From Gemmatimonadales bacterium (GTDB lineage: Bacteria; Gemmatimonadota; Gemmatimonadetes; Gemmatimonadales; GWC2-71-9): a stretch of DNA of 64,000 nucleotides. How positions within the stretch are numbered: position 1 is the first letter of the stretch; each line of letters opens with the position of its first letter. Of this stretch, positions 1 to 64,000 are shown one piece after another. Location of the stretch: the NCBI GenBank assembly GCA_025927545.1, contig JAICLE010000002.1, forward strand, positions 36,339 through 100,338, read 5' to 3'. Under the pieces are notes generated by a model. That model ran no database searches. It saw only the letters and a program-made list of their open reading frames with translations, and was not told the DNA's origin. The translations under genes and the position numbers were made by a program.

Positions 1-600
1 CGTACCTGTCTTGAATCGCCGTGTCTTAAGTCCAATCTCCTCAAGGGCTTGAACTATCTCTACCGTGGGACTCTCACCAGCTCGTCCTGCCGGTATCCGA
101 GTGTCTAGCCCGAGATGGATCCGACCCCGAAGGAACGTCCCCGCCGTCAGGACGACAGCACGCGCCAGGTAACGCCGGCCGTCCACTGTCTCGACACCAG
201 CGACGAGCCCCGCGTTCATCAGAAAGCTTGAGGCAGTGCCTTGGGCACAGGATAGGAGAGCGTTACGTTCCAGAAGTGAACGAACGGCCCGACGATACAG
301 TCCGCGATCACACTGGGCGCGGGGAGACCAGACGGCAGGACCCTTGGACCGATTGAGCATGCGGAACTGAATGCGCGCCAGGTCAGTGGCGCGCCCCATG
401 ATCCCGCCGAGTGCGTCCACTTCCCGAACCACCGTACCCTTGGCAATCCCGCCGATCGCGGGATTGCATGACATCTGACCGATGGTTTCGAGGTTCTGCG
501 TGAGGAGCAGCGTGCGCGCACCCGAGCGCGCGGACAGGGCGGCCGCCTCCGTGCCAGCGTGCCCCCCGCCGATGATCAGGACGTCGTAGCGAAGACTCAT
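1..600 (-). CDS. mnmG: tRNA uridine 5-carboxymethylaminomethyl modification enzyme MnmG (GidA), N-terminal ~200 aa; gene runs off the left edge
   Basis: Minus-strand translation from ATG at 600-598 reads MSLRYDVLIIGGGHAGTEAA (FAD GxGxxG fingerprint) and later GQMSCNPAIGGIAKGTVVRE, both hallmark MnmG segments. Absent from the ORF track because no stop lies inside the window. Confidence 0.9.
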   Translation of the reverse strand, partial: MSLRYDVLIIGGGHAGTEAAALSARSGARTLLLTQNLETIGQMSCNPAIGGIAKGTVVREVDALGGIMGRATDLARIQFRMLNRSKGPAVWSPRAQCDRGLYRRAVRSLLERNALLSCAQGTASSFLMNAGLVAGVETVDGRRYLARAVVLTAGTFLRGRIHLGLDTRIPAGRAGESPTVEIVQALEEIGLKTRRFKTGT

Positions 601-623
601 GTCACGGAATCTACGGCGAACAA

Positions 624-645
624 GGCGGGAGACGAGCCTCCCGCC
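624..645 (-). terminator. GC-rich stem-loop downstream of the suf operon (candidate intrinsic terminator)
   Basis: GGCGGGAG-acgagc-CTCCCGCC, an 8-bp perfect stem 13 nt after the stop at 658. On the minus strand it is followed by TTGTTCGCC, a weak T tract only. Confidence 0.4.
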
Positions 646-657
646 GAAGAGCTCAGC

Positions 658-957
658 TTACCCGATCGCGTCCACCAGACGGCGGATGCTCGCCACATCG
701 TTTGAGGGAACGAGCAAGTCGCGATGCTCCGGCCGAATGCCGAACCTGTTGCACTGCCGCAGGAACTCTTCCTTGGACGTGCCGCCCGCCAGAGCGTCGT
801 GGACACCCACGTCGTGCAACTCCACGCCCCGCTCGTCCTGGCTGTGGAAGCGGCCCACATACGTCCGCGAGCCGAGTGTCTCCAGCACGATGGTGACGCC
901 GTGCAGCTCCTGATGGCCGGGGTGAAACACGTGTCCGGTCACGGTATCGCCACTCAA
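658..957 (-). CDS. small hypothetical protein (~94-99 aa), last ORF of the suf operon
   Basis: C-terminal part of track ORF 658..1236, the only part lying outside the brx gene. It has no ATG. TTG at 957 overlaps the brx stop as TTGA; GTG at 942 is the alternative start. GC3-rich codons. The sequence ...HPGHQELHGVTIVLETLGSRTYVGRFHSQDERGVELHDV... matches no family I recognise. Confidence 0.5.
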   Translation of the reverse strand: MSGDTVTGHVFHPGHQELHGVTIVLETLGSRTYVGRFHSQDERGVELHDVGVHDALAGGTSKEEFLRQCNRFGIRPEHRDLLVPSNDVASIRRLVDAIG

Positions 958-1382
958 ACCGCGACCGCGAAATGGCGGTCGAACGCCGCCTTCAGATCGG
1001 CCGCGACGTCCTGCGGCGCGCGCCCCTCGATCTGATGCCGATGAACGAAGTGCACCACCTCGCCGTCCCTCAGCAGGGCGATCGACGGGCTGCTCGGCTG
1101 GTATTCCGCGAAGTACTGCCGCGCGCGCGCCGTGGCCTCGACATCCTGGCCGGCGAACACGGTGACGACCTGCTGCGGCCGGACTCCATGCTGCAGCGCG
1201 AAGTGCAGGGCCGGGCGCGCGTTCCCCGCCGCACAACCGCAGACGGAGTTGACGAACACCAGCATCGTGCCCTTCTGATCGCCGAGGGTGGCGTCGACCT
1301 CCGCCGAGCTGGTGAGCTCACGGGCTCCCATACGGGTCATTTCTTCGCGCATCGGGGCCACGAGCGCAGGGGGATACGGCAT
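954..1382 (-). CDS. bacilliredoxin-like thiol-disulfide oxidoreductase (YphP/YqiW, BrxA/B family, CGC motif)
   Basis: 142 aa from ATG 1382, which has AGGAG 9 nt upstream. The segment LVFVNSVCGCAAGNARP carries the CGC redox motif, and the size fits the DUF1094/bacilliredoxin family. The longer 250-aa track ORF is an upstream read-through. Confidence 0.8.
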   Translation of the reverse strand: MPYPPALVAPMREEMTRMGARELTSSAEVDATLGDQKGTMLVFVNSVCGCAAGNARPALHFALQHGVRPQQVVTVFAGQDVEATARARQYFAEYQPSSPSIALLRDGEVVHFVHRHQIEGRAPQDVAADLKAAFDRHFAVAV

Positions 1383-1396
1383 TTGCAAGTGCTCCT

Positions 1397-1840
1397 TCAG
1401 GTGGTGGTCTTGATGCCTTCGTCGAGCGCCGCCCTCAGGGTGTGCCATGAGAGGCTGGCGCACTTCACACGAATGGGAAACTGCGACACTCCGGAGAACA
1501 CGGCGAGCTTTCCCAGAGTTTCCGCCTGGTCGGGGGGAAGGGTTCCGGTCACGAGCCGGTGGAACCGCTCGAACAGGCGGGTGGCTTCTTCCCGCGTCTT
1601 TCCCTTGACCATGCTCGTCATGAGCGACGCGGAGGCCCGCGAAATGGCGCATCCCGAGCCCTGAAAGCTCACGTCCTCGAGTACACCGCCGTCCATCCGG
1701 ACCCACACCGTCAACTGGTCGCCACAGAGCGGATTGTGCCCGTCAGCGTGGCGGTCGGCATTGGGCATCGGCCGAAAGTTGCGCGGCGAGCGGTTGTGCT
1801 CCAGGATGACGTTCTGGTACAGCTCGCTCAGGCTTGGCAT
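1397..1840 (-). CDS. sufU: Fe-S cluster assembly scaffold/sulfur-transfer protein SufU (IscU/NifU-like)
   Basis: 147 aa. It shows NPLCGD, GSGCAISRASASLMT and a C-terminal VKCASLSW, the three-Cys SufU/IscU pattern. The start overlaps the sufS stop by 1 nt (TGATG). Confidence 0.9.
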   Translation of the reverse strand: MPSLSELYQNVILEHNRSPRNFRPMPNADRHADGHNPLCGDQLTVWVRMDGGVLEDVSFQGSGCAISRASASLMTSMVKGKTREEATRLFERFHRLVTGTLPPDQAETLGKLAVFSGVSQFPIRVKCASLSWHTLRAALDEGIKTTT

Positions 1841-3078
1841 CAGGCGAACAACGTCCTCACCCGGCCCAGACCGCGGATGAGCACGTCGATCTCCTCCGGG
1901 GTGTTGTAGAACGCGAAGGATGCGCGCACTGTGGCCGGGACCCCGAACCGACTCATGACCGGCTGGGCGCAGTGATGGCCCGCCCGGACCGCGACGCCCT
2001 CATCGTCGAGCACGGCCGCGACGTCGTGCGGATGGACGCCTTCGACCACGAACGAGAGCACGGCGGCCTTGTGGCGCGCGGTGCCGACGAGACGAATGCC
2101 GTCCAGACCGCTCACCCGATCTGTGGCATACGCCAGCAGTTCGTCCTCCCGCGCCCCGATCGGCGCGAGCCCCACGGCGGCCACGTAGTCGAGCGCGGCG
2201 CCCAGTCCGATCACCTGGGCGATCTTCGGCGTTCCGGCCTCGAATCGCGCCGGCGGTGGGGCAAACGTGCTCGCTTCGAGGGTGACGGCCTCGATCATGT
2301 CGCCGCCGCCCTGCCAGGGCGGCATCCGCTCGAGCAGCGCCGCCCGCCCGTACAACACACCGACGCCCGTCGGGCCGTAGACCTTGTGTCCCGAGAAGGC
2401 GAAGAAGTCGCAGTTCAGCTCCTGGACGTCGACGGCCAGGTGCGGCACCGACTGGGCACCGTCCACCAGAGTCACCAGGCCGTGCTGGCGCGCATGGGCC
2501 ACCAGCGCGCGCACTGGATTGACCGTGCCGAGCGCGTTGGAGACGTGCGCGATCGCAAGGAGCCGGGTGCGATCGGTGAGCAGGCGATCGAACGCGTCGA
2601 GGTCGAGTTCACCGGCGTCCGAGATGGGCACGGCCCGTACGACCGCTCCCGTCTGAGCGGCAAGGAGCTGCCAAGGCACGAGATTGGAGTGGTGCTCCAT
2701 CGCCGTAACGAGAAGCTCGTCGCCCGCCCGCACGGCGCTTCGGCCCCAGCTCTGGGCCACCAGGTTGACCGCCTCCGTCGTCCCGCTTGTGAAGACGATC
2801 TCGTCGGAGCTCGACGCATTGAGGAATCGGGCCACGCCCGCGCGCACCGCCTCGTACGCCAACGTGGCACGCTCGCTCAGGAAGTGGACGCCGCGATGGA
2901 TATTGGCGTTCTCGGTCGCATAGAAGCGGCCTACGGCATCGATCACGGAGCGGGGCTTCTGGCTGGTGGCGGCGTTGTCCAGGTAGACGAGCGGCTTCCC
3001 GCGTATCCGCTGTGAGAGGATCGGGAAATCCTTCCGCAGTTGCTCGACATCGAGCTCGGGGGCGGCGGTGACCGTCAT
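1840..3078 (-). CDS. sufS: cysteine desulfurase SufS (class V aminotransferase, group II)
   Basis: 412 aa. It shows AMEHHSNLVPWQ, FFAFSGHKVYGPTGVGVLYG (PLP-lysine region) and RAGHHCAQP (catalytic Cys loop), within a suf operon. Confidence 0.95.
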   Translation of the reverse strand: MTVTAAPELDVEQLRKDFPILSQRIRGKPLVYLDNAATSQKPRSVIDAVGRFYATENANIHRGVHFLSERATLAYEAVRAGVARFLNASSSDEIVFTSGTTEAVNLVAQSWGRSAVRAGDELLVTAMEHHSNLVPWQLLAAQTGAVVRAVPISDAGELDLDAFDRLLTDRTRLLAIAHVSNALGTVNPVRALVAHARQHGLVTLVDGAQSVPHLAVDVQELNCDFFAFSGHKVYGPTGVGVLYGRAALLERMPPWQGGGDMIEAVTLEASTFAPPPARFEAGTPKIAQVIGLGAALDYVAAVGLAPIGAREDELLAYATDRVSGLDGIRLVGTARHKAAVLSFVVEGVHPHDVAAVLDDEGVAVRAGHHCAQPVMSRFGVPATVRASFAFYNTPEEIDVLIRGLGRVRTLFA

Positions 3079-3085
3079 GCGCGGA

Positions 3086-4393
3086 TCAGCGGCTCCCCAG
3101 CCGCTCGAACACCAGGCGGTCGAGCTCCTCTCGCACGGGAACCAGTGCCACCTCCCCGGCCACCTCCGCCGCGAAGGCGTAGGTCAGCAGGCGCTCGGCG
3201 GCGCTGGTCGAGAGACCGCGGCTCCGGGCGTAAAACCGGGCCAGATCGTCGAGGCGGCCAACGGTCGCGCCGTGGGTGCACTTGACGTCGTCCGCGAAGA
3301 TCTCGAGCTGAGGCTTGGTATCGACCCGGGCACCGTCGCTCAGGAGCAGGTTGCGGTTCGTCTGCTTGGCGTCGGTCTTCTGGGCTTCGGGCTGAACGAA
3401 AACCTTGCCGTTGAACACCGCACGGGAGCGGCCGTCGAGAATGCCCTTGTACACCTCCCAGCTCCGACAATTGGGCCGGTCGTGGTAAATGGCCGTGTGA
3501 TTGTCCACCACCTGCTCGCCGCGGGTGAGATACAGCCCGTACATCAGGGACTCGATGTTCTCGTCGTTCAGCCGGACGTGCAGGTTGTGCCGCGCCAGCG
3601 CTCCGCCCATCGCGAAGGAGAACGAACGGTAGTGGCTGTCGCGCGCCTGATCCACCTGGGTAAGCCCCACGTGGAACGCAGCCTCGCTCTCGCGCTGGAT
3701 TCGCGTGTGCTCCAGCCACGCGCCGGCCGCCACCGCAACCTCGGTGACGGGATTGGTCCAGTAGCTCCGGCCCGGCGCCAGAGTCACGTAGCTCTCGATG
3801 ACCGAGGCACGGGCGCCACGTTCCACCACGATCAGGTTGCGGGGATGCGCCACCGTTCCCGCGGCCTCCGCCGTGCTGACCTGGAGCAGGTGCACCGGCA
3901 TGTCGAGATCTACCCCGGCACCCACCAGCACCACACCGCCCTCACGCATCAGGGCGGTATTGAGGGCGGTGAACGGGCTCCCGTCCACCGGTGCGTGCCG
4001 GGCGAGGTGGCACTCGATGCTCGCGCCGTCTGACCGAAGGGCTTCGGCGAGACTGGCGACCCGGACCCCGCCGGGCAGCGGACCCACCGAGCTCAGGGCA
4101 TCGTGAAACACACCGTTCACGAAGACGAGCGTGGTCCAGTCGGGATGGCCGAAGATGAACGAGTCGAGCTGCTCGCGGCCGAGCTCGCCGCTGGTGCCGC
4201 TGGCCGCGCGCCAGCTCCCCTGGACGATCGGGCCGATCGGGGTGAAGCGCCACTCCTCATCCCGGGCGGTCGGGAACCCGCTGCGCGCGAACCGCTCCAT
4301 CGCGGCCTGCCGGATCGGCTCGAGCCACTCGGGGCCATCCGCGGTGGCCGTGCCGGCCCTTGCCTCGAACTCCTGCACGAACGGCTCCGTCAT
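3086..4393 (-). CDS. sufD: Fe-S cluster assembly protein SufD
   Basis: 435 aa from ATG 4393, with an ATGA overlap onto the sufC stop; the track start at 4423 is less likely. The C-terminal NRNLLLSDGARVDTKPQLEIFADDVKCTHGATVGRLD is the SufB/SufD family signature. Confidence 0.9.
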   Translation of the reverse strand: MTEPFVQEFEARAGTATADGPEWLEPIRQAAMERFARSGFPTARDEEWRFTPIGPIVQGSWRAASGTSGELGREQLDSFIFGHPDWTTLVFVNGVFHDALSSVGPLPGGVRVASLAEALRSDGASIECHLARHAPVDGSPFTALNTALMREGGVVLVGAGVDLDMPVHLLQVSTAEAAGTVAHPRNLIVVERGARASVIESYVTLAPGRSYWTNPVTEVAVAAGAWLEHTRIQRESEAAFHVGLTQVDQARDSHYRSFSFAMGGALARHNLHVRLNDENIESLMYGLYLTRGEQVVDNHTAIYHDRPNCRSWEVYKGILDGRSRAVFNGKVFVQPEAQKTDAKQTNRNLLLSDGARVDTKPQLEIFADDVKCTHGATVGRLDDLARFYARSRGLSTSAAERLLTYAFAAEVAGEVALVPVREELDRLVFERLGSR

Positions 4394-5148
4394 GACGCCA
4401 CTCCCACCGCCTCCTCGAGCCACTCGTAGCCTCGAGCCTCGAGCTCCAGCGCCAACTCCTTGCCGCCGGACTTCACGATCCGCCCGTTCGACAGCACGTG
4501 CACATAGTCGGGAACGATGTAATTGAGCAGCCGCTGATAGTGCGTCACCACGATGGTCGCGCTGTCGGGGCGCCGGAGTTTGTTGACCCCGGAGGCGACG
4601 ATCCGGAGCGCATCGATGTCGAGACCCGAATCAGTTTCGTCCAGGATGGCGAGCTTCGGCTCGAGCACGGCCATCTGCAGAATCTCATTGCGCTTCTTTT
4701 CGCCGCCCGAAAAGCCGGCGTTGACCGCCCGGCTCATGATCTCCGGCTCCCACTCCACGAGCTTGAGCTTGTCTTCGAGGATATCGAGGAAATCCATCGA
4801 GTCCACCTCCTCGAGCCCGTGCGACTTCCTGATCTCGTTGTACGCGGCGCGAAGGAAGTAGGCGTTGGTGACGCCGGGGATCTCGACCGGATACTGGAAG
4901 GCGAGGAAGACCCCCGCCTGGGCGCGCTCTTCGGGCTCGAGCTCCAGCAGATCCCGGCCCTGATAGAGCACCGACCCCCCGGTGACCTGGTACGCCGGAT
5001 GGCCGGCAAGCACCTGCGCCAGCGTACTCTTACCGGACCCGTTGGGCCCCATGACGGCGTGAACCTCTCCCGCCCTGACGGTGAGGTCGATGCCCTTGAG
5101 GATCTCCGTGTCGCCGGCGGTGGCGCGAAGGCCTTTGATTTCCAGCAC
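4390..5148 (-). CDS. sufC: Fe-S cluster assembly ATPase SufC
   Basis: 252 aa from GTG 5148, with GGAG upstream. It shows Walker A GPNGSGKST, ABC signature FSGGEKKRNEILQ and Walker B LAILDETDSGLD. The 353-aa track ORF carries a spurious N-terminal extension. Confidence 0.92.
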   Translation of the reverse strand: MLEIKGLRATAGDTEILKGIDLTVRAGEVHAVMGPNGSGKSTLAQVLAGHPAYQVTGGSVLYQGRDLLELEPEERAQAGVFLAFQYPVEIPGVTNAYFLRAAYNEIRKSHGLEEVDSMDFLDILEDKLKLVEWEPEIMSRAVNAGFSGGEKKRNEILQMAVLEPKLAILDETDSGLDIDALRIVASGVNKLRRPDSATIVVTHYQRLLNYIVPDYVHVLSNGRIVKSGGKELALELEARGYEWLEEAVGVAS

Positions 5149-5174
5149 GTCCGTGACTCCGTTCGATGGTGAGA

Positions 5175-6607
<1,433 letters not shown>

Positions 6608-6611
<4 letters not shown>

Positions 6612-7285
6612 GAGTTCTCCTGCACGGTGGTGAACCGCACGTGGTATTCGCAGGTGCTGCACCCGCTCAACAGGTGCTCCCGCCGGTCGACTTCGGCGCC
6701 CAGCACTCGAGCCAGAAAACGAGCTTCGGCGGCGCAGATCTCTGGAAAGCGCTCGGCCACGGCGGGGATGGCACAGTTGTGTTCCGTAAGCGTACCCGCG
6801 CCCCCGCTGGCCGTCACTTCGGCCATATAGCCCTCTTCCGAGAGCACGCGGCCGACAGCCTGCAACCGCTCGGCAGGCGTGCATCCGGCCAGCTCCCCCT
6901 CGAGCCGCCGGGCGAGCCCTCCGAAGTGTGATTCCAGCACTGCCACCGCTGCCCCCCGGCCATCCCGCTCGACGATGTGGTCGAGCACGGCAGCAAGGGT
7001 AGCCTCGTATCGCCTGGGGAAGAGTGCCTCACCTGCGGCGCTCAGCCGGTAGGCGAACGCCGGTGCCCCCACCCCACGGTACTCCCGCTCGTATTCAACC
7101 AGCCCTTCGGCCTCGAGTTCCTTGAGGTGGTGCCGGGCCGCGTTCAGCGACACACCGAGCCGGCCTGCAAGCTCTTTTGCCGTAAGCCGATTGGCCCGCT
7201 TGAGCTGCGTCAGAACAGCGCCACGAGGGCCGCGCTGTCCCAGCGGGCCAGCGACACCGACAAGCGGAATAGGGGCAGCGCCCAT
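6608..7285 (-). CDS. sufR: SufR-like winged-helix transcriptional regulator of the suf operon
   Basis: 225 aa. It has an N-terminal wHTH ([30 protein letters not shown]) and a Cys-rich C-terminus (NC-X12-C ... GCSTC). It is the first gene of the operon and overlaps the sufB start as ATGA. Confidence 0.75.
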
Positions 7286-7312
7286 AGGCCAGAATCTTAA
7301 GTGAAACAGTCG

Positions 7313-7325
7313 GAATTGTCAATTC
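7313..7325. promoter_or_regulatory. inverted repeat GAATTG-T-CAATTC upstream of sufR (candidate operator)
   Basis: Perfect 6-1-6 palindrome, 28-40 nt upstream of the sufR ATG (7285), inside an unusually AT-rich intergenic region. Confidence 0.35.
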
Positions 7326-7554
7326 GTGCAATATTCTTGGTGCGAAGCCGTAAGCTATTTACCAGTATGCCGTTGCGTGCGCAAAACGAGGCAATGTCCG
7401 ATGGGACCGTGAAACTCCCATATAGTAGTTGCTGGTGGTACTTCATGAGCTCGCCGAAGAGCGAACTCACTCCCTGGCAGGCGTACCGCGGCCTTCCCAT
7501 ATTGGTCGGTAGCGTCTGCTCATGGCGGTCAACACGTTTCGAGGCTCTGTTCAC

Positions 7555-8127
7555 ATGACCATCCATCGAATCCGTCTGCTGGGCGATCCCGTTCTCCGGG
7601 CCAGGAGCGAGCCCATCACCAAGCCGAGGTCGACCGCAGTCCGGGTAATCCTGGACGATATGCGCGAGACGTTGCGCGACTGGCAGGCGCGCTTCGGCAC
7701 TGGCCGGGGGATCGCGGCGCCCCAGATCGGCGCGCCGGTGCGGATGGTCTACTGCGAGTTGGACCAGCCATGGGCGCTCATCAACCCCGAGATCGTCGAC
7801 ATCGGCAACCAGGATTTCGAAGTGTGGGACGATTGTTTCTCCTTCCCCAACCTGCTCGTCCGTGTGTCGCGCGCGCACCGGCTCCGGGTGCGGTACCAGG
7901 ACACCAAAGGCGAGTGGCACGAGGACGACCTGGAAGGAGACCGCGCCGAGCTGATACAGCACGAACTCGATCACCTTGACGGCGTGTTGGCGGTGGATCG
8001 ACCGCACGGGTTGGATCCGTTCTGCCTGCGAGAGGAATGGCACCGCCTCCACGGCCCGGACGGCCGATATGGTCCACCCGAGGACCGCAGCACCAGCTAT
8101 GCGACCCCACTCCCGGGGCTCCTCTAG
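7555..8127 (+). CDS. def: peptide deformylase
   Basis: All three Def motifs are present: [17 protein letters not shown] (a variant of EGCLS that retains the Cys) and QHELDHLDG (HExxH). ATG 7555 is preferred over the track start at 7522. Confidence 0.85.
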
Positions 8128-8308
8128 CGAACCCGGCACTCCTGCCGGCGGCGCTCATTCCGGCCCGGACCCGGCTCCGCAGTCGCAGCGCGCGCAGGCA
8201 CGGCGAGAGCAAGCGGCCCCTTGCGCCACCCCACGCACCTTCGTATACCTACTCGAAGATGCGCTCGCACACGGCGCGCGACTCAGCAACTCCGGAGGAC
8301 CAGCGGCA

Positions 8309-8572
8309 ATGACGTACGTGATCACCGAAGCATGCATCGGGGTGAAGGACCGCGCCTGTGTCGACGTGTGTCCGGTAGACTGCATCTACGAGGGCGAGGA
8401 CCAACTGTACATCCACCCCGACGAGTGCATCGATTGCGGCGCGTGCGAGCCGGAGTGCCCCGTGACGGCGATCTTCCCGGAAGAAGACGTCCCGCCGAAC
8501 ATGACCTCCTACATCGAGAAGAACCGCGAGGTCTTCAACAGTGACACCCCGCCGGGGCGGCCACAACGGTAA
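8309..8572 (+). CDS. 7Fe-type ferredoxin (3Fe-4S + 4Fe-4S, FdxA-like)
   Basis: 87 aa from ATG 8309, with GGAGGA at 8294-8299. The sequence [26 protein letters not shown]...[12 protein letters not shown] carries the two cluster-binding Cys motifs. The upstream part of track ORF 7976..8572 is non-coding. Confidence 0.9.
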
Positions 8573-8598
8573 GCCCCGAGCAGCGAGCAGACAAAAAA

Positions 8599-8622
8599 GG
8601 GGGCCCCGGCATCGGGGCCCCC
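8599..8622. terminator. perfect GC hairpin, candidate bidirectional terminator
   Basis: GGGGGCCCCG-gcat-CGGGGCCCCC. It is preceded on the + strand by AAAAAA, which reads as TTTTTTGT after the hairpin on the minus strand, so it is a classic intrinsic terminator for minus-strand transcripts. On the + strand it sits 27 nt after the ferredoxin stop, without a T tract. Confidence 0.65.
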
Positions 8623-8654
8623 TCTACGTCAGGCCACCAGTAAGCTGAAGGAGA

Positions 8655-8725
8655 GCGGCCCCGGGACCGTACTGCGTGGCCGCGACCCCGGAGCCCTAGG
8701 TGGTGGGACTGCTGTCCGACGGGGA
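8655..8725 (+). repeat. copy A of a conserved intergenic element (core CCGTACTGCGTGGCCGCGAC)
   Basis: 8657-8696 aligns without gaps to 49541-49580 with 33 of 40 identities. Weaker similarity continues for about 30 nt further. See findings. Confidence 0.6.
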
Positions 8726-8781
8726 CGGACGGGAATCCGTCGCGCCGCCGAAATCACAACGTGGCCCGTCCCGCAAAGGTT

Positions 8782-9990
8782 TCAGCCCACCACCCGCAGG
8801 AACTCGAGCAGTGCGGCAGACGTCTCGGCGGGCCGCTCGACGGGTGTAACGTGTCCCGCTCCCGGCACCACGACCAGCCGCGCATGGGGGATCCCGGCGG
8901 CCAGCCGTCGCGCGGAATCGGGCGGCGTGAGTACGTCCTGCTCGCCGACCATCACCAGCACCGGCATTTCCCCCAGCGCAGGGAGGACGTCGCTGCTGTC
9001 GCGGCGATCGCGCATGGCGGCAAGCGCGCCCACGATCCCCGCCACCGGAGTGGCGGCCATCATGCGGCGCAGGCGCTCGGCGAGCTCGGGCGCCCGTTCC
9101 GCCGTGCCGGGCGCTAGCAGCTTGGGCAGCATCGACTCGGCGATTGCCGCGCCGCCGCCCTCTCGCGCGGTAGCCGCCGCCGCGTCACGCGCGCGCCGCG
9201 CCTCCGCACCATCGGCTTCCGCGCGGGTATCCATGAGAACCACGCCGCGCACCCGGTGCCGCCAGCCTCGCAGGAACTCGAAAATGACATACCCGCCCAT
9301 TGACAGCCCGCAGAGCACCACATCCTCGATGCCGAGAACGTCGAGGAGCGCCGCGATATCCGCGGCGTAGATCCCCATACTGTATCCCAGATCCGGCGCA
9401 TCGGATCGGCCCATCCCGCGAAGGTCGAGGGCGATGCGCCGATAACCGTCCAGGGCATCGATCTGATCGCGCCAAATGGTGTGGTCGAAGGGATAGCCGT
9501 GAACGAACAGCACGGCCGGCCCCTCCCCCCGGACTTCAACGGCCAAACTGACACCGTTCACCGTGAGACGCTGCATGTCGCCCCGCTCGGGCGGCGCGCG
9601 CATGAAAGCGCCGAACTCAGCCGGCACCGGCATCGGCCGGCCGTCGCGGTCGATGCAGACAAAAACGAACTCCGCGGTGGCGAGGAGCGCATCGTCCTTG
9701 AGCCGACGCGCGGTCTGCCGCATGGTGAAGCTGGTCCGGCCGTGGTGAGTAAGAGCCTGGTGAAAGCGCAGCACGTCCCCGGGAAACGCGGCGGCATGGT
9801 AGTCGATGATCGCCTTCCGGACTGCCGGCCAGGCGCCTGCCCGGGTGAAGACGTCCATGCCGGGTCCCCGGATAAGCATTTCCCAGCGCGCGCGCTCGAA
9901 CAGAGTCAGAAAGGAGGCCTGGTTGAGATGCCCGAATGCGTCGCACTCGTCGGGATAGACGGGGAGATCGATCACGGAGGAGGGCGTCAT
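8782..9990 (-). CDS. fusion protein: 4HBT/YbgC-like acyl-CoA thioesterase (N) + alpha/beta-fold hydrolase (C)
   Basis: The N-terminal ~140 aa (YPDECDAFGHLNQASFLTLFERARWE...) look like a hotdog-fold thioesterase. The C-terminal part has VLFVHGYP, the nucleophile elbow GLSMGG and the terminal GAGH of alpha/beta hydrolases. ATG 9990 is preferred; the track start is 10047. Confidence 0.75.
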   Translation of the reverse strand: MTPSSVIDLPVYPDECDAFGHLNQASFLTLFERARWEMLIRGPGMDVFTRAGAWPAVRKAIIDYHAAAFPGDVLRFHQALTHHGRTSFTMRQTARRLKDDALLATAEFVFVCIDRDGRPMPVPAEFGAFMRAPPERGDMQRLTVNGVSLAVEVRGEGPAVLFVHGYPFDHTIWRDQIDALDGYRRIALDLRGMGRSDAPDLGYSMGIYAADIAALLDVLGIEDVVLCGLSMGGYVIFEFLRGWRHRVRGVVLMDTRAEADGAEARRARDAAAATAREGGGAAIAESMLPKLLAPGTAERAPELAERLRRMMAATPVAGIVGALAAMRDRRDSSDVLPALGEMPVLVMVGEQDVLTPPDSARRLAAGIPHARLVVVPGAGHVTPVERPAETSAALLEFLRVVG

Positions 9991-10129
9991 GGGGTCAAGA
10001 TAGACGTACGGGCCGGGGAAGACGGAGAGGACGGGACGGCTGAGCAAAAGCGAAGGCAGGTTGCTACACTTCCGTCAACCCGAACGGAGAGCACCTCTCC
10101 GTCTTCTCGTCCCATCGTCCCCTCCCTCG

Positions 10130-10300
10130 ATGAAACCAGCCACCGACTACATCCGCCACACCGCGAAGCTCGCCCGCAAGCTGCAGATGGACGCGGCGAT
10201 GGGCGGGATGCCACAGCCCGACGCTGACTTCTACAAGGCATTATCCAAGGCGCTGGACGAGATCGCGGCGGGGCTCGAACAGTTGTCGAAAACCGAGTGA
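10130..10300 (+). CDS. small hypothetical protein (56 aa)
   Basis: MKPATDYIRHTAKLARKLQMDAAMGG... from ATG 10130. The stop overlaps the rnd GTG start. No family recognised. Confidence 0.4.
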   Translation: MKPATDYIRHTAKLARKLQMDAAMGGMPQPDADFYKALSKALDEIAAGLEQLSKTE

Positions 10301-11457
10301 GCCCCGGCGTAGCGTTGATCCAGTCGCAGGCGGAGCTGGAAGCGCTGTTCGCGCGACTCCGAGGCGCGCCCCTGCTCGCAGTGGATACGGAGGCGGCGAG
10401 CTTTCACCGATTCACCGACCGGGTCTACCTGCTGCAGATCAGCTCCCGCGAGGAGACGGCGGTCGTGGACCCGCTCGCGGTGGAGAACCTGGCCCCGCTG
10501 GGACAAGTGCTCGCGGATCCGGCGGTGGAGACGGTGTTCCACGACGCCGACTACGATCTGCGGCTGCTCGACCGGGAGTACGGCTACCATGCCTCGAGCC
10601 TGTTCGACACCCGCATCGCCGCACAGCTCCTCAACGAGCCTGGAGTAGGACTCGCAGCCTTGCTCGAGAAGTACCTCGGCGTCAGGCTCGACAAGCGTTT
10701 TCAGCGCGCCGACTGGTCCGCACGGCCGCTCTCGCCCGCGATGCTCGACTACGCGGCAGCGGACACCCGCTTCCTTCCCGAGCTGCGCGACATACTGCGG
10801 ACGCAGCTCGAGGCTCGCGGCCGGCTGGCCTGGGCGCAGGAAGAGTTCGCGCTGCTTCACGACCTGCACTGGAGCCCGGCCGACGGGGAGCCAGGCTATC
10901 TGCGGCTCAAGGGCGCGAAGGCGCTCAAGGCGCGCGAGCTGGCTATCCTGCGGGAGCTATATGCCTGGCGAGAGGGTGTGGCGCAGCGGAACGACCGGGC
11001 CACCTTCCGGATCCTCAACAACGAACCGATGCTCGCCATGGCCAAGACGCCCCCGAGCAACCTGGCCGCGCTCAAGGCAATTCCCGGGGTCGGCGGCGAA
11101 CAGGCCGAGCGGCGGGGCCGCGAGATCCTGGAGGCTGTCCGGCGCGGCCTCGCGCTTCCGGATGCGGAGCTGCCCCGAGTCGAGCGGGCACCGCGCCGAG
11201 TCTACGATCCCGCGCTGGAGGCGCGGCTCGACCGGCTCAAGACCGTCCGAAATCAGCTCGCCACCAAGCTCGAGCTCGCACCGGGCGTGCTGTGCCCGAA
11301 CGGGACCCTGGAGGCGATCGCCCGGCTGAATCCGAGGACGCTCGAGGAACTGGAGGCGGTGCCGGGGTTGAGGGCCTGGCAGCGGGGTGAGATCGGGGCG
11401 GACCTGCTGGCGGCGGTAGCGGAGACCGGAACCAAGGGAACCGGCGCGGGAACCTGA
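10297..11457 (+). CDS. rnd: ribonuclease D (DEDD 3'-5' exonuclease + HRDC)
   Basis: 386 aa. It shows LAVDTEA, FHDADYDLRLL and YAAADTRFL (Exo I-III motifs), followed by an HRDC-like region. Confidence 0.85.
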   Translation: MSPGVALIQSQAELEALFARLRGAPLLAVDTEAASFHRFTDRVYLLQISSREETAVVDPLAVENLAPLGQVLADPAVETVFHDADYDLRLLDREYGYHASSLFDTRIAAQLLNEPGVGLAALLEKYLGVRLDKRFQRADWSARPLSPAMLDYAAADTRFLPELRDILRTQLEARGRLAWAQEEFALLHDLHWSPADGEPGYLRLKGAKALKARELAILRELYAWREGVAQRNDRATFRILNNEPMLAMAKTPPSNLAALKAIPGVGGEQAERRGREILEAVRRGLALPDAELPRVERAPRRVYDPALEARLDRLKTVRNQLATKLELAPGVLCPNGTLEAIARLNPRTLEELEAVPGLRAWQRGEIGADLLAAVAETGTKGTGAGT

Positions 11458-11486
11458 CTTCCCTCCGGCGACTTACGACGAACCGC

Positions 11487-11813
11487 TCAGAACCCGAGAA
11501 ACGCGCGCACCCGAGGGTCCATCTTGTCCGGCGTCCAGTAGGGATCCCACACCAGCTCGACCTCAACTCCCTGGACGCCTTCCAGATCGGACACGACTGC
11601 CTTCACGTCGTCAGTGATCTCGGTGCCGGCCGGGCACCCCGGCGAGGTGAGTGTCATCCGGATGTGCACCTCGCCGGCGGCGCTCACCTCGATATCGTAG
11701 ACCAGGCCGATGTCGATGATATTGAGGTTGAGCTCCGGATCCTTCACGGTCCGGAGTGCCTTCCGGACCGTCTCAGGCGTGGGCGCTGCGGGACCTGCCG
11801 TCGCGTCAGTCAT
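11487..11813 (-). CDS. sufT: SufT/DUF59 (MIP18-family) Fe-S cluster assembly protein
   Basis: 108 aa. VKDPELNLNIIDIGLVYDI...MTLTSPGCPAG is the DUF59 signature. Confidence 0.85.
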   Translation of the reverse strand: MTDATAGPAAPTPETVRKALRTVKDPELNLNIIDIGLVYDIEVSAAGEVHIRMTLTSPGCPAGTEITDDVKAVVSDLEGVQGVEVELVWDPYWTPDKMDPRVRAFLGF

Positions 11814-11864
11814 GCCCGAAAGTTAACAGCGTGTCCCCTGGAGTGGAGCACGATCCAGCTCCCG

Positions 11865-13049
11865 CTAACAGCGGGAGACCAACTCCTGAGCGCAGCCGTG
11901 CGGCACCAACCGGATGGCGGCGTCAGACAGCGCCGCCCGCACGACCTTCAACTCCTTGAGCGAGTCGCGAGTCCTCGGGTCGAAGGCGCGATTGGTCAGA
12001 AACACGAGGTAGAGGTCGCGCGAGGGGTCGATCCAGAGCTCCGTCCCGGTGAAGCCGGTGTGACCGTACGCGGCGTCGCTGATCAGGGTCCCGAAGACGC
12101 TGGGCTCGTCGCCTTCCAGCTCGGGGGTGTCCCAGCCAAGGAGGCGTGAGCCGCTGTTGGGTCCCTTGACGAGAAACCGGCGGATGGTCGCCGGGCTCAC
12201 CCACTGCTCCCTGGGTCCGGCTCCGGCGCGGAGCCACACTGTCGCATACCGGGCCAGGTCCATGCCGGTCGAGAACACTCCGGCGTGCCCGGCCACCCCG
12301 CCCATCGCAACGGCGTTCTGGTCGTTGACCTGGCCGGGGACGGGATGCCCGCGCCAGATGCCGCTAGGCACGATCCGCGGCCGGAGCGAGGCGGGCGGCC
12401 TGTACATCGTGCTGCTCAGGCCAAGCGGAATGAAGACTTCGCGCCGCGCGAGCTGGTCAAGCGGCACGCCGGAGATCTTCTCGACCACGAGTCCCAGCAG
12501 GAGCGCGTTGAGGTCGCTGTATTCGGCGCTGTCGCCCGGCGCGCGGACCAGCGGCTGGGCGTACAGCAGATCGATCATGCGCGCCCGGCTTCGGTGTGCC
12601 CTGGTGTAAAACGGGACATAGCTCCGAAGACCGCTCGTATGATCGAGCAGCATGCGCACGGTCACCCGGTTCTTGGGGCCCCCGGAGAACCGGGGCAGAT
12701 AGCGGTGGACCGGCGCGTCGAGCTGCAGCTTGTTCCGATCCACGAGCCGCATCGCCGCGCTGGTCGTAGCCACGATCTTGGTGATCGAGGCGATGTCCCA
12801 CATTGTCGAATCCGGATCGGGGACGCGCGAGGCCGGGCTCCAGGTGTAGTGGCCATACCCGCGGGCATAGAGAACCGAGTCCCGCCGGCCGATGACCACC
12901 ACGGCCCCGGGATACAGGCCACGCTGGATGCCGTCCCGGACCGTCGCATCGACCTCGGCGAACGATTGGGCAACGGCGGCCGTGGCACCGAGCATCACGG
13001 CGAGCATTCCCCCGAGGACCCCGGCGGGCCTGGGGATCGTGATGACCAT
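11865..13049 (-). CDS. serine hydrolase, class C beta-lactamase/PBP4*-like family, secreted
   Basis: 394 aa from ATG 13049. It has a signal peptide (MVITIPRPAGVLGGMLAVMLGATAAVAQ) and the SxxK motif SITK. The 564-aa track ORF carries an Arg/Pro-rich spurious extension. Confidence 0.85.
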   Translation of the reverse strand: MVITIPRPAGVLGGMLAVMLGATAAVAQSFAEVDATVRDGIQRGLYPGAVVVIGRRDSVLYARGYGHYTWSPASRVPDPDSTMWDIASITKIVATTSAAMRLVDRNKLQLDAPVHRYLPRFSGGPKNRVTVRMLLDHTSGLRSYVPFYTRAHRSRARMIDLLYAQPLVRAPGDSAEYSDLNALLLGLVVEKISGVPLDQLARREVFIPLGLSSTMYRPPASLRPRIVPSGIWRGHPVPGQVNDQNAVAMGGVAGHAGVFSTGMDLARYATVWLRAGAGPREQWVSPATIRRFLVKGPNSGSRLLGWDTPELEGDEPSVFGTLISDAAYGHTGFTGTELWIDPSRDLYLVFLTNRAFDPRTRDSLKELKVVRAALSDAAIRLVPHGCAQELVSRC

Positions 13050-13165
13050 GCGCAGCTCCACCTTGCGGAATGCGGTCGCGCGGGAGCGGTCCGGGACCGG
13101 TGGGTTGGGCGAGCGGAACCTGGGGTGCGGACCGGCAACGATCGTGCCCACCACCACGGCACGGC

Positions 13166-13963
13166 CTAGCGGCCGCGGCCTGCCACCAGATCGCGTACGG
13201 GGCCGGGAGGCAGGCGGTAGAGCACCGCAGCGGTGCGCCGGTCGCGGTCGGAAAGGACCCCGGTGCGCGTGGCGGGGAACATCACGTCGTTGGAGTCCGC
13301 CGAGTGCGGCAGTCCGATCGCGTGCCCTGTCTCGTGCACCGCGACCGAGAGGAGGGCGTCGTCCGGCAGAATGACGCCGGTGTTGGTGCGAAGCGCGAGC
13401 GAAACCAGCGCCCGCCGCACCCGTCCCGACTGGTCCCAGGTGAGGTCGGTCTGCCCGGCGCGATCGAAGTCGAAGTGATCGATCCACCGCACCAGGATGT
13501 CGGCCTGACTGGTGTCCCGGACGAGGGCGAAACGCAGCCCGATGCCCAGACCTTCCCACCGATCGAGCGCGGTCCGCACATACCCGGCCATCCGCGGGTC
13601 GTAATCCGGCGGCCCCCCCTCCATGATTGCGACCCGGATGGGCAAGCCCCAGCGGTCGGGCCAGCGCCGCACCACGGAGTCGGTGCTCAGTATGAGCGAG
13701 TCGAGGTAGGTGGACCCCGCCTCGCGGGACAGCGCCTCGCGCGCAGCCAGCCGGGCCAGGCGAGTCGCGCCCGCCTCGCCAGCTCCGCCCGCCGGTGCTC
13801 GGGCGGCATCTGTCGGCCGCCGCCTGAGATCCGGTGTGGCGCTCCGAGTCTCGCTGGCCACCTGGTCGCTGCCCGATGGCCCGCGGTTGAGCGCACGGGA
13901 CACCCGATCGGCGAGTACCAGCACGAGCAGCCCGAGAGTGAGCAGAGGAAGGAAACGCCGCAT
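13166..13963 (-). CDS. matrixin-like zinc metalloprotease (peptidase M10 fold), secreted
   Basis: It has an N-terminal hydrophobic signal (MRRFLPLLTLGLLVLVLA), the motif HETGHAIGLPH (HExxHxxGxxH) and a following DVMFP Met-turn. Confidence 0.8.
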   Translation of the reverse strand: MRRFLPLLTLGLLVLVLADRVSRALNRGPSGSDQVASETRSATPDLRRRPTDAARAPAGGAGEAGATRLARLAAREALSREAGSTYLDSLILSTDSVVRRWPDRWGLPIRVAIMEGGPPDYDPRMAGYVRTALDRWEGLGIGLRFALVRDTSQADILVRWIDHFDFDRAGQTDLTWDQSGRVRRALVSLALRTNTGVILPDDALLSVAVHETGHAIGLPHSADSNDVMFPATRTGVLSDRDRRTAAVLYRLPPGPVRDLVAGRGR

Positions 13964-14093
13964 GACCTCAATATGGATGCGGCTCCGCTCCCGCCGCCAG
14001 CGGTGCCGCGTTCTGCTGGCGCAGCGCCCCCTGGTGGTCTAAGCTTTTGCCACCGCCGAGGCGGGCCGGACTCCGGGAGGGCTTCTGAACCTG

Positions 14094-16358
14094 ATGGACC
14101 GATATGCCCGGGCGCTGGTGCGCCGGCCCTGGGCAGTGCTCGTGGTGTGGGCGGTCATCGGCGCCGTGGCGGCCGTCCAGGCTCCCAAGACGCCGTCCCG
14201 GCTGAACATCCGGGGCGGAAGCACCCATCACACCGAGGCCTCGATCACGGAGGCGTTGCTGGCTGAGCGTTTCAGCCGGCCCATCGGCGAGTTCTTTGCG
14301 GTCACGATGCACTCTCCCGAGCGCCTCGACGAACCGGAGCCGAGGGCGGCGCTCGACAGCCTGCTCGCCGCCCTCGGGCGCCAGCCCTATGTTCGGGGAG
14401 TCATCTCCTACCGCAGCACCGGCGACACCACCTTCCTGAGCGGCGATCGCCGGGGCACCTTCGCCATCGTGGCGCTCGAGGCGACACCCGGCGACAGCGC
14501 GGGCGCGCTGGTGATGCCCGTCCGGCGCCTCGTGCGCGAGACGATGGGACGCGTCCCCGGCGGCGAGCGCTACCGTGTCCGGATTACGGGCCGGGCACCA
14601 CTCGACCTGGACGTCCGCACCGTGGTGACGCGCGACAGCGCGGAGGGCGAGGAGCGGCTGCTGCCGCTCACGCTGATCATCCTGGTCCTCGCGTTCGGTG
14701 CGCTGGTGGCGGCGGCGCTCCCCCTCATCGTGGGGGTGCTGGCGATCGCGGTGTCGCTTACCATCATCGGCGGCCTCGCGCGGTTCACGCCGATGTCGGT
14801 CTTCGTGCTCAACATGACCACCATGATCGGCCTGGGCGTCGGGATCGACTACTCCCTGCTGGTCGTCACCCGTTTCCGTGAGGAGCTGGCGCGTGGGACC
14901 CGGCGGCGTCAGGCCGCGGCCAATACGATGGCGACCGCGGGGCGGGCCGTGATCACGTCGGGGCTCACGGTATTCGTGGGCTTCGGCGCGCTGCTGCTCA
15001 CTCCCCTGATCGAAACGCGGAGCGTCGGCATCGGCGGCCTGGTGGTGGTGGCGGTCGCGGTGACCCTCTCGATCACGCTGCTCCCCGCCCTGTTGGCCGT
15101 GCTCGGCCGAGAGATCGACCGGCCCCGCTGGCTCGCGCGCCGGCTCACCTGGTACCATGCACCGCAGGTCTGGGAGAAGTGGGCCCGGACGCTGAGCCGG
15201 CACCCGGTTCGCGCGCTGGCCTATGGCGGCGTCATCATCGCGATCCTCACGCTCCCCGTCTTCTACATCAGGATCGGGCTGCCCTCGCGACACTGGTGGC
15301 CCGCCGGCACCGAGGCCGGTGAGGGGCTCGACGCGCTGTCCGCGATGGGCGTAGCCGGTTTCATCCAGCCGGTGCGCGTCCTGGTGCAGTTGCCGGAGGG
15401 CCGGAGCGCGACCGACGCGGCGGCGCTCCGTGGCCTCATGACGCTGGCAGATTCGCTCGGGGCCGACCCCCGGGTGCGCGAGATCCGGAGCCTAGTCAAC
15501 CTGGAGCCGCACGGCAGCCTGCTCGGCTACTCCGTGCTCTACAGCGACCTCCCTGCGGCCCGCGCCCGGTTCCCCGATTTCCTGGACGCCTACCTGAGCA
15601 CCGACCGGCGGCTCACGCTGATGGACGTCATCCTCGCCGACACCACGTCGCTCACGACCGCGACCGACGTGGTGCTGCACGCGCGCCAGCTCGCGCGGGC
15701 GCAGCTCCGCGGCACGAAGGGCATGACGATCACCGTCGGCGGCTATTCGGCGGCAGCGCTCGATTTCCAGGAGGATCTGCTGGCGCGCTTTCCGCTCCTG
15801 GTCGCGCTGATTCTCGGCGCTACCGGCGTGATGCTCGCGGTGGCGTTCAGATCGGTGCTCGTGCCGCTCAAGGCCATCGTCATGAACACGCTCTCGGTGA
15901 GCGCCACGTTCGGGCTGCTCGTGCTCGTCTTCCAGTACGGCGTGGGGGCGCGGCTCTTCGGGCTGGATGGACCGACGTCGGCGATTTTCGTCGCCGTGCC
16001 GGTCCTGGTGTTCGCCGTGGTGTTCGGGCTCAGCATGGACTACGAGGTCTTCCTGTTGAGCCGGATCAAGGAAGCGTTCGACCGGAGCGGGAGGAACACG
16101 GAGGCCACGATGGAGGGGTTGAGCGCCACAGCCTCGGTCATCACCTCGGCGGCACTCGTCATGATTCTGGTGTTCGGCATCTTCGCCTTCGCGCGCTCGC
16201 TACCCATGCAGCTCATGGGGTTCGGGCTCGCGGTGGCGGTGCTGCTGGACGCGACGGTGATCCGGAGGGTGCTGGTGCCGGCGTTCATGCAGGCGATGGG
16301 CCGGTGGAACTGGTGGCCGGGGGTGCGGCGGCGAAGGACGAAGGAGCCGGGGCTCTAG
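14094..16358 (+). CDS. MMPL-family (RND superfamily) membrane transporter
   Basis: 754 aa with two 6-TM blocks. Each block is followed by the typical GIDYSLLVVTRFREEL / SMDYEVFLLSRIKEAF motif of MMPL proteins. Confidence 0.85.
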   Translation: MDRYARALVRRPWAVLVVWAVIGAVAAVQAPKTPSRLNIRGGSTHHTEASITEALLAERFSRPIGEFFAVTMHSPERLDEPEPRAALDSLLAALGRQPYVRGVISYRSTGDTTFLSGDRRGTFAIVALEATPGDSAGALVMPVRRLVRETMGRVPGGERYRVRITGRAPLDLDVRTVVTRDSAEGEERLLPLTLIILVLAFGALVAAALPLIVGVLAIAVSLTIIGGLARFTPMSVFVLNMTTMIGLGVGIDYSLLVVTRFREELARGTRRRQAAANTMATAGRAVITSGLTVFVGFGALLLTPLIETRSVGIGGLVVVAVAVTLSITLLPALLAVLGREIDRPRWLARRLTWYHAPQVWEKWARTLSRHPVRALAYGGVIIAILTLPVFYIRIGLPSRHWWPAGTEAGEGLDALSAMGVAGFIQPVRVLVQLPEGRSATDAAALRGLMTLADSLGADPRVREIRSLVNLEPHGSLLGYSVLYSDLPAARARFPDFLDAYLSTDRRLTLMDVILADTTSLTTATDVVLHARQLARAQLRGTKGMTITVGGYSAAALDFQEDLLARFPLLVALILGATGVMLAVAFRSVLVPLKAIVMNTLSVSATFGLLVLVFQYGVGARLFGLDGPTSAIFVAVPVLVFAVVFGLSMDYEVFLLSRIKEAFDRSGRNTEATMEGLSATASVITSAALVMILVFGIFAFARSLPMQLMGFGLAVAVLLDATVIRRVLVPAFMQAMGRWNWWPGVRRRRTKEPGL

Positions 16359-16360
16359 GC

Positions 16361-16864
16361 TTACCGCGCCTGACCGCTGCCCACCGCGTGCGCCGCGAGC
16401 TCGTTCAGCCCGGTTGCGAACGTCACCGCCAGCCAGCCGATGATCCCGAGCAGCGCCAGCGCCAGGGCGATGCCGACCACGGCGAGGCGCTGCCCGTCAT
16501 CGCGCCGGGCGGTCGTCCGTACCTCCAGGGCGGCCGCCGGGCTCCGGAGCCGAGCGTACGCTTCGCGGCGGCGTTCCCGTTCATCCTCGTCATCAGGGAG
16601 ACTCCGCGCAAGCGACGTGAGCGACGGCAGCTCCGGGAGCGCGAGGCCGTCGAGCGATGGGGGCCGATAACGGAGCCGCGCCGCCCAGGCCGCCCGGATT
16701 TCGGGGTGCATTCCCACCGGCTGCGAGCTCTGCCGCACGGCGTCGAACACCGGGGTGGTGGGTGTGACCAGCCCGGCTTCGAGGGCGTCGAGGACGGCTT
16801 CGACGTCGGCGAACTCGAAGTCTCCGGCATCGGGGTCGCTGCAGACGAACCGTGCGCCGCTCAT
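16361..16864 (-). CDS. hypothetical protein with C-terminal transmembrane helix
   Basis: 167 aa. The ATG overlaps the polA stop (ATGA). It carries a C-terminal TM segment, LAVVGIALALALLGIIGWLAV. No family recognised. Confidence 0.6.
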   Translation of the reverse strand: MSGARFVCSDPDAGDFEFADVEAVLDALEAGLVTPTTPVFDAVRQSSQPVGMHPEIRAAWAARLRYRPPSLDGLALPELPSLTSLARSLPDDEDERERRREAYARLRSPAAALEVRTTARRDDGQRLAVVGIALALALLGIIGWLAVTFATGLNELAAHAVGSGQAR

Positions 16865-19788
16865 CGCTTGGCGTCCAGCCAGTCGGGCCCCACGCCGATC
16901 TCCACCACGAGCGGCACCCGGAGCTGCACTACCTGCTCCATGTGCGTGCGCACCAGCACTCGCAGCGCGTCCATCTCCTGGGGCGGCCCCTCGAAGACCA
17001 GCTCATCGTGCACCTGCAGCAGCATCCGGCTCTCGAGCTTCTGCTCGCGGAGCGCGGCATGGATCCGGATCATGGCGAGCTTGATGAGATCGGCGGCTGA
17101 GCCCTGGAGCGGCGAGTTCTGCGCGTTGCGCTCGCCGTAGGCCCGCATGTTGAAGTTGCGGTCACGGATCTCGGGGATATAGCGCCGGCGCTGGAACAGG
17201 GTCTCGACATAGCCCTGCTCACGCGCGAGACGCACCTGCGCGTCCAGGAAGGCGCGCACCCCCGCGAAGCGCTCGAAGTAGCGGGCGATGAACGTCCTGG
17301 CGTCCTCCTGCGAGATGCCGAGCTGCCGGCTGAGCGCGAACGGCCCCTGCCCGTAGATGGTCGCGAAGTTGATCGTCTTCGCGCGCGCGCGCATGTCGGG
17401 CGTGACCTGCTCGAGAGGGACCGCGAAGATCAAGGCGGCGGTCTGCCGGTGAATGTCGCCACCCTGGTGGAATGCTTCGATGAAGGCCGGATCGCCCGAG
17501 AGGTGGGCCATGAGCCGCAGCTCGATCTGCGAGTAGTCGGCGACGAGGAAGCTCCAGCCGGCGCGGGGCACGAAGCCCCGGCGGATCGCCTCGCCGCGTG
17601 GCGTGCGCACCGGGATGTTCTGCAGGTTGGGCTCCGAGGAGCTGAGCCGCCCGGTGGCCGCACCGGTCTGGTTGAAGCTGGTGTGGATGCGTCCCGTGTG
17701 GCGGTTCACGCGCTCCGGCAGCGTATCCACGTAGGTGCTCTTGAGCTTCTGCAGCTCGCGGTATTCGAGAATCAGGCGCGGCAGTTCGTGGCCCATTGCC
17801 GCAAGTTGTTCGAGGACGTCGGCGTCGGTGCTGGGCCCGGTCTTGGTGCGCTTCAGGATCGGGAGCTGCTGCTTCTCGAACAGAATGGCCGCGAGCTGGC
17901 GGGGCGAGTTCAGATTGAGCGCCTCGCCGGCGACGGTGGCGATCTCGGCCTCGAGCCGGGCCAGCTCGACGCCGAGCTCCGCGCTCAGGCGGGCGAACAC
18001 CTCGGGATCGATCGAGATCCCGTCCCATTCCATGTCGGTCAGTACCGGGATGAGCGGCATCTCGATGTCGCGGAGCAGCGGCTCCATCGCCATCTCCCGC
18101 AGCGCGGGCGCGAGCCGCTCGCGGAGCGCCAGCACGGTGCCGCTGTCGGCGCCGCAGTACGCCGCCGCTGCCGCGATGGGCACCTCGGCGAACGGGATCT
18201 CCGCCTTCCCCTTCCCCGCCACGTCGGCGTACGTCTGCATGCCGCGTCCCAGGTGCTCGAGGCAGAGCGTGTCGATGGCGTGCGACCGGCGGCCGGGATC
18301 GAGGACGAAGCTGGCGAGCATCGAGTCATACGCCACGCCGGCGAGCTCTACCCCGGCGCGGCGGAGCACCTGCCAGTCGTACTTGATGTTGTGGCCGGCT
18401 TTCGGAGCCGCCGGGTCCTCGAGCAGCGCGAACAGCGGCGCGCAGGCAAAGTCGGTGATCGGCGGGAGATTCCTGACCGGCTCGGGTGCGGCGAGCTCAC
18501 CCGCCGGCGGGCGATGGCCGAACGGCAGGTACCAGACCTCGCCCGGGCTCGCCGCCAGCGAAAGACCGACCAATTCTGCATCGTGCGGCTCGAGCGAGCT
18601 GGTCTCGGTGTCGAGCGCCATGATCGGCGCGGCGCGCAGGCGCTCGACCAGCGCGGGAAGCTCGTCGGGGTCGTCAACGATCGTGACCTCGGGCGCCGGA
18701 CCTTCGTCGAGGGCGAGCCAGTCGGCGGCCGTGGCCGGGAGGGTGGCGCTGGCCGCGGCTACGAGTGCGCCCCCGTCGTCCGGAACGGCACCTTGGGACC
18801 ACGAGTCGGGCACCACCGAGGCCACCCGGCCGGTTTCCAGGCCTGCGTCGGCCTCCGCGGCTGCATCCCCAACCGCGGCCGGCCCCCCCTGCCCGCCCAA
18901 CCGCCTCGCCAGCGAAAAGAACTCCAGCTCCGTCAGCAACCGGATCAGTGACTCGCGGTCGGGCTCCTGGAGCACGAGATCGCCGACATCGAGCTCAACC
19001 GGCACATCGCGCTTGATCGTGACGAGCTCCTGGGAAAGCCGCGCCGCATCGGCCTGCGCGAGGAGCGCCTCCCGGCTGCGCTTGGCCGTGACTTCGCCGG
19101 CGCGGGACAGAATCGTCTCCAGGTCGCCGTACTCGGCGAGCAACTTCTGGGCGCCCTTCTCGCCGATGCCCTTTACGCCGGGCACGTTGTCCGAGCTGTC
19201 GCCCACGAGCGCGAGAAAGTCCACCACCTGGTGCGGCGGGACGCCCAGCCGTTCGGCGGCGTTCGCCTCGTTGACCCATATCTCGTCGACGGCAGCCGGC
19301 CCACCGCGGCCCGGGTTCAGGAGAGTGATCCCGGGGCCGATGAGCTGGTAGAAGTCCTTGTCGCCCGAGACGATCACGGCCTGGAGCCCTCGCCCGGCGG
19401 CGGCGTGGGCCAGGGTTCCGATCACGTCGTCGGCCTCGTATCCCCTGACGGCGACGAGCGGGATCCGAAAGGCCTCGAGCAGCGTGCAGATCCGCTCGAC
19501 CGCGGTGTCGAAATCGGCCTGCAGCGACTCGTCGAGCTTCGCGCGGGTGGACTTGTACTCGGGGTAGCGCTCCTGCCGGAAGGAGGTGCCGGCGTCGTTG
19601 ACCCAGCACACGTAGTCGGGCCGGTACTTCTCACGCAGGCGGACCAGGAAGTTCACGACGCCCCAAGCCGCGGAGGTGTTCTCTCCACGGGCGGTGCGGA
19701 GCGGCCGCGAGATCATCGCGTAGAAGGCGCGATAGATCAGGGCGTAGCCGTCGATGAGGAAGAGCTGGGGGGGCGTGTGGTTGGGCAT
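16861..19788 (-). CDS. polA: DNA polymerase I
   Basis: 975 aa. It has an N-terminal 5' nuclease domain (LFLIDGYALIYRAFYA), a 3'-5' exonuclease-like domain, and polymerase motifs DYSQIELRLMAHLSGD and QVHDELVFE. Confidence 0.97.
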   Translation of the reverse strand: MPNHTPPQLFLIDGYALIYRAFYAMISRPLRTARGENTSAAWGVVNFLVRLREKYRPDYVCWVNDAGTSFRQERYPEYKSTRAKLDESLQADFDTAVERICTLLEAFRIPLVAVRGYEADDVIGTLAHAAAGRGLQAVIVSGDKDFYQLIGPGITLLNPGRGGPAAVDEIWVNEANAAERLGVPPHQVVDFLALVGDSSDNVPGVKGIGEKGAQKLLAEYGDLETILSRAGEVTAKRSREALLAQADAARLSQELVTIKRDVPVELDVGDLVLQEPDRESLIRLLTELEFFSLARRLGGQGGPAAVGDAAAEADAGLETGRVASVVPDSWSQGAVPDDGGALVAAASATLPATAADWLALDEGPAPEVTIVDDPDELPALVERLRAAPIMALDTETSSLEPHDAELVGLSLAASPGEVWYLPFGHRPPAGELAAPEPVRNLPPITDFACAPLFALLEDPAAPKAGHNIKYDWQVLRRAGVELAGVAYDSMLASFVLDPGRRSHAIDTLCLEHLGRGMQTYADVAGKGKAEIPFAEVPIAAAAAYCGADSGTVLALRERLAPALREMAMEPLLRDIEMPLIPVLTDMEWDGISIDPEVFARLSAELGVELARLEAEIATVAGEALNLNSPRQLAAILFEKQQLPILKRTKTGPSTDADVLEQLAAMGHELPRLILEYRELQKLKSTYVDTLPERVNRHTGRIHTSFNQTGAATGRLSSSEPNLQNIPVRTPRGEAIRRGFVPRAGWSFLVADYSQIELRLMAHLSGDPAFIEAFHQGGDIHRQTAALIFAVPLEQVTPDMRARAKTINFATIYGQGPFALSRQLGISQEDARTFIARYFERFAGVRAFLDAQVRLAREQGYVETLFQRRRYIPEIRDRNFNMRAYGERNAQNSPLQGSAADLIKLAMIRIHAALREQKLESRMLLQVHDELVFEGPPQEMDALRVLVRTHMEQVVQLRVPLVVEIGVGPDWLDAKR

Positions 19789-19805
19789 CGGTTGGAAGAT
19801 AAGGT

Positions 19806-19889
19806 GGGAAGGCGGAAGGACGGAAAGACGGAAGGGCCGCCGCTACGTCTTTCAGTATTTCCGTCCTTCCGCCTTTCCGCCCTTCCGCC
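19806..19889. repeat. octamer-array inverted repeat element, copy 1
   Basis: GGGAAGGC GGAAGGAC GGAAAGAC GGAAGGGC, then 20 nt, then TTTCCGTC CTTCCGCC TTTCCGCC CTTCCGCC. 19811-19835 can pair with 19865-19889 (23/25). It contains the 15-mer CGGAAGGACGGAAAG, which is also found at 56268 and 61951. Confidence 0.9.
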
Positions 19890-19892
19890 TCT

Positions 19893-21236
19893 CTAGCCCT
19901 CCTGTCTTCGAACCCGTGACAGGGTCCGCTCGAAGTCCGCGCGGCTGTTGGGCACCAGCCTGAGACGGCCGAAGCCGCTCTCGTCGCGGAAGAAGAGGTC
20001 GAGCCGATAGGTGATGTACGACCAGCGGACCACGCGGTCGGCGGTGGTGCCGGGGCTGTTTTCGACGGCCTCGTCGGGGGGACCGAGGGTGATGAACACT
20101 TCGCCGCGGTCGGTGCGCCAGCCGGGCACGCCCTCGTCGGTGAATCGCTGATTGGCCTGCGCGATCCGGCCGAAATACTGGTTGAGCGCCTCGTTCTCGG
20201 GCGTGACGGGGTTGGGATCGGTGGCCGCGTAGAACTCTCGCCACAGCCGGGCACGCTCGGACGCGGGCGCCTTCCGCATCGCGCTCACCTGGCTGTCGTG
20301 CCCGAAGTACCGCAGCAGATCGAGCATCTCGTCGAAGTTGGTCACGACCCACGCCTGGGTGAACGAGACCAGCGCCGACACACTGCGCTCGCTACTCCCC
20401 TGCCCGACCACCAGCTTCAGCTCGCCGAGGGACACGCTGTCGGGCGAGAGCCGGATGACCTGGCTCTCGACCTGCCGGTCGCCGCGGAAGCGGAGCTCGT
20501 CCTGGTAGATGACGTGCTGTCGCTCGTCCATCACCTTGAACGGCACGGTTGTCGGGTGCGCGAAGCCGTAACCCTCCATATACGCGAGCAGCGTGTCGCT
20601 TCCGTAGCCCACCGACCCGCGCGGGTTGAGCACGATGTTGAGCGGATCCGACCGGCTTCCCCGCCCCGTCGCCTGGTACGCCAGAATCGGCGCGCTCACG
20701 CTTCCGGGCCCGAAGCTCGGCGCCGTGTAGTCGGCCTCTGCCCGGCTCTCGGAGGTCGAGCCCACGTCCCGCACGGTGACGCTCACGTGGTAGGTGCCCG
20801 GGAGGAGCCGCAGGACCTGCTGGAACAGGATGCTCTCGTCGCTTCGCAGGGTTTCCTTGAACGTGGGCACGCGCACGACTTCCTCACGCGCCACGTCCAG
20901 CGAGGGCGCACCCTCGCGCCGGAACGACAGGCTCACCCGATACCGCGCGACGAAGACGTTGCCTTCGCGCTGGAATGCGAGTGCCCGGTTCTCGAGCGAG
21001 AGTCCCAGGATGCCGACGACCGAGTCGGCCGGCCCGGCGGCGAATGCCACCGTGCCGACGAACGGGAGCGGCTCGGCGGCAGCCAGACGCCCGAGCCGTT
21101 GGTAGTATTGTGTGCTGTTCAGGACGTGGGTCAGCGATTCAGTCGGCGTGGGCTGGTCACCGCTGCCGACGCGGCTCCAACTGCCACAGCCAAGGGCCGC
21201 AGCACCCAGTGCCGCCGAAAGCACAAGCCGACGCAT
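19893..21236 (-). CDS. GWxTD domain-containing lipoprotein
   Basis: 447 aa. It has a signal/lipobox (LGAAALGCGS) and a C-terminal DEGVPGWRTDRGEVFITLGPPDE, the GWxTD motif. Confidence 0.8.
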   Translation of the reverse strand: MRRLVLSAALGAAALGCGSWSRVGSGDQPTPTESLTHVLNSTQYYQRLGRLAAAEPLPFVGTVAFAAGPADSVVGILGLSLENRALAFQREGNVFVARYRVSLSFRREGAPSLDVAREEVVRVPTFKETLRSDESILFQQVLRLLPGTYHVSVTVRDVGSTSESRAEADYTAPSFGPGSVSAPILAYQATGRGSRSDPLNIVLNPRGSVGYGSDTLLAYMEGYGFAHPTTVPFKVMDERQHVIYQDELRFRGDRQVESQVIRLSPDSVSLGELKLVVGQGSSERSVSALVSFTQAWVVTNFDEMLDLLRYFGHDSQVSAMRKAPASERARLWREFYAATDPNPVTPENEALNQYFGRIAQANQRFTDEGVPGWRTDRGEVFITLGPPDEAVENSPGTTADRVVRWSYITYRLDLFFRDESGFGRLRLVPNSRADFERTLSRVRRQEG

Positions 21237-21258
21237 CGAAGACTCCCCGCTCGAGACA

Positions 21259-21285
21259 GCCGCGCCCGCATCACGCGGGCGCGGC
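21259..21285. other. 11-bp perfect GC hairpin in a divergent promoter region
   Basis: GCCGCGCCCGC-atcac-GCGGGCGCGGC. It lies 23 nt upstream of the GWxTD gene start (21236) and 82 nt upstream of the kinase start (21367). Confidence 0.5.
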
Positions 21286-21366
21286 GGAAGGTTAAGGGCG
21301 CCGGAGAGCGGGCGTCAAGCAGCCCAACTTGCTGCCCGTCCGGAAACACGGTAGCTTGGCGCTTCA

Positions 21367-22263
21367 ATGAACGCCGACAACCTGGTTGGACGCACTGTGG
21401 CCGGCTACCACCTCGCCGAGTACATCGGCGAGGGCGGCACGGCCACGGTCTATCGCGCGGAGCACCCCGAGCGCGGGCGGGCCGCGGTGAAGATCCTGCG
21501 GCCCCGGCTGGCGCAGGACCCGGTTGCCGTGAAGCGCTTCCTGCGCGAGGCGGAGTACGGCGCCAGGGTGAAGCATCCGAACATCGTCCAGACCTACGAC
21601 TTCGGCGCCACGGACGGGTTGCACTACCTGGCGCTCGAGTGGGCCCAGGGCGAGCCGCTGGCCGAGTTCATCAACCGCTCGGGCCGGCTGGCGCCGCCGC
21701 TGGTGGCGACGATCGTGGAGCAGCTGGGCGCCGCGCTCGGCTGCGCCCACAAGGCCGGGATCATCCACCGGGACCTCAAGCCCGCCAACATCATGTACGA
21801 TCCCGCCACGCAGACGGCCAAGCTGCTGGATTTCGGCATCGCGCGGGATTCGGAATTGAGTCCCGAGGAGCGGCTGACGCGGGCCGGCTTCTTCGTGGGC
21901 ACGCTCCAGTACGTGGCGCCCGAAACCCTGAGCGGTGAACTGGTGAGCGGGCAGGCCGATGTCTACAGCCTGGCGACGATCGCCTACTACATGCTGACGC
22001 TGGAGCTGCCGTTCACCGGGAAGAGCCCACGGGAGTTGTTTCAGCAACTACTCAGTCAGCCACCGGTCCCGCTCAACCAAGCGGTGAAAGGCCTCCGGTT
22101 TCCGACGGCCATCGAAGCGGCGGTGATGCATGGGTTGGAGCGGGATCTGGCCAAGCGCTCCAAGACCGTGGACGAATTCGCCACCGAGTTGTGCACGGCA
22201 GTGAGGCAGGGCGGGGGGAGGCGGGGCTTTCTGGCCTCGCTATTCGGCAAGGGCGGGGAGTGA
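21367..22263 (+). CDS. Ser/Thr protein kinase (Hanks type), kinase domain only
   Basis: 298 aa. It shows GEGGTATVY, AVKIL, HRDLKPANIM, DFGIAR and APE-like YVAPE. Confidence 0.9.
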   Translation: MNADNLVGRTVAGYHLAEYIGEGGTATVYRAEHPERGRAAVKILRPRLAQDPVAVKRFLREAEYGARVKHPNIVQTYDFGATDGLHYLALEWAQGEPLAEFINRSGRLAPPLVATIVEQLGAALGCAHKAGIIHRDLKPANIMYDPATQTAKLLDFGIARDSELSPEERLTRAGFFVGTLQYVAPETLSGELVSGQADVYSLATIAYYMLTLELPFTGKSPRELFQQLLSQPPVPLNQAVKGLRFPTAIEAAVMHGLERDLAKRSKTVDEFATELCTAVRQGGGRRGFLASLFGKGGE

Positions 22264-22808
22264 GCGACGCGGATCAACTCCGCCGGCTCCTGCTGGCGCG
22301 GTCGGTTCGTCGTGGTGACTTCGTGCTCTCCTCAGGTCAGCGTTCCTCCTACTACATAGATTGCCGCCTCACCACGATGAGCGCCGAAGGAATGGTGCTG
22401 ATCGGGCGCATGGGGGTGACCGCAGTCCGGGCAGCGGGCTGGCGGCCGCGTGCGGTCGGTGGCCTTACCATGGGCGCCGACCCGGTGGCGTATGCCATCG
22501 CCGCGGCGAGCTGGGGGTCGGACCTGGTGATCGACGCATTCAGCGTGAGGAAGGAAGCCAAGGGGCATGGGACGGGGCGGGTGATCGAGGGAAACTTCGA
22601 GGCGGGGGAAGAGGTCGTGGTCGTGGAGGATGTGATCACGACTGGGGCCTCCGCCCAGCGGGCGATCTCCGCGATCCGGGGCTCGGGAGGCAGGGTAGCG
22701 GGAGTGCTGGCTGTGGTGGACCGCGAAGAAGGGGGAAGGGAAGTGATCGAGAGTGACGGCACAATAGTAGTAGCGTTGATAACTTCGGCAGCACTGGGGC
22801 TGCATTAA
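22260..22808 (+). CDS. pyrE: orotate phosphoribosyltransferase
   Basis: 182 aa from GTG 22260, with a GTGA overlap onto the kinase stop. It shows GDFVLSSGQRSSYYIDCR and the PRPP-binding loop VVVVEDVITTGAS. Confidence 0.85.
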   Translation: MSDADQLRRLLLARSVRRGDFVLSSGQRSSYYIDCRLTTMSAEGMVLIGRMGVTAVRAAGWRPRAVGGLTMGADPVAYAIAAASWGSDLVIDAFSVRKEAKGHGTGRVIEGNFEAGEEVVVVEDVITTGASAQRAISAIRGSGGRVAGVLAVVDREEGGREVIESDGTIVVALITSAALGLH

Positions 22809-22963
22809 CCCCGCTGATCCTCCCGCCGCAGAAACAGCCCCCACTATTCCTATCGCCACGCCCCAGTGAGCTGCCCGCACATCCAATTCCTGATTCGACA
22901 CCAGCAAGGTTACTATCCCCTTGCACAGCTCCGTCACTCCCCTCCCTCCCAGGAGCCAAGCCC

Positions 22964-24379
22964 ATGTCGGTGGGCGCCGGTTTTCTCGACCAGGTAAATC
23001 AGGCCTTCGACCGGGCGGCCGGGTTCACCGATCACGACCCCACACTGCTCGCCAACATCAAGGCGTGCAAGAACCTCTTCTACACCAGCTTCCCCGTCAA
23101 GCGCGACGACGGCAGGATCGAAGTGATGCACGCCTGGCGGGCCCAGCACAGCCACCACAAGCTGCCGTGCAAGGGCGGCATCCGGTACTCCGAGGCCGTG
23201 GACGACGAGGAAGTGCAGGCGCTCGCCGCGCTCATGACCTACAAGTGCGCGCTGGTAGACGTGCCCTTCGGCGGCGCCAAGGGCGGCATCAAGCTCAATC
23301 CGAAAAAGTACTCGCCCGCGGAGCTGGAGCGGGTCACCCGCCGCTACGTTTTCGAGCTGGTCCGCAAGAATTTCATGGGACCCGGGCTGGACGTCCCGGC
23401 GCCCGACGTGGGCACGAGCGCACGCGAGATGGCATGGATCGCCGATACCTACACGCAGCTCCGCCCCGGCGAGCTGGACGCGCTCGGCTGCGTCACGGCA
23501 AAGCCGGTGAGCGCGGGCGGCATCCGCGGGCGCACCGAGGCCACGGGCCGGGGCGTGTTCTATGGCACGCGCGAGGTGTGCAACGTCGTGGAGGACATGA
23601 AGGCGCTTGGCCTCACGCGCGGCATCGAGGGCAAGCGGGTGGTGGTGCAGGGGCTGGGAAACGTCGGCTACCATGCAGCCAGGTTCTTCCAGGAAGCCGG
23701 CGCCGTGCTGGTCGGGATCTCGGAATCCGAGGGCGCCATCGCCAGCCCGAAAGGTCTCGACGTGGAGCGGGTGATGGCGCACCGACGGGAGCACCGGAAG
23801 ATTCTCGACTTCCCCGGCGCCACCAACCTGGCCCGCCGGGAAGATGCGCTCGAGCTCGACTGCGACATTCTCATTCCCGCCGCGCTGGAGCGGCAGATCA
23901 CGGCGGAGAACGCGCCGCGAATCAAGGCGAAGCTCGTGATCGAGGCCGCGAACGGGCCCACCACCGGCGAGGCGGACGAGATCCTCGGTGAGCGTGGGAT
24001 CCTGGTGGTCCCCGACGCCTACGTCAACGCCGGCGGCGTCACGGTTTCCTATTTCGAATGGGTCAAGAACCTGGGGCACGTCCGGTTCGGCCGGATGCAG
24101 AAGCGCTTCGAGCAGGGCGCCTATGGCCGACTGCTGGAAGCGGTGGAAGAGGTGACGGGACGGAAGTTCACCCCGACGGAGATCGAGCGCGTGACCCACG
24201 GCGCAAGCGAGGAGGACCTGGTCAATTCGGGCCTCGAGGAGACGATGAGCAGCGCCTACCACCCGATCCGCGAGCAATGGAAGCAGCGGCAGGGCGCCGT
24301 GAACCTCCGCACCGCGGCCATGATCGTTGCGATCGACAAGGTCGCGCTGAGCTACGTGCAACTCGGGATCTTTCCGTAG
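22964..24379 (+). CDS. gdh: Glu/Leu/Phe/Val dehydrogenase family, glutamate dehydrogenase-like
   Basis: 471 aa. It shows KGGIRYS, the catalytic-Lys region VPFGGAKGGI, and the Rossmann motif VVVQGLGNVG. Confidence 0.88.
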   Translation: MSVGAGFLDQVNQAFDRAAGFTDHDPTLLANIKACKNLFYTSFPVKRDDGRIEVMHAWRAQHSHHKLPCKGGIRYSEAVDDEEVQALAALMTYKCALVDVPFGGAKGGIKLNPKKYSPAELERVTRRYVFELVRKNFMGPGLDVPAPDVGTSAREMAWIADTYTQLRPGELDALGCVTAKPVSAGGIRGRTEATGRGVFYGTREVCNVVEDMKALGLTRGIEGKRVVVQGLGNVGYHAARFFQEAGAVLVGISESEGAIASPKGLDVERVMAHRREHRKILDFPGATNLARREDALELDCDILIPAALERQITAENAPRIKAKLVIEAANGPTTGEADEILGERGILVVPDAYVNAGGVTVSYFEWVKNLGHVRFGRMQKRFEQGAYGRLLEAVEEVTGRKFTPTEIERVTHGASEEDLVNSGLEETMSSAYHPIREQWKQRQGAVNLRTAAMIVAIDKVALSYVQLGIFP

Positions 24380-24416
24380 GAGCCGGTGAGCGCCCGGCGA
24401 GTCACCAGGAGGCGGC

Positions 24417-24890
24417 ATGAGGACAGGAATTCGATGGAGCGGAGCGGCCAGCATCATGGTCGGCATGGCCGTGGCGGCGTGCAATCGCGCGCCGGGGCAG
24501 GGGTCCACCGCGGCCAGTCAGGATGCGAGCGCCACGCGGGTGCGCCCGGCCTTCTCGCACGAGCTGCCCCGGCTGAACGGAGAGCACCTCTCCGCGAAGC
24601 TGGTCGAGGTCAGCTATGGGCCGGGCGGATCGTCGCCGCCGCACAGCCACCCGTGTCCGGTGATCGGCTATGTGCTCGACGGTGCCATCCGGTCGCAGGT
24701 TCGCGGCCAGCCGGAATCCACGTACCGGGCCGGCGAGAGCTTCTACGAGGCGCCTAACGGGGTGCACCAGGTCTCCGCCAACGCCAGCCGGACTGCACCG
24801 GCGCGGCTGCTGGCGTATTTCGTCTGCGATCGGGACGCGCCGCTCACCACGCCGGCGGACACTGGCGCTGAAGGCAGCCGCCGGCCGTGA
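24417..24890 (+). CDS. cupin-domain lipoprotein
   Basis: 157 aa. It has a signal with lipobox (GMAVAAC) and the cupin motif GSSPPHSHPCPVIGYVLDG...GESFYEAPNGVH. Confidence 0.7.
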   Translation: MRTGIRWSGAASIMVGMAVAACNRAPGQGSTAASQDASATRVRPAFSHELPRLNGEHLSAKLVEVSYGPGGSSPPHSHPCPVIGYVLDGAIRSQVRGQPESTYRAGESFYEAPNGVHQVSANASRTAPARLLAYFVCDRDAPLTTPADTGAEGSRRP

Positions 24891-24954
24891 CCCGACCCGC
24901 ACCCGCTGGTTCCCCACCCGGGGCGCCACCGGCAATCGATTCTCAGGAGATAAC

Positions 24955-25422
24955 GTGAAAGCACGACTCGACTACGCGAAAGTCGCTCCGGGCGTCTACG
25001 ACGCCATGCGGGGGCTCGAGGACTACCTGCACCACTGCGGGCTCGAAACACCGCTGATTCACCTGGTGAAGTTCCGGGCCTCGCAGATCAACGGCTGTGC
25101 CTACTGCCTGGACATGCACTCGAAGGACCTGCGCGCGATCGGCGAGACCGAGCAGCGACTCTACTCGCTGGACGCCTGGCGCGAGTGTCCCTACTACACC
25201 GAGCGTGAGCGCGCCGCGCTGGCGTGGACGGAGGCGGTGACCCTGATCGCCCAGGACCGGGTGCCGGATGCAGTATACGAGGAGGTCCGGCCGCACCTGA
25301 ACGAGAAGGAACTGGCGGACCTGACGCTCGCGGTGGCGACGATCAACGCGTGGAATCGGCTGTGCATCGCCGGCCGCGTCGAGCCGGGGCACTATCGGCC
25401 GGCCGTGCTGGCGGCGGTGTAG
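24955..25422 (+). CDS. carboxymuconolactone decarboxylase / AhpD-like alkylhydroperoxidase family protein
   Basis: 155 aa from GTG 24955, with AGGAGA at 24945-24950. It shows the AhpD-core motif FRASQINGCAYCLDMH (CxxC). Confidence 0.8.
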   Translation: MKARLDYAKVAPGVYDAMRGLEDYLHHCGLETPLIHLVKFRASQINGCAYCLDMHSKDLRAIGETEQRLYSLDAWRECPYYTERERAALAWTEAVTLIAQDRVPDAVYEEVRPHLNEKELADLTLAVATINAWNRLCIAGRVEPGHYRPAVLAAV

Positions 25423-25474
25423 CGCGGGCGAGCGGCTTCCGTGCCCAACCCGCCATAGCATCGACCTCACCGCC

Positions 25475-26977
25475 ATGCCGACCAACTCGCCGGACGCTCC
25501 GGGCCCGGAGCGCGACCGCGCCGCCCTGCTGGACCGGCGTCGGCAGCTCGAGCGCGCCTCCCGGCCGCTGGAGCCTGGCACCACCCGTCGCAAGCAGCTT
25601 CGGAACGCGGTGGTCGCCTCCTCCGAGCGGTTCCTGCGGCGGATCGAGACACTCCAGGCGTACGTCGAGACGGACGAGAAGGGTGCCGGGCTGCTCCGCT
25701 CACCCATCTCGGAGCACGGCATCCCGCTTGATGCCGCGCTCGAGTTGCTCGAGCGCGAGGTCGTCCGGCCCGGCGGGAACCCGGCCTCGGGCGGTCACCT
25801 GGCGTACATCCCCGGCGGCGGCCTCTACCACTCGGCGCTGGGCGACTTCCTCGCCGCCATAAGCAACAAGTACGCGGGCGTCTTCTTTACCGGCCCCGGC
25901 GCGGTCCGGATGGAGAACATGCTGGTCCGCTGGGTGGCCGATCTCGTCGGCTATCCCGCGGCCGCCGGGGGCAACATCGCATCGGGCGGGAGCATCGCCA
26001 CACTGGCGGCGGTCGTCACGGCGCGCGACGCGCACGCGCTCAAGGCCGCGGACTTCGCCGCGGCGGTGGTGTACCTCACGACGCAGGCGCATTACTGCAT
26101 CGAGAAGGCGCTGCGGATCGCGGGGCTCGGCCAGGCGCAAGTGCGGCACGTCGCGATGGACGAGCGCTTCCGGATGCGGCCCGAGGCACTGGCCCGGGCG
26201 ATCACCACGGACCGGCAGGCGGGGCTCAGGCCGTGGCTGGTCATCGCGGCGGCGGGCACCACCGATACCGGTGCGGCGGATCCGCTCGCGGCCATCGCCG
26301 ACGTCGCCGAGCGGGAGCGCTGCTGGTTCCACGTAGACGCGGCATATGGTGGCTTCTTCCTCCTGACCACGGAGGGCCGCCGGGCGCTCGCGGGGATCGA
26401 GCGCTCCGACTCAGCGGTGCTCGATCCGCACAAGGGGCTGTTCCTGCCCTATGGGTCGGGGATCCTGGTCGTCCGCGACGCCGCGGCGCTCGCGGACGCG
26501 CACCACTACTTCGGCAACTACATGCAGGACGCCATGCGTGAGCCGGGCGAGGTCTCTCCTGCGGACCTGTCGCCCGAGCTCACGAAGCATTTCCGCGGCC
26601 TCCGCATGTGGCTCCCTCTGATCCTGCTGGGGACGCGGCCCTTCCGCGCGGCCCTCCAGGAGAAGCTGCTGCTGGCCCGTTACTTCTACCACGAAGTCCA
26701 GGCCCTCGGATTCGAGGTCGGGCCGGTGCCCGACCTCTCCATCGTGACATTTCGGTGGGTCCCGCCCGGCGGGGGGGCGAGCCTCGAGCGGGTCAACGCG
26801 ATGAACCAGATGATCGTGGACGGCGTGCGCCGGGACGGCCGCATATTCCTGTCATCGACCATGCTCGACGGCCGCTTCATGATCCGGATGGTGGCGCTCT
26901 CGTTCCGGACGCACCGGCGAACGATCGACCTGGCGCTCCGGATTCTCCGCGATCAAGTAGCCGCCATCCCGACCTGA
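25475..26977 (+). CDS. pyridoxal-dependent decarboxylase, group II (aromatic amino acid / glutamate decarboxylase family)
   Basis: 500 aa. It shows HVDAAYGGF and the PLP-lysine region LDPHKGLFLPYGSG. Confidence 0.82.
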   Translation: MPTNSPDAPGPERDRAALLDRRRQLERASRPLEPGTTRRKQLRNAVVASSERFLRRIETLQAYVETDEKGAGLLRSPISEHGIPLDAALELLEREVVRPGGNPASGGHLAYIPGGGLYHSALGDFLAAISNKYAGVFFTGPGAVRMENMLVRWVADLVGYPAAAGGNIASGGSIATLAAVVTARDAHALKAADFAAAVVYLTTQAHYCIEKALRIAGLGQAQVRHVAMDERFRMRPEALARAITTDRQAGLRPWLVIAAAGTTDTGAADPLAAIADVAERERCWFHVDAAYGGFFLLTTEGRRALAGIERSDSAVLDPHKGLFLPYGSGILVVRDAAALADAHHYFGNYMQDAMREPGEVSPADLSPELTKHFRGLRMWLPLILLGTRPFRAALQEKLLLARYFYHEVQALGFEVGPVPDLSIVTFRWVPPGGGASLERVNAMNQMIVDGVRRDGRIFLSSTMLDGRFMIRMVALSFRTHRRTIDLALRILRDQVAAIPT

Positions 26978-27045
26978 CGGCGTCGTGCACCGGTCGTATC
27001 TTCGACCGTGCGCGGCATTGCCTACATCACCAACCAGAGAGTGTC

Positions 27046-27459
27046 ATGTCCCAACCCGAAGAGCGGCTCCGTCCGCACCCAAGCGAGCGCCTGTCCGGAC
27101 CGGCGGTGTTGCTCAACCTGCCGGAATTCACGCAGGCACTGTACGCCGAACCGCATCCATCCAAGCAGGGCCACCGCCAGGTCAGCCTGGTCCACCGGGG
27201 GCCGCTCCGCCTGGTGCTGTTCGCCCTCGAGGCGGGTGGCGAGCTGCCGGAGCACCGGGCACCCGGCCACGTGGTGATACACTGCCTGCGCGGACAGATC
27301 GAGGTGGAGGCGGCGGGCGCGCGCGAGCGGATGGGAGCCAACGAGGCGCTGGTGCTCGACCCAGACGTGCCGCACACCGTGAAGGCGCTCATCCAGAGCG
27401 AGATGCTGCTCACCGTCTGTCTCGACGCGAAGCCGCAGCGTCCCCCGGAGACGCGCTGA
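27046..27459 (+). CDS. cupin-domain protein
   Basis: 137 aa from ATG 27046. LPEHRAPGHVVIHCLRGQIEV...GANEALVLDPDVPHTV is a two-motif cupin signature. Confidence 0.7.
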   Translation: MSQPEERLRPHPSERLSGPAVLLNLPEFTQALYAEPHPSKQGHRQVSLVHRGPLRLVLFALEAGGELPEHRAPGHVVIHCLRGQIEVEAAGARERMGANEALVLDPDVPHTVKALIQSEMLLTVCLDAKPQRPPETR

Positions 27460-27482
27460 GCCGCCGGCTGCTCGAGCCCGCC

Positions 27483-27884
27483 GTGCCGCGTGTGGCGCCT
27501 TTCGCTTCGCGCCAACTGCAGGTGGTACCCAGCGGGCGCCGGGTCCTGCTCGAGATCGCCGCGCCCCGGCGGCGCCGCGCCGGCGATTGGACGTGCGCGT
27601 ACCGTATCGAAGGCCTGGGGCCCGACCGGACCGGCACCGCGCTCGGGGAAGACGGCATCGACGCGCTCCAATCGGCACTCGCGGCCGTGCGGCGGGAGCT
27701 CGAACCGTTCGGTGGGCGCCTCACGTGGCAGGGCGAGCCGGGTGAGCTCGGACTGCCGCACCTCGTGCCCGACTATTTCGGCGGAGAGTTCCGCCGGCGG
27801 CTGGAGCGGGTGGTCCAAGCGGAGATCGAGCGCGAGGCCCGACGGATGAAGGAGCTGGCTGTCCCTGGGGGGGACCGGCCCTGA
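27483..27884 (+). CDS. hypothetical protein
   Basis: ~133 aa from GTG 27483 (or 27492). GC3-rich codons. The sequence ...WTCAYRIEGLGPDRTGTALGEDGIDALQSALAAVRRELEPFGGRLTWQGEPG... matches no family I can confidently recognise. Confidence 0.5.
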   Translation: MPRVAPFASRQLQVVPSGRRVLLEIAAPRRRRAGDWTCAYRIEGLGPDRTGTALGEDGIDALQSALAAVRRELEPFGGRLTWQGEPGELGLPHLVPDYFGGEFRRRLERVVQAEIEREARRMKELAVPGGDRP

Positions 27885-27908
27885 CGCGGGGGATCCTGCC
27901 GGACGCCG

Positions 27909-28862
27909 CTACGTGATCGGCTCCAGTCCCGCCAGGATCGATTCACGGCGCGGCTCGAGGAACGGGGGGAGCGCGACCGAGTCGCCGAGCCGCGCGGGAT
28001 CCTCGTCCACCGCGAACCCCGGCCCATCGGTGGCGATCTCGAACAGCACCCCGGCCGGCTCCCGGAAATAGAGGCTCCGGAAGTAATACCGGTCCACTTC
28101 GCCGCTGTTGGGGACCCCGTGTGACTCGAGTCGCTCGCGCCACTGGTGGTATTCCGCCTCGTTGGGCGTCCGGAAGGCAACGTGGTGCACGCCGCCCGCG
28201 CCGAGCCGGGCAGGGGCGAGGTCCGGCTGCACGGCTACGTGGAGCTCCGCGTGGGGGCCGCCGGCCCCCATCCCGTAGACGTGCACCGCATGCTCGGCGT
28301 ACTCGGGGTGCGCGTACTGGCGGATCGGGTGCAGGCCCATGACCCGCGTCAGCACCGCGTCGGTTCCGCGGAGGGCCGTCACGCTCAGCACGATGGGCCC
28401 TAGGCCGCGCACCTGGTGCTCGGCGGGCACGGGGCTCCGGTCCCACGGCGTGGGCGCGTCCCCCAGGCCGCCGTCGTCGAGCAGCGACAGACGCTGCCCC
28501 TCGGGATCCTCGAAGTCCAGCGTGAGGCGGCCGTCGCGCTCGGCCACCGAAGCGCCCGGCACCTTCAGCTCCGTGAAGCGCCGCGCCCACCAGTCGAGGC
28601 TCGCGGCACCACTCACGCGGAGGTGCGTGCGGACGATGCTGTGGCTTCCCCGACGTTCGCGCGGCATCTTCCAATCGAAGAACGTCAGGTCGGTACCCGG
28701 CGTCCCTACCGCGTCCGCATAGAACAGGTGATACGCGCTGACGTCGTCCTGGTTCACGCTGCGCTTCACCAGGCGCATGCCCAGGGTGCCGGTGTAGAAG
28801 CGGTAGTTCTCGCGGATGGTAGCGGAGACCGCCGTGAGGTGATGGATGCCGGTGAGTTGCAT
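27909..28862 (-). CDS. ring-cleaving dioxygenase, VOC/glyoxalase superfamily (two-domain)
   Basis: 317 aa from ATG 28862, with GAGGAGGA upstream. It shows [10 protein letters not shown]...[23 protein letters not shown] and [24 protein letters not shown]. It is a paralogue of 35151-36104. Confidence 0.82.
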
Positions 28863-28986
28863 GGCGAGTTCCTCCTCGAGACCTGCCTCTGCCGCAATGG
28901 ATATGTATCTCTGTCGGCGCCATTCTGCACGACCCGACCGGCTTCGCTGTCGCCGCGCTGCTTGCGTGGCGCATCCCAGAAGCAGA

Positions 28987-29430
28987 CTAGACCCGGAGAA
29001 ACGCCGCGCACGCCGGGTCGCTTCGCAGCGCCGCGAGCGCAGCGGCGTCCGGCCGCTCGGGCACGTCACGCTCGCAATCCACCATGCACAGAAAGCCGAG
29101 CGGGGCGCTGTCCGTCGCGCGGAACTGGTGCCAGGTGAGCGCCGGAACACGGACGAGATCGTTGATCACAGCATCGAATACCCGACTTCCCACCAGCACC
29201 CGTCCGCCACCGCGCACGATCATTACCGCGTGCGCGTGGTGGTGCCGCTCGAGCGATGACCACCCTCCCGGCGCGATCTCGAAGTACCGGAGCTGGCACG
29301 CGAGCCCGTCGCCGCCCTCGAAGAGCACCTGCCGGGTGACGCCCGCGAAGTGACTACCGACCGCCTTGTAGGGCCGGACCTCGATTCCGTCCCATCGGAA
29401 CGGCTCGGTCTGACGCACGTGGTCGCTCAT
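28987..29430 (-). CDS. cupin-domain protein, translationally coupled to the RuBisCO-like protein
   Basis: 147 aa from ATG 29430, with an ATGA overlap onto the RLP stop. It shows [28 protein letters not shown]...[11 protein letters not shown]. Confidence 0.75.
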
Positions 29431-30554
29431 GCTGTCCTCCCGGCGGACGCGAGCCGGGCCACCTGCTCGACCAGGCTCCGGGTCCGCTCGAAGAGTGCAT
29501 TGCCTGCCTGATAGAGGCTCCCGCCGACCAGCAGGATGCAGTCGGGTCCGTAGAAGTCCAGCAGCTCGACGATGCGCTCCACCCTGATGCCGCCCGCCGG
29601 TACCGGGAAGGCGGGCCGAGCGCGCGGATGCCCGGCCCGGAGCGCGGCCGCGAGCGCCCGGCAGGTGTCGGCGCCGTAGCTGAACCGCCCGCCGGAGTGG
29701 GGGAAGATCACCGCGTCCGCGCCGTACCACCGGAAGAGCTTCCCGAACAGCACGGGCTCGGCGGCGCGGAGCACGCCGCCCAGCGCCGGGTGAGCGATGA
29801 TCGGGAGCCCAGCCGATTCCGATGCGAGCTGATGGAGCAGCGGCAGACCGACGAGCATCGGCGAGATCAGCACCGCCCGCGCGCCCGCGCGGCGCGCGAA
29901 CTCGAGCTGCCGCCCGATCCGCTCCGGCGTCCCGATGAGGTTCGGGACGTAGAGCGCCCGGCGGCCGGTCTCGCGGGCCGCATGCTCGACCGCACGGAGG
30001 CACGCCTCCACCCGCGCCTCGAAGGGGCAGAACGGGTGGTCGGCCAGCCCGTGATCGTCTTTGATGACGTCCACCCCCGCACGTGCGAACGTGGCGCAGA
30101 GCTCCGCCAGCCCAGCGGGATCGAGCCCCATGGGCTTGAGTGCCGTCGCGAGGAGTGGCCCGCCCGGCACGCCAGCCAGCGCGCGAAGCCCCCCGATGCC
30201 GGCGCGCGGCCCCGGCAACCAGTCGAACGCCGCATCGGGGAGCTCGACGTCCTCGAGCAGCAGATCCGGCTGCAGCGACGAATTGCCGAACAGCACGTTG
30301 AGCAGTTGCGCGGGGTCGGCGGCCGCGGTGGCGACCGGGTGGGCGATGGTGACACGGTGGATGCCCTCGCTCACCGCGGCGATCGTCTCGACGCAGCCGA
30401 GAATGTGCTCGGCCACCCAGTGGTTGCGCACCGCCGCGCGCGGGAGCTCGACCGCCTGCTCCAGCAGCAGCGCCTCCGACCGCGCGCGGACGTCGGCCGC
30501 CGCCACGCGGATGAGGTAGGTGACGCGGATCGAGGCGGCGCTCATCTGGTGCAC
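29427..30554 (-). CDS. RuBisCO large-subunit-like protein (form IV, RLP)
   Basis: It shows ALKPMGLD (the KPK region, with M in place of the second K), AGVDVIKDDHGLADHPF (the KDDE region, here KDDH), IAHPALGG, FPHSGGRF, VPAGGI and LLVGGSL. Together these align to the RuBisCO large-subunit catalytic barrel. The start is GTG 30554 (GGAGG 9 nt upstream) or ATG 30545. Confidence 0.85.
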   Translation of the reverse strand: MHQMSAASIRVTYLIRVAAADVRARSEALLLEQAVELPRAAVRNHWVAEHILGCVETIAAVSEGIHRVTIAHPVATAAADPAQLLNVLFGNSSLQPDLLLEDVELPDAAFDWLPGPRAGIGGLRALAGVPGGPLLATALKPMGLDPAGLAELCATFARAGVDVIKDDHGLADHPFCPFEARVEACLRAVEHAARETGRRALYVPNLIGTPERIGRQLEFARRAGARAVLISPMLVGLPLLHQLASESAGLPIIAHPALGGVLRAAEPVLFGKLFRWYGADAVIFPHSGGRFSYGADTCRALAAALRAGHPRARPAFPVPAGGIRVERIVELLDFYGPDCILLVGGSLYQAGNALFERTRSLVEQVARLASAGRTA

Positions 30555-30628
30555 CGGCACACTCCTCCCCATAGTGGGAACGCGAGTTCCGTTGAACAAT
30601 ATCGCCCACTCGGGCGCGGAGACGACCC

Positions 30629-31984
30629 ATGGGAATGGAGCAGATCCGGCACTTCGTCCTGCTGATGATGGAAAACCGCTCGTTCGACCACTATCTCGGC
30701 GCTCTCACCCTGGCGCCGGAGGCCCGCGGCGACATCGAGGGGCTGGTGGGCGGCCTGCCGGTCAATCGCCATATCGGCGACCCTCCGACCGACACCGGCG
30801 TGCCACCCTGGCCGCTGGACAACGTGAAGCTCCAGTTCTTCGATCCGCCACACGAGTCCCCCGAGGTGCGGCAGCAGTGGAACGAGGGGAAGATGGATGG
30901 CTTCGTCCAGGCGTATGAGCGGTTCCACGCGCGGAGCACCTACCCGACGCCACTCTACGCCAGCCCGCTCCTCGGCACCGCGCCGCCGGCCCCGCCCGAC
31001 ATCCGCCAGATGGCCCGGGTGGTCATGGGCTATTACACCCGACAGACGCTTCCGGTGCTGTACGCGCTGGCCGACCAGTTTGCCGTGTTCGACCACTGGC
31101 ACAGCTCGTTCCTCGGCTCGACCCATCCCAACCGCATCTTCGCCATGGCGGGCCACTCGGGGGACGTGATCACGACGACCTGGAAGACCGCGTTCCGGCA
31201 CAAGCCGCCGCCGATCTGGGGCGGCTGGGAGCGGAAGGGCGGGAGCACCCGCGGTATCACGTGGAAGGCGTACAAGCTGCCGTCGGAGCTCTCGATGTTC
31301 GCGCTCTGGCCGGGGTTCGCCAGCGAGCACGAAGCCAACGGTGCCTCGCTGCGGGACTTCGTGGCCGACTGCAGGGCCGACCGGCTGCCCGACGTGGCCA
31401 TCGTCGAGCCGCCCTACAGTTCGGCCGACGACCACCCGACCCACGACCCGCGTCGAGGTCAGCAGTTCATCGGATTCGTCGTCGACGCGCTGCTCCGGAG
31501 CCCGAGCTGGAAAAGCACGGCACTGGTGCTCACCTACGACGAGCACGGCGGCTTCTTCGATCACGTGCCACCGCCGGCCAGCCCCGAGCGGGCCGCCGCG
31601 CCGTGGGACGTGCTCGGGCTTCGGGTCCCCACGATCGTGCTCAGCCCGTTCACGCCGCGGATGGTGGTGAGCGAGACGTTCGAGCACACCTCCGTGCTCA
31701 AGACCATCGCCGAGCGGTGGGAGCTCGACATCCCGGCGGAGGCCGGCCCTCGGCTGCCGCTCGTCAAGTCGTTGTGGGAGAGCAGCTTCGATTTCACACG
31801 CCGGCGCGCGCGAGCCGGCGGCACGGTTCCGCTGCCGGCGATCTCGGCGGACTGGCGGGCGCAGATCACGCCGGAGGGGGACGGGCCGGTCCGGTCCGAC
31901 ATGGCGGAGTCGCTCGCCAAGGCGACCCAGCTCTCCTCGCTGGCCGAGCTCGGCGGGCTTCTGGGGGGAGGCGGGGAGCAATGA
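30629..31984 (+). CDS. phosphoesterase family protein (phospholipase C / acid phosphatase AcpA family)
   Basis: 451 aa. It shows an N-terminal HFVLLMMENRSFDHYLG and later LVLTYDEHGGFFDHVPPP, both hallmarks of the PLC/AcpA phosphoesterase family. Confidence 0.82.
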   Translation: MGMEQIRHFVLLMMENRSFDHYLGALTLAPEARGDIEGLVGGLPVNRHIGDPPTDTGVPPWPLDNVKLQFFDPPHESPEVRQQWNEGKMDGFVQAYERFHARSTYPTPLYASPLLGTAPPAPPDIRQMARVVMGYYTRQTLPVLYALADQFAVFDHWHSSFLGSTHPNRIFAMAGHSGDVITTTWKTAFRHKPPPIWGGWERKGGSTRGITWKAYKLPSELSMFALWPGFASEHEANGASLRDFVADCRADRLPDVAIVEPPYSSADDHPTHDPRRGQQFIGFVVDALLRSPSWKSTALVLTYDEHGGFFDHVPPPASPERAAAPWDVLGLRVPTIVLSPFTPRMVVSETFEHTSVLKTIAERWELDIPAEAGPRLPLVKSLWESSFDFTRRRARAGGTVPLPAISADWRAQITPEGDGPVRSDMAESLAKATQLSSLAELGGLLGGGGEQ

Positions 31985-33603
31985 GCTTGCGGTCCCGTCC
32001 CGGCGCCGACACGTTCTCCGCCATGAGACCACATGCTTCACGCGTCCGCCTCGCTGCCGTGATCGCCGCGGGGGCTGTCCTCTCCACTCCCGCCGCCGCC
32101 CAGCGACCCGCCGCGCCCCCGCCGGGGTTCGATGCGTATGTCGCCCGCGTCATGAAGGCGTTCACCGTACCAGGCTTGGCCGTCGCCATCGTCAAGGATG
32201 GCCGTGTGGTGCTCGCCAGAGGCTATGGCGTCCGCCGCCTGGGCGACCCCACACCGGTCGACGCGCAGACCCGGTTCGGCATCGCGTCCAACACCAAGTT
32301 GTTCACGGCCACCGCGCTCGCCCTGCTGGTCGAGGAGGGCAAGGTGGAGTGGGACGCGCCGGTGATCCGGTATCTGCCGTGGTTCGCGATGTACGACCCG
32401 TTCGTCACCCGCGAGCTCACCGTGCGCGACCTGCTCGTGCACCGGAGCGGGCTCGGGCTCGGCGCCGGGGATCTGCTGTGGTGGCCGCCCACCACCTACA
32501 ACCGGAAGGAAATCGCCCGGCGCCTGCGGTTCATCCGGCCGGCCAGCTCGTTCCGGAGCGCCTACGCCTACGACAACGTGCTCTACCTCGTCGCGGGCGA
32601 GGTCATCGAGGCGGTCTCCGGCCAGAGCTGGGAGGAATTCGTCCGCGACCGCATTCTGCGAAAGGTGGGAATGGCCCACAGCGACGTGCACCACTCCGAC
32701 GCGACGCGCGGCGGCAACGTCGCCACGCCGCATGCGGAGGTGAACGATACGGTACGGATCGTGGCTCCCTTCGCGAGCGACAACACCAACCCCGCCGGCG
32801 GGGTGATGTCGGGCGCCGAGGACATGGCCCGGTGGCTCATGGTTCAGCTCGACTCGGGGCGGGTGGCGGACGGAACGCGGCTTTTCTCGCCCGCGAGCAC
32901 GCGGCAGCTCTGGCGCGAAGTAACGCCCGAGCCCATCGCCGACGCGCCGGCAGGGCTATCGCACCTGCAGCCCCACTTTCTCGGCTACGCGCTGGGGCTC
33001 AACACGCTGGACTACAGGGGGAAGATGCTGCTGACGCACACGGGCGGGCTGCCGGGCTACGTTTCCCGCATCGCCATGATCCCGGAACTCCGGCTCGGCG
33101 TGGCGGTGCTGACCAATCAGGAGTCGGGCCGGGCCTTCAATGCCATTGCCTACCGGGTGCTCGACCACTACCTCGGCGCGAAGGCGCCGGACTACGTCGG
33201 GATCTACCAGGCGCTCGACGCGCGGGACCGCGCGGAGGTCGAGGCGCAGGGGACACGGGCGGCAACCCAACGTGATTCCACCTCCGGCCCCTCGCTCCCG
33301 CTGGTTCGATACGCCGGCACTTATCGCGATGCCTGGTATGGAGACGTGGCCATCGCCGAGGAGAACGGCAGGCTGGTGATCCGACTGACCCGCACGCCAT
33401 CCATGGTGGGCGACCTCCAGCACTGGCAGCACGACACGTTCGTGGCACGGTGGCGGGACCGCGAGCTCCGGGCGGACGCGTACGTCACCTTCGCCCTCGA
33501 TCCAGCCGGCGCCGTGGCAGAGGTGAAGATGGCGCCGGCCTCACCCGCCGTGGATTTCAGCTTCGACTTCCAGGACCTACTGCTCGAGCGGGTAGCGCCC
33601 TAG
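31981..33603 (+). CDS. serine hydrolase, class C beta-lactamase-like, with C-terminal extra domain, secreted
   Basis: 540 aa from ATG 31981, with an ATGA overlap onto the upstream stop; ATG 32023 is an alternative. It has a signal (RLAAVIAAGAVLSTPAAAQ), the SxxK motif SNTK, YDNVLY (YxN) and HTGG. The upstream 240 codons of the track ORF are spurious. Confidence 0.85.
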   Translation: MSLRSRPGADTFSAMRPHASRVRLAAVIAAGAVLSTPAAAQRPAAPPPGFDAYVARVMKAFTVPGLAVAIVKDGRVVLARGYGVRRLGDPTPVDAQTRFGIASNTKLFTATALALLVEEGKVEWDAPVIRYLPWFAMYDPFVTRELTVRDLLVHRSGLGLGAGDLLWWPPTTYNRKEIARRLRFIRPASSFRSAYAYDNVLYLVAGEVIEAVSGQSWEEFVRDRILRKVGMAHSDVHHSDATRGGNVATPHAEVNDTVRIVAPFASDNTNPAGGVMSGAEDMARWLMVQLDSGRVADGTRLFSPASTRQLWREVTPEPIADAPAGLSHLQPHFLGYALGLNTLDYRGKMLLTHTGGLPGYVSRIAMIPELRLGVAVLTNQESGRAFNAIAYRVLDHYLGAKAPDYVGIYQALDARDRAEVEAQGTRAATQRDSTSGPSLPLVRYAGTYRDAWYGDVAIAEENGRLVIRLTRTPSMVGDLQHWQHDTFVARWRDRELRADAYVTFALDPAGAVAEVKMAPASPAVDFSFDFQDLLLERVAP

Positions 33604-33765
33604 CCTGGCCCCGGCCTTGCCTGCAACCGCGCACACCCGGGCGGCGTCGCGACCGAACGCCGCCGGCGTGCCGTCCCAAGGCCAGGCGAGGCAACGGCTT
33701 GACACGACGCCTCCAGGCCGGATGCGGTGCGTCTTCCCCATGCACCCGCTCGCAAGGGCCGGCCG

Positions 33766-34524
33766 ATGCTCCGATTCGCAAGACTCCTCCTGATCGCGCT
33801 CGCTGGGTTTCCGACCGCTGCCCGGGCGCAAGCGCCGGCACCCGCGCTCGAACGGAGACCGGTAGCCGCGCGGACCGGTTCCGATCCGTGGCTCATCTCC
33901 TTCGTCGGGCTGAGCGGGCATACGGCGCGCACGAACCTCACGCAGCTCGATCGGGCGCTCCAGCCCTACAGCACCAGCTACACGCGGCTCCCCATAGAGG
34001 AGCGCACCCGGGTCCGCCAGGCGTTCGACGATCTGTTCCCGGGCCAGAGCATCAGCCGCGTGACCGTAACGGAGCCACAGGCGCGCGCCGTCGCCTACCT
34101 GGCACTCGGTCCCTGGGAGCGGCGCGGCCCGGATGCCGAATGCGGCGGTCCGCGCCGGCGTGGCAGCGCTACACGGTGCGATCAGGCGCTCGACAGCATG
34201 AGCCGCCGCGCGAGCTGGATCCACGCGACGGTGCTCGCGCTCGGTCGCACGGGAAACAGGCGGCCCCGTGCCCAGGAGCTGGCCGACCTGCGCGCGATGA
34301 ACGAGCATGCGGGGGAGATGGTGCTGGCGCCACCGAGCTGCGGCTGTCCGGCCGCGCGTCAGGATGCGGGGGCCCTGCTCGCGAGCACCCGCGACGCGGT
34401 GGACGCGTACGAGCGCTCGTCGATGCCGGCCTGGATGAGCCTGGGCGACCAGCGGGTCCAGAGCATCGCCCGCCTCTCGGACTCGCTGGAACGCACCTTC
34501 CTTCGCTGCCTGAGAGAGGGCTGA
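33766..34524 (+). CDS. secreted hypothetical protein
   Basis: 252 aa from ATG 33766. It has a signal peptide, MLRFARLLLIALAGFPTAARAQA. No family recognised. I chose it over the antisense ORF 33577..34308 on signal peptide and composition. Confidence 0.55.
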   Translation: MLRFARLLLIALAGFPTAARAQAPAPALERRPVAARTGSDPWLISFVGLSGHTARTNLTQLDRALQPYSTSYTRLPIEERTRVRQAFDDLFPGQSISRVTVTEPQARAVAYLALGPWERRGPDAECGGPRRRGSATRCDQALDSMSRRASWIHATVLALGRTGNRRPRAQELADLRAMNEHAGEMVLAPPSCGCPAARQDAGALLASTRDAVDAYERSSMPAWMSLGDQRVQSIARLSDSLERTFLRCLREG

Positions 34525-34547
34525 CGCCCGGAAACCCAGCCAGCGCG

Positions 34548-34994
34548 TTACCGCTGCGTGCTGTCGACGCCCGGGTTGATCGTGTCACCCTTGGAGGTAA
34601 CCGGCTGTCCCTGATCAGGCCGGGTCTTGGTGACGCCGGGGCCGAGCGTGGACTTGCCCGTCTTGGTGTTCGTCACGCCGGACTTGGTCTGGTTGCCGCG
34701 AGCCGAATCCGAGTGCATGCCGCCGGAGCTGGTATCGCTCCCGGCCGCGCCGCTCCGCATGCCGTTCCGTCCCGTGTCCGCCGGCACGGCGCGAGTGCCG
34801 GTGTCTGTAGCCATTCCCTTCATCCCCGTATCCGCCGACATGCCGCTAGCCCCGGACATTCCGCTGGTGTCGCTCATGGCGCCGGTCTCGGCACCCGTTC
34901 CTGCGGCGCCCGTGTCTCTATTGGTACGACCGCCGCTGCAGCCGGCGAGCGCGATGCCGACCAGGCAGGCGATCGCTTGTGAAGTCGCTCTCAT
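34548..34994 (-). CDS. low-complexity Gly/Ser/Thr/Met-rich lipoprotein
   Basis: 148 aa from ATG 34994. It has a lipobox (VGIALAGCSGG) and degenerate repeats of the DT[GS]...GM type (AMSDTSGMSGASGMSADTGMKGMATDTG). Confidence 0.6.
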   Translation of the reverse strand: MRATSQAIACLVGIALAGCSGGRTNRDTGAAGTGAETGAMSDTSGMSGASGMSADTGMKGMATDTGTRAVPADTGRNGMRSGAAGSDTSSGGMHSDSARGNQTKSGVTNTKTGKSTLGPGVTKTRPDQGQPVTSKGDTINPGVDSTQR

Positions 34995-35150
34995 CTGGTG
35001 TACCTCTCCTAGTCCAGTCATGGGTTCCCGATCCCGCCCGCGGCACACGCTAAGGGCTGGCATGGAGGCCGGAGGTGACCGCGGTCACCAGGTGCCAAGC
35101 TCGCGGCGGGGCAAGTTGATCGAGGCGGACACGTCGAACGGAGCGGTTCC

Positions 35151-36104
35151 GTGACACACCCCATTCGCGGCCTGCACCACGTGACCGCCACCGTCGCCGA
35201 GGCGCAGCACGACCTCGACTTCTGCGAGCGGGTCCTCGGCCTCAGGCTAGTCAAGCGCACCGTCAACTTCGACAACCACAGCGTGTATCACTTTTACTAC
35301 GGGACCGCAGCGGGCGAACCCGGAACGCTGTGGACCACTTTCCCGTACCATGGCTGGGGCGTGCCGTCCGGCGTTCACGGTGCCGGCCAGGTGGTCGCGA
35401 CCGCATTCTCGGTGTCTCCTGGCGCGCTCGATGCCTGGCGCGAGCGCTTTGACGCGGCAGGAGTCGCGGTGGAAGAGGGAGCGCCGCGTTTCGGTGAGCG
35501 CCCCCTCGTGGTTCGCGACCCATCGGGGCTCAGGCTCGAGCTGGTGGCCGACGCGCGAGATACGCGGGCGCCGTGGATCGGTGGCGAGGTCGGCAGGGGC
35601 GTGGCCATCCGCGGACTGCACGCCGTCACCCTGATGCTCCGCTCGCGAGCTCCGACGGCCGAGCTCATGACGGGGCTGCTTGGCTTCGAAGTGGTCCACG
35701 AGGAGCCCGGGCGCACGCGGTTGGCAGTCGGCGGCGACTTGCCCGGGCATCTGGTGGACCTGGTCGACGCCCCGGAGGCGCAGCCGGCGCGGAACGGACT
35801 CGGAACGGTGCATCACGTGGCGTTCGCGGTCGACGGAGCCGACGAGCAGCTCCTGCTCCGGAAGGAGCTGCTCCGCGCCGGCCGCCAGGTCACCGAGGTG
35901 CGCGACCGCACGTACTTCCAGTCGGTTTACTTCCGCGAGCCCGGCGGGGTGCTGTTCGAGCTGGCCACGATGCTGCCGGGCTTCACCGTGGACGAGTCAC
36001 CCGCCGAGCTGGGACAGGCGCTCATGCTTCCGCCCTGGGAAGAGGAGCATCGGGCGACGATCGAGGCCACGCTGCCGCCGATGACGACCCACCGTGGCCA
36101 CTAG
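35151..36104 (+). CDS. ring-cleaving dioxygenase, VOC/glyoxalase superfamily (two-domain)
   Basis: 317 aa. It shows GLHHVTATVA...GLRLVKRTVNFDN, GTVHHVAFAV and YFQSVYFREPGGVLFELATMLPGF. It has the same length and motifs as 27909-28862. Confidence 0.82.
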   Translation: MTHPIRGLHHVTATVAEAQHDLDFCERVLGLRLVKRTVNFDNHSVYHFYYGTAAGEPGTLWTTFPYHGWGVPSGVHGAGQVVATAFSVSPGALDAWRERFDAAGVAVEEGAPRFGERPLVVRDPSGLRLELVADARDTRAPWIGGEVGRGVAIRGLHAVTLMLRSRAPTAELMTGLLGFEVVHEEPGRTRLAVGGDLPGHLVDLVDAPEAQPARNGLGTVHHVAFAVDGADEQLLLRKELLRAGRQVTEVRDRTYFQSVYFREPGGVLFELATMLPGFTVDESPAELGQALMLPPWEEEHRATIEATLPPMTTHRGH

Positions 36105-36120
36105 CGCTCCGCGCCGGCCC

Positions 36121-36750
36121 ATGTGGCCCCTGGTGCTCGCCCTGCTGCTCTTCAGCCTCGCCGTGCTGGCGGGGCGCCGGGTGGCCCGAGGCGCAGGAAC
36201 GCTCGGACGGCTCACCGCGGCGCGGACGTCCGTGAGCCAGGGGGTAGTGGTGGAGCAGACCCGGGCCGTCGCCCGGCTGGTCACGACCGAGACACCGGTG
36301 CGCGACGTGGTGACCTATGAGAACCGGCGACTGGGCTCGACCAAGCGCTCGCTGGTGGTGGTGACCGGCAAGGTGCTCGCCGGCTTCGACCTCGACCGCG
36401 GCACCCAGGTGACGGTAGACCACCCGTCGCGCCGCATCAGGATCACGCTTCCAGCACCTGCGGTGCTCGGCGTCGAGATCACGGAGCTGCGGACGTATAA
36501 CGAGGAAAGCGGCCTCTGGAACCGCTTCCAGCCGTCCGATCGCGACACCATCTTCGCGCTCGCGCGGCAGCAGCTCGTGAAGGCGGCCGGCGAGATCGAG
36601 CTGGCCCGGCACGCCGAGGAGAGCGCGCGCCGCCTGCTGGAAGCCATGGTGCGCGCGGACGGCTACACGACCGACGTGACGTTCGCCGCACATCCGGTAG
36701 GTGCCACCGGCGGCACCTCGCCCATGGAACTCCCCGAGCGTGGCCCCTGA
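36121..36750 (+). CDS. DUF4230-like membrane-anchored protein
   Basis: It has an N-terminal TM segment (MWPLVLALLLFSLAVLAG), then ARLVTTETPVRDVVTYE...VVVTGKVLAGFDL, which resembles DUF4230. GTG 36094 is an alternative start. Confidence 0.6.
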   Translation: MWPLVLALLLFSLAVLAGRRVARGAGTLGRLTAARTSVSQGVVVEQTRAVARLVTTETPVRDVVTYENRRLGSTKRSLVVVTGKVLAGFDLDRGTQVTVDHPSRRIRITLPAPAVLGVEITELRTYNEESGLWNRFQPSDRDTIFALARQQLVKAAGEIELARHAEESARRLLEAMVRADGYTTDVTFAAHPVGATGGTSPMELPERGP

Positions 36751-36754
36751 CGCG

Positions 36755-37312
36755 ATGCTCGCCTACGTCTTCTGGCACTGGCCCCGCGCCGACGTGACAG
36801 CGGCGGCCTACGAGACCGTGCAGCGGCGCTTCCACGCCACGCTCCGGGACAGCCCACCCCCGCGCTTCCTCGGCTCGCGCTCGCTGGCGGTGGCCGGCGC
36901 ACGCTGGGCGGGCCGCGAGGGAGGCGCGGCGTACGAAGACTGGTACTTCGTCGATGGGTCGGCCGGGCTCGATCCGCTCAACGCCGCCGCGGTGAGCCCG
37001 GCATACCGCGGCCCGCACGACGCGGCGGCGGCCGCCGCCGAAGGCGGGACCGCCGGCCTGTATCGACTGCGCCGGGGCCCCGCCGCCGACCCGCCACTCG
37101 CGGCCGCGTGGTTTACGAAGCCGCCCGAGATGAGCTATGCCACCCTCTTCGCCATGCTCGAGCCGCTGATCGCGGCGGAGGGCGCCGCGCTGTGGGCCCG
37201 GCAGATGACTCTGGGACCCACGCCCGAGTTCTGTCTGCACACCGGGCACCCCGTCGAGCTGCCCGCCGCGCTCGTTCCCGTCGCCGTGCGCTGCCGGCCC
37301 GTGTGGCCGTAG
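36755..37312 (+). CDS. hypothetical protein
   Basis: 185 aa from ATG 36755 (MLAYVFWHWPRADV...). GC3-rich codons. No family recognised. Confidence 0.5.
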   Translation: MLAYVFWHWPRADVTAAAYETVQRRFHATLRDSPPPRFLGSRSLAVAGARWAGREGGAAYEDWYFVDGSAGLDPLNAAAVSPAYRGPHDAAAAAAEGGTAGLYRLRRGPAADPPLAAAWFTKPPEMSYATLFAMLEPLIAAEGAALWARQMTLGPTPEFCLHTGHPVELPAALVPVAVRCRPVWP

Positions 37313-37395
37313 GCCGGAGCCGGTGCCCCGGACCGGGTTAGATTGCGCGCGTGCGGTACCCGGCCGCACCGCCGCACTCGCCCCCGTGCCTCGGA

Positions 37396-38706
37396 ATGCC
37401 CGTGCCTTTCAGCAGTCTGAAGCTCCACCCCAATCTCCTCAAGGGCATCAAGGAGCTCGGCTTCGCCCGCCCGACGCCGATCCAGGCGGAGGCCATCCCG
37501 CCCGCGCTCGAGGGCCGAGACGTGCTCGCCTGCGCGATGACCGGGAGCGGGAAGACGGCGGCCTTCCTGCTGCCGATCCTGCATCGGTTGATGGACAAGC
37601 CGCGGGGCACGACACGAGCGCTCGTGCTCACGCCCACGCGCGAACTCGCGGCGCAGATCCTGGAGGACCTGAACGAGTTGGCGGTGCATACGCCGATTAC
37701 CGCGGCCGCCATCTTTGGCGGCGTCGGGATGGCGCCCCAGGAGCACGCCTTCCGGACGGGGGTGGATGTACTCGTTGCCACGCCGGGCCGGCTGCTCGAC
37801 CACTTCCGGGCGCCGTACGCCAAGCTCCCGGGCATTGAATTTCTGGTGCTCGACGAGGCCGACCGGATGCTCGACATGGGCTTTCTGCCCGACATCCGCC
37901 GCGTGCTCCGGCACCTGCCGGCCGAGCGCCAGACGCTCTTCTTCAGCGCCACGATGCCGGCACCCATCATCGAGCTCACGCGCCAGATGCTCCGCCGACC
38001 TGCGACGGTCAACCTGGAGCGGAAGGCGGCGCCCGCCGTCGGGATCACCCAGGCCGTCTACCCCGTCCCGCAGGAGCTCAAGTCGGCGCTGTTCCTCGAG
38101 CTGCTCGGGGGGGGTGAGATGCGGGACGCGCTCGTGTTCACCCGAACGAAGCACCGCGCCAACCGGCTCCAGGCGTACCTGGTGAAGCACGGGATCAAGG
38201 CCGAGCGGATCCACGGCAACCGCTCCCAGGCACAGCGGACGGATGCGCTCGCGGGCTTCAAGAGCGGAAAGTTCCGCGTGCTGGTGGCCACCGACATCGC
38301 CGCCCGGGGCATCGACGTCGAGGCGCTGGGTCACGTGGTGAACTTCGATGTGCCGCTGGTACCGGAAGACTACATCCATCGGGTGGGCCGCACCGCGCGG
38401 GCGGAGACCACGGGGGACGCGTTCACGTTCGTGTCGCCGGAGGAGGAGGGGGAGCTCCGCGGCATCGAACGCGCGATCGGGCGGCGGCTGCCGCGAGTCA
38501 CCGTCCCCGGGTTCGACTACTCCGCGCGGCCCGAGGCCCGGCTCGAGGTGCCGCTGGCCGAGCGGATCGCGCAGATCCGGGCCCGGAAGGCGGAGGACCG
38601 GGAGCGTGCCAAGGCCAACGCGGCGCGGCGGGCAGCGCACCAGGCATCGGAGCAGGCACGGCGCGGTGCCCGGCCCAAGGGAGGCCGGCGGGGCGGGGGA
38701 CGTTGA
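37396..38706 (+). CDS. DEAD-box ATP-dependent RNA helicase (RhlE-like) with basic C-terminal tail
   Basis: It shows the Q motif GFARPTPIQ, motif I AMTGSGKTAAF, DEAD as VLDEADRM, SAT, and motif VI HRVGRTARA. ATG 37396 is preferred over GTG 37351. Confidence 0.92.
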   Translation: MPVPFSSLKLHPNLLKGIKELGFARPTPIQAEAIPPALEGRDVLACAMTGSGKTAAFLLPILHRLMDKPRGTTRALVLTPTRELAAQILEDLNELAVHTPITAAAIFGGVGMAPQEHAFRTGVDVLVATPGRLLDHFRAPYAKLPGIEFLVLDEADRMLDMGFLPDIRRVLRHLPAERQTLFFSATMPAPIIELTRQMLRRPATVNLERKAAPAVGITQAVYPVPQELKSALFLELLGGGEMRDALVFTRTKHRANRLQAYLVKHGIKAERIHGNRSQAQRTDALAGFKSGKFRVLVATDIAARGIDVEALGHVVNFDVPLVPEDYIHRVGRTARAETTGDAFTFVSPEEEGELRGIERAIGRRLPRVTVPGFDYSARPEARLEVPLAERIAQIRARKAEDRERAKANAARRAAHQASEQARRGARPKGGRRGGGR

Positions 38707-38734
38707 CGGTAATCGCGTCACGCCGAGCGGGCAG

Positions 38735-38774
38735 GCACGAAGGGGGCATACCCGCAGGTATGCCCCCTTCGTGC
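38735..38774. terminator. 18-bp perfect hairpin between convergent genes (terminator-like, no U tract)
   Basis: GCACGAAGGGGGCATACC-cgca-GGTATGCCCCCTTCGTGC. It lies between the helicase stop (38706) and the lipoprotein stop (38805). Confidence 0.6.
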
Positions 38775-38804
38775 TGCTCGGGCCGACTCTCGGGCTTCGA
38801 TGAA

Positions 38805-39758
38805 CTAGGGGACGAGGGCGAGCTGCAGGTTCACCAGCGAGCAGCCGATGGCCGTGTTGCAGGCGACAACCTTCACGCCGCTCCCGGTCAGGTCGCTGAT
38901 GAGGTCGCCATTGACCACGCCGCCCGCGTAGCTGAGCGCCGGCTGACCGAAGAAGATCGTCCAGGTGCCCGCCGGCGTCGAGCCGTCGGTGCCGACCAGA
39001 ATCCCCGCGCCCGACGTGGTGTTGGCGTTCCCGTCATAAGAGAGCTGGGCGACGGGCGCGCCTGCCGAGTAGAAGTTCATCACCCGGTTGCCCGACCCGT
39101 CCGTAGCCGTGAACAGTTGCGCCTGGGGCGTGAAGGTCAGCGCGAGCGAGGTGGTCGTCGGCCCGACCTGGAGGCATTTGGAGTGAAACGGGTGCGTCTC
39201 CTGGCCGCCCGGATTGATCCACAGCCCCGGCTGCCCCGTGGCCGACGTGACACACTGACCGTTGCCGCCGTTCCCCGTCCCATCCGAACCGTACGACAAA
39301 CAGTTCGGGTTGTGCGGGCCGAAGACGCCGCCATCGGGATCGGTCCACCAGCCATTCGCGCTGCAGGTGCCGACGCCATAGAGGCCGGCGCCCGACGTCT
39401 GGAACACCAGTGCCGTGCTGCTCCCGGAGGTGGCCGCGGTACCGGTCCCGGCAGGATCGTACACGCCCGGATCGACGCTCTGAATTACCGGCGTGCTGTC
39501 GCCCGGCGTGGTCCAGGTGCCGTTGACGATGGGATCGCCGGCGGCCGCCGTATCGACGGGGGTGGTAGATGTCGTATCGCCCGGGTTGGTGGACGTCGTG
39601 TCGCCGCCACCGGAGATGCCGCCCGTGCCGCCGCCGCGGGGGCCGTTGACGGGGACGTCACGGGTGCCGGTACCGGAAGGCGAGGTCGGGCCGCCGTCCG
39701 AGCAGGCGGCGAGGGTCAGAGTCGCGAGCAACACGGTCGCGAGGCGGAAGCGGGACAT
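38805..39758 (-). CDS. hypothetical lipoprotein, Gly/Thr-rich
   Basis: 317 aa. It has a signal/lipobox (LLATLTLAACSDGG). No family recognised. Confidence 0.65.
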   Translation of the reverse strand: MSRFRLATVLLATLTLAACSDGGPTSPSGTGTRDVPVNGPRGGGTGGISGGGDTTSTNPGDTTSTTPVDTAAAGDPIVNGTWTTPGDSTPVIQSVDPGVYDPAGTGTAATSGSSTALVFQTSGAGLYGVGTCSANGWWTDPDGGVFGPHNPNCLSYGSDGTGNGGNGQCVTSATGQPGLWINPGGQETHPFHSKCLQVGPTTTSLALTFTPQAQLFTATDGSGNRVMNFYSAGAPVAQLSYDGNANTTSGAGILVGTDGSTPAGTWTIFFGQPALSYAGGVVNGDLISDLTGSGVKVVACNTAIGCSLVNLQLALVP

Positions 39759-40058
39759 GGGACGACTCCTTCGACGGCACGAGGGTGAGCCGGCCGGCTG
39801 CCGGCGTCAGCCCCTTCGACGGCCAGGCTGTCTCTGAGAGACCCTTGGCTTTGCGGACCGGCCTCGCGGCCGGGGTGCCCTGGTCGAAGGGAATTGGTAC
39901 AGTGATCCTTCGACCCGCAGATCGGCAATCCCGGTGCCAGATCGGCAACTGATGCTGGACCAACGTGATGCCCCGCGACAACCGGGCTGCGCTGGGTGGT
40001 CGCTACCGCGCTCTGCAACGGCAGGTCTCCACGCGGGCGCACCGATACGAGGTTCATC

Positions 40059-40319
40059 ATGGCAGAGAAATTCGAGCTGGAGCATGGCGGCCAGAAATAC
40101 ACCGTAGAGCGCGGGGAGCCCCGCCACGAAGCAGCGACCGGCGGCGGTGCGCCGGTGGGGACGGACAGTTGGTACATCAAGCTCAATCTGGCCGCCGTGA
40201 CCAGCCTGCAGGCGGTGCCGGATGAGGGCCGGGCGGCGCTGGAGGCGCGGATCCACCGGTGGCTGGACGAGCATCCCGAGCCGCTCGGGGGTGCGGGGAT
40301 CGTACTGGGTGGCGGCTGA
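40059..40319 (+). CDS. small hypothetical protein (86 aa)
   Basis: MAEKFELEHGGQKYTVERGE... from ATG 40059. The track start at 39996 is less likely. Confidence 0.45.
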   Translation: MAEKFELEHGGQKYTVERGEPRHEAATGGGAPVGTDSWYIKLNLAAVTSLQAVPDEGRAALEARIHRWLDEHPEPLGGAGIVLGGG

Positions 40320-40355
40320 AGCGGACGCACTCAGCGGGTGGCCTGGCCGCGTGCA

Positions 40356-43300
40356 TCAGCCGGCCGCCGTCCGCACCCGTGCGGCCTCTCCCTGCAGCTC
40401 CGGCACCCGCTCCGGCTCCCGAGCGGGGGCGTGCGCCCGCCGGCCGAAGCGGTGCTGCAGTGCGTCGAGGTAGGTGTAGATCACCGGCGTGATGTACAGC
40501 GTGATGAGCTGGGAGAAGGCAAGCCCGCCCACCACCGCGATACCCAGCGGCCTGCGCGACTCGGCACCCGCCCCGTGGCCAAGCGCTATCGGCAGCACGC
40601 CCACCAGGGCGGCCATGGTGGTCATCATGATGGGCCGGAACCGGACGCTCGCCGCCTCGAGGATCGAGTCCCGTGAGTTCTTCCCGTGGTGCCGTTCCGC
40701 CTCGATGGCGAAATCGATCATCATGATGGCGTTTTTCTTCACGATGCCGATGAGCATGATGATGCCGACGAACGCGTAGATACTGAGGTCCTCTCCGAAC
40801 ACCAGCAGCGCGAGCAGCGCGCCGAACCCGGCGAACGGCAGTCCCGACAGGATCGTCAGCGGGTGCACGAAGCTCTCGTACAGGATCCCGAGCACGAGGT
40901 AGATGACCAGGATGGCGAGCACCAGGAGCAGCAGCAATCCCTGCTGCGCCTGCTGAAACGCCTGCGCCGTGCCCGAGAAGCTGGTGCTGATCGTCGATGG
41001 CAGCACCTCGCGCGCCGTCGCCTCCACCCGCTCGACCGCGGTGCCGATCGAGGTCCCGGGCTCGAGATTGAACGACAGCGTGACCGACGGGAGTTGCCCC
41101 GAGTGGTTCACCGTCAGCGGGCCGGTGCCCGGGGTCACGCGGGCCAGACTCCCGAGCGGCACCGATACGCCTTGGCGGCCGGTGATGTGGAGCAGGTTCA
41201 TCGCCGAGAGATCGCGCTGATACTGGGGCAGCAGCTCCATCACGACCCAGTACTGGTCGTTGGGGGTGTAGATGGTGCTGACCTGGCGCGCGCCGTACGC
41301 GTTGTAGAGCGCGTTCTCGATCTGGCTCACGTCGATCCCGAGTGCCGCCGCGCGATCCCGGTCGATCTGCACCTGCACCTGGGGGTTCTTGATCTGGAGG
41401 TCGCTGGTGACGTCGGTGAGCCCCGGCACGTCATGCAGCCGGCGCTCGAGCGTGGCGGCGCCTTCATAGAGCGCGTCGATGTCGGAGCTCTGCAGGGTGA
41501 ACTGGTACAGGCTCTTGGACGAGCGGCCGCCGATGTTGATGACCGGCGGATTGGTGATGAACACGCGCATGCCGGGCACGGCGCCGAGCTTCCGGGTGAG
41601 TGACTGGGCCACCTGGTCGGCGCTGAGCGCGCGCTCGTCGCGCGGCTTGAGGTGGATGAAGAGCCGGCCCTGGTTCACCGTCGAGCTGCGGCCGCCGGCT
41701 CCGACGGCCGACATGAATCCCTCGACGTTCGGATCCTCCTGCACGATCGCCCCGGCCGCCCGCTGGTGCTCCACCATGGCATCGTAGCTGGTCCCCTCGG
41801 CGGTCTCGGTGGTGCCGCTCAACTGACCGGTGTCCTCGCTCGGAATGAATCCCTTGGGGACGACGCGCGCGAGCACGACCGTCCCCACCAGGATCAGCGC
41901 GCCGAACAGGAGCGCCAGCCGGCGCCGGTCCATGACCCAGGCGAGGCTCCGCTCGTAGCCGGCGAGCGACGCCTCCCACCCTCGCTCGATCGCGCGGTAG
42001 AACGGGCCATGGGTCGCATCCGGCGGCGCGTGCTTGAGCCAGCGGCTGCACAGCATCGGCGTGAGCGTGAGCGAGACGAAGCCCGAGACCAGGATCGCCA
42101 CGGCGATGGTCACGGCGAACTCCTGGAACAGCCGCCCGATGAGCCCGCCCAGGAAGAGCACGGGGATGAACACCGCCACCAGCGACAGCGTCATCGAGAG
42201 CACGGTGAAGCTGATCTCGCGGCTCCCATGCAGCGCCGCCTGCATGACCGGCTCGCCCGCCTCGATGTGGCGCACGATGTTCTCCAGCACCACGATGGCA
42301 TCGTCCACCACGAAGCCCACGGCCAGCGTCAGCGCCATCAGCGAGAGGTTGTCCAGACTGTACCCCAGCAGGTACATCACCGCGAACGTGCCCACGATGG
42401 ACATCGGCAACGCCAGCGCGGGGATGGTGGTGGCCCGGAGGTTCCGGAGGAACAGGAAGATCACCATCACGACCAGGCACAGCGACAGGAAGAGGGTGAA
42501 CTTCACGTCTGCCACCGACTGCTGAATGCTCTCCGAGCGGTCGTACAGCGTGGCCATTTCCACCGAGGCCGGCAGCTCCGGCCCGAGTTGCTCGACCTCG
42601 GCCTTGACCCGCTGGGCGACGGCGACCGTGTTGGTGCCGGGCTGCCGCTGGATGGCGAGCACGATGGCGCGCTGGCCGTTATACCAGCTCGCCCGTTTGG
42701 TGTCCTCGACGCTGTCGACGACCTTGCCCAGATCGCCGAGCCGCACCGGGGCGCCGTCCCGATACGCCACCACCAGCTTGGCAAACGCCGCCGCGTCGGT
42801 GAGCTGCCCCTGGCTCTCCACCGAGTAGGCCTTGTCGGTGCCCCAGAGAATGCCGGTCGGCAGGTTGACGTTGCCGTTCTGCACCGCCGTCGCCACCTCG
42901 TCGATCCCGATGCTCCGGGCGGCCAGCTGCTGGGGGTCGAGCTGGATCCGGACCGCGTACTTCTGCGACCCGTACACCTGTACCTGGGCCACCCCGTCCA
43001 CGGTCGAGAGGCGCTGCGCCAGGAAGGTTTCGGCGTACTCATCGAGCTGCGGCAGCGGCAGCGTCGCGGTCCGGAGCGCATAGTACAGGATGGGGGACGA
43101 TGACGGATCCACCTTGCGGAAGCTCGGCGGCAGCATTTCCTGCGGGAGCTGGCGCTGCGCCTGGGAGATCGCCGCCTGCACGTCCTGCGCGGCCGCGTCG
43201 ATGTTGCGGCTGAGCGCGAACTGCAGGGTGATCTGGCTGCTCCCCTGGCTGCTGGTCGAGGTCATCGTCTCCACGCCGGGGATGGTGGAGAACTGCTTCT

Positions 43301-43502
43301 CCAGCGGCGTCGCCACCGAGGAGGCCATCGTCTCCGGACTCGCGCCGGGCAGATTGGCGCTGATCGAGATGGTGGGGTAGTCCACCGCGGGGAGATCGCT
43401 CACGGGCAGCTCGCGGTAGGCCACGAGCCCGAAGATGAGGATGCCAGCCATGACCAGCGTGGTCATGACGGGTCGGCGGATGAAGAGACCGGTGATGTTC
43501 AT
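40356..43502 (-). CDS. RND efflux transporter permease (HAE1/AcrB-like)
   Basis: 1048 aa. It shows an N-terminal [25 protein letters not shown], a 12-TM architecture, and typical [15 protein letters not shown] and [14 protein letters not shown] motifs. Confidence 0.95.
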
Positions 43503-44620
43503 GATGCCCTCGCCCGGGCGCTGTCGCCCGGGGCCTTGATCTGCACTCTGGAGCCGTCACGCAGCCGGAGCTGGCCGTCGATGACCACCGGGTCGCCCGG
43601 GTGCACCTCGCCCGTGACGACGGCAAATTCGTCGGTGGAACGCTCCACCTTTACCGCGCGGGTAGCGGCCGAGCTGTCGGGTTTGATGACGAAGACGAAA
43701 CTGCCCTGCTGACCGGACACGACGGCCGCAGCCGGCACCACCAACGCGTTCGGCTCCACGTAGAGGCGGAGCCGGACATTGACGAACTCGCCAGGCCAGA
43801 GCGCGCCATCGGTGTTCGGGAAGGTGCCCTTGAGGAGAATCGTCCCGGTCGTGGTGTCCACGGCATTGTCCACGAACGACAGTGTCCCCTGGCTCGCGGT
43901 CCCGCCCCCGGTCGGGGTGGCCGAGACCACGATCGTATCGCCCCGGTAGCGCTGGATCGAGGGGAGGTTGGCCGCGGGCACGGCGAAGCGTACCAGGATC
44001 GGCTTGATCTGGTTGATGGTGACGAGCGGCGCGGCGTCGGTGGTCCGGACGAGGTTCCCTGCGCGCACGCGGAGGCTGCCGGTGCGTCCCGAGATGGGCG
44101 CCCGGATGGTGGCGTACTGCAGGTTGAGCTGCGCCTGCTCCACCGCCGCCCGGCTGGCGGCCAGCGTGGCCGTACTCGCCGCGGCGCTCGTCTTGGCCGC
44201 GTCGTATTGCTGCGCCGTCACATACTCCTTCTCCGCCAGCGCGGAGTACCGCGTCGCGTCCTGCTCGGCGTTGGCGGCCTGAGCCTGGTCGCGCCGCAGG
44301 ATCCCTTCGGCCTGCGCCAGGGCCGCCTGAAACGGCCGCGGGTCGAGCTGGAAAAGCACCTGGCCCTTCGTGACTTCCTGTCCCTCGCGGAACGCGATCC
44401 GCACGATTGGCGCGCTGACCTGGGGCTGGACCGCCACCGTCTGGATCGGCTCGACCGTACCCGTGGCCGCCAGCTCGAACGGGACGGCGCGGCGCTCGGC
44501 CGTCGCGACGGTGACAGGCACCGGCGGCGGAGGGGGCGTGTCCTTCTTCGCACAGGCGGAGGCCACGGCCAGAACGGAAAGGGCCGAGAGAACGGAAGCC
44601 GGGCCGCTGCGAGAGCTCAT
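43499..44620 (-). CDS. RND efflux periplasmic adaptor (membrane fusion protein)
   Basis: 373 aa. It has a lipoprotein-like signal ([10 protein letters not shown]) and a coiled-coil hairpin region, and shows 4-nt overlaps with both neighbours. Confidence 0.88.
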
Positions 44621-46086
44621 CGGGAGGGCACCGTCGTCGTGTCGGTGGTCAGGCGCAGCGAGTTACCGCCTTGGGGGTCGAGCACCCCCGCGTCGTGCGC
44701 CAGTTGCGCCAGCGAGACGCTCCAGGCAAGCCGGGCATCCACCCGCTGCGCCCGCGCGCCGGCCAGCGCCGTCTGCGCGGTCAATAGATCGAGAATGCTG
44801 CCGACCCCGGCCTTGTACCGGGCCAGCGCCGCCTCGCTCGACTGCCGCGCGCTCGCCAGCAGGTCCTCCGACGTGCGCACCCGCCGGGTCGAAGTCTGCA
44901 GCGCATAGTACGCGCTGAACACCTGGAAGACGACCTGCTGGCGGATGGTCTCGGTCCGGGCCGCCGCCGCCTCGGCCTGGTATTCGGCCGCGCGGAGGTC
45001 GTACTGGCGGGAGAAGCCGTTGAACAGCGGGAGGGCGAGGCCGATCGCCACGTTGTAGCTGTTGGCGCCATTCGGAATGGTGGTCGCGTAGGTGCGGCCG
45101 GCGGTGGCGCTCAGGTTGAGCGAGGGGAGCAGGCTCGAGCGCGTCTCGCCCACCGCCGCGCGGGCGGCTTCCGCCTGCGCGCGGGAGGCCGCCAGATCGG
45201 GCCGGCCCCGGAGCGCCGCCCCGATCAGAGCGTCCACGCTGTCGGCCAGCGCCGCGACCGGCACTTCGGCCGCGGTCGAGTCCACGTCGTATGGGAGATT
45301 GGCCGGCAGACCCAGCGCCAGCGCCAGCGCGCCGCGGGCCGTCTGCAGGTTGCCCTCCGTGGTCTGGACATCGAGTTGCGCCTGGCTCGCCGCCGTTCGC
45401 GCCTGCAGCACGTCCGCGATGGTGGCGAGTCCCACCCGTCGGCGCTCCTCGGCCGCCTCGAGGTTGGCACGCGCCTCGTCCAGGGTGGTCCGCTGGGCCG
45501 CCAGCAGTGACCGGTTGGCGAGGTACTGGAAGTAGGCCACCTGGATCTGCAGCACGACATCCTCGATGGCCGCGTTGTGAGTGAACCCCGCCGCGAAGAG
45601 CTGCTGCCGTGCCCCCTCGATCCGGCCGCGCCGGCCGCCGAAATCGTAGAGCAGGTAGCTGAGCGTGGCACTCGGCGTGAGCACCGATTGCTGGACCGCG
45701 GTGCGCCCCTGACTCGCCACCGTCTTGATGCGGGCCGCCGTCACGTCGCCATCCACCTGGGGAAGCCAGCTGCCGCGCTCCGAGCCGTAGGCCGCCGCCG
45801 CCGCCTGCGCGTTGGCCCATGCGAGCCGGGTGTTCGCGTTGTTACGGAGGCCAATGTCGACGATCTCCGCCAGCGTGAGCCGCCGGATCCGCTCGGCCAG
45901 CCCCGCGGGAAGTACCACGCGGGCGGAGCTGTCGGCCACCACGGCCCGCTCGAGCGCGGCAGGCGGTGGCGTCCAGGGCACCTGCGGCGCCGGCGACGCG
46001 CCCGGCACGCCCGACACGCGCGGCGTTCCCACGCAGCCCCCCAGCAGCGCGACGAGCGCGAGGGCGCCGGGCCGGCGCGCCGTCAT
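44617..46086 (-). CDS. outer membrane efflux protein (TolC-like OMF)
   Basis: 489 aa from ATG 46086, with an ATGA overlap onto the regulator stop. It has a signal/lipobox (LVALLGGC) and two repeats of the OEP motif. Confidence 0.85.
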   Translation of the reverse strand: MTARRPGALALVALLGGCVGTPRVSGVPGASPAPQVPWTPPPAALERAVVADSSARVVLPAGLAERIRRLTLAEIVDIGLRNNANTRLAWANAQAAAAAYGSERGSWLPQVDGDVTAARIKTVASQGRTAVQQSVLTPSATLSYLLYDFGGRRGRIEGARQQLFAAGFTHNAAIEDVVLQIQVAYFQYLANRSLLAAQRTTLDEARANLEAAEERRRVGLATIADVLQARTAASQAQLDVQTTEGNLQTARGALALALGLPANLPYDVDSTAAEVPVAALADSVDALIGAALRGRPDLAASRAQAEAARAAVGETRSSLLPSLNLSATAGRTYATTIPNGANSYNVAIGLALPLFNGFSRQYDLRAAEYQAEAAAARTETIRQQVVFQVFSAYYALQTSTRRVRTSEDLLASARQSSEAALARYKAGVGSILDLLTAQTALAGARAQRVDARLAWSVSLAQLAHDAGVLDPQGGNSLRLTTDTTTVPSR

Positions 46087-46568
46087 CGCGCCCACTCTCC
46101 CGTTGCAAGCGCGGGCGAGCCCTCCCCCTTGGCCCATTCCCGCAACGCCGCCCCGATCGCGTCGGCCATGTAGGCGTAGGCGGTCTCATACCCGCGGAGC
46201 CGTGCGCGAACCCGGGCGCTGCTGATGGGAAGGGTGCGGCGAGCCTCGCCCACGGCTTCGGTGAACCGCTGCCACCGCCCCAGCCGTTCCGCCATCGTGC
46301 GGCGGAACAGGTCGGGGGCTGCCCGGTAGTAGTCATGGCGGTCGCCGGGGCGGCACACCCGCTCGAGCAGGCCCATCCCGGCCAGGATACGCGCATTGGT
46401 GCTGGCGCTGGCCTTGCTCACACCGAGCTCGTCGGCGAGCTGGCTCAGCGAGCGGGGCTCGTCGCTCACCAGGAGGCGGCCGAAGATGCGCCCCGCGATG
46501 CGAGGGCGGCCCTCGGCCTCGAAGAGGAGGCCCATGCGGTCGGTGAAGCGAATCGTAGCGGAGTCCAT
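46083..46568 (-). CDS. MarR/GbsR-like winged-helix transcriptional regulator, first gene of the efflux operon
   Basis: 161 aa from ATG 46568, with GGAG 5 nt upstream. The wHTH segment is PRSLSQLADELGVSKASASTNARILAGMGLLER. The 540-aa track ORF is a spurious read-through. Confidence 0.7.
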   Translation of the reverse strand: MDSATIRFTDRMGLLFEAEGRPRIAGRIFGRLLVSDEPRSLSQLADELGVSKASASTNARILAGMGLLERVCRPGDRHDYYRAAPDLFRRTMAERLGRWQRFTEAVGEARRTLPISSARVRARLRGYETAYAYMADAIGAALREWAKGEGSPALATGEWAR

Positions 46569-46599
46569 GACGCTCCTGTCTCGCGGCCGGCGTTTCCTG

Positions 46600-46619
46600 C
46601 GTTCAGTACGTACTGAACG
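46600..46619. promoter_or_regulatory. 20-bp perfect palindrome, candidate operator of the efflux operon
   Basis: CGTTCAGTAC|GTACTGAACG, 32-51 nt upstream of the MarR-like gene start. Confidence 0.6.
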
Positions 46620-46659
46620 TAACCGTGATCGGGGCGTCCGGGCGCGCACAACGGCCGCC

Positions 46660-47193
46660 TCACCCATCTCGATGGGTCGTGGGCAACCGCAGATCGGCCA
46701 GAAAGAAGGCCGCGAGCTCCGCGCGCCCGCCCAGACCGGCCTTGCGGTAGATCGTGACGGCGTGCTGCCGCACCGTTCGCTCGCTCCGACCCGTGGCCGC
46801 CGCGATCTGCTTGTGGCCGTGCCCCTGCAGCAGCAGCAGGGCCACCTCCCGCTCGGTCGGCGTGAGCCCCCAAGCCAGAAACTGGTCCTCCACCGCGTAT
46901 CCAAGCCCGTCGAGCGCCTGATGTGCCCGGGCCCGCCAGGCATCGCGCTCGCTCTGGCGCTCGGCGAGCGAGCGGCGAAGCGCCGCGGCCGACTCGGCCG
47001 CTTTTCGCCAGCCGTGCCACAGCCAGACCGACGCCGCCAGCGCGCCGACGATGAGGAGAACTTCGTAGACCACATGCGCGGAGAGCCAGTTCGCCGGCGC
47101 GTCAAGGACGAGGTCGACCGCGCCCCCCGCCACGATCCCGGCCAGCAGCAGTGCGAGCGCGACCCGCATTCCCCGAAGCTCGTTTTCGTCCAT
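46660..47193 (-). CDS. membrane-anchored LuxR-family (HTH) transcriptional regulator
   Basis: 177 aa. It has two N-terminal TM helices and a C-terminal LTPTEREVALLLLQGHGHKQIAAATGRSERTVRQHAVTIYRKAG (LuxR/GerE HTH). Confidence 0.8.
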   Translation of the reverse strand: MDENELRGMRVALALLLAGIVAGGAVDLVLDAPANWLSAHVVYEVLLIVGALAASVWLWHGWRKAAESAAALRRSLAERQSERDAWRARAHQALDGLGYAVEDQFLAWGLTPTEREVALLLLQGHGHKQIAAATGRSERTVRQHAVTIYRKAGLGGRAELAAFFLADLRLPTTHRDG

Positions 47194-47206
47194 GGTACTC
47201 CGGCAG

Positions 47207-47254
47207 ATGTCGGATGGGGCGCAACCGGGCGGTCACGCGTCGAATGTCGGATGG
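47207..47254. promoter_or_regulatory. direct repeat ATGTCGGATGG x2 in a divergent promoter region
   Basis: Identical 11-mers at 47207-47217 and 47244-47254, between the LuxR-type gene (start 47193, minus) and the DUF2231 gene (start 47307, plus). Confidence 0.4.
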
Positions 47255-47306
47255 CGGAGGCAGTCCGAAGGTCGCATGCTGTCGCCACCTTCATCCGGAG
47301 CCTCAG

Positions 47307-47813
47307 ATGCTGCCCGATCCACTGCACCCAGCCGTGGTCCACTTTCCGATCGTCTTCATGTTCCTGCTGCCCGTTGCCGCCGCCGTTGCGCTCTGGGCCA
47401 TCCGGCGGGGCAGCCGCCCCCGGCTGGCCTGGGCCGTCCCGACCGGGCTCGCGCTTGCGCTCACCCTGAGCGCCTGGCTGGCCGTGGAGACGGGCGAATC
47501 CCAGGAGGAGCGAGTCGAGCATGCCATCGGCGACGGCGCACTCCACTCGCACGAGGAAGGCGCGGAGCGGTTCCTCGTGCTGTCGGGCGTGCTGCTCCTC
47601 GTAAGCGGCGCCGGCCTGCTCGGCGGCTACACGGGCCGGTCGGCCAGGCTGGCCACGCTCGCCGGCGCCGTCGGGCTCGCGGCGATGGGAGCGCAGGTGG
47701 GCCATACCGGGGGAAAGCTAGTCTATCAGGAGGGCGCGGCGAGCGCGTATCTGCCAGCCGGACCCGGCGCAGGAGTGGCAGCCGTCGAAGAAGGCACCGA
47801 GCACGACGATTGA
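47307..47813 (+). CDS. DUF2231-like membrane protein
   Basis: 168 aa from ATG 47307. It shows MLPDPLHPAVVHFPIVFMF (the HPxxVHFPI motif) and four TM helices. Confidence 0.7.
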   Translation: MLPDPLHPAVVHFPIVFMFLLPVAAAVALWAIRRGSRPRLAWAVPTGLALALTLSAWLAVETGESQEERVEHAIGDGALHSHEEGAERFLVLSGVLLLVSGAGLLGGYTGRSARLATLAGAVGLAAMGAQVGHTGGKLVYQEGAASAYLPAGPGAGVAAVEEGTEHDD

Positions 47814-47891
47814 CGGGAACCGCTCTCCCGACGGATGTTTCGGCGATACACTTCCATAGCGCCTGTCGCCGACCGCCGCCCGAGGTGAGCG

Positions 47892-48455
47892 ATGTCTCCA
47901 GCCTCCCCTTCCACCCACGCGCCCACCGGGCTCTCCCGGCTCGGCGCCACCGAGCGCCGCATCGTCGAGTATCTGCTGGGCGGCCGGCGGGTGTCGCGCG
48001 ACGTCAATCAGGAGTTCGCCGACACCCGCACGCTCGGGGAGCGTCTCGCCGACCGAATCGCCGCGTTCGGCGGCTCCTGGCCCTTCATCCTGATGTTCGG
48101 AGCCCTGGTGCTGGCCTGGGTGGCGCTCAACTCCCTGGTGCTCGTGCGTGGGCACCGGTCGTTCGATCCCTATCCTTATATCCTGCTCAACCTGTTTCTC
48201 TCCATGCTGGCGGCCCTCCAGGCACCCATCATCATGATGTCGCAGAACCGGCAGGCGGCGCGGGACCGGCTGCAGGCGGAACACGATTACGAGGTCAACC
48301 TGACGGCGGAAATCGAAATCCGGACGCTGCACGACAAGCTCGACCAGCTCCGCGAGCGGGACTGGGCCGAGCTGGTGTCGCTGCAGCAGGAGCAGATCCG
48401 GATGCTCGAACGGCTGCTGGCACGCCCCGACGGACACGAGCCGCGACCGGATTAG
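47892..48455 (+). CDS. DUF1003 membrane protein
   Basis: 187 aa. FGGSWPFILMFGALVLAWVALN...FDPYPYILLNLFLSMLAALQAPIIMMSQNRQ is the DUF1003 signature. Confidence 0.8.
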   Translation: MSPASPSTHAPTGLSRLGATERRIVEYLLGGRRVSRDVNQEFADTRTLGERLADRIAAFGGSWPFILMFGALVLAWVALNSLVLVRGHRSFDPYPYILLNLFLSMLAALQAPIIMMSQNRQAARDRLQAEHDYEVNLTAEIEIRTLHDKLDQLRERDWAELVSLQQEQIRMLERLLARPDGHEPRPD

Positions 48456-48495
48456 GAATCGTTCAACCAACCACGCCCACCCTCGGGAGAGAGCC

Positions 48496-49053
48496 ATGGC
48501 ATCGCGCAAGCGCTACCAACTGGATCGGGTGACGATCGAGGCCGGCGAGTCGCGGCCGGCGACCTGGACTTTCGGAGGCGACGCGGTGTCGGGGACCGAG
48601 CAGGCCTACGCGGTCACGGACGGCAACTTCTCATCCCGGAACACGTGGGAGTTCATGGTGCGGATTCCCAAGGCGCGCGGGGGACGGCTCGAGGTGCGGC
48701 CGCGCACGACGCCGAACCTGAAGGTCTGGGCCGAGCTGACGGATCGGTCGCTCACCTTTTCCCGGGCGACCAGGGGCGAGGCCCGCGGCCGGTGGTACTG
48801 CCAGGTGGCGCTCGCCGACCCGACCGGGAGCCGAACCAAGGACGTGGTGAAGGGAGACGAGCGCCGCCGGCTCCCTCCCTGGTTCGACCCGCTGCAGGGG
48901 CGCATGCGGCTCAAGCGGAACGTCCGCCCGACCCGAGGCACCGATGGCGATGCCCTCGTCGTGCTGGTGCCGGCCGACGACCACGCGGCGATGATCCGCC
49001 TCTTCTTCGCGACCAAGGTGTGGGTCCTGAAGGAGGGGATCACGCTGGACTGA
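48496..49053 (+). CDS. hypothetical protein
   Basis: 185 aa. GC3-rich codons. No family recognised. Confidence 0.55.
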   Translation: MASRKRYQLDRVTIEAGESRPATWTFGGDAVSGTEQAYAVTDGNFSSRNTWEFMVRIPKARGGRLEVRPRTTPNLKVWAELTDRSLTFSRATRGEARGRWYCQVALADPTGSRTKDVVKGDERRRLPPWFDPLQGRMRLKRNVRPTRGTDGDALVVLVPADDHAAMIRLFFATKVWVLKEGITLD

Positions 49054-49060
49054 GGTATCG

Positions 49061-49528
49061 ATGCGAGGCTGGCCGGCGGCGCTTTTGGCGTGCTGCCTCG
49101 CCTGCGGTCGACCGGGCTCGGCACCACCGCCAGCGGCCCTCGTGCCGTGGCTCCGATCCGATCCGCGGCGCTGTCTCCTCTCGCGCGACCTGAGCGAGGG
49201 CATGGAGACGATGGCCCGCCACTGCGCGGAGGCCTTCGTCCGCGAGAACGGCTACACCGAGCTGCCGGCGGAGGACTCCACCCGCTGGACCCGTGAAGCG
49301 GGAGACGATGGGCCATGGGTCCGCGTGCTCGCCGCCCGAACCGGGACCCTCGACCCCCGGGCCGAGACGGTGCAGTGCAGCCGGCGGGAGTGCGTCGCCC
49401 TGTTCCGGATGCGGCGGCCGATGCTGCTGTGCGGGTACCGTGCGGTGACGATGACGCAGGTCTTCACCAGAATCCGGCTCGCGCCGGGCGGGATTCGCGA
49501 TGCGCGGTGCAACGAACGGCGTGCGTAG
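49061..49528 (+). CDS. hypothetical lipoprotein, Cys-rich
   Basis: 155 aa. It has a signal/lipobox (ALLACCLACG). It starts 7 nt after the previous stop. Confidence 0.55.
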   Translation: MRGWPAALLACCLACGRPGSAPPPAALVPWLRSDPRRCLLSRDLSEGMETMARHCAEAFVRENGYTELPAEDSTRWTREAGDDGPWVRVLAARTGTLDPRAETVQCSRRECVALFRMRRPMLLCGYRAVTMTQVFTRIRLAPGGIRDARCNERRA

Positions 49529-49537
49529 CGAGGGGAA

Positions 49538-49612
49538 GTGGCCCCCGGAGCCGTACTGCGTGGCCGCGACTCCGGGAACCGGGTACTGCAGAGGTACTGC
49601 CTTGCGTCACGT
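49538..49612 (+). repeat. copy B of a conserved intergenic element, with three GTACTGC heptamers
   Basis: 49541-49580 aligns to 8657-8696 (33/40). A 7-bp stem pairs 49544-49550 with 49570-49576. GTACTGC occurs at 49553, 49583 and 49594. Confidence 0.6.
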
Positions 49613-49681
49613 TGGATGCGGGACCGGTGAAAAGCGTTGCGCTCGGCCGCACCCGCGCGAGTCCGGAGCTAGATTTGGGCC

Positions 49682-49915
49682 ATGCGTGAAGCCCGCCTCC
49701 GCCCCGAGTTCGCCGACCAGTACCCCGGCCTCACGCCGGGCCGATGGGAGCCGGCGGCGCGGATCGCGGAGGCGGTGCTGGCCAACGCGATGCTGCGGCA
49801 GATGGGAGAGGAGCCGCTGCAGAGCCGCCTCCTGGACGAGGCGCACTTCGAGTTCCGGGGAAGTGCCGAGGTCGATCGCCCCGCGCGCGGGGAGCGCGCC
49901 TCGGATACGGAGTGA
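49682..49915 (+). CDS. small hypothetical protein (77 aa)
   Basis: ATG start, GC3-rich codons, and it sits directly upstream of the DinB-family gene. Confidence 0.5.
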   Translation: MREARLRPEFADQYPGLTPGRWEPAARIAEAVLANAMLRQMGEEPLQSRLLDEAHFEFRGSAEVDRPARGERASDTE

Positions 49916-49934
49916 GCCGCCTGGCGAGGCCGAC

Positions 49935-50465
49935 GTGACCGACCTGCGCTATCCGATCGGCGAGTTCGCCTGGGACGGCGTGATGACCGACGCCCGGCGG
50001 GCCGCATGCGTTGCCCGGATTGCGGCGGCGCCCGGGCGGCTCCGCGCAGCCGTGGCCGGCTTGAACGATCGGCAGCTCGACACCCCGTACCGCCCGGCGG
50101 GCTGGACCGTGCGCCAGGTGGTGCACCATGTCCCCGACAGCCATCTCAACGCCTACACCCGCATGCGGCTGGCCCTCACCGAAGACACACCGACGATCAA
50201 GCCGTACGACGAAGCCCGCTGGGCCGAGCTGCGCGACGCCCGCTCGGCGCCGATCGAGGTTTCGCTGGCGCTGCTGGACGCACTGCACGTCCGCTGGGTG
50301 TCGCTGCTCCACGGGCTCGGCCCGATCGAGCGCGCGCGCGGCGTGCGCCACCCCGAGCACGGCCGCGTCATGTCGGTCGATGAGCTGCTCGCCCTGTATG
50401 CCTGGCACGGAGAGCACCACACCGCCCACGTAACGGCGCTCCGGGCGCGCATGGGCTGGAGCTGA
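49935..50465 (+). CDS. DinB/YfiT-family metal-dependent protein (putative bacillithiol transferase-like)
   Basis: 176 aa from GTG 49935. It shows YPIGEF..., QVVHHVPDSHLNAY and AWHGEHHTAHV, the His triad pattern of YfiT/DinB_2 proteins. Confidence 0.78.
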   Translation: MTDLRYPIGEFAWDGVMTDARRAACVARIAAAPGRLRAAVAGLNDRQLDTPYRPAGWTVRQVVHHVPDSHLNAYTRMRLALTEDTPTIKPYDEARWAELRDARSAPIEVSLALLDALHVRWVSLLHGLGPIERARGVRHPEHGRVMSVDELLALYAWHGEHHTAHVTALRARMGWS

Positions 50466-50516
50466 GCGGAGGGCCCGATTAGAGCCGACATCATCACCCG
50501 GGCGGCGCTGCTGCTC

Positions 50517-50837
50517 GTGTGCTCCAACATCTTCATGACATTCGCGTGGTACGCCCACCTGCGAAACTTCGCGGACCGCCCCTGGTACATCGCCGCGGTG
50601 GTGAGCTGGGGCATCGCGCTGTTCGAGTACCTGCTCCAGGTCCCGGCCAACCGGATCGGCTACACCACGCTGTCGCTGGCGCAGCTCAAGATCATGCAGG
50701 AGGCCATCACGCTGACGGTGTTCGTCCCCTTCGCGGTGTACTACATGCGCCAGCCGGTCAGGCTGGACTACCTCTGGGCGGCGCTGTGCATCATGGGCGC
50801 CGTGTATTTCGTCTTCCGTGGGCCGGCGGGTCCGTGA
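50517..50837 (+). CDS. DMT-superfamily small membrane protein (DUF486 family)
   Basis: CSNIFMTFAWYAHLRNF is the family N-terminal signature. The family normally has about 10 more N-terminal residues, so the true start may be a non-canonical codon upstream, such as in-frame ATT at 50478. Confidence 0.7.
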   Translation: MCSNIFMTFAWYAHLRNFADRPWYIAAVVSWGIALFEYLLQVPANRIGYTTLSLAQLKIMQEAITLTVFVPFAVYYMRQPVRLDYLWAALCIMGAVYFVFRGPAGP

Positions 50838-52066
50838 TCGGCCGCCTGGCCGCCGCCGTGGGCCTGATCTCCGCGCTCGGGGCGGCGCCGCTGCACCCGC
50901 AACAGACGCCGGCGCGCGCGCGGGATCTGGGAATTCCCTTCGACGGGACGCCCGGCCGGTGGAACGCCATCACCGACGTGCCGGGCGTGACGGTAGGTCA
51001 CACCACGCTCATCAGCGGCTCCGGGCGACTCACGCCGGGGAAGGGGCCGGTGCGCACCGGGGTCACGGCCGTCTTTCCCCGCGGCCGAGGAGACCTCTCG
51101 CCCGTCTTTGCCGGCTGGTTCAGCCTCAATGGCAACGGCGAGATGACGGGCACGGCCTGGATCGAGGACTACGGCCTCCTCTTCTATCCCATCGCCATCA
51201 CCAATACCAACAGCGTCGGTACCGTGCGCGACGCTCTGATCGAGTGGGGCGCCAGCCGACTGCCCGACCCGCGCTACTGCTGCCTGCCCGTGGTGGCGGA
51301 GACCTGGGACGGTGACCTCAACGACATCTTCGGCTTCCACGTGACGAAGGAGCATGTGTTCGCCGCGCTGGCGAAGGCAGCCACCGGGCCCGTGGCGGAG
51401 GGCAATGTGGGCGGCGGCACCGGCATGCAGTGCCTCGGCTTCAAGGGCGGGATCGGCAGCTCGAGCCGCCGGCTGCCGGCGGCGCGCGGGGGATTCACGG
51501 TGGGCGCCCTGGTGCAGTGCAACTTCGGTCTTCGGCGGCAGCTCCGGATCGCGGGGATTCCGGTAGCGCGGGAGCTCCAGGTGCCGGAGCCGTGCTACGA
51601 CACGCGCGAACCGCTCGACAGCGCGATGGCACGCGATCGCTGTGCCGCCAATACCGGCACGGGGGGATCGAAGCGCGAGCAGGAGCACGGCTCGATCATC
51701 GTGGTGCTGGCGACCGACGCACCACTGCTGCCGCACCAGCTCCGGCGCGTGGCCCGCCGCGCCGCCCTGGGCGTCGGGCGGATGGGCGGCGTCGCGGGCG
51801 CGGGATCGGGGGATCTGTTCATCGCCTTCGCGACCGGGCCCACGGGCACACCAGACTCGGTGGGGATTGCGACGGTGCCCATGCTGAGCGAAGACGTGAT
51901 CGATCCGGTGTACGAAGCGGCGGTGCAGGCGACCGAGGAGGCCATCGTGAACGCCATGGTGGCAGCGCGGACGATGACGGGTGCGAATTGGTACCGGGTA
52001 CCCGCGCTCCCGCACGACGGCGTGCGCGAGGTGCTGGCGCGGCATGGCCGGCTGGTGGACCGGTAG
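50834..52066 (+). CDS. P1/S58 family peptidase (DmpA-like aminopeptidase), secreted
   Basis: 410 aa from GTG 50834, with a GTGA overlap. It shows EGNVGGGTGM, GSIIVVLATDAPL and a hydrophobic N-terminus. Confidence 0.8.
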   Translation: MIGRLAAAVGLISALGAAPLHPQQTPARARDLGIPFDGTPGRWNAITDVPGVTVGHTTLISGSGRLTPGKGPVRTGVTAVFPRGRGDLSPVFAGWFSLNGNGEMTGTAWIEDYGLLFYPIAITNTNSVGTVRDALIEWGASRLPDPRYCCLPVVAETWDGDLNDIFGFHVTKEHVFAALAKAATGPVAEGNVGGGTGMQCLGFKGGIGSSSRRLPAARGGFTVGALVQCNFGLRRQLRIAGIPVARELQVPEPCYDTREPLDSAMARDRCAANTGTGGSKREQEHGSIIVVLATDAPLLPHQLRRVARRAALGVGRMGGVAGAGSGDLFIAFATGPTGTPDSVGIATVPMLSEDVIDPVYEAAVQATEEAIVNAMVAARTMTGANWYRVPALPHDGVREVLARHGRLVDR

Positions 52067-52072
52067 GCCGGG

Positions 52073-52972
52073 CTACTCTGCGGCCTCGCTCCCCTGTTCT
52101 CCCGACCCTCCTCCCCGTCCGCTTTCCCAACTTCCCGCGACCAGCGGGTGAAATCCCCGCCAGATCTCGCGGTAGGGCTCCAGCATCAGGGCCACGAAGC
52201 GTTCCAGTGCCACCGGAAAGGGAAATCGGCGGCGGAACTCGAGCGCGGTCAGACCAAGCATGGCCCGGAGATGGCGGCCGAAGCTCTGGGGCGAGCTGTA
52301 TTCCAGCCGATACGCCACGTCCGCCACCGACAGGCCCGAGCTCTCGAACAGGAATGCGGCGTGAAGCAGCCGGATGGCCGCGAGATAATTCTTGGGCGAC
52401 GGCAGCCCCGCGCGGGCGAATCGCGACATCAGCGTGCTGGGCCGGACCGAGAGCTGGCCGGCGAGCGCCGTAACCGTGGGGACCTCGGGCGCGAGCCGCA
52501 CCATGGCCTCGAGGAACAGGCGCGCGTCGGGCGGTGCCTGGGCGATCGACTCGAGGATGGGCTGCTGGATCCGGGCGACCGCGCGCGTGGCAGGCTGACC
52601 CACCACCTGGCGCAGCCGGTTCCACCCCGCGGGCGAGGTGACGTCCACCACCTGGCGGACGCCCGAGGCGCCCAGCCGGAGCAGCATCTCGATGGCGCCG
52701 GGATCGTGCTGGGAGACGAGGGCGACGGTGGGGATCGAGGGGAACTCCCGCACCAGGTGTCCGACCAGCTCCATCTGGTCGAGCCCGCAGCGATGTACCG
52801 ACACCAGCACCGCGTCCACCGGCCGCTCCCGCACGGCCCGCACCGCATCGGGGATCGAATCGCGGTGCAGCACGGCGAAGAGCCCGTTGCCCGCGGCATC
52901 CACCCGGGGACGCTCCCCCGGCATGAGTACCGCGGCCACTGTGGTCGAGCTCGGGTCGGCGACGTAGGTCAC
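52073..52972 (-). CDS. AraC-family transcriptional regulator with N-terminal receiver-like domain
   Basis: It has a C-terminal AraC HTH (LSVADVAYRLEYSSPQSFGRHLRAMLGLTALEFRR) and an N-terminal CheY-like fold (VDAVLVSVH...). GTG 52972 follows GGAGGAAAGT. The track start at 53014 is the alternative. Confidence 0.8.
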   Translation of the reverse strand: MTYVADPSSTTVAAVLMPGERPRVDAAGNGLFAVLHRDSIPDAVRAVRERPVDAVLVSVHRCGLDQMELVGHLVREFPSIPTVALVSQHDPGAIEMLLRLGASGVRQVVDVTSPAGWNRLRQVVGQPATRAVARIQQPILESIAQAPPDARLFLEAMVRLAPEVPTVTALAGQLSVRPSTLMSRFARAGLPSPKNYLAAIRLLHAAFLFESSGLSVADVAYRLEYSSPQSFGRHLRAMLGLTALEFRRRFPFPVALERFVALMLEPYREIWRGFHPLVAGSWESGRGGGSGEQGSEAAE

Positions 52973-53140
52973 ACTTTCCTCCGGCAGGATGGTGCAAGAG
53001 GATAGGCGCCCCACGTCAACATGGATTCAACCCTTGCCACCGCCAATACCCGCGAGCGCAACCCTTTCCGTGGGAGCGGCATCCAAGGAAGGCCCGCCGC
53101 AGTATATATTCTGGGTTCCGCTTCCTGAGCCGGTTGGGCC

Positions 53141-56100
53141 ATGACGACTCCGACCCTCGACCTCTTCAATGCGTTGCAGGCGGCGCTCGCGCCACATTAC
53201 CGCCTGGAGCGCGAGCTCGGGCGCGGGGGAATGGGCGTCGTCTTTCTCGCCACCGACACGACGCTCGACCGGCCCGTCGCCATCAAGGCTGTCCATCCCG
53301 AGCTGGCCTCGCACCCCTCCATCGCGCGGCGGTTCCTCGCCGAAGCCCGCACCGTGGCGCGGCTGCGGCACCCCAACATTGTGGCAGTCCATGCCGCGGG
53401 TACCACCGAGGGCCTCCTCTATTATGTGATGGACCAGGTCGAGGGCGAGAGCCTGCGCGAGCGGCTCTCCCGCGACGGACGGCTCGACCCCACGACCGCG
53501 TCGCGCATCGTGGCCGATGTGGCCACGGCGCTCGACGCGGCCGGTGGCGCGGGCGTGGTGCACCGGGACGTCAAGCCCGAGAACGTACTGCTGGACGGGG
53601 CCACGGGACGGGCCATGCTGGCCGACTTCGGCATCGCGCGGGCAATGGCGGCGGATCCGGGCACGAACAGCACCGGTGAAGGCATGGCCGTGGGCACGCC
53701 CGCGTACATGAGCCCCGAGCAGGCCGCCGGCGAAGAGATCGACACCAGGAGTGACCTCTACGCCCTCGGCGTGGTGGCCTACGAGATGCTCGCGGGCCAG
53801 CCGCCGTTCCAGGGACCGAACCGGGTGGTGGTCTCGAAGCACATCGCCGAGCGGCCGGTGCCGATCGAGCGGGCGCGCCCCGACACGCCACGGCCGCTGG
53901 CGGCGGCGATCATGCGCGCACTGGAGAAGCAGCCCGCGGACCGGTGGCAGCGGGGCGACGAATTCCGGCAAGCACTCAGCACGGACACGCCCACGCCGAG
54001 GGGCCGCCGGTCGCGGCTCCGGCGCACTGCTATCGCGGCGGCCGTGGCCGCGCTGGGCATCGTGGCCGGGGGCATCGGGCTCGCCCGCCGCGCGCCCGGC
54101 CCGCCGGCGGGGGTGAACCCGCGGCATTCGATCCTGGTCCTGCCGTTCGACAACCTGCGCGACGACCGCACGGTGGACTGGCTCCGCGACGGCAGCGTGA
54201 GCATGCTCGGCCTCAATCTCTCGCAATGGAACGACCTGACCGTCGTGGACCACGAGCGACTGCACGATCTGCTGGCGCAGCACGACCTCAAACCGGGCGA
54301 CGACATCGGACTCGACATGGCGCGGCGCCTGGCGCGCGACGCCGGGGTGTGGACTGTGGTCCTGGGGGATTTCGCCCAGGCCGGGGACTCGCTCCATCTC
54401 GCGGCGCGGGTGTACGACGTCGCCAGCGGCCGGCGGGTGGACGTGGCACGGGTGGACGACCGGACGGGCGCCGACGTGCGACCGCTGTTCGACGAGCTGG
54501 CCACCAAGCTCCTCGATCTCTCTGGCGCACCCAACGAGGTGCGGATCGGGCTGGCCCGCTCCACCACCGCTTCGCTCGAGGCGTACCGCGCCTATCTCGC
54601 GGGCGTGGAGCAGCTCAATCGCTGGGACCTGGCCGGCGCGGAGCGGGAGCTCGAGCGCGCCATCCGGATCGACACCACCTTCGGCCTGGCGTACTACAAG
54701 CTGGCGCTCACCCGCGGGTGGCTGGTGGGCACCGGCGACTCGATCGCCGACGCGGCGATCGTCCGGGCCACCGCCTACTCGGCAAACTTGCCGGCGCACG
54801 AGCGGACGATCATCAACGCCTACCGCGCCTTCCTCGGCGGCGAGTACGTGGACGCGCGCGCGTCCTACCGGCAGTTGCTCGCGCGCGACGGGTCCGACGC
54901 GGACGCCTGGTACGGACTCGGCGAGGCCTGGTTCCACGATACGGCCGGACCCAACCAAGCGCCGGCCTGGACCCAGGCGATCCGCGCCTTTCGACGGAGT
55001 CTCGTGCTGGATCCGAACTACACGCTGGCCTACGAGCACGTGCAGGCGATGTTGAGCACGGCGTCCGCGGCGCAGCCGTACTACGCCCTGGTGGCGTCCG
55101 ACTCGTTCGTGCCGGCGCAGGCGCCGGATGGCCGCGACCTGCTGGACAGTGCCACGACGGCGGCGGCGCTTCGGCGAGCGCGGGCCGAGGGGCTCGCCAC
55201 GGCCCGCCGCTGGGTCGCCACCCAGCCCACGACACTGAGAGCGCATGGCGCCCTGGTGGACGCGTACGTCGCGTCGGGGAACTTCGGCGCCGCGCTGTCC
55301 GAGGTGGACCGGTTCCGCCAGACGCCACCGGCGCATCCCGAGCTTCCGTTCGTCGCGGCGCGCATCCGCTTTGCCTCCGGCGAGGTGGACCGCGCGGCCA
55401 GCGACCTGCGCACTGCGCTCGATACCGCGGCGCCCCAGGACTTCCGTACGTACGAGGGGACGCCCACGGTGGTCAGCGATATCGCCGCCGCCGCGAATGT
55501 CTTCGCCTACCAGGGCGACCTGGTGCGCGCGGCAAAGACGATCGATCTGGCCGACCAGGTCCGCCGCGAGGTGATCCGGCACCCGGGACGCGAAGGCTCG
55601 GGACCGGTCGGCGAATCGTGGCGCCGCATGGCGCTGAGCGAACTCTACGGGGCCACCGGCGTCCCGACGGCGGCGCTGCGGCAGGTCTGGCAGAGCGCGG
55701 CCGAGGCGGTGCGGATGGCGCCCGGTGAGGACCGGGCCCATCTGGCGCACAGCGGCGCCTCGGCGGCGATCGGTCTCTTCACGGGGCCGGCGGCCGACAG
55801 CAGCGCCGTCGCCGAGTACCGCGCACTGACCGGCGAGACGCTCACCAAGGAGGTCCGCGCCCTGCTCGCGCTCAGTCGGGGCGACTCCGCCGCCGCCCGC
55901 CGCGCGTTGGCCGAGCCGGATTCGTCTCAGGCGATGATGAAGACCATGTACATGGCGTACCGGCGCCCGCTCGCCGCTCAGGCCTACTACCTCCTGGGCG
56001 ACTACCACGCGACGATCCGGAGTCTCGAGGACTTCCGTCCCGAGGTGCTTCGGATCGGCAGCTTCGACTCCCGCTGGGGAATGCTCGGCCGGGTACGCCT

Positions 56101-56257
56101 GCTGCGGGCGGCCGCGTTCGAGCAGCTCGGGCGCCGGGCGGAGGCCCGGCAGGAGTATCACCAGGTGCTGAGCCAGTGGCGGGCCGCGGACCCGGCGTTG
56201 CAGCCGTTCGTTCGCCAGGCGGAGCAGGGGCTGGCCAGAGTGGGGGAGGCGGGATGA
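53141..56257 (+). CDS. Ser/Thr protein kinase with transmembrane helix and large extracytoplasmic/TPR-like C-terminal region
   Basis: 1038 aa. It shows GRGGMGVVF, AIKAV, HRDVKPENVLL, DFGIARA and SPEQ. A TM segment follows (IAAAVAALGIVAGGIGLA), then about 700 aa of helical-repeat-like sequence. Confidence 0.92.
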   Translation: MTTPTLDLFNALQAALAPHYRLERELGRGGMGVVFLATDTTLDRPVAIKAVHPELASHPSIARRFLAEARTVARLRHPNIVAVHAAGTTEGLLYYVMDQVEGESLRERLSRDGRLDPTTASRIVADVATALDAAGGAGVVHRDVKPENVLLDGATGRAMLADFGIARAMAADPGTNSTGEGMAVGTPAYMSPEQAAGEEIDTRSDLYALGVVAYEMLAGQPPFQGPNRVVVSKHIAERPVPIERARPDTPRPLAAAIMRALEKQPADRWQRGDEFRQALSTDTPTPRGRRSRLRRTAIAAAVAALGIVAGGIGLARRAPGPPAGVNPRHSILVLPFDNLRDDRTVDWLRDGSVSMLGLNLSQWNDLTVVDHERLHDLLAQHDLKPGDDIGLDMARRLARDAGVWTVVLGDFAQAGDSLHLAARVYDVASGRRVDVARVDDRTGADVRPLFDELATKLLDLSGAPNEVRIGLARSTTASLEAYRAYLAGVEQLNRWDLAGAERELERAIRIDTTFGLAYYKLALTRGWLVGTGDSIADAAIVRATAYSANLPAHERTIINAYRAFLGGEYVDARASYRQLLARDGSDADAWYGLGEAWFHDTAGPNQAPAWTQAIRAFRRSLVLDPNYTLAYEHVQAMLSTASAAQPYYALVASDSFVPAQAPDGRDLLDSATTAAALRRARAEGLATARRWVATQPTTLRAHGALVDAYVASGNFGAALSEVDRFRQTPPAHPELPFVAARIRFASGEVDRAASDLRTALDTAAPQDFRTYEGTPTVVSDIAAAANVFAYQGDLVRAAKTIDLADQVRREVIRHPGREGSGPVGESWRRMALSELYGATGVPTAALRQVWQSAAEAVRMAPGEDRAHLAHSGASAAIGLFTGPAADSSAVAEYRALTGETLTKEVRALLALSRGDSAAARRALAEPDSSQAMMKTMYMAYRRPLAAQAYYLLGDYHATIRSLEDFRPEVLRIGSFDSRWGMLGRVRLLRAAAFEQLGRRAEARQEYHQVLSQWRAADPALQPFVRQAEQGLARVGEAG

Positions 56258-56265
56258 TTTCGGGT

Positions 56266-56323
56266 GACGGAAGGACGGAAAGCCGGCGCCGTTCTCCGAG
56301 GAGCAACCTTCCGTCCTTCCGTC
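56266..56323. repeat. octamer-array inverted repeat element, copy 2
   Basis: GACGGAAGGACGGAA (56266-56280) pairs perfectly with TTCCGTCCTTCCGTC (56309-56323), with a 28-nt loop. It contains the 15-mer CGGAAGGACGGAAAG at 56268. Confidence 0.9.
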
Positions 56324-56348
56324 CTCCCGGGCCCCCCTTATATTTCCG

Positions 56349-56723
56349 TCGCTGGTCGAGCGCGGTGGTCGCGGACGCCGCAAGGCGGTCCGAGGAAAGT
56401 CCGAGCTCCAGCGGGTAGACTGCCAGGTAACGCCTGGGCGCCGGAAGGCGACGGACAGGGCCACAGAAAACAGACCGCCAGGCGGGCAACCGCCGGGTAA
56501 GGGTGAAACGGTGGGGTAAGAGCCCACCGCGGCGCTGGCAACAGCGACGGCACGGCAACCCCCAGTCGGAGCAAGGCCAAATAAGCGGTGAGGTGTGACC
56601 CACACCGGCAGGACAAACCGCGGGTAGGCCGCTAGAGGTGGCCGGCAACGGCCGCCGTAGACAGATGACCATCCCGGTCACGCAAGTGCCGGAACAGAAC
56701 TCGGCTTATGGCCCGACCAGCCG
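56349..56723 (+). ncRNA. rnpB: RNase P RNA, bacterial type A
   Basis: It carries the universally conserved blocks GAGGAAAGTCCGAGCTCC, CCAGGTAACGCCTGG, ACAGAAAACA, GGGTAAGGGTGAAA, GGTAAGAGCCCACC, GGAGCAAGGCCAAATA and ACAGAACTCGGCTTAT. P1 pairing joins GCTGGTCG (56351-56358) with CGACCAGC (56714-56721). The ends are approximate, within a few nt. Confidence 0.93.
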
Positions 56724-56724
56724 C

Positions 56725-56750
56725 GGCCCTCCGGACCGGTCCGGAGGGCC
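56725..56750 (+). terminator. stem-loop immediately after rnpB
   Basis: GGCCCTCCGGA-ccgg-TCCGGAGGGCC, an 11-bp perfect stem with no T tract. Confidence 0.5.
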
Positions 56751-56781
56751 GCCGGGCTTCCGCCCCACGAGGATACCCACG

Positions 56782-57564
56782 ATGCTCGCTCGACTCCTCG
56801 GCTGCACCGCGCTGGCGACCCTCGTCGCGGCTGCGCCCGCTCCCCATGGACCCGTGACCGCCCGGTACCGGGTGGACCAGACCCTCACGCAGGACGTCGA
56901 CGCGACCTCGGCCGGAAAGGGAAAGCAGAGCATCTCCTTCTCGACCTCGAGCTTCGTCACGCTGACGTTCACCGACAGCACCCACGGCAAGGCGGTGCGG
57001 GTCGTGGTGGACTCGATGCGCGGAGACAGCACCGCGCCGGTGCCGGCCGCGGTCTTCGACAGCGCCAGGGGTGCGGAGTTCCGGGGCTTTCTGAACGAGG
57101 CGGGGAAGCTGTCGGAGTTGGAGGCCGTGAACGTGTCGCCCGCGGCATCCCGTGTCCAGGGGTTCATCAGCGACTTCTTCCCCTGGGTCAAAGCGGGCGT
57201 CAAGTCCGGCGAGCGCTGGGCCGACACCAGTTCGCGAGCCACCACTGACGGCACCGACAGCGTGGTCGTCCGGCGGATCACCTCCTACCGGGCCGTGGCC
57301 AACGAGACCCACAACGCCCGCAAGGCCGTCCGGATCACGAGCGAGTACCAGTCATCGGTCGCAGGCAGCCAGCCCACGCCGAACGGGCCGGCTCGCATCG
57401 AGGGCGCGGGGAAGGGAACGGGGACTTACTTCGTGAGCTCCGATGGAACGTATCTGGGCGGCGACTGGCAGCTCCGCTCGGCACTCACCATCTCCGGCGC
57501 GTTTACGGACGAGCCGCTGCCGATCACCATAACCCAGACCACCAAGGTCACGTCGCTCGAATGA
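56782..57564 (+). CDS. secreted hypothetical protein (paralogue 1 of a tandem pair)
   Basis: 260 aa from ATG 56782. It has a signal (MLARLLGCTALATLVAAAPAP). The track ORF start at 56638 lies inside rnpB and is rejected. Confidence 0.65.
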   Translation: MLARLLGCTALATLVAAAPAPHGPVTARYRVDQTLTQDVDATSAGKGKQSISFSTSSFVTLTFTDSTHGKAVRVVVDSMRGDSTAPVPAAVFDSARGAEFRGFLNEAGKLSELEAVNVSPAASRVQGFISDFFPWVKAGVKSGERWADTSSRATTDGTDSVVVRRITSYRAVANETHNARKAVRITSEYQSSVAGSQPTPNGPARIEGAGKGTGTYFVSSDGTYLGGDWQLRSALTISGAFTDEPLPITITQTTKVTSLE

Positions 57565-58454
57565 CCCGGCCACGCCTGGGACCCGGCGCCGTTCTCGCCG
57601 CAGCTCTCCTCGCGGGGTGCGCATCGTCCACCGCCTCCACCAGCGCACCGGCGCCCGCGCCGCGCCCGAACCAGCCCGACGCGCCGGCACCCACTACGCC
57701 CGGCCGAGGCCCGGCGGTTACGTACCATCCGGTACGGGACGCGGGCTATCGGCTGGAGCGGCACGACAGCCTCAGCCTGCAGTACCCCGGCGGTGCCAGC
57801 CAGGAGCAGGCCCGTGACCGGATCGCGTTTCTGCGGGTGATGGTGAGCGAGTCGGGGACGTCGGGCCAGTACCGTCTGACCGTCGTCCTCGATTCACTGC
57901 AGGCGCTGGAGAACGGTCAGCCCGCAGATCCCGACTCGCTGGCGGCCGCGCGCGGCACCCGCTGGACGGCCACCCTCGACGCCACGGGCGGCCTGGGCGC
58001 GCTCACGCCCGATCGGAAGAGCACGTTCGCCGACGAGCTGACGGGACGGCTCCGGCTCCTGTTCCCGGCGCTGCCGGCCGACGGAGTGCGCGAGGGAATG
58101 GCGTGGACCGACACGACCGAGTACACCCTCACGGCGGACGCGTTCCCGGGCAGCGAGCGGGCGGTGACGACCTACCGCGCCAGCGCCGACGAGGCGCCGG
58201 GCGCGAAGGGGATCACGCTGCAGAGCGCGGGCTCGTACAATCGCACGGGAACGCAGCGGCAGGCCGACCAGGAGCTGCAGATGACGGCCAGCGGCACGCG
58301 CCGCGGCGTCCACCGGCTCGGGCTGGATGGGGTCCTCGTCTCCGCCCAGGGCAATGACGTGGGCGACATGACGATCACTGTTCCGACTGTAGGTCAGACA
58401 GTTCCGGTCAAGCAGTCGGGCAGCTACTCAGTGACTCTGACGACCCGGCAGTAA
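57561..58454 (+). CDS. hypothetical lipoprotein (paralogue 2 of a tandem pair)
   Basis: 297 aa. It has a lipobox (AALLAGCASS) and an ATGA overlap with the previous gene. It shares blocks with paralogue 1, for example LFPALPADGVREGMAWTDTT versus FFPWVKAGVKSGERWADTS, and TTYRAS versus TSYRAV. Confidence 0.7.
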   Translation: MTRPRLGPGAVLAAALLAGCASSTASTSAPAPAPRPNQPDAPAPTTPGRGPAVTYHPVRDAGYRLERHDSLSLQYPGGASQEQARDRIAFLRVMVSESGTSGQYRLTVVLDSLQALENGQPADPDSLAAARGTRWTATLDATGGLGALTPDRKSTFADELTGRLRLLFPALPADGVREGMAWTDTTEYTLTADAFPGSERAVTTYRASADEAPGAKGITLQSAGSYNRTGTQRQADQELQMTASGTRRGVHRLGLDGVLVSAQGNDVGDMTITVPTVGQTVPVKQSGSYSVTLTTRQ

Positions 58455-58536
58455 CTCCCACCGAGGGGGCGTGGCGGCGCTCAGGATGACCCGGGACACG
58501 CCCGGCGCGTGGCCCGGCACTCGTTGCCCCCCATCC

Positions 58537-58980
58537 TCACATCGAGGGCGCTGACTGGGCCTCCGGCTCGGGCTCGCGCACTGTCCGCTCCGCGACCTCC
58601 TCGACCTGGTCCTTCCCCCGTCCGATCGTCCGCGCGATCCGGCGCCGGGTGTCCTGCCCGCTGGCCGGCAGCAGCAACGCCGCCGCCCCGGCGCCCACGG
58701 CGAGACCGATCAACGCCGCGGTCCGCCGCTCGCGCCGGCGCCGCGCGTCGCGCCGGCCGAGCTCGCGCTGCAGCCGGGTGATCGCGGCCTCGGCGCCGCC
58801 CCGCATGTCATGCAGGCGCCCTCTCACCAGCTTTCGCGTCTCCGCGCCTTCCGCGGGGGCGAAGAGCAACGCGCCCCCCGCGCCCAACGCGAGGGCCAGC
58901 AGGGCCATGCCAAGGAAGCCGCCGGACGCGCCTTCGTCGTCGCCGGCGTCGGACTCCAGGGTGTCGAAATCGGTACGCAT
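58537..58980 (-). CDS. YtxH-domain protein
   Basis: 147 aa from ATG 58980. GFLGMALLALALGAGGALLFAPAEGAETRKLV is the YtxH signature, and a second similar hydrophobic segment follows. The upstream 315 codons of the track ORF are spurious. Confidence 0.75.
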   Translation of the reverse strand: MRTDFDTLESDAGDDEGASGGFLGMALLALALGAGGALLFAPAEGAETRKLVRGRLHDMRGGAEAAITRLQRELGRRDARRRRERRTAALIGLAVGAGAAALLLPASGQDTRRRIARTIGRGKDQVEEVAERTVREPEPEAQSAPSM

Positions 58981-59043
58981 ATTCCCTCCACGCTTGCGTT
59001 CACGGTCGATGCGGACTGCCGAGACCGATCTCCTGCAACCTAA

Positions 59044-59076
59044 ACGGTGCCCGCGGGCGGCGTCCGGAAGCACCGT
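59044..59076 (-). terminator. candidate terminator downstream of dnaN
   Basis: ACGGTGC...GCACCGT, a 7-bp stem with a 19-nt loop. On the minus strand it is followed by TTTAGGTTG. Confidence 0.35.
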
Positions 59077-59105
59077 CACAGCACGCCGGCGTGGGGCCGC
59101 GGAGC

Positions 59106-60221
59106 TCAGTCCACCAGGCGCAACGGCATCACGAGCGTGAGATAGCTGGACGGGTCGTCCCAGCCCACGGGCTCGCACGTGGCGGCGCGCTCCGGGGCCT
59201 TGAAGGTGAGCCGCACCTCGTCCGTCGGAATGTACTTGAGGATCTCGAGGAGGTAGGACGCGTTGAAGCCGATCTCGAGCGGGTCGCCTTCGTAGCTGAC
59301 GGTGATCTCCTCCTGCGCCTCGCCCAGGTCGGGGGTCTGCACCGAGAGCTTGCACGATCCGTTGGCGAAGGCCATCCGGATCCGGTGAGTCTGGTCGCTG
59401 GCGACGATGCTCATCCGGCGGAGCGCCGACGCGAACGCGGCCTTGTCGGCGGTGGCCGACTTGTCGTTCTCGCGCGGGATGACCTGCTCGTAGTTGGGAT
59501 ACGGTCCCTCGATCAGCCGGGTGAAGACCTGGGTGGTGGCGGAGCGGAAACCCAGGTGATTCTCGCTCCGGGCGATCTCGACCTCTTCGTCGGCCCCGAA
59601 AAGCCGGCGGATCTGCTCGAGCGCCTTGGGCGGAACGATGAGGTCGGCCTGTGCGGTGCCCCCCGCCGACGAGGTGGGGACGTCCATCCGGGCCAGCCGA
59701 TGGCCGTTGGTGGCCACCATGCGCATCCGGTCCGGCCGGAGCTCCCACAGCACCCCGTTCAGGATGGGCCGGCTTTCTTCGGTGCTGGCGGCGAAGGCCA
59801 CATGCGCGATCAGCTTCTGCAGATCGCCGGACGACGTGCGCCAGCCGCCATCGAACTTCACGCTGGGAAAGGCGGGAAACTCCTCGCGGGGCAGGCCGAG
59901 CAGGCGGAAGCGGGAGCGGCCGCACTCGATGCTCACCCGCTGCTCACCCGAGGCGGTGAGGCGGATGGCCGCGCTGGGCAGCTCGCGGACGATCTCGACC
60001 AGCTTCCGCGCCGGCAGCGTGATCGCCCCTTCCTGGTCCACCGAGGCCGATACCGTGGTGCTCACCGCGATGTCGAGGTCGGTTCCCGAGAGCCGGATGC
60101 CGTCCTTCGTGGCCTCGAGGAGGATGTTGGACAGGATGGGCAGCGTCGTCTTGGCCGGCACGCTGGCCGCGACTGCGACGAGGCCTTCCTGGAGTTGCTC
60201 CCGCGTGATCGTGAGCTTCAT
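59106..60221 (-). CDS. dnaN: DNA polymerase III beta sliding clamp
   Basis: 371 aa from ATG 60221. MKLTITREQLQEGLVAVAASVPAKTTLPILSNILLEA is a typical DnaN N-terminus, and the gene lies directly downstream of dnaA. Confidence 0.95.
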   Translation of the reverse strand: MKLTITREQLQEGLVAVAASVPAKTTLPILSNILLEATKDGIRLSGTDLDIAVSTTVSASVDQEGAITLPARKLVEIVRELPSAAIRLTASGEQRVSIECGRSRFRLLGLPREEFPAFPSVKFDGGWRTSSGDLQKLIAHVAFAASTEESRPILNGVLWELRPDRMRMVATNGHRLARMDVPTSSAGGTAQADLIVPPKALEQIRRLFGADEEVEIARSENHLGFRSATTQVFTRLIEGPYPNYEQVIPRENDKSATADKAAFASALRRMSIVASDQTHRIRMAFANGSCKLSVQTPDLGEAQEEITVSYEGDPLEIGFNASYLLEILKYIPTDEVRLTFKAPERAATCEPVGWDDPSSYLTLVMPLRLVD

Positions 60222-60440
60222 GCCGCTCCCCGAAGAGGAAAAAGCAGTACTACTCTTCCAGTTTATAAAACTTAGCAGCAGTAGTAGAGGCTCTGGAAAT
60301 GTGGGCCGCCGTCGTAACATCACCGCTTGGCGGCAGTTGGTCTCCCCGCGCCGTGTCGGCGCCCTGTGGGTGATGGGGACGAACGTCCCGTGCTCTCCAC
60401 GGTGATCCAGAGTTCCCACACGTCGCCGCGACGGCGGGGA

Positions 60441-61835
60441 TTATTCTGCGCACAACTCCTGGCGCGCGTGCTCCACCCGCTCGCGGAACGTGCGATCGCG
60501 CGACATCTGCCGGCTCACCTTGTCCACGCTGTGAATCACGGTGCTGTGGTCGCGGCCGCCGAACGCCTGGCCGATCTCGACCAGTTGCATCTCCAGCAAC
60601 TCGCGCGCGAGATACATGGCGATCTGCCGCGGCACCGTAAGCGTCTTGATCCGTGCCTTCGAGCGGAGCCCCTCCGGGGTAACGCCCCAGCGGCGGGCCA
60701 CGACCTCCTGCACCTTGTTGACCGACGGGAGCGCCCGGGGCGAGCCCGGTCCGTCTTCGCCCGGCCGGATCTTGTCGCTCAGCGCCTCGCGCGCCAGCTC
60801 GATCGAGACTTCCTTGTGCTTGAGCGAGGCGAACAGCAGCAGCTTGATGATGCACCCCTCGAGCTCCCGGACGTTCGAGCGCACGTGCTCGGCGATGAAC
60901 CGGAGCACGTCGTCCGGGATGGTCAGCTCCAGGTGGTCCTGCTCCTGCTTCTTCCTGAGGATGGCGATCCGGTGCTCCAGGTCCGGCTGGCCGATGTCGG
61001 CCACCATGCCCCACTCGAACCGGCTCACCAGGCGGGCCTCGAGGCCCGGCAGCTCCTTGGGCGGCCGGTCCGAGGTCAGGACGATCTGCCGGTTGCCCTC
61101 GTAGAGCGCGTTGAACGTATGGAAGAACTCCTCCTGGGTCATTTCCTTGCCTTCCAGGAAGTGCACGTCGTCCACCAGGAACAGGTCCACGTCGGTCCGG
61201 TAGCGGCGCCGGAACTCGGGCATCGTCCGGCTGTGGATGCTCTCGATGACCTCGTTGATGAACTGCTCGGCGCCCACGTAGAGGACCCGGGTGTCCGGCT
61301 GCCGCTCGCAGACGGTGTGGGCGATGGCCTGCATCAGGTGGGTCTTGCCCAGCCCGGTGGCGCCGTAGATGAAGAGCGGGTTGTAGGTCTTGCCCGGTGA
61401 CTCGGCCGCCGCGTGTGCCGCCGCCGCCGCCAGCTCGTTGGACTTGCCGATGACGAAGGTGTCGAAGGTGTAGCGCTCGTTGAGCGGCTGCGTGCTCGGG
61501 TTGGCGGATTGGCGGCCCACGGGCTCGGCCTCGCGAGCGGCGGGGGGCGCCACGAAGAAGTCCATCTGCGGCCGCTTCTGGCGGTCCTCGTGCACGCGGA
61601 ACACGACGGAGGTGGGCTGCCCGACGACCGGCTCGGCCAGCCTGGAGAGGAGCGTCGCGTGCTTGGTTTCGTTCCACTCCACCGCGAACTGATCCGGCGC
61701 GCCGACGATCAGCCGGCCCTCATCGAGGGCGATGGCCTCGGTGGGCTCGAGCCAGGTCCGGATCGTATGATCAGGAAGTTCGCGGTGCGCCTCGTCGAGG
61801 ATGCGCTTCCATGCGTCTTTGGCGGACAGCTGCAT
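60441..61835 (-). CDS. dnaA: chromosomal replication initiator protein DnaA
   Basis: 464 aa. It shows Walker A GATGLGKTHL, Walker B LFLVDDVHFL, sensor motifs, and the C-terminal DNA-binding helix GGRDHSTVIHSV. Confidence 0.97.
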   Translation of the reverse strand: MQLSAKDAWKRILDEAHRELPDHTIRTWLEPTEAIALDEGRLIVGAPDQFAVEWNETKHATLLSRLAEPVVGQPTSVVFRVHEDRQKRPQMDFFVAPPAAREAEPVGRQSANPSTQPLNERYTFDTFVIGKSNELAAAAAHAAAESPGKTYNPLFIYGATGLGKTHLMQAIAHTVCERQPDTRVLYVGAEQFINEVIESIHSRTMPEFRRRYRTDVDLFLVDDVHFLEGKEMTQEEFFHTFNALYEGNRQIVLTSDRPPKELPGLEARLVSRFEWGMVADIGQPDLEHRIAILRKKQEQDHLELTIPDDVLRFIAEHVRSNVRELEGCIIKLLLFASLKHKEVSIELAREALSDKIRPGEDGPGSPRALPSVNKVQEVVARRWGVTPEGLRSKARIKTLTVPRQIAMYLARELLEMQLVEIGQAFGGRDHSTVIHSVDKVSRQMSRDRTFRERVEHARQELCAE

Positions 61836-61876
61836 CGGGACTCGAAAACTTAGGAGGGATTGATCAAGGGCGAGAG

Positions 61877-61905
61877 ATGTTACGGAACGGTTGTGGAAAA
61901 GTCAA
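61877..61905 (-). promoter_or_regulatory. candidate dnaA promoter (TTGACT-17-TAACAT) with embedded DnaA box TTTTCCACA
   Basis: The minus strand reads TTGACT tttccacaaccgttccg TAACAT. The 9-mer TTTTCCACA (61900-61892) matches the TTATCCACA consensus at 8/9 and spans the -35/spacer junction. The -10 ends 41 nt before the dnaA ATG. Confidence 0.5.
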
Positions 61906-61943
61906 CCATGCATCAACGCGCGCGAATCTACTCTTGACAAGAT

Positions 61944-62028
61944 GGAAAGACGGAAGGACGGAAAGACGGAAAGGCGACAGACGGAGGGTTGGTAACGACG
62001 GTGCTGCTCGAAGACGCGTCCTTCCGTC
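61944..62028. repeat. octamer-array inverted repeat element, copy 3
   Basis: GGAAAGAC GGAAGGAC GGAAAGAC GGAAAGGC (61944-61975). Further on, GACGGAAGGACG (61949-61960) pairs with CGTCCTTCCGTC (62017-62028). The 15-mer CGGAAGGACGGAAAG lies at 61951. Confidence 0.85.
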
Positions 62029-62037
62029 CGGAGCAGC

Positions 62038-62066
62038 TTGACCGCATCCTCCCCTCTAACTAGCTT
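62038..62066 (+). promoter_or_regulatory. candidate rpmH promoter (TTGACC-17-TAGCTT)
   Basis: The hexamers are spaced 17 nt apart, with GGAGGA at 62081-62086 and the ATG at 62095. The -10 matches only at T1, A2 and T6. Confidence 0.35.
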
Positions 62067-62094
62067 CCCGGGCTCACTTTGGAGGAACGCCCGC

Positions 62095-62256
62095 ATGAAA
62101 CCGTCGTATCGGCCGCGCAACAAGCGCCGGATCAACAAGCATGGCTTCCGCGCTCGCATGGCCACGCGCTGGGGGCGGGCGGTCCTTTCCCGCCGCCGGA
62201 AGAAGGGGCGCAAGCGGCTCACCGTCTCGCTGCCCTCGAAGCACGGGGGCTCCTGA
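62095..62256 (+). CDS. rpmH: 50S ribosomal protein L34
   Basis: 53 aa: [44 protein letters not shown]... Confidence 0.95.
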
Positions 62257-62606
62257 CGCCCTCGGCGCGCCTGCCGCGAGCCCACCGGCTCGCGCGCGCG
62301 TCGGACATCCGCCGGTGCCTCGCCAAGGGACGGCGCCGCCGGTACGAGCATCTGGACATGATCTGGATGGACAACACGACGGGCCACCCGCGCATGGGAC
62401 TGATCGTTTCGAAGTTCCAGGCCTCCGCGGTGGCCCGCAACCGTTTGCGCCGGCGCCTCCGCGAGATCTGGCGGCGCGAGCTGCAGCCGCACCAGCCGGC
62501 GTGGGACCTCGTCATCAAGACCCGGCCCGAGGCGTACGCCGCATCGTTCGACGGGCTCCGCGCCGATCTCGCCGCCTGGCGGCGCACGGTGCTGAGGTCC
62601 GCGTGA
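62253..62606 (+). CDS. rnpA: ribonuclease P protein component
   Basis: It shows ...[19 protein letters not shown]...[26 protein letters not shown] (the RNR motif) in the canonical position after rpmH. No ATG or GTG lies near the 5' end, so the start is uncertain (CTG 62253 or 62271). Confidence 0.8.
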
Positions 62607-62836
62607 CCGCCCTCCGCCCCGCCCTGCCGGGCCGCCTCCTCGCCCTGCTGATCCGCGGCTACCAGCGCTTCCTATCGCCCGCGCTGCCGCCCAGTTGCCG
62701 GTTTCATCCGTCCTGCTCCCAGTACGCGCTCGAGGCGGTCACCCGGCACGGCGCCCTCCGGGGCGGCTGGCTGGCCGTCCGCCGACTCGCCCGGTGCCAC
62801 CCGTTCCATCCGGGCGGCTTCGATCCCGTCCCCTGA
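62603..62836 (+). CDS. yidD: membrane protein insertion efficiency factor YidD
   Basis: 77 aa from GTG 62603, with a GTGA overlap. [30 protein letters not shown]...[14 protein letters not shown] is the YidD signature. Confidence 0.92.
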
Positions 62837-62853
62837 CCCCGTGATCTGAGCTC

Positions 62854-64000
62854 ATGGACCGTCGTACCGTCTGGGCGATCCTGCTGATGATGGTCATCGC
62901 CATCATGCCCGCGATCTTCCTCAAGCGTCCGCCCCGGCCCGGTCCGGCTGCCGGTGCGACCGGCGACACTACGGCCCGGAATACCACGGCCCGGGACACG
63001 ACGCCGGCCCCACCGCCCGCGGCCAGGCCGGCCGCTCCCGCGGCGCCGGCACCGGTGGACAGCATGCGCGGACGGACCGACAGCACGGCGCCGCAGGGGC
63101 GTCCGGCGCAGACGATTCACGTCACCTCGCCTCTCTACACCTACGGCATCAGCACCGCGGGTGCCCGGCTGGTGCAGGCCCGGCTCGAGCGCTACCGCTC
63201 GATGGCTCCCGGCGACGACAACGCGCTCGCGCAGCTCCTTCCGCCCGGCAGCGAGCTCCTCGGGCTGACCCTGCTCGTCGGCCGAGACACGATCTCGCTC
63301 GCCGACGCGCCGTTCACCGCCTCTGCCACCTCGCTCCGGGCGGGCGATGGCCCGCTCGAGCTCAGCACCTCGCGCGGGCCGGTGACGGTCGACCTGACCT
63401 ACCGCTTCGCGCCCGACGACTACCGGATCGTGGTGGAGGGCCGGGTGCGCGGCGTGGGCCCGAACGGCGGGACGCTCCTGGTGGGGATGGGACCGACACT
63501 CGCCAACACCGAAGCCAACGTGACCGAGAATCACCGGGCGCTGGCGCTGGTGACGCACCAGAACGGCGTCGACCGGGTCGACTTCAGCGGCCTCGATGCC
63601 GGCGAGACCAAGACCGTGAGCGGCCCGCTCGATTGGGCCGTGGTCAAGTCCAAGTACTTCGTCACCGGGGTGCTCGCCTTCGACAGCGCCGGTGGCCGGA
63701 TCAGCGGCGCCAGCATCACCGCACGTCCCACGGCGGAGAAGCACCCGACCGAGGCCGACGTCAAGGTGAGCCTGCCGGTGCCGCCGAGCGGCGCGTTCTC
63801 CTACACGGTCTACGCGGGACCGATGGAGTACGACCGCCTCGCCCGGATCGGTCACGGCTTCGACGACGTCAATCCGTACGGCTGGCCCGGGCTCCGCACC
63901 CTCATCCGCCCGGTGGCGGTCGGCGTGCGCTGGCTCCTCGTCTGGATGCACGAGCACCTGCACCTCGCGTACGGCCTGGTGCTCGTCTTCTTCGGCATCA
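62854..64000 (+). CDS. yidC: membrane protein insertase YidC, N-terminal ~382 aa; gene runs off the right edge
   Basis: Translation from ATG 62854 reads MDRRTVWAILLMMVIAIMPAIF (TM1), then a Pro/Ala-rich linker, a periplasmic domain, and the start of the conserved core (WPGLRTLIRPVAVGVRWLLVWMHEHL). It holds the canonical position after yidD. Absent from the ORF track because no stop lies inside the window. Confidence 0.9.
   Translation, partial: MDRRTVWAILLMMVIAIMPAIFLKRPPRPGPAAGATGDTTARNTTARDTTPAPPPAARPAAPAAPAPVDSMRGRTDSTAPQGRPAQTIHVTSPLYTYGISTAGARLVQARLERYRSMAPGDDNALAQLLPPGSELLGLTLLVGRDTISLADAPFTASATSLRAGDGPLELSTSRGPVTVDLTYRFAPDDYRIVVEGRVRGVGPNGGTLLVGMGPTLANTEANVTENHRALALVTHQNGVDRVDFSGLDAGETKTVSGPLDWAVVKSKYFVTGVLAFDSAGGRISGASITARPTAEKHPTEADVKVSLPVPPSGAFSYTVYAGPMEYDRLARIGHGFDDVNPYGWPGLRTLIRPVAVGVRWLLVWMHEHLHLAYGLVLVFFGI

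Follow-up and report, generated by a model that had tools for sequence, protein, structure and literature searches.

The 64-kb stretch of DNA analysed here (the window), part of the genome of a soil Gemmatimonadales bacterium, contains three intergenic sites with a common architecture. Copy 1 sits between the stop of the ORF at 19893-21236 on the minus strand, which encodes a GWxTD-domain protein, and the polA ATG (19788); the stop codon (19893-19895) and the hairpin base are 3-4 nt apart. Copy 2 lies between a Ser/Thr protein kinase gene and rnpB, the latter identified as Rfam RF00010 at 56352-56724 with 268 bits; the kinase stop (56257) is 1 nt before the fold-defined base of this copy (56259) and about 8-9 nt before its first arm (56266), and 28 nt separate its end from rnpB. 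Copy 3 is placed between the dnaA promoter and the rpmH -35 box and is downstream of no gene. The features of the three sites are listed in Table 1.

Table 1. Repeat arrays, neighbouring genes and promoter elements at the three sites (window coordinates).
Feature	Position	Strand	Remarks
Putative polA -10 box, TATCTT	19796..19801	-	7 nt before ATG 19788-19786
Copy 1, whole hairpin	19803..19890	.	Arrays, arms, fold
Copy 1, purine-rich octamer array	19806-19837		4 units
Copy 1, pyrimidine-rich array	19847-19889		5 units, inner two degenerate
GWxTD-domain protein gene, 447 aa, upstream of copy 1	19893..21236	-	ORF; Pfam PF20094 on identical product
Ser/Thr protein kinase gene with TPR repeats, 1038 aa, upstream of copy 2	53141..56257	+	ORF; Pfam Pkinase/TPR on identical product
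Copy 2, whole hairpin	56259..56331	.	Arms, fold
Copy 2, purine arm	56266-56284		2 units
Copy 2, pyrimidine arm	56305-56329		3 units
Putative rnpB -10 box, TATATT	56339..56344	+	7 nt before RNase P RNA 5' end 56352
dnaA promoter, TTGACT-17-TAACAT	61877..61905	-	Flanks copy 3 but lies outside it; conserved in 80/80 orthologous loci
Copy 3, purine-rich octamer array	61939..61985	+	About 6 units by Tandem Repeats Finder, 4 strict at 61944-61975
Copy 3, pyrimidine-rich arm remnant	62017..62029	+	1.5 units
rpmH -35 region, CTTGACC	62037..62043	+	Reads GGTCAAG on the dnaA strand

All three copies consist of head-to-tail octamers (2-6 units per array), and Tandem Repeats Finder reported period-8 arrays at each of them. 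Two arrays of one unit lie on opposite strands with their purine-rich strands converging, and the spacers between the arms are unrelated to one another. The 15-mer CGGAAGGACGGAAAG matched exactly at 19813, 56268 and 61951 in the 64-kb window; with up to two mismatches it had 9 matches against 0.22 expected, a count that none of 100 shuffles reached. At the same tolerance the two-unit pattern GGAARGRCGGAARGRC had 15 matches in the window against 0.59 expected, all except one of which fall at copies 1-3. The coordinates, octamer arrays, inverted arms and common 15-mer, previously described from the letters of the sequence alone, were all verified and are far above chance. Beyond these copies, no further inverted tandem array, whatever the unit, was found in the window.

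The arms of copy 1 (19810-19835 and 19865-19890) are 26 nt long and 92% complementary, and its predicted fold (-59/-62 kcal/mol; z -6.4/-7.2 against shuffles) is the strongest per nucleotide among all short intergenic regions of the window. The earlier, sequence-only reading was accurate on the sequence and arms of this copy and needs a minor correction for its spacer, which measures 9-29 nt depending on the degenerate units counted as arm. Copy 2 has shorter arms (56266-56280 and 56309-56323; 15 nt, 100% complementary) separated by a spacer of 20-28 nt, and its fold (-42/-48 kcal/mol; z -3.4/-4.2 against shuffles) is better on the non-transcribed strand. In copy 3 the arms at 61949-61960 and 62017-62028 are 12 nt long and 100% complementary, and the allele present in the window folds no better than shuffles (z -1.2/-1.5, and z 0.0 when alleles of the site were compared). 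The folding suggested with the sequence-only reading thus set copies 1 and 2, which beat shuffles, apart from copy 3, which does not. The Rfam search suggested alongside it returned no family at copies 1-3 at gathering thresholds; at E<=1 the matches were eukaryotic microRNA-precursor models alone, far sub-threshold and representing generic long-hairpin noise.

The hexamer TATCTT next to copy 1 appears to be the -10 box of the polA promoter, and polA would be leaderless because this box lies 7 nt before the ATG. The arrangement CCTTATCTT-N7-8-ATG is kept at the polA loci of four relatives (L215-L218 and L220), hairpin or no hairpin, while TTATGCT-N6 takes its place at locus L222. At rnpB, the hexamers TATATT, TATCTT or TAGCTT are found at the same distance from the gene in orthologues, again with or without a hairpin. 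The putative -10 boxes of polA and rnpB are kept in orthologues without the element, and the similar flank that had been noted beside copies 1 and 2 (CCACCTTATCTTCC and CCCCTTATATTTCC) is not part of the element and corresponds to the -10 box of the downstream promoter. By eye, the pyrimidine arms of copies 1 and 2 contain no convincing TTGACA-like hexamer at 16-18 nt that could serve as a -35 box for polA or rnpB.

The locus flanked by the divergent dnaA and rpmH promoters is polymorphic, and copy 3 is a contracted, non-folding allele of it. Near-identical strains differ at this site by 8, 17 and 24 nt, and the differences are confined to the arrays: the purine arm is 8 or 17 nt longer in co-specific strains, and the pyrimidine arm is 24 nt (3 units) longer in strains L001 and L004. 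The L001 allele folds with z -6.3. Across lineages the dnaA-site hairpin varies in strength between z -12.5 and about 0, and the window itself has lost it. In this strain copy 3 is probably without function as a hairpin. Together with CTTGACC, a second copy of the motif, CTTGACA at 61933-61939, brackets the copy 3 insert as a GTCAAG direct repeat. The dnaA and rpmH promoters of 33 distant relatives stand back to back (GGTCAAG-G-TTGACTTTTCCACA), and in the window's clade they are separated by an insert of 100-550 nt, at the end of which there is mostly a second GTCAAG. The sole perfect DnaA box of the window, TTTTCCACA at 61892-61900, is located inside the spacer of the dnaA promoter. A replication origin at copy 3 was considered and rejected, as GC skew was uninformative and the window held this one perfect box and no origin-like cluster.

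A genome scan for GGAARGRC arrays yielded more than 119 loci, with 66 from 34 Gemmatimonadota assemblies that included 36-37 inverted pairs; the numbers of loci, assemblies and species are lower bounds. Amongst the matches listed, at least seven loci were found in CAWHQC01 and at least six in DASSBA01, often at contig ends. The proposal of a real family is therefore borne out by arrays in at least 34 Gemmatimonadota species assemblies, and the outcome that had been named as damaging to it, only three copies and none in relatives, gave way to a family that is widespread among relatives. The 8-bp unit itself is real. Its description as a self-contained family was too narrow, and it is one member of a wider class of inverted pairs of 7-9-nt tandem arrays found in the same order. 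In 729 kb of sequence chosen without regard to the motif, tandem arrays peaked at periods 7, 8 and 9 (87, 132 and 49 arrays, against 26 for period 6), and neighbouring arrays of the same unit were inverted in 47 cases and direct in 1. The unit counts of the two arms were correlated (rho 0.44, p 0.007), with a median of 4 units per arm and up to 11-16 units in relatives; arms of the GGAARGRC family in the window have 2-5. The purine-rich arm came first (5') in 40 of the 46 pairs, a 40:4 bias. Spacers of 37 relatives and of the three window copies were unrelated and 3-150 nt long, and arm length was variable.

Several different units can occur on a single contig. Sister units without GG tracts include AGAAGTG and AACAGTG, and GGTAAAC is also found amongst the sister units. 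One unit per genome was consequently discarded as a rule, given that several units occur per contig and that the dnaA and rnpB units differ in three of the four contigs that contain both sites. A second palindromic repeat was present in the spacer of at least seven array hairpins; this nested palindrome, GTCATCCCGAGCGGAGCGAGGGATC, is absent from the window. Viral contigs gave seven matches, all of them solo arrays and none an inverted pair, and a phage origin was rejected on these grounds. A literature search found no publication on such repeats in Gemmatimonadota. Altogether, the window's three copies belong to a dispersed, hypervariable intergenic class typical of Gemmatimonadales, in which the two arms can pair to give a long stem-loop.

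With respect to genes, the elements start between -7 and +33 nt from the stop codon. Flank contexts, assigned by a codon-phase GC test with crude, GC3-based gene calls, were tandem in 51 cases, convergent in 20 and divergent in 4 (convergent versus divergent, p 0.0015). The elements thus fill the untranslated gap that begins at the stop codon and avoid divergent promoter regions. The sequence-only reading had placed the three copies beside the starts of core genes. The gene contexts it gave are correct, and the association is incidental, because copies 1 and 2 and most relatives directly follow a stop codon, which is the common position. ORFs run through the stop-free repeats, so that the 5' ends of genes are over-extended; 27 elements that plain ORF contexts put "inside" genes were set aside as being, for paired elements, mostly an artefact of such ORFs.

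At the polA, rnpB and dnaA/rpmH sites, relatives have either a hairpin built from another unit or an ordinary hairpin, or they lack any hairpin. Unit sequence and length (7, 8, 9, 10 or 16 nt) differ among lineages at one site, and the arms of each element remain complementary despite the change of unit. Arrays of near-identical strains differ both in the number of whole units and in the unit variants they contain; for example, L215 and L216 differ at the polA site by unit variants on both arms. The hairpin is absent at the rnpB and dnaA sites in distant relatives and at the polA site in one, which indicates that a stem-loop is not required at these sites.

These comparisons bear on whether the copies are MITE- or REP-like non-autonomous elements, with the arrays as terminal inverted repeats that a transposase encoded elsewhere would move and that would land after genes. 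Such mobility would account for one unit and an identical 15-mer at three unlinked sites, for the many loci in CAWHQC01 and DASSBA01, and for a family shared by so many species although the unit at a given site changes; the GTCAAG repeat around the dnaA-site insert and the TAGCC found on both flanks of the rnpB-site insertion in L189 point the same way. Against it, unrelated spacers and variable arm length leave no fixed ends and no conserved body, copies 1 and 2 have no flanking direct repeats, and viral contigs hold no inverted pairs. Moreover, the GTCAAG-bracketed insert is clade-wide, yet its unit differs by lineage, which speaks for change in place and not for fresh insertion. We consider this explanation quite unlikely, and assignment to MITEs was rejected for want of fixed terminal inverted repeats and of internal sequence common to the copies.

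The closest known kind comprises the GGGAATC inverted repeats of Xanthomonas and the STRR repeats of cyanobacteria. The Xanthomonas heptamers (Rehm et al. 2015, PLoS One) occupy about 185 intergenic sites, with 70-75 cases of two convergent arrays on opposite strands that could fold into stem-loops. Their mean distance from the end of the preceding ORF is 28 nt, and they are under-represented between divergent ORFs. Arrays most commonly have four units, are transcribed, and at a given intergenic site differ in length and sequence from one sister species to another (PMC4692102). The Gemmatimonadota elements share with them the short purine-rich tandem units, the inverted pairing, the post-ORF position, the divergent depletion, the number of about four units and the variation between relatives. 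They differ in phylum, in a unit of 8 nt (7-9, occasionally 10 or 16) instead of 7, in the coexistence of many units within one genome, and in having GG in place of GGG tracts, which makes a G-quadruplex unlikely. The G4 subtype (tracts of at least three G in at least four units) was accordingly rejected for GGAARGRC, a result that does not remove it from the wider kind. STRR repeats are 7-bp tandem units in the non-coding DNA of filamentous cyanobacteria, where they may form intergenic hairpins (e.g., hupS-hupL) and where a role in transcript stability was suggested (PMC2670836). They belong to a different phylum and have different units, and most G-rich heptamer arrays of Nostoc are unpaired, whereas pairing is the rule in Gemmatimonadales. 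Repeats of the STRR type reportedly also lengthen a helix of RNase P RNA, an observation attributed to Vioque in 1997.

A DNA-level element, either a protein-binding array or a cruciform or G-rich non-B structure affecting promoters or replication, would be in keeping with copies that adjoin promoters (the -10 boxes of polA and rnpB, and the interval separating the -35 boxes of dnaA and rpmH), with dnaA-site spacers that in some lineages are A+T-rich or contain several DnaA-box-like motifs, and with the in vitro formation of G-quadruplexes by related G-rich heptamers (PMC4692102). It is nevertheless a very improbable explanation. Orthologous sites do not share a unit, which speaks against recognition by a sequence-specific protein, and a period of 8 bp does not keep in phase with the helical turn of DNA. 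In addition, GGAARGRC, with its GG tracts, would be a poor quadruplex former, many sister units have no such tracts at all, and the single perfect DnaA box of the window is not accompanied by an origin-like cluster.

The statement that the elements are neither CRISPR, nor classical REP/BIME, nor compact terminators was upheld on the defining features of each. CRISPR arrays have direct repeats of 23-47 nt and unique spacers of similar length, and the units here are contiguous 8-mers in two inverted arrays. REP/BIME elements of enterobacteria and pseudomonads stabilise upstream mRNA and act as insertion targets for other elements. Like them, the Gemmatimonadales elements are extragenic, hairpin-forming, multi-copy, and located mostly after genes and between convergent genes. 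A REP, however, consists of one imperfect palindrome, 20-40 nt long, whose GTAG-type head is conserved and which RAYT transposases mobilise, whereas the present elements have no GT(A/G)G or other conserved head, their arms are tandem octamer arrays of variable unit number and length, and the unit differs by lineage.

Copies 1 and 2 resemble an intrinsic terminator in that each is a G+C-rich stem-loop immediately following the stop codon of the upstream gene, on that gene's transcribed strand. They differ from it in their 3' tails (CCACCUUAUCUUCC and CCCGGGCCCCCCUUAUAUUU, respectively), neither of which has a U-tract, in stems of 15-30+ bp versus 5-14, in loops of 9-50 nt versus 3-8, and in internally repetitive arms, while copy 3 is not located downstream of a gene. 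Copies 1-3 were not reported by the terminator scan, and assignment to canonical intrinsic terminators was rejected. The same scan counted 9 hairpin-plus-U-tract sites against 5.7 expected and 7 against 5.4 expected, from which we infer that this genome has no excess of canonical terminators of this type. An ordinary, perfect 18-bp hairpin without a U-tract was found between convergent genes at about 38735-38776. Stems of 30-90 bp go far beyond what a terminator needs, which counts against a terminator reading.

Amongst the roles proposed earlier, that of terminator or insulator appears to fit best, a miniature mobile element fits poorly, and a protein-binding array found no support. We tentatively favor, at somewhat short of even confidence, slippage-driven stem-loops at mRNA 3' ends that would act as U-tract-independent terminators, stabilisers or insulators. 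Replication slippage would grow and shrink the arrays, and similarity of the two arms would be maintained through selection acting on the stem, through template switching within the molecule as known for quasipalindromes, or through both. In the transcript of the upstream gene, the GWxTD gene for copy 1 and the kinase gene for copy 2, the element would form the 3' end, and its long RNA stem-loop may stop or stall read-through as well as 3' exonucleases. By the same means, the hairpin could insulate the promoter that immediately follows it (polA -10 at 19796-19801; rnpB -10 at 56339-56344).

A serious rival, which we consider somewhat unlikely, is that the arrays are a neutral or selfish mutational by-product with no cell function: slippage would expand 7-9-nt arrays, quasipalindrome template switching would copy the arms, and the products would persist only where harmless, after stop codons and away from divergent promoters. 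Such a by-product is consistent with the whole-unit polymorphism within species, with sites that are empty in some relatives, and with a stem strength that varies greatly at one orthologous site and is lost in the window strain. Arms of up to 11-16 units exceed any functional need, and the elements leave hardly any gap to the preceding stop codon or the following -10 box, as if filling all unconstrained space. The authors of the Xanthomonas study likewise found no regulatory role (PMC4692102). Folding gave no clear strand asymmetry: the transcribed strand folded better in 24 of 37 unidirectional contexts and the opposite strand in 13 (mean -1.8 kcal/mol, p 0.10), so that selection at the RNA level is not demonstrated. 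On the other hand, the 47:1 excess of inverted pairs and the 40:4 purine-first bias need a directional mechanism or selection beyond simple slippage, copy 1 is unchanged in 8 other, independent assemblies and copy 2 in 5, and arms have a median of 4 units with correlated lengths.

The same unit is present at three unlinked sites, for which local slippage alone is an insufficient explanation. A bolder version of the stem-loop reading, which we regard as improbable, is that a lineage-wide active mechanism makes the arrays and keeps them complementary, and that self-lengthening stem-loops are the main terminators of an order without canonical U-tract terminators. Candidates would be a template-switch or repeat-adding process, either dedicated or linked to replication, and an enzyme that specifically mobilises hairpins. 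Such a mechanism would place one unit at several unlinked sites and give rise to the 5'-purine/3'-pyrimidine polarity.

Hairpins of inverted 7-9-nt tandem repeats are an under-studied kind of bacterial repeat that is here a dominant intergenic feature of Gemmatimonadales, an abundant and poorly cultured soil order. The kind is phylogenetically broad, occurring in Gammaproteobacteria, Cyanobacteria, Gemmatimonadota and possibly a Myxococcota relative. At a practical level, the arrays break short-read assemblies, and ORF read-through over-extends gene starts in these MAGs. The series of orthologous sites, in which the same gap holds different units with complementary arms, provides natural material on the co-evolution of hairpin arms and could show whether such stems act as terminators independently of a U-tract.

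The three octamer-array sites beside polA, rnpB and dnaA-rpmH (copies 1, 2 and 3) were confirmed to carry the sequence that had been read there, and the 15-mer CGGAAGGACGGAAAG was found exactly at 19813, 56268 and 61951 of the window. With up to two mismatches it had nine matches against 0.22 expected, a count that none of the shuffles attained, and the two-unit pattern GGAARGRCGGAARGRC had 15 matches against 0.59 expected, all except one within the three sites. Tandem Repeats Finder gave a period of 8 at each copy; the inverted arms were 26 nt (92%), 15 nt (100%) and 12 nt (100%) long, and no further inverted tandem array of any unit was present elsewhere in the window. Folding, which the sequence-only reading had suggested as a check, was stable for single strands of copy 1 (-59/-62 kcal/mol, z -6.4/-7.2) and copy 2 (-42/-48 kcal/mol, z -3.4/-4.2); copy 3 did not rise above shuffles. 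The window has a G+C content of 69%, and contigs of MAGs GCA_046128395.1 and GCA_025935895.1 and of farmland-soil metagenomes encode proteins identical to its DnaA and its GWxTD protein, with homologues labelled Gemmatimonadales or Gemmatimonadota.

Coordinates of the repeats and neighbouring features, in the window unless a compared locus (L-number) is named
Feature	Coordinates	Strand	Remarks
Copy 1			in the 104-nt gap between the GWxTD-domain gene stop and the polA ATG (19788)
GWxTD-domain gene	19893-21236	minus	ends beside copy 1
c-di-GMP-I riboswitch aptamer	39815-39889	minus	RF01051, 47.8 bits against a gathering score of 35
Copy 2, first repeat arm			9 nt past the stop (56257) of a Ser/Thr kinase-TPR gene
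Copy 2, fold-defined hairpin base	56259		1 nt past the kinase stop
Copy 2, end			28 nt 5' of RNase P RNA
RNase P RNA (rnpB)	56352-56724		Rfam, 268 bits
Copy 3			flanked by the dnaA promoter and the rpmH -35 region
dnaA promoter	61905-61877		TTGACT-17-TAACAT
dnaA-site insert region	61836-62094		in L126-L205, 330 nt upstream of dnaA
105-nt spacer repeat	L039:6853-7058; L061:120-300; L072:359-567; L074:2425-2674; L100:5885-6064; L101:7281-7468; L111:5247-5473		also at the dnaA site of L128, L140, L163
MITE-like relative	L099:1498-1648		Labilithrix luteola
MITE-like relative	L067, L068, L079, L088		MAG MFD02416.bin.2.211
MITE-like relative	L054, L116		MAG OH_PFB_28

The 15-mer, arrays and arms of the sequence-only reading thus stood, and its interpretation only in part. 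The similar flank (CCACCTTATCTTCC before polA, CCCCTTATATTTCC before rnpB), which it had tied to the element, does not belong to it and is kept in relatives with or without the hairpin. TATATT, TATCTT or TAGCTT lies 7-9 nt 5' of the rnpB start in orthologues of both sorts, CCTTATCTT lies 7-8 nt 5' of the polA ATG in four relatives' loci, and a hairpin-free locus (L222) has TTATGCT 6 nt 5' of that ATG. Position and conservation suggest that each of these sequences is the -10 box of the promoter downstream of it. In the window, the putative -10 box TATCTT lies 7 nt 5' of the polA ATG (19786-19801) with no Shine-Dalgarno sequence, and the gene is apparently leaderless. A clear GGAGGA precedes the rpmH ATG by 8 nt (62081-62097), and this genome seems to initiate translation in both ways.

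A scan of one genome per species with the GGAARGRCGGAARGRCGGAA pattern returned at least 119 loci, at least 66 of them from at least 34 Gemmatimonadales/Gemmatimonadota assemblies, against about 17 matches that we estimate by chance for the whole collection from the pattern's information content. The search of related genomes thus showed that further copies exist beyond the three of the window. Among the matches listed, the Gemmatimonad loci held at least 36-37 inverted pairs of octamer arrays, with arms of 2-11 units (median 4) and spacers of 3-150 nt (median 51) that were mostly mutually unrelated. Listed matches from other phyla were mostly arrays on one strand, several of considerable length; the seven arrays on viral contigs were all solo, none being part of an inverted pair. 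The 11-unit arm belongs to a Gemmatimonadales hairpin (L024:2292-2460); an array of 70 units (L120:7142-7701) comes from a possibly mis-binned contig that carries the label Metamycoplasmataceae. In many hairpins the spacer between the octamer arms holds a second repeat, a conserved palindrome of about 105 nt (GGCACTGTCATCCCGAGCGGAGCGAGGGATCT...AGATCCCTCGCTCCGCTCGGGATGACAGTGCC), which is absent from the window; the repeat's junctions with the arrays are not conserved, and it may have been inserted into hairpin loops or have had arrays grow on both sides of it. Labilithrix and two related MAGs additionally carry a MITE-like relative of a distinct type. Its ends are fixed as CACAGG...CCTGTG (CACA-GGAAGGGCGGAAGGGCGGAAGATTT ... 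TTCCGCCCTTCCGCCCTTCC-TGTG), its spacers measure 22 or about 120-134 nt, and its outer flanks are alike in two copies, so the repeated unit exceeds the hairpin.

A sample unselected for the motif was obtained by a protein-guided scan, in which 80 orthologous dnaA loci (DnaA 79-96% identical) and the window gave 729 kb. Tandem arrays of at least 2.8 copies peaked there at periods 7, 8 and 9 (87, 132 and 49 arrays, against 26 at period 6 and six at period 12), and neighbouring arrays of the same unit were inverted in 47 cases and direct in one. Units were diverse (AACAGTG, GGTAAAC, AGAAGTG, GGGAGTC, GGGGACG, GCGGGGAA, AGACGCAC, GACGGAAG and others), and several different ones were present on a single contig. 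The purine-rich arm was 5' in 40 of 46 pairs, a polarity valid on either strand because the element is a palindrome, and the unit counts of the two arms correlated (rho 0.44, p 0.007). The class is one of dispersed, hypervariable inverted short-tandem-repeat hairpins at gene ends, with the purine arm 5'.

The position at gene ends was examined in two ways. With a crude GC3-based gene caller, elements started -7 to +33 nt from the stop codon where a neighbouring stop was found. Paired elements that it called inside a gene were mostly artefacts; within the repeats all frames are free of stop codons, so that ORFs cross them and the 5' ends of downstream genes are over-extended. A codon-phase G+C test of the flanks then resolved 75 contexts as 51 tandem, 20 convergent and four divergent (p 0.0015 for convergent versus divergent), which places the elements at sites where one or both neighbouring genes end. 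Copies 1 and 2 follow this rule, copy 3 being one of its rare exceptions. Arrays often lie about 100-200 nt or less from short-read contig ends (L010, L013, L021, L077, L108, L011, L050, L226) and apparently break such assemblies, which fits many copies per genome.

Among near-identical strains, copy 1 was invariant in eight other assemblies and copy 2 in five. Differences at copy 3 were confined to the arrays, one arm being longer by 8 or 17 nt and the opposite arm by 24 nt in other strains, with each allele in two independent assemblies; the window allele did not fold (z 0.0) and the long allele folded (z -6.3). The rpmH and dnaA promoters of 33 distant relatives stand back to back (GGTCAAG-G-TTGACTTTTCCACA), and in the window's clade a 100-550-nt insert is present, mostly with a second GTCAAG at its end. 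Its unit varies by lineage (GGACGGAA, which is the window's unit in a different register, GGACGGAGA(G), GACGGGAAG, GGACGGTC, GGCGGTCR, GGTACGGC or a 16-mer), the distal arm complements its own proximal arm in every lineage with these units, and the z-scores of the folds run from -12.5 to about 0. The inserts of several lineages (L147, L149, L152, L153, L154, L160) contain A+T-rich stretches and DnaA-box-like runs (GTGGACAA, GTGGAGAA, GTGGAAAG) that could be regulatory or origin-like; the single perfect DnaA box of the window lies inside the dnaA promoter spacer. Another dnaA-site array, (CGGACGGT)x16 (L137:3048-3597 and L138), has no matching second arm within 550 nt.

At the rnpB site, L100 carries the window's octamer with a nested palindrome, other loci have GGTAAAC (L132), GGGAGTC (L135) or GGCGGGA (L170), and some relatives lack an array. 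One locus (L189) has a 67-nt hairpin-forming insertion of the CCCCGTTCCGCC...GGCGGAACGGGG type about 110-45 nt 5' of rnpB, with TAGCC on either side; its sister locus L198 has one TAGCC and no insert, and the arrangement resembles a target-site duplication left by a small mobile element of another kind. At the polA site, relatives have a 9-mer GAGGACGSA hairpin (two same-protein strains differ by unit variants in both arms), a plain G+C hairpin, an CCGACCGT array, a GGTGAAR 7-mer hairpin or an empty gap of 19 nt. Architecture and position therefore outlast sequence by far, and the hairpin-free lineages indicate that none of the three sites requires a hairpin in every lineage.

Units would be gained and lost by replication slippage, and arm complementarity may be kept through stem selection, intramolecular template switching of the quasipalindrome type, or both; such template switching is established in E. 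coli. Local slippage does not explain the same unit at unlinked sites, and its presence at three such sites and in at least 34 species, despite turnover at single sites, is the strongest reason to suppose some process of dispersal. It would speak for a mobile MITE/REP-like element, which we consider improbable.

Circumstantial evidence gives a little less than an even chance to a role as a transcribed 3'-end stem-loop, acting as terminator, stabiliser or insulator. The element would form the 3' end of the upstream mRNA, its long stem-loop would end or stall transcription or block 3' exonucleases, and a promoter 10-30 nt downstream would be insulated. This role is suggested by the position at gene ends, by the finding that canonical hairpin-plus-U-tract terminators are not in excess in this genome (9 versus 5.7 expected and 7 versus 5.4 expected), by the fold of copy 1, the strongest per nucleotide among the window's short intergenic regions, and by a further long, perfect hairpin that lacks a U-tract and lies between convergent genes (about 38735-38776). 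The latter, a non-repetitive 18-bp stem with a 4-nt loop in a 111-nt region of -62 kcal/mol (z -5.3), looks like this genome's usual gene-end stem-loop. Against such a role, the elements lack a U-tract, the transcribed strand folds better than its complement in 24 of 37 cases (p 0.10, not significant), stem length far exceeds need, and hairpins are missing in some lineages. A purely neutral, self-expanding repeat is a serious though less likely alternative in our estimate, and a DNA-level role through protein binding or non-B DNA very improbable.

Among described repeats, the GGGAATC heptamers of Xanthomonas come closest, with about 185 mostly intergenic sites, 70-75 opposite-strand pairs in convergent orientation, a mean distance of 28 nt past the upstream ORF and depletion between divergent ORFs; four units are commonest, sister species vary, and the repeats are transcribed with unknown function (Rehm et al. 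2015, PMC4692102). Cyanobacterial STRR heptamers, intergenic hairpins for which transcript stabilisation was suggested (PMC2670836), are a second example. The window elements share every tested defining feature of this kind except GGG tracts, which characterise the quadruplex-forming Xanthomonas/Nostoc subtype. REP/BIME, MITE, CRISPR and canonical terminators each failed on tested defining features, as did all Rfam families. Our search of the accessible literature found no description of such repeats in Gemmatimonadota. The three copies are not categorically new; they belong to a known, functionally unexplained kind of repeat, for which the phylum and the 8-nt unit are new, and the series at orthologous sites, where units change and arms co-vary, is a useful handle for its study.

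Follow-up and report, generated by a model that had tools for sequence, protein, structure and literature searches.

An RLP-cupin gene pair in a soil Gemmatimonadales bacterium as a predicted MTA-isoprenoid shunt pair

The stretch of Gemmatimonadales DNA analysed here, 64,000 nt in length and referred to below as the window, encodes on its minus strand a RuBisCO-like protein (RLP) of 375 aa followed by a cupin of 147 aa, and the question raised by this locus is which chemistry the two proteins perform together. In NCBI, homologues close to the RLP are named 'RuBisCO large subunit C-terminal-like domain-containing protein' and those close to the cupin 'cupin domain-containing protein', and some close homologues (75-78% identity) bear the JGI product name 'S-methyl-5-thioribulose 1-phosphate isomerase'. 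A preliminary description of this DNA regarded the two genes as a possible pair of MTA-isoprenoid shunt type. Support for that proposal comes from the 53% identity of the cupin to Rru_A2000 of R. rubrum, from the clade to which the RLP belongs and from synteny.

The overlapping genes

The features of the locus that are considered in this study are as follows.

27909-28862, minus strand: two-domain VOC protein, MhqO/PcpA-like hydroquinone ring-cleaving dioxygenase (two Pfam Glyoxalase matches)
28987-29430, minus strand: cupin, 147 aa (translation, Pfam Cupin_2, PDB 3jzv/3kgz)
29427-29430, minus strand: ATGA, in which the TGA stop of the RLP overlaps the ATG of the cupin (sequence inspection)
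29436-29440, minus strand: GGAGG, 5 nt upstream of the cupin ATG (sequence inspection)
29427-30554, minus strand: RuBisCO-like protein, form IV DeepYkr type, predicted MTRu-1-P 1,3-isomerase (translation, PF00016, 3qfw, NJ tree)
30564-30568, minus strand: Shine-Dalgarno-like GGAGG, 9 nt upstream of the RLP GTG (sequence inspection)

Translation of the RLP open reading frame gives 375 residues and a stop, with no internal stops and with the N-terminus VHQMSAAS. Three start codons can be considered, namely GTG at 30554 (375 aa), ATG at 30545 (372 aa) and ATG at 30572 (381 aa), and RLP lengths of 372, 375 or 381 aa all occur in public gene calls; the public call P0001 has the length of 381 aa that corresponds to ATG 30572. 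We favour GTG 30554, since it is preceded at a distance of 9 nt by GGAGG and gives a protein of 375 aa, as in many homologues. The GC3 of the RLP frame (0.86), the Pfam matches of the window proteins (RuBisCO_large, E = 1e-20, and Cupin_2, E = 6.5e-10, both over the gathering cut-offs) and the matches to PDB entries with E values down to 8e-93 for the RLP and 3.7e-43 for the cupin indicate that both open reading frames are real genes. The overlap of the RLP stop with the start of the 147-aa cupin, noted previously, is readily read in the sequence and represents an arrangement of translational coupling of the two genes. A simple scan for promoters and terminators yielded nothing meaningful, and with Rfam neither a SAM riboswitch nor one of another class was detected close to the pair in the window, while the 17 diverse related loci searched contained none at all.

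Relationship of the RLP and the cupin to characterised proteins

The RLP matches the RuBisCO large-subunit catalytic barrel (PF00016) with 74.7 bits against a cut-off of 30.1. Its alignment with PDB entry 3qfw (378 aa) is collinear over the full length (E = 8e-93, 314 bits, 46% identity), and the scores with YkrW (2oek; 139 bits, 35% identity), with Photo RLPs (83-89 bits, with 89 for 1tel) and with 3nwr (56 bits) are lower. We take 3qfw to be R. palustris RLP1, a member of the DeepYkr clade. This entry has been described as an RLP structure (PMC13454268). In a neighbour-joining tree with YkrW as the sole outgroup, the window RLP and 3qfw are placed in one clade, with a long branch leading to YkrW, and the tree and bit scores taken together group the RLP with the DeepYkr reference and not with YkrW, Photo, NonPhoto or forms I-III. 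Phylogenetic placement, which had been proposed as a check of the shunt reading, thus locates the RLP with 3qfw and far from YkrW. The Photo-type RLPs (Chlorobaculum tepidum 1ykw/1tel and R. palustris RLP2, 2qyg) are also of form IV and linked to sulfur metabolism, but their similarity to the window RLP is limited to the scores given above, and for R. palustris RLP2 activity on MTRu-1-P could not be detected (PMC5893883).

The motifs LKPMG, VIKDDHGL, AHPALGG, PHSGGRF, PAGGI and VGGSL, by which the RLP had been recognised in the preliminary description, are all present in the translation. As indicated by the alignment, the RLP keeps the equivalents of RuBisCO K175, K201 and D203, has Asn at the position of N123 and retains the P-site motifs PAGGI and GGS; the equivalents of K177 and E204 are replaced. 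Column counts in 82 sequences reveal a clade signature composed of KP[M/Q], KDDH and FGN together with phosphate-binding motifs, which is present in the window RLP, and the choice between KPM and KPQ varies inside the clade. The His of KDDH had been considered unusual, which is right relative to RuBisCO but not within the clade, where His is the norm, as it is found in 3qfw and in 82 of the 82 clade members examined. Since this His is also kept in seven sequences found solely through another motif, the result concerning the KDDH signature is not circular. The window RLP and 3qfw differ at active-site positions 139 (RuBisCO K177), with Met in the former and Gln in the latter, and 283, with His in the former and Asn in the latter. 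We counted both against the assignment to the shunt, and likewise the level of identity to characterised enzymes, which is 46-53% and no higher.

The cupin consists of a single Cupin_2 domain (PF07883) of about 150 aa and is similar to Rru_A2000 over its full length. Its best PDB match is 3jzv, i.e., the structure of Rru_A2000 (E = 3.7e-43, residues 10-145, 53% identity), and the match to 3kgz is of comparable quality (E = 6e-42, 53% identity), so the comparison with the methylsulfurylase that had been suggested as a second check also speaks for the shunt. The source organism of the 3kgz cupin is R. palustris (PMC3293032). Rru_A2000 is the MTXu-5-P methylsulfurylase of R. rubrum, and its mutant lacks the MTA-induced glutathione-methylthiol adduct that is found in the wild type (PMC4334135). 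No family-invariant residue is missing from the cupin of the window, which has both the ERHxHxH and the WHQ motif and a conserved Cys. The residues kept by 95% or more of 79 family members, H63, H65, H67, W100-H101-Q102, C115 and R121-D122 among them, are all present. The two motifs may form a putative metal site, with the ligand roles deduced from the positions of cupin motifs.

Two known systems are the most informative for comparison. In R. palustris, rlp1 (RPA2169) is adjacent to the cupin gene (RPA2170; 3kgz) in the same RLP-then-cupin order as in the window, and the function of both proteins was verified in vivo and in vitro, with a kcat of RLP1 on MTRu-1-P of 1.3 s-1 (PMC5893883). In R. 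rubrum, an RLP of the same clade, the MTRu-1-P 1,3-isomerase Rru_A1998, is encoded near the cupin Rru_A2000 and the predicted chemistry is the same; the sequence comparison with this system was made through the cupin. While the locus tags of the two R. rubrum genes are non-consecutive, the genes of the Gemmatimonadales pair overlap by 4 nt, and the host of the latter, represented by a metagenome-assembled genome, is a non-phototrophic soil bacterium, unlike R. rubrum.

Conservation of the pair and the predicted pathway

Relatives occur in at least 569 species-level genomes, and in the best 80 of these, which cover at least eight phyla, the cupin gene is nearly always coupled directly downstream of the RLP gene. 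One relative, DATAHW01, has an RLP with 94% identity. Of 82 related RLP loci, sampled from at least eight phyla, 75 have a cupin gene immediately after the RLP gene and on the same strand, and 48 of these 75 pairs have a 4-nt ATGA or GTGA overlap (in 20 more the gap is 0-30 nt). Loci with the pair represent Gemmatimonadales, Myxococcota, Verrucomicrobia, Alpha-, Beta- and Gammaproteobacteria, Chloroflexi and Actinomycetota. All-against-all clustering of 5041 flank open reading frames indicated no neighbour besides the RLP and the cupin that is common across phyla. A cluster of SDR proteins, present in 15 loci, is generic and variable in position.

The VOC gene of the window is located 124 nt downstream of the pair on the same strand, and its product is similar to 1zsw (E = 1e-70) as well as to 3oaj (MhqO) and 4huz (PcpA). 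It occurs near the pair in 13 Gemmatimonadales loci only and never in other phyla, and in one locus (L002) two genes of the opposite strand lie between it and the pair. Given its membership of the hydroquinone dioxygenase family and the absence of synteny outside Gemmatimonadales, we rejected it as a functional partner, and it is probably not part of the RLP-cupin system.

Orthology at the sequence level, the clade in which the RLP is placed, the motifs that are kept and a tightly coupled pairing that is nearly universal across phyla are all consistent with one reading, in which the RLP and the cupin are, very probably, an MTA-isoprenoid shunt pair that, like its counterparts in Rhodospirillum and Rhodopseudomonas, converts methylthioadenosine (MTA), a by-product of SAM, to methanethiol and an isoprenoid precursor. 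We infer the substrates of the pair and its thiol cofactor in Gemmatimonadales from the characterised orthologues. The RLP, with its RuBisCO barrel, the Lys of KDDH (the equivalent of the carbamylated Lys of RuBisCO) and a divalent metal, would isomerise 5-methylthio-D-ribulose-1-phosphate (MTRu-1-P) to 1-methylthio-D-xylulose-5-phosphate and some ribulose epimer. The cupin, predicted by orthology to be a metal-dependent methylsulfurylase, would then strip the methylthio group with the use of a thiol, which is glutathione in R. rubrum. One product of the latter reaction, 1-deoxy-D-xylulose-5-phosphate (hereafter DXP), would enter the MEP isoprenoid pathway, and the other, a methylthio-thiol adduct, would give methanethiol, which could be recaptured into methionine.

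The supply of MTRu-1-P was addressed by a tblastn search with B. subtilis MtnA and human MTAP as probes. Both probes were validated above the NCBIfam cut-offs (477 bits on TIGR00512 for MtnA and 315 bits on TIGR01694 for MTAP). No match with E < 1e-4 was obtained in the 64-kb window, as had been stated for mtnA and mtnP, or in the 82 loci with 10 kb on each side. The absence of both genes from the window and from these flanks, like that of an upstream riboswitch, counts against the assignment to the shunt, and the supply in this organism can be proposed only by inference: MtnP and MtnA (or MtnN, MtnK and MtnA) encoded elsewhere in the genome would presumably provide the substrate. The mtnA and mtnP genes of R. 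rubrum (Rru_A0360/0361) and of R. palustris (RPA4820/4821) are also at separate loci (PMC4334135, PMC5893883).

Alternative readings and the meaning of the assignment

Of the alternatives, the one that survives best, although we consider it unlikely, assumes the same chemistry with another physiological substrate or cofactor, so that the pair would serve as a Dxs bypass or in 5'-deoxynucleoside salvage more than in sulfur salvage. The RLP might, for instance, produce DXP directly by isomerisation of 5-deoxy-D-ribulose-1-phosphate, whose source would be the radical-SAM by-product 5'-deoxyadenosine, or the cupin might use a thiol different from glutathione. Such a role is favoured by the absence of linked mtnP or mtnA genes in all 82 loci, by the variation of positions 139 (M/Q) and 283 (H/N) across the clade and by the presence of both shunt enzymes in a few Dxs-less genomes (PMC10663253). 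A hint in the same direction comes from the part of a SEED table available for 49 Gemmatimonadota genomes, in which MTA phosphorylase is assigned to about 11 of the 49 and 'methylthioribose kinase' to 48. However, with a deoxy substrate there would be no need for a cupin, and still its gene is kept and translationally coupled in nearly all loci. The cupin of the window, moreover, retains every residue that at least 95% of the methylsulfurylase family share. It is similarly doubtful that in soil Gemmatimonadales and in numerous further non-phototrophic lineages with the coupled pair the latter is fed by MtnK-derived MTR-1-P, or acts on 5-deoxyribulose-1-phosphate from 5'-deoxyadenosine, instead of being fed by MtnP and MtnA. 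If the reading with 5-deoxyribulose-1-phosphate were true, DXP would be formed by the RLP without the cupin, and the pair would act as a general 5'-deoxynucleoside-to-isoprenoid Dxs bypass and a widespread soil source of methanethiol.

The identification of the RLP as a 2,3-diketo-5-methylthiopentyl-1-phosphate enolase of YkrW/MtnW type, acting in canonical methionine salvage, is very improbable. The MtnW enolases of Bacillus and Geobacillus (2oek, 2zvi) resemble the window RLP in their RuBisCO-like fold, in having a role in methionine salvage, in the conserved lysine of KDD and in the motifs AHPA and PxxGI, and MtnW models are the top NCBIfam matches of the RLP by E value. The scores with these models, 171 bits for NF007095 (E = 2.4e-50) and 128 bits for TIGR03332 (E = 3.7e-37), are nevertheless far under the equivalog cut-offs of 409 and 513.6, and the identity to YkrW is 35%, compared with 46% to 3qfw. 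Furthermore, KDDE of YkrW is replaced by KDDH, and the position of the Lys of the YkrW FGK motif (2oek), which according to Imker et al. 2007 is said to be the catalytic Lys, is occupied by Asn throughout the clade of the window RLP. The enolase catalyses another reaction and has mtnX, mtnB and mtnD as gene partners, none of which was found near the pair. This reading is effectively refuted.

The least probable reading, which we regard as practically excluded, is that of a sugar-acid or apiose RLP (an OiaX-like decarboxylase/transcarboxylase or a tetronate-phosphate isomerase) or of a CO2-fixing RuBisCO. In its favour are a weak match to the OiaX model NF042437 (E = 4e-22) and matches to form III models, but the OiaX score is 78.5 bits where 700 are required and the form III score 97 bits where 497 are, and the conserved partner is a cupin of methylsulfurylase type. 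In particular, carboxylation is contradicted by KPM and KDDH, in which the K177 and E204 equivalents are replaced, and by the scores with the form I-III models (97-100 bits vs. cut-offs of 438-497), in agreement with the earlier statement that the protein is an RLP. The earlier observation that no small subunit, prk or cbb genes are nearby also holds for the roughly 45 open reading frames of the window searched with Pfam, which include no kinase or sugar-acid genes either.

The assignment to the MTA-isoprenoid shunt implies no new biology, since earlier work has already described both enzymes, their pathway and the pairing of their genes, and JGI product names and KEGG orthologues for the pathway already exist; the identification is correct but ordinary. 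Its value lies in replacing the generic public names of two proteins by a pathway assignment that is specific and testable, in a soil lineage that is common. Moreover, the presence of the pair in at least eight phyla among the best 80 of at least 569 genomes suggests that the MTA-isoprenoid shunt, and with it the released methanethiol, extend well beyond purple bacteria.

The RLP and cupin genes

Two overlapping reading frames on the minus strand encode the RuBisCO-like protein (RLP) and the cupin, as the preliminary description had proposed from the translations and the shared ATGA:

29427-30554, minus strand: RLP, 375 residues, clean translation
28987-29430, minus strand: cupin, 147 residues, by translation

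These genes form an operon, in which the ATGA at 29427-29430 is common to the stop codon of the RLP (TGA) and the start codon of the cupin (ATG), the latter with GGAGG 5 nt upstream. The RLP frame has a GC3 of 0.86, and its most plausible start is the GTG at 30554, which a GGAGG precedes by 9 nt; in public gene calls, the identical RLP and its cluster have 372, 375 or 381 residues. The Pfam matches of the two products, RuBisCO_large and Cupin_2, respectively, each exceed the gathering cut-off. According to public records, an identical RLP and cupin are present in a farmland soil metagenome and in an NCBI MAG, and close relatives carry the label Gemmatimonadales bacterium.

Relationships and conserved residues of the two proteins

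The candidate RLP types are clearly set apart by their PDB scores. The best match is 3qfw (314.7 bits, E 8e-93, residues 6-364 of 372, ungapped), taken here to be the R. palustris RLP1 structure of the DeepYkr clade. The entry is referred to elsewhere as an RLP structure (PMC13454268). Scores are 111-139 bits for YkrW/MtnW enolases of methionine salvage and their relatives (2oek, 2oej, 4nas, 2zvi, 3fk4), 83-89 bits for Photo-type RLPs (1tel, 1ykw, 2qyg) and 56 bits for another RLP, 3nwr, and the sequence identity is 46% to 3qfw vs. 35% to Geobacillus YkrW. In a neighbor-joining tree of 80 locus-derived homologues, the window RLP, 3qfw and YkrW as an outgroup, the window RLP lies inside a Gemmatimonadales clade and 3qfw is nested in the same large clade, apart from YkrW on its long branch. 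No NCBIfam model is passed by the RLP: scores and cut-offs are 171 vs. 409 bits and 128 vs. 513.6 bits for MtnW, 97 vs. 497 bits for form III RuBisCO, and 78.5 vs. 700 bits for the apiose/sugar-acid RLP OiaX.

Both substitutions in the RuBisCO active site noticed earlier, KPM and KDDH, are confirmed, but they characterise the clade and are not peculiar to the window RLP. The lysine and the two aspartates of KDD do not vary among the 82 clade sequences, which all have His in place of RuBisCO E204, as does 3qfw; at the position of K177 there is Met (n=47), Gln (n=26, including 3qfw), or else Val, Ile or Leu. As K[DE]DHGLAD was one of the two retrieval motifs, KDDH was checked for circularity: 35 sequences matched the other motif, seven of them lacked a K[DE]DHGLAD match and were thus retrieved independently of it, and KDDH is present in 35 of 35. 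Enolase chemistry is disfavoured: where YkrW has the FGK lysine, reportedly the general base of that enzyme, every member of the clade has Asn, as RuBisCO does.

The best PDB match of the cupin is 3jzv ('uncharacterized protein Rru_A2000'; E 3.7e-43, residues 10-145), i.e., the R. rubrum methylsulfurylase, followed by 3kgz and 3ibm, of Rhodopseudomonas palustris and Halorhodospira halophila, respectively (PMC3293032). The cupin is 53% identical to 3jzv and 53% to 3kgz, and it retains all residues shared by at least 95% of 79 family members, including E61-R62-H63-x-H65-x-H67, W100-H101-Q102, C115 and R121-D122. The window genes are orthologues of a characterized pair. In R. rubrum and R. palustris, the DeepYkr RLPs act as 1,3-isomerases on 5-methylthioribulose-1-P (kcat 1.2 and 1.3 s-1), and R. 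palustris rlp1 (RPA2169) adjoins the cupin gene RPA2170; methanethiol production falls 4- to 5-fold when either gene is deleted, and deletion of the cupin gene leads to accumulation of MTXu-5-P (PMC5893883). The Rru_A2000 enzyme uses glutathione in vivo to yield DXP and a glutathione-methylthiol adduct, which MTA induces in the wild type and not in the Rru_A2000 mutant (PMC4334135).

Distribution and surroundings of the pair

Relatives are encoded in at least 569 stretches, according to a motif-seeded scan that covered a single genome for each GTDB species. The best 80 of these, from Gemmatimonadales, Myxococcota, Verrucomicrobia (Opitutaceae, Methylacidiphilaceae), Alpha-, Beta- and Gammaproteobacteria, Chloroflexi and Actinomycetota, were compared together with two metagenome loci. 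In 75 of the 82 loci, the RLP gene is directly followed by a cupin homologue (46-100% identity) on its own strand, with a 4-nt ATGA or GTGA overlap in 48 pairs and a gap of 0-30 nt in 20 more. Among the seven others, one is cut at the RLP gene, three have just 0.6-2.5 kb of downstream sequence, and in L022, L031 (Verrucomicrobia) and L047 (Thermoleophilia), with DeepYkr-type RLPs (positions about 10000-21000), no cupin homologue was found within 10 kb downstream; in these three the RLP may act without a partner, or the partner gene may lie elsewhere. When 5041 ORFs from the flanks were clustered all against all, no neighbour besides RLP and cupin proved to be conserved across phyla. A pair with a DeepYkr RLP in CAMATU010000006.1, titled 'MAG: Klebsiella pneumoniae', shares 50% identity with the window protein and clusters with sequences from proteobacterial MAGs; the taxonomic label or the binning of this record looks doubtful.

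Pfam annotation of about 45 window ORFs indicates housekeeping and miscellaneous genes, including suf genes, polA, gdh, a PLP decarboxylase, a beta-lactamase-family protein, a DEAD-box helicase, an RND efflux operon and, immediately upstream of the RLP gene, a divergently transcribed phosphoesterase. Other features are:

24417-24890, plus strand: stand-alone Cupin_2 gene
about 26985-27460: stand-alone Cupin_2 gene
27909-28862, minus strand: two-domain VOC protein, 317 aa, 124 nt after the cupin, same strand
35151-36104, plus strand: second MhqO/PcpA-like two-domain VOC dioxygenase, 317 aa, paralogue of the former
39815-39889, minus strand: c-di-GMP-I riboswitch (RF01051, 47.8 bits, gathering score 35)
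56352-56724, plus strand: bacterial RNase P class A RNA (RF00010, 268 bits)
59109-60440, minus strand: dnaN
60444-61901, minus strand: dnaA
62064-62603, plus strand: rnpA
62845 onwards (59109-63999 region), plus strand: yidC

The closest solved relatives of the VOC protein at 27909-28862 are MhqO and PcpA-type hydroquinone dioxygenases. A VOC gene neighbours the pair in 13 loci, all Gemmatimonadales, with two opposite-strand genes in between in L002; flanking by two paralogous VOC genes recurs in the Gemmatimonadales loci L001-L005, L007 and L034. The stand-alone Cupin_2 genes, both less than 5 kb from the pair, adjoin a CMD-family protein and a PLP-dependent decarboxylase and show no sequence relationship to the methylsulfurylase-type cupin. 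Directly downstream of the riboswitch is a 333-aa ORF (38808-39806, minus strand) without Pfam match. The ORF at 56599-57561 may be partly spurious, as it was called on GC3 alone, has no Pfam match and its start is overlapped by the RNase P RNA. The presence of dnaN, dnaA, rnpA and yidC places the chromosomal replication-origin region within the window, some 30 kb away from the pair.

Proposed function and substrate supply

MTA would be converted to 5-methylthioribulose-1-P by enzymes encoded elsewhere in the genome, and the RLP would convert the latter to 1-methylthioxylulose-5-P, from which the translationally coupled cupin would strip the methylthio group using a thiol, to give DXP and methanethiol. 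DXP could then enter the MEP pathway, and methanethiol could be re-assimilated into methionine or released. These functions of the two enzymes are very probable, and the physiological role somewhat less so. The analysis shows orthology, conserved motifs and an operon, from which we infer the substrates, the cofactor and the reactions that would feed the pair.

As the preliminary description had stated, RuBisCO small subunit, phosphoribulokinase and cbb genes are absent from the annotated window ORFs, and so are mtnA, mtnP and mtnK; dxs is absent from them too. Searches by tblastn with MtnA and MTAP probes (scoring 477 and 315 bits in an NCBIfam check, above equivalog cut-offs) gave no homologues across the window and all 82 loci. 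The lack of linkage resembles that in R. rubrum and R. palustris, where mtnP/mtnA are at separate loci (Rru_A0361/0360 and RPA4821/4820; PMC5893883, PMC4334135). Among the entries listed from a SEED presence/absence table of 49 Gemmatimonadota genomes, 'methylthioribose kinase' is given for 48 and MTA phosphorylase for about 11, a hint on the upstream steps from annotations of a kind that can be unreliable. Rfam searches detected riboswitches neither close to the pair in this window nor anywhere in 17 diverse related loci.

Earlier publications describe the shunt pathway, its two enzymes and the pairing of their genes (PMC5893883, PMC4334135, PMC10663253), and KEGG-based screens already include both enzymes (PMC10663253). 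Some close homologues bear the JGI name 'S-methyl-5-thioribulose 1-phosphate isomerase'. The novelty of our results is modest: NCBI gives generic names to close homologues of the RLP and of the cupin, and the 'type IV rbcL' seen in 72 MAGs of a recent Gemmatimonadota survey was not assigned there.
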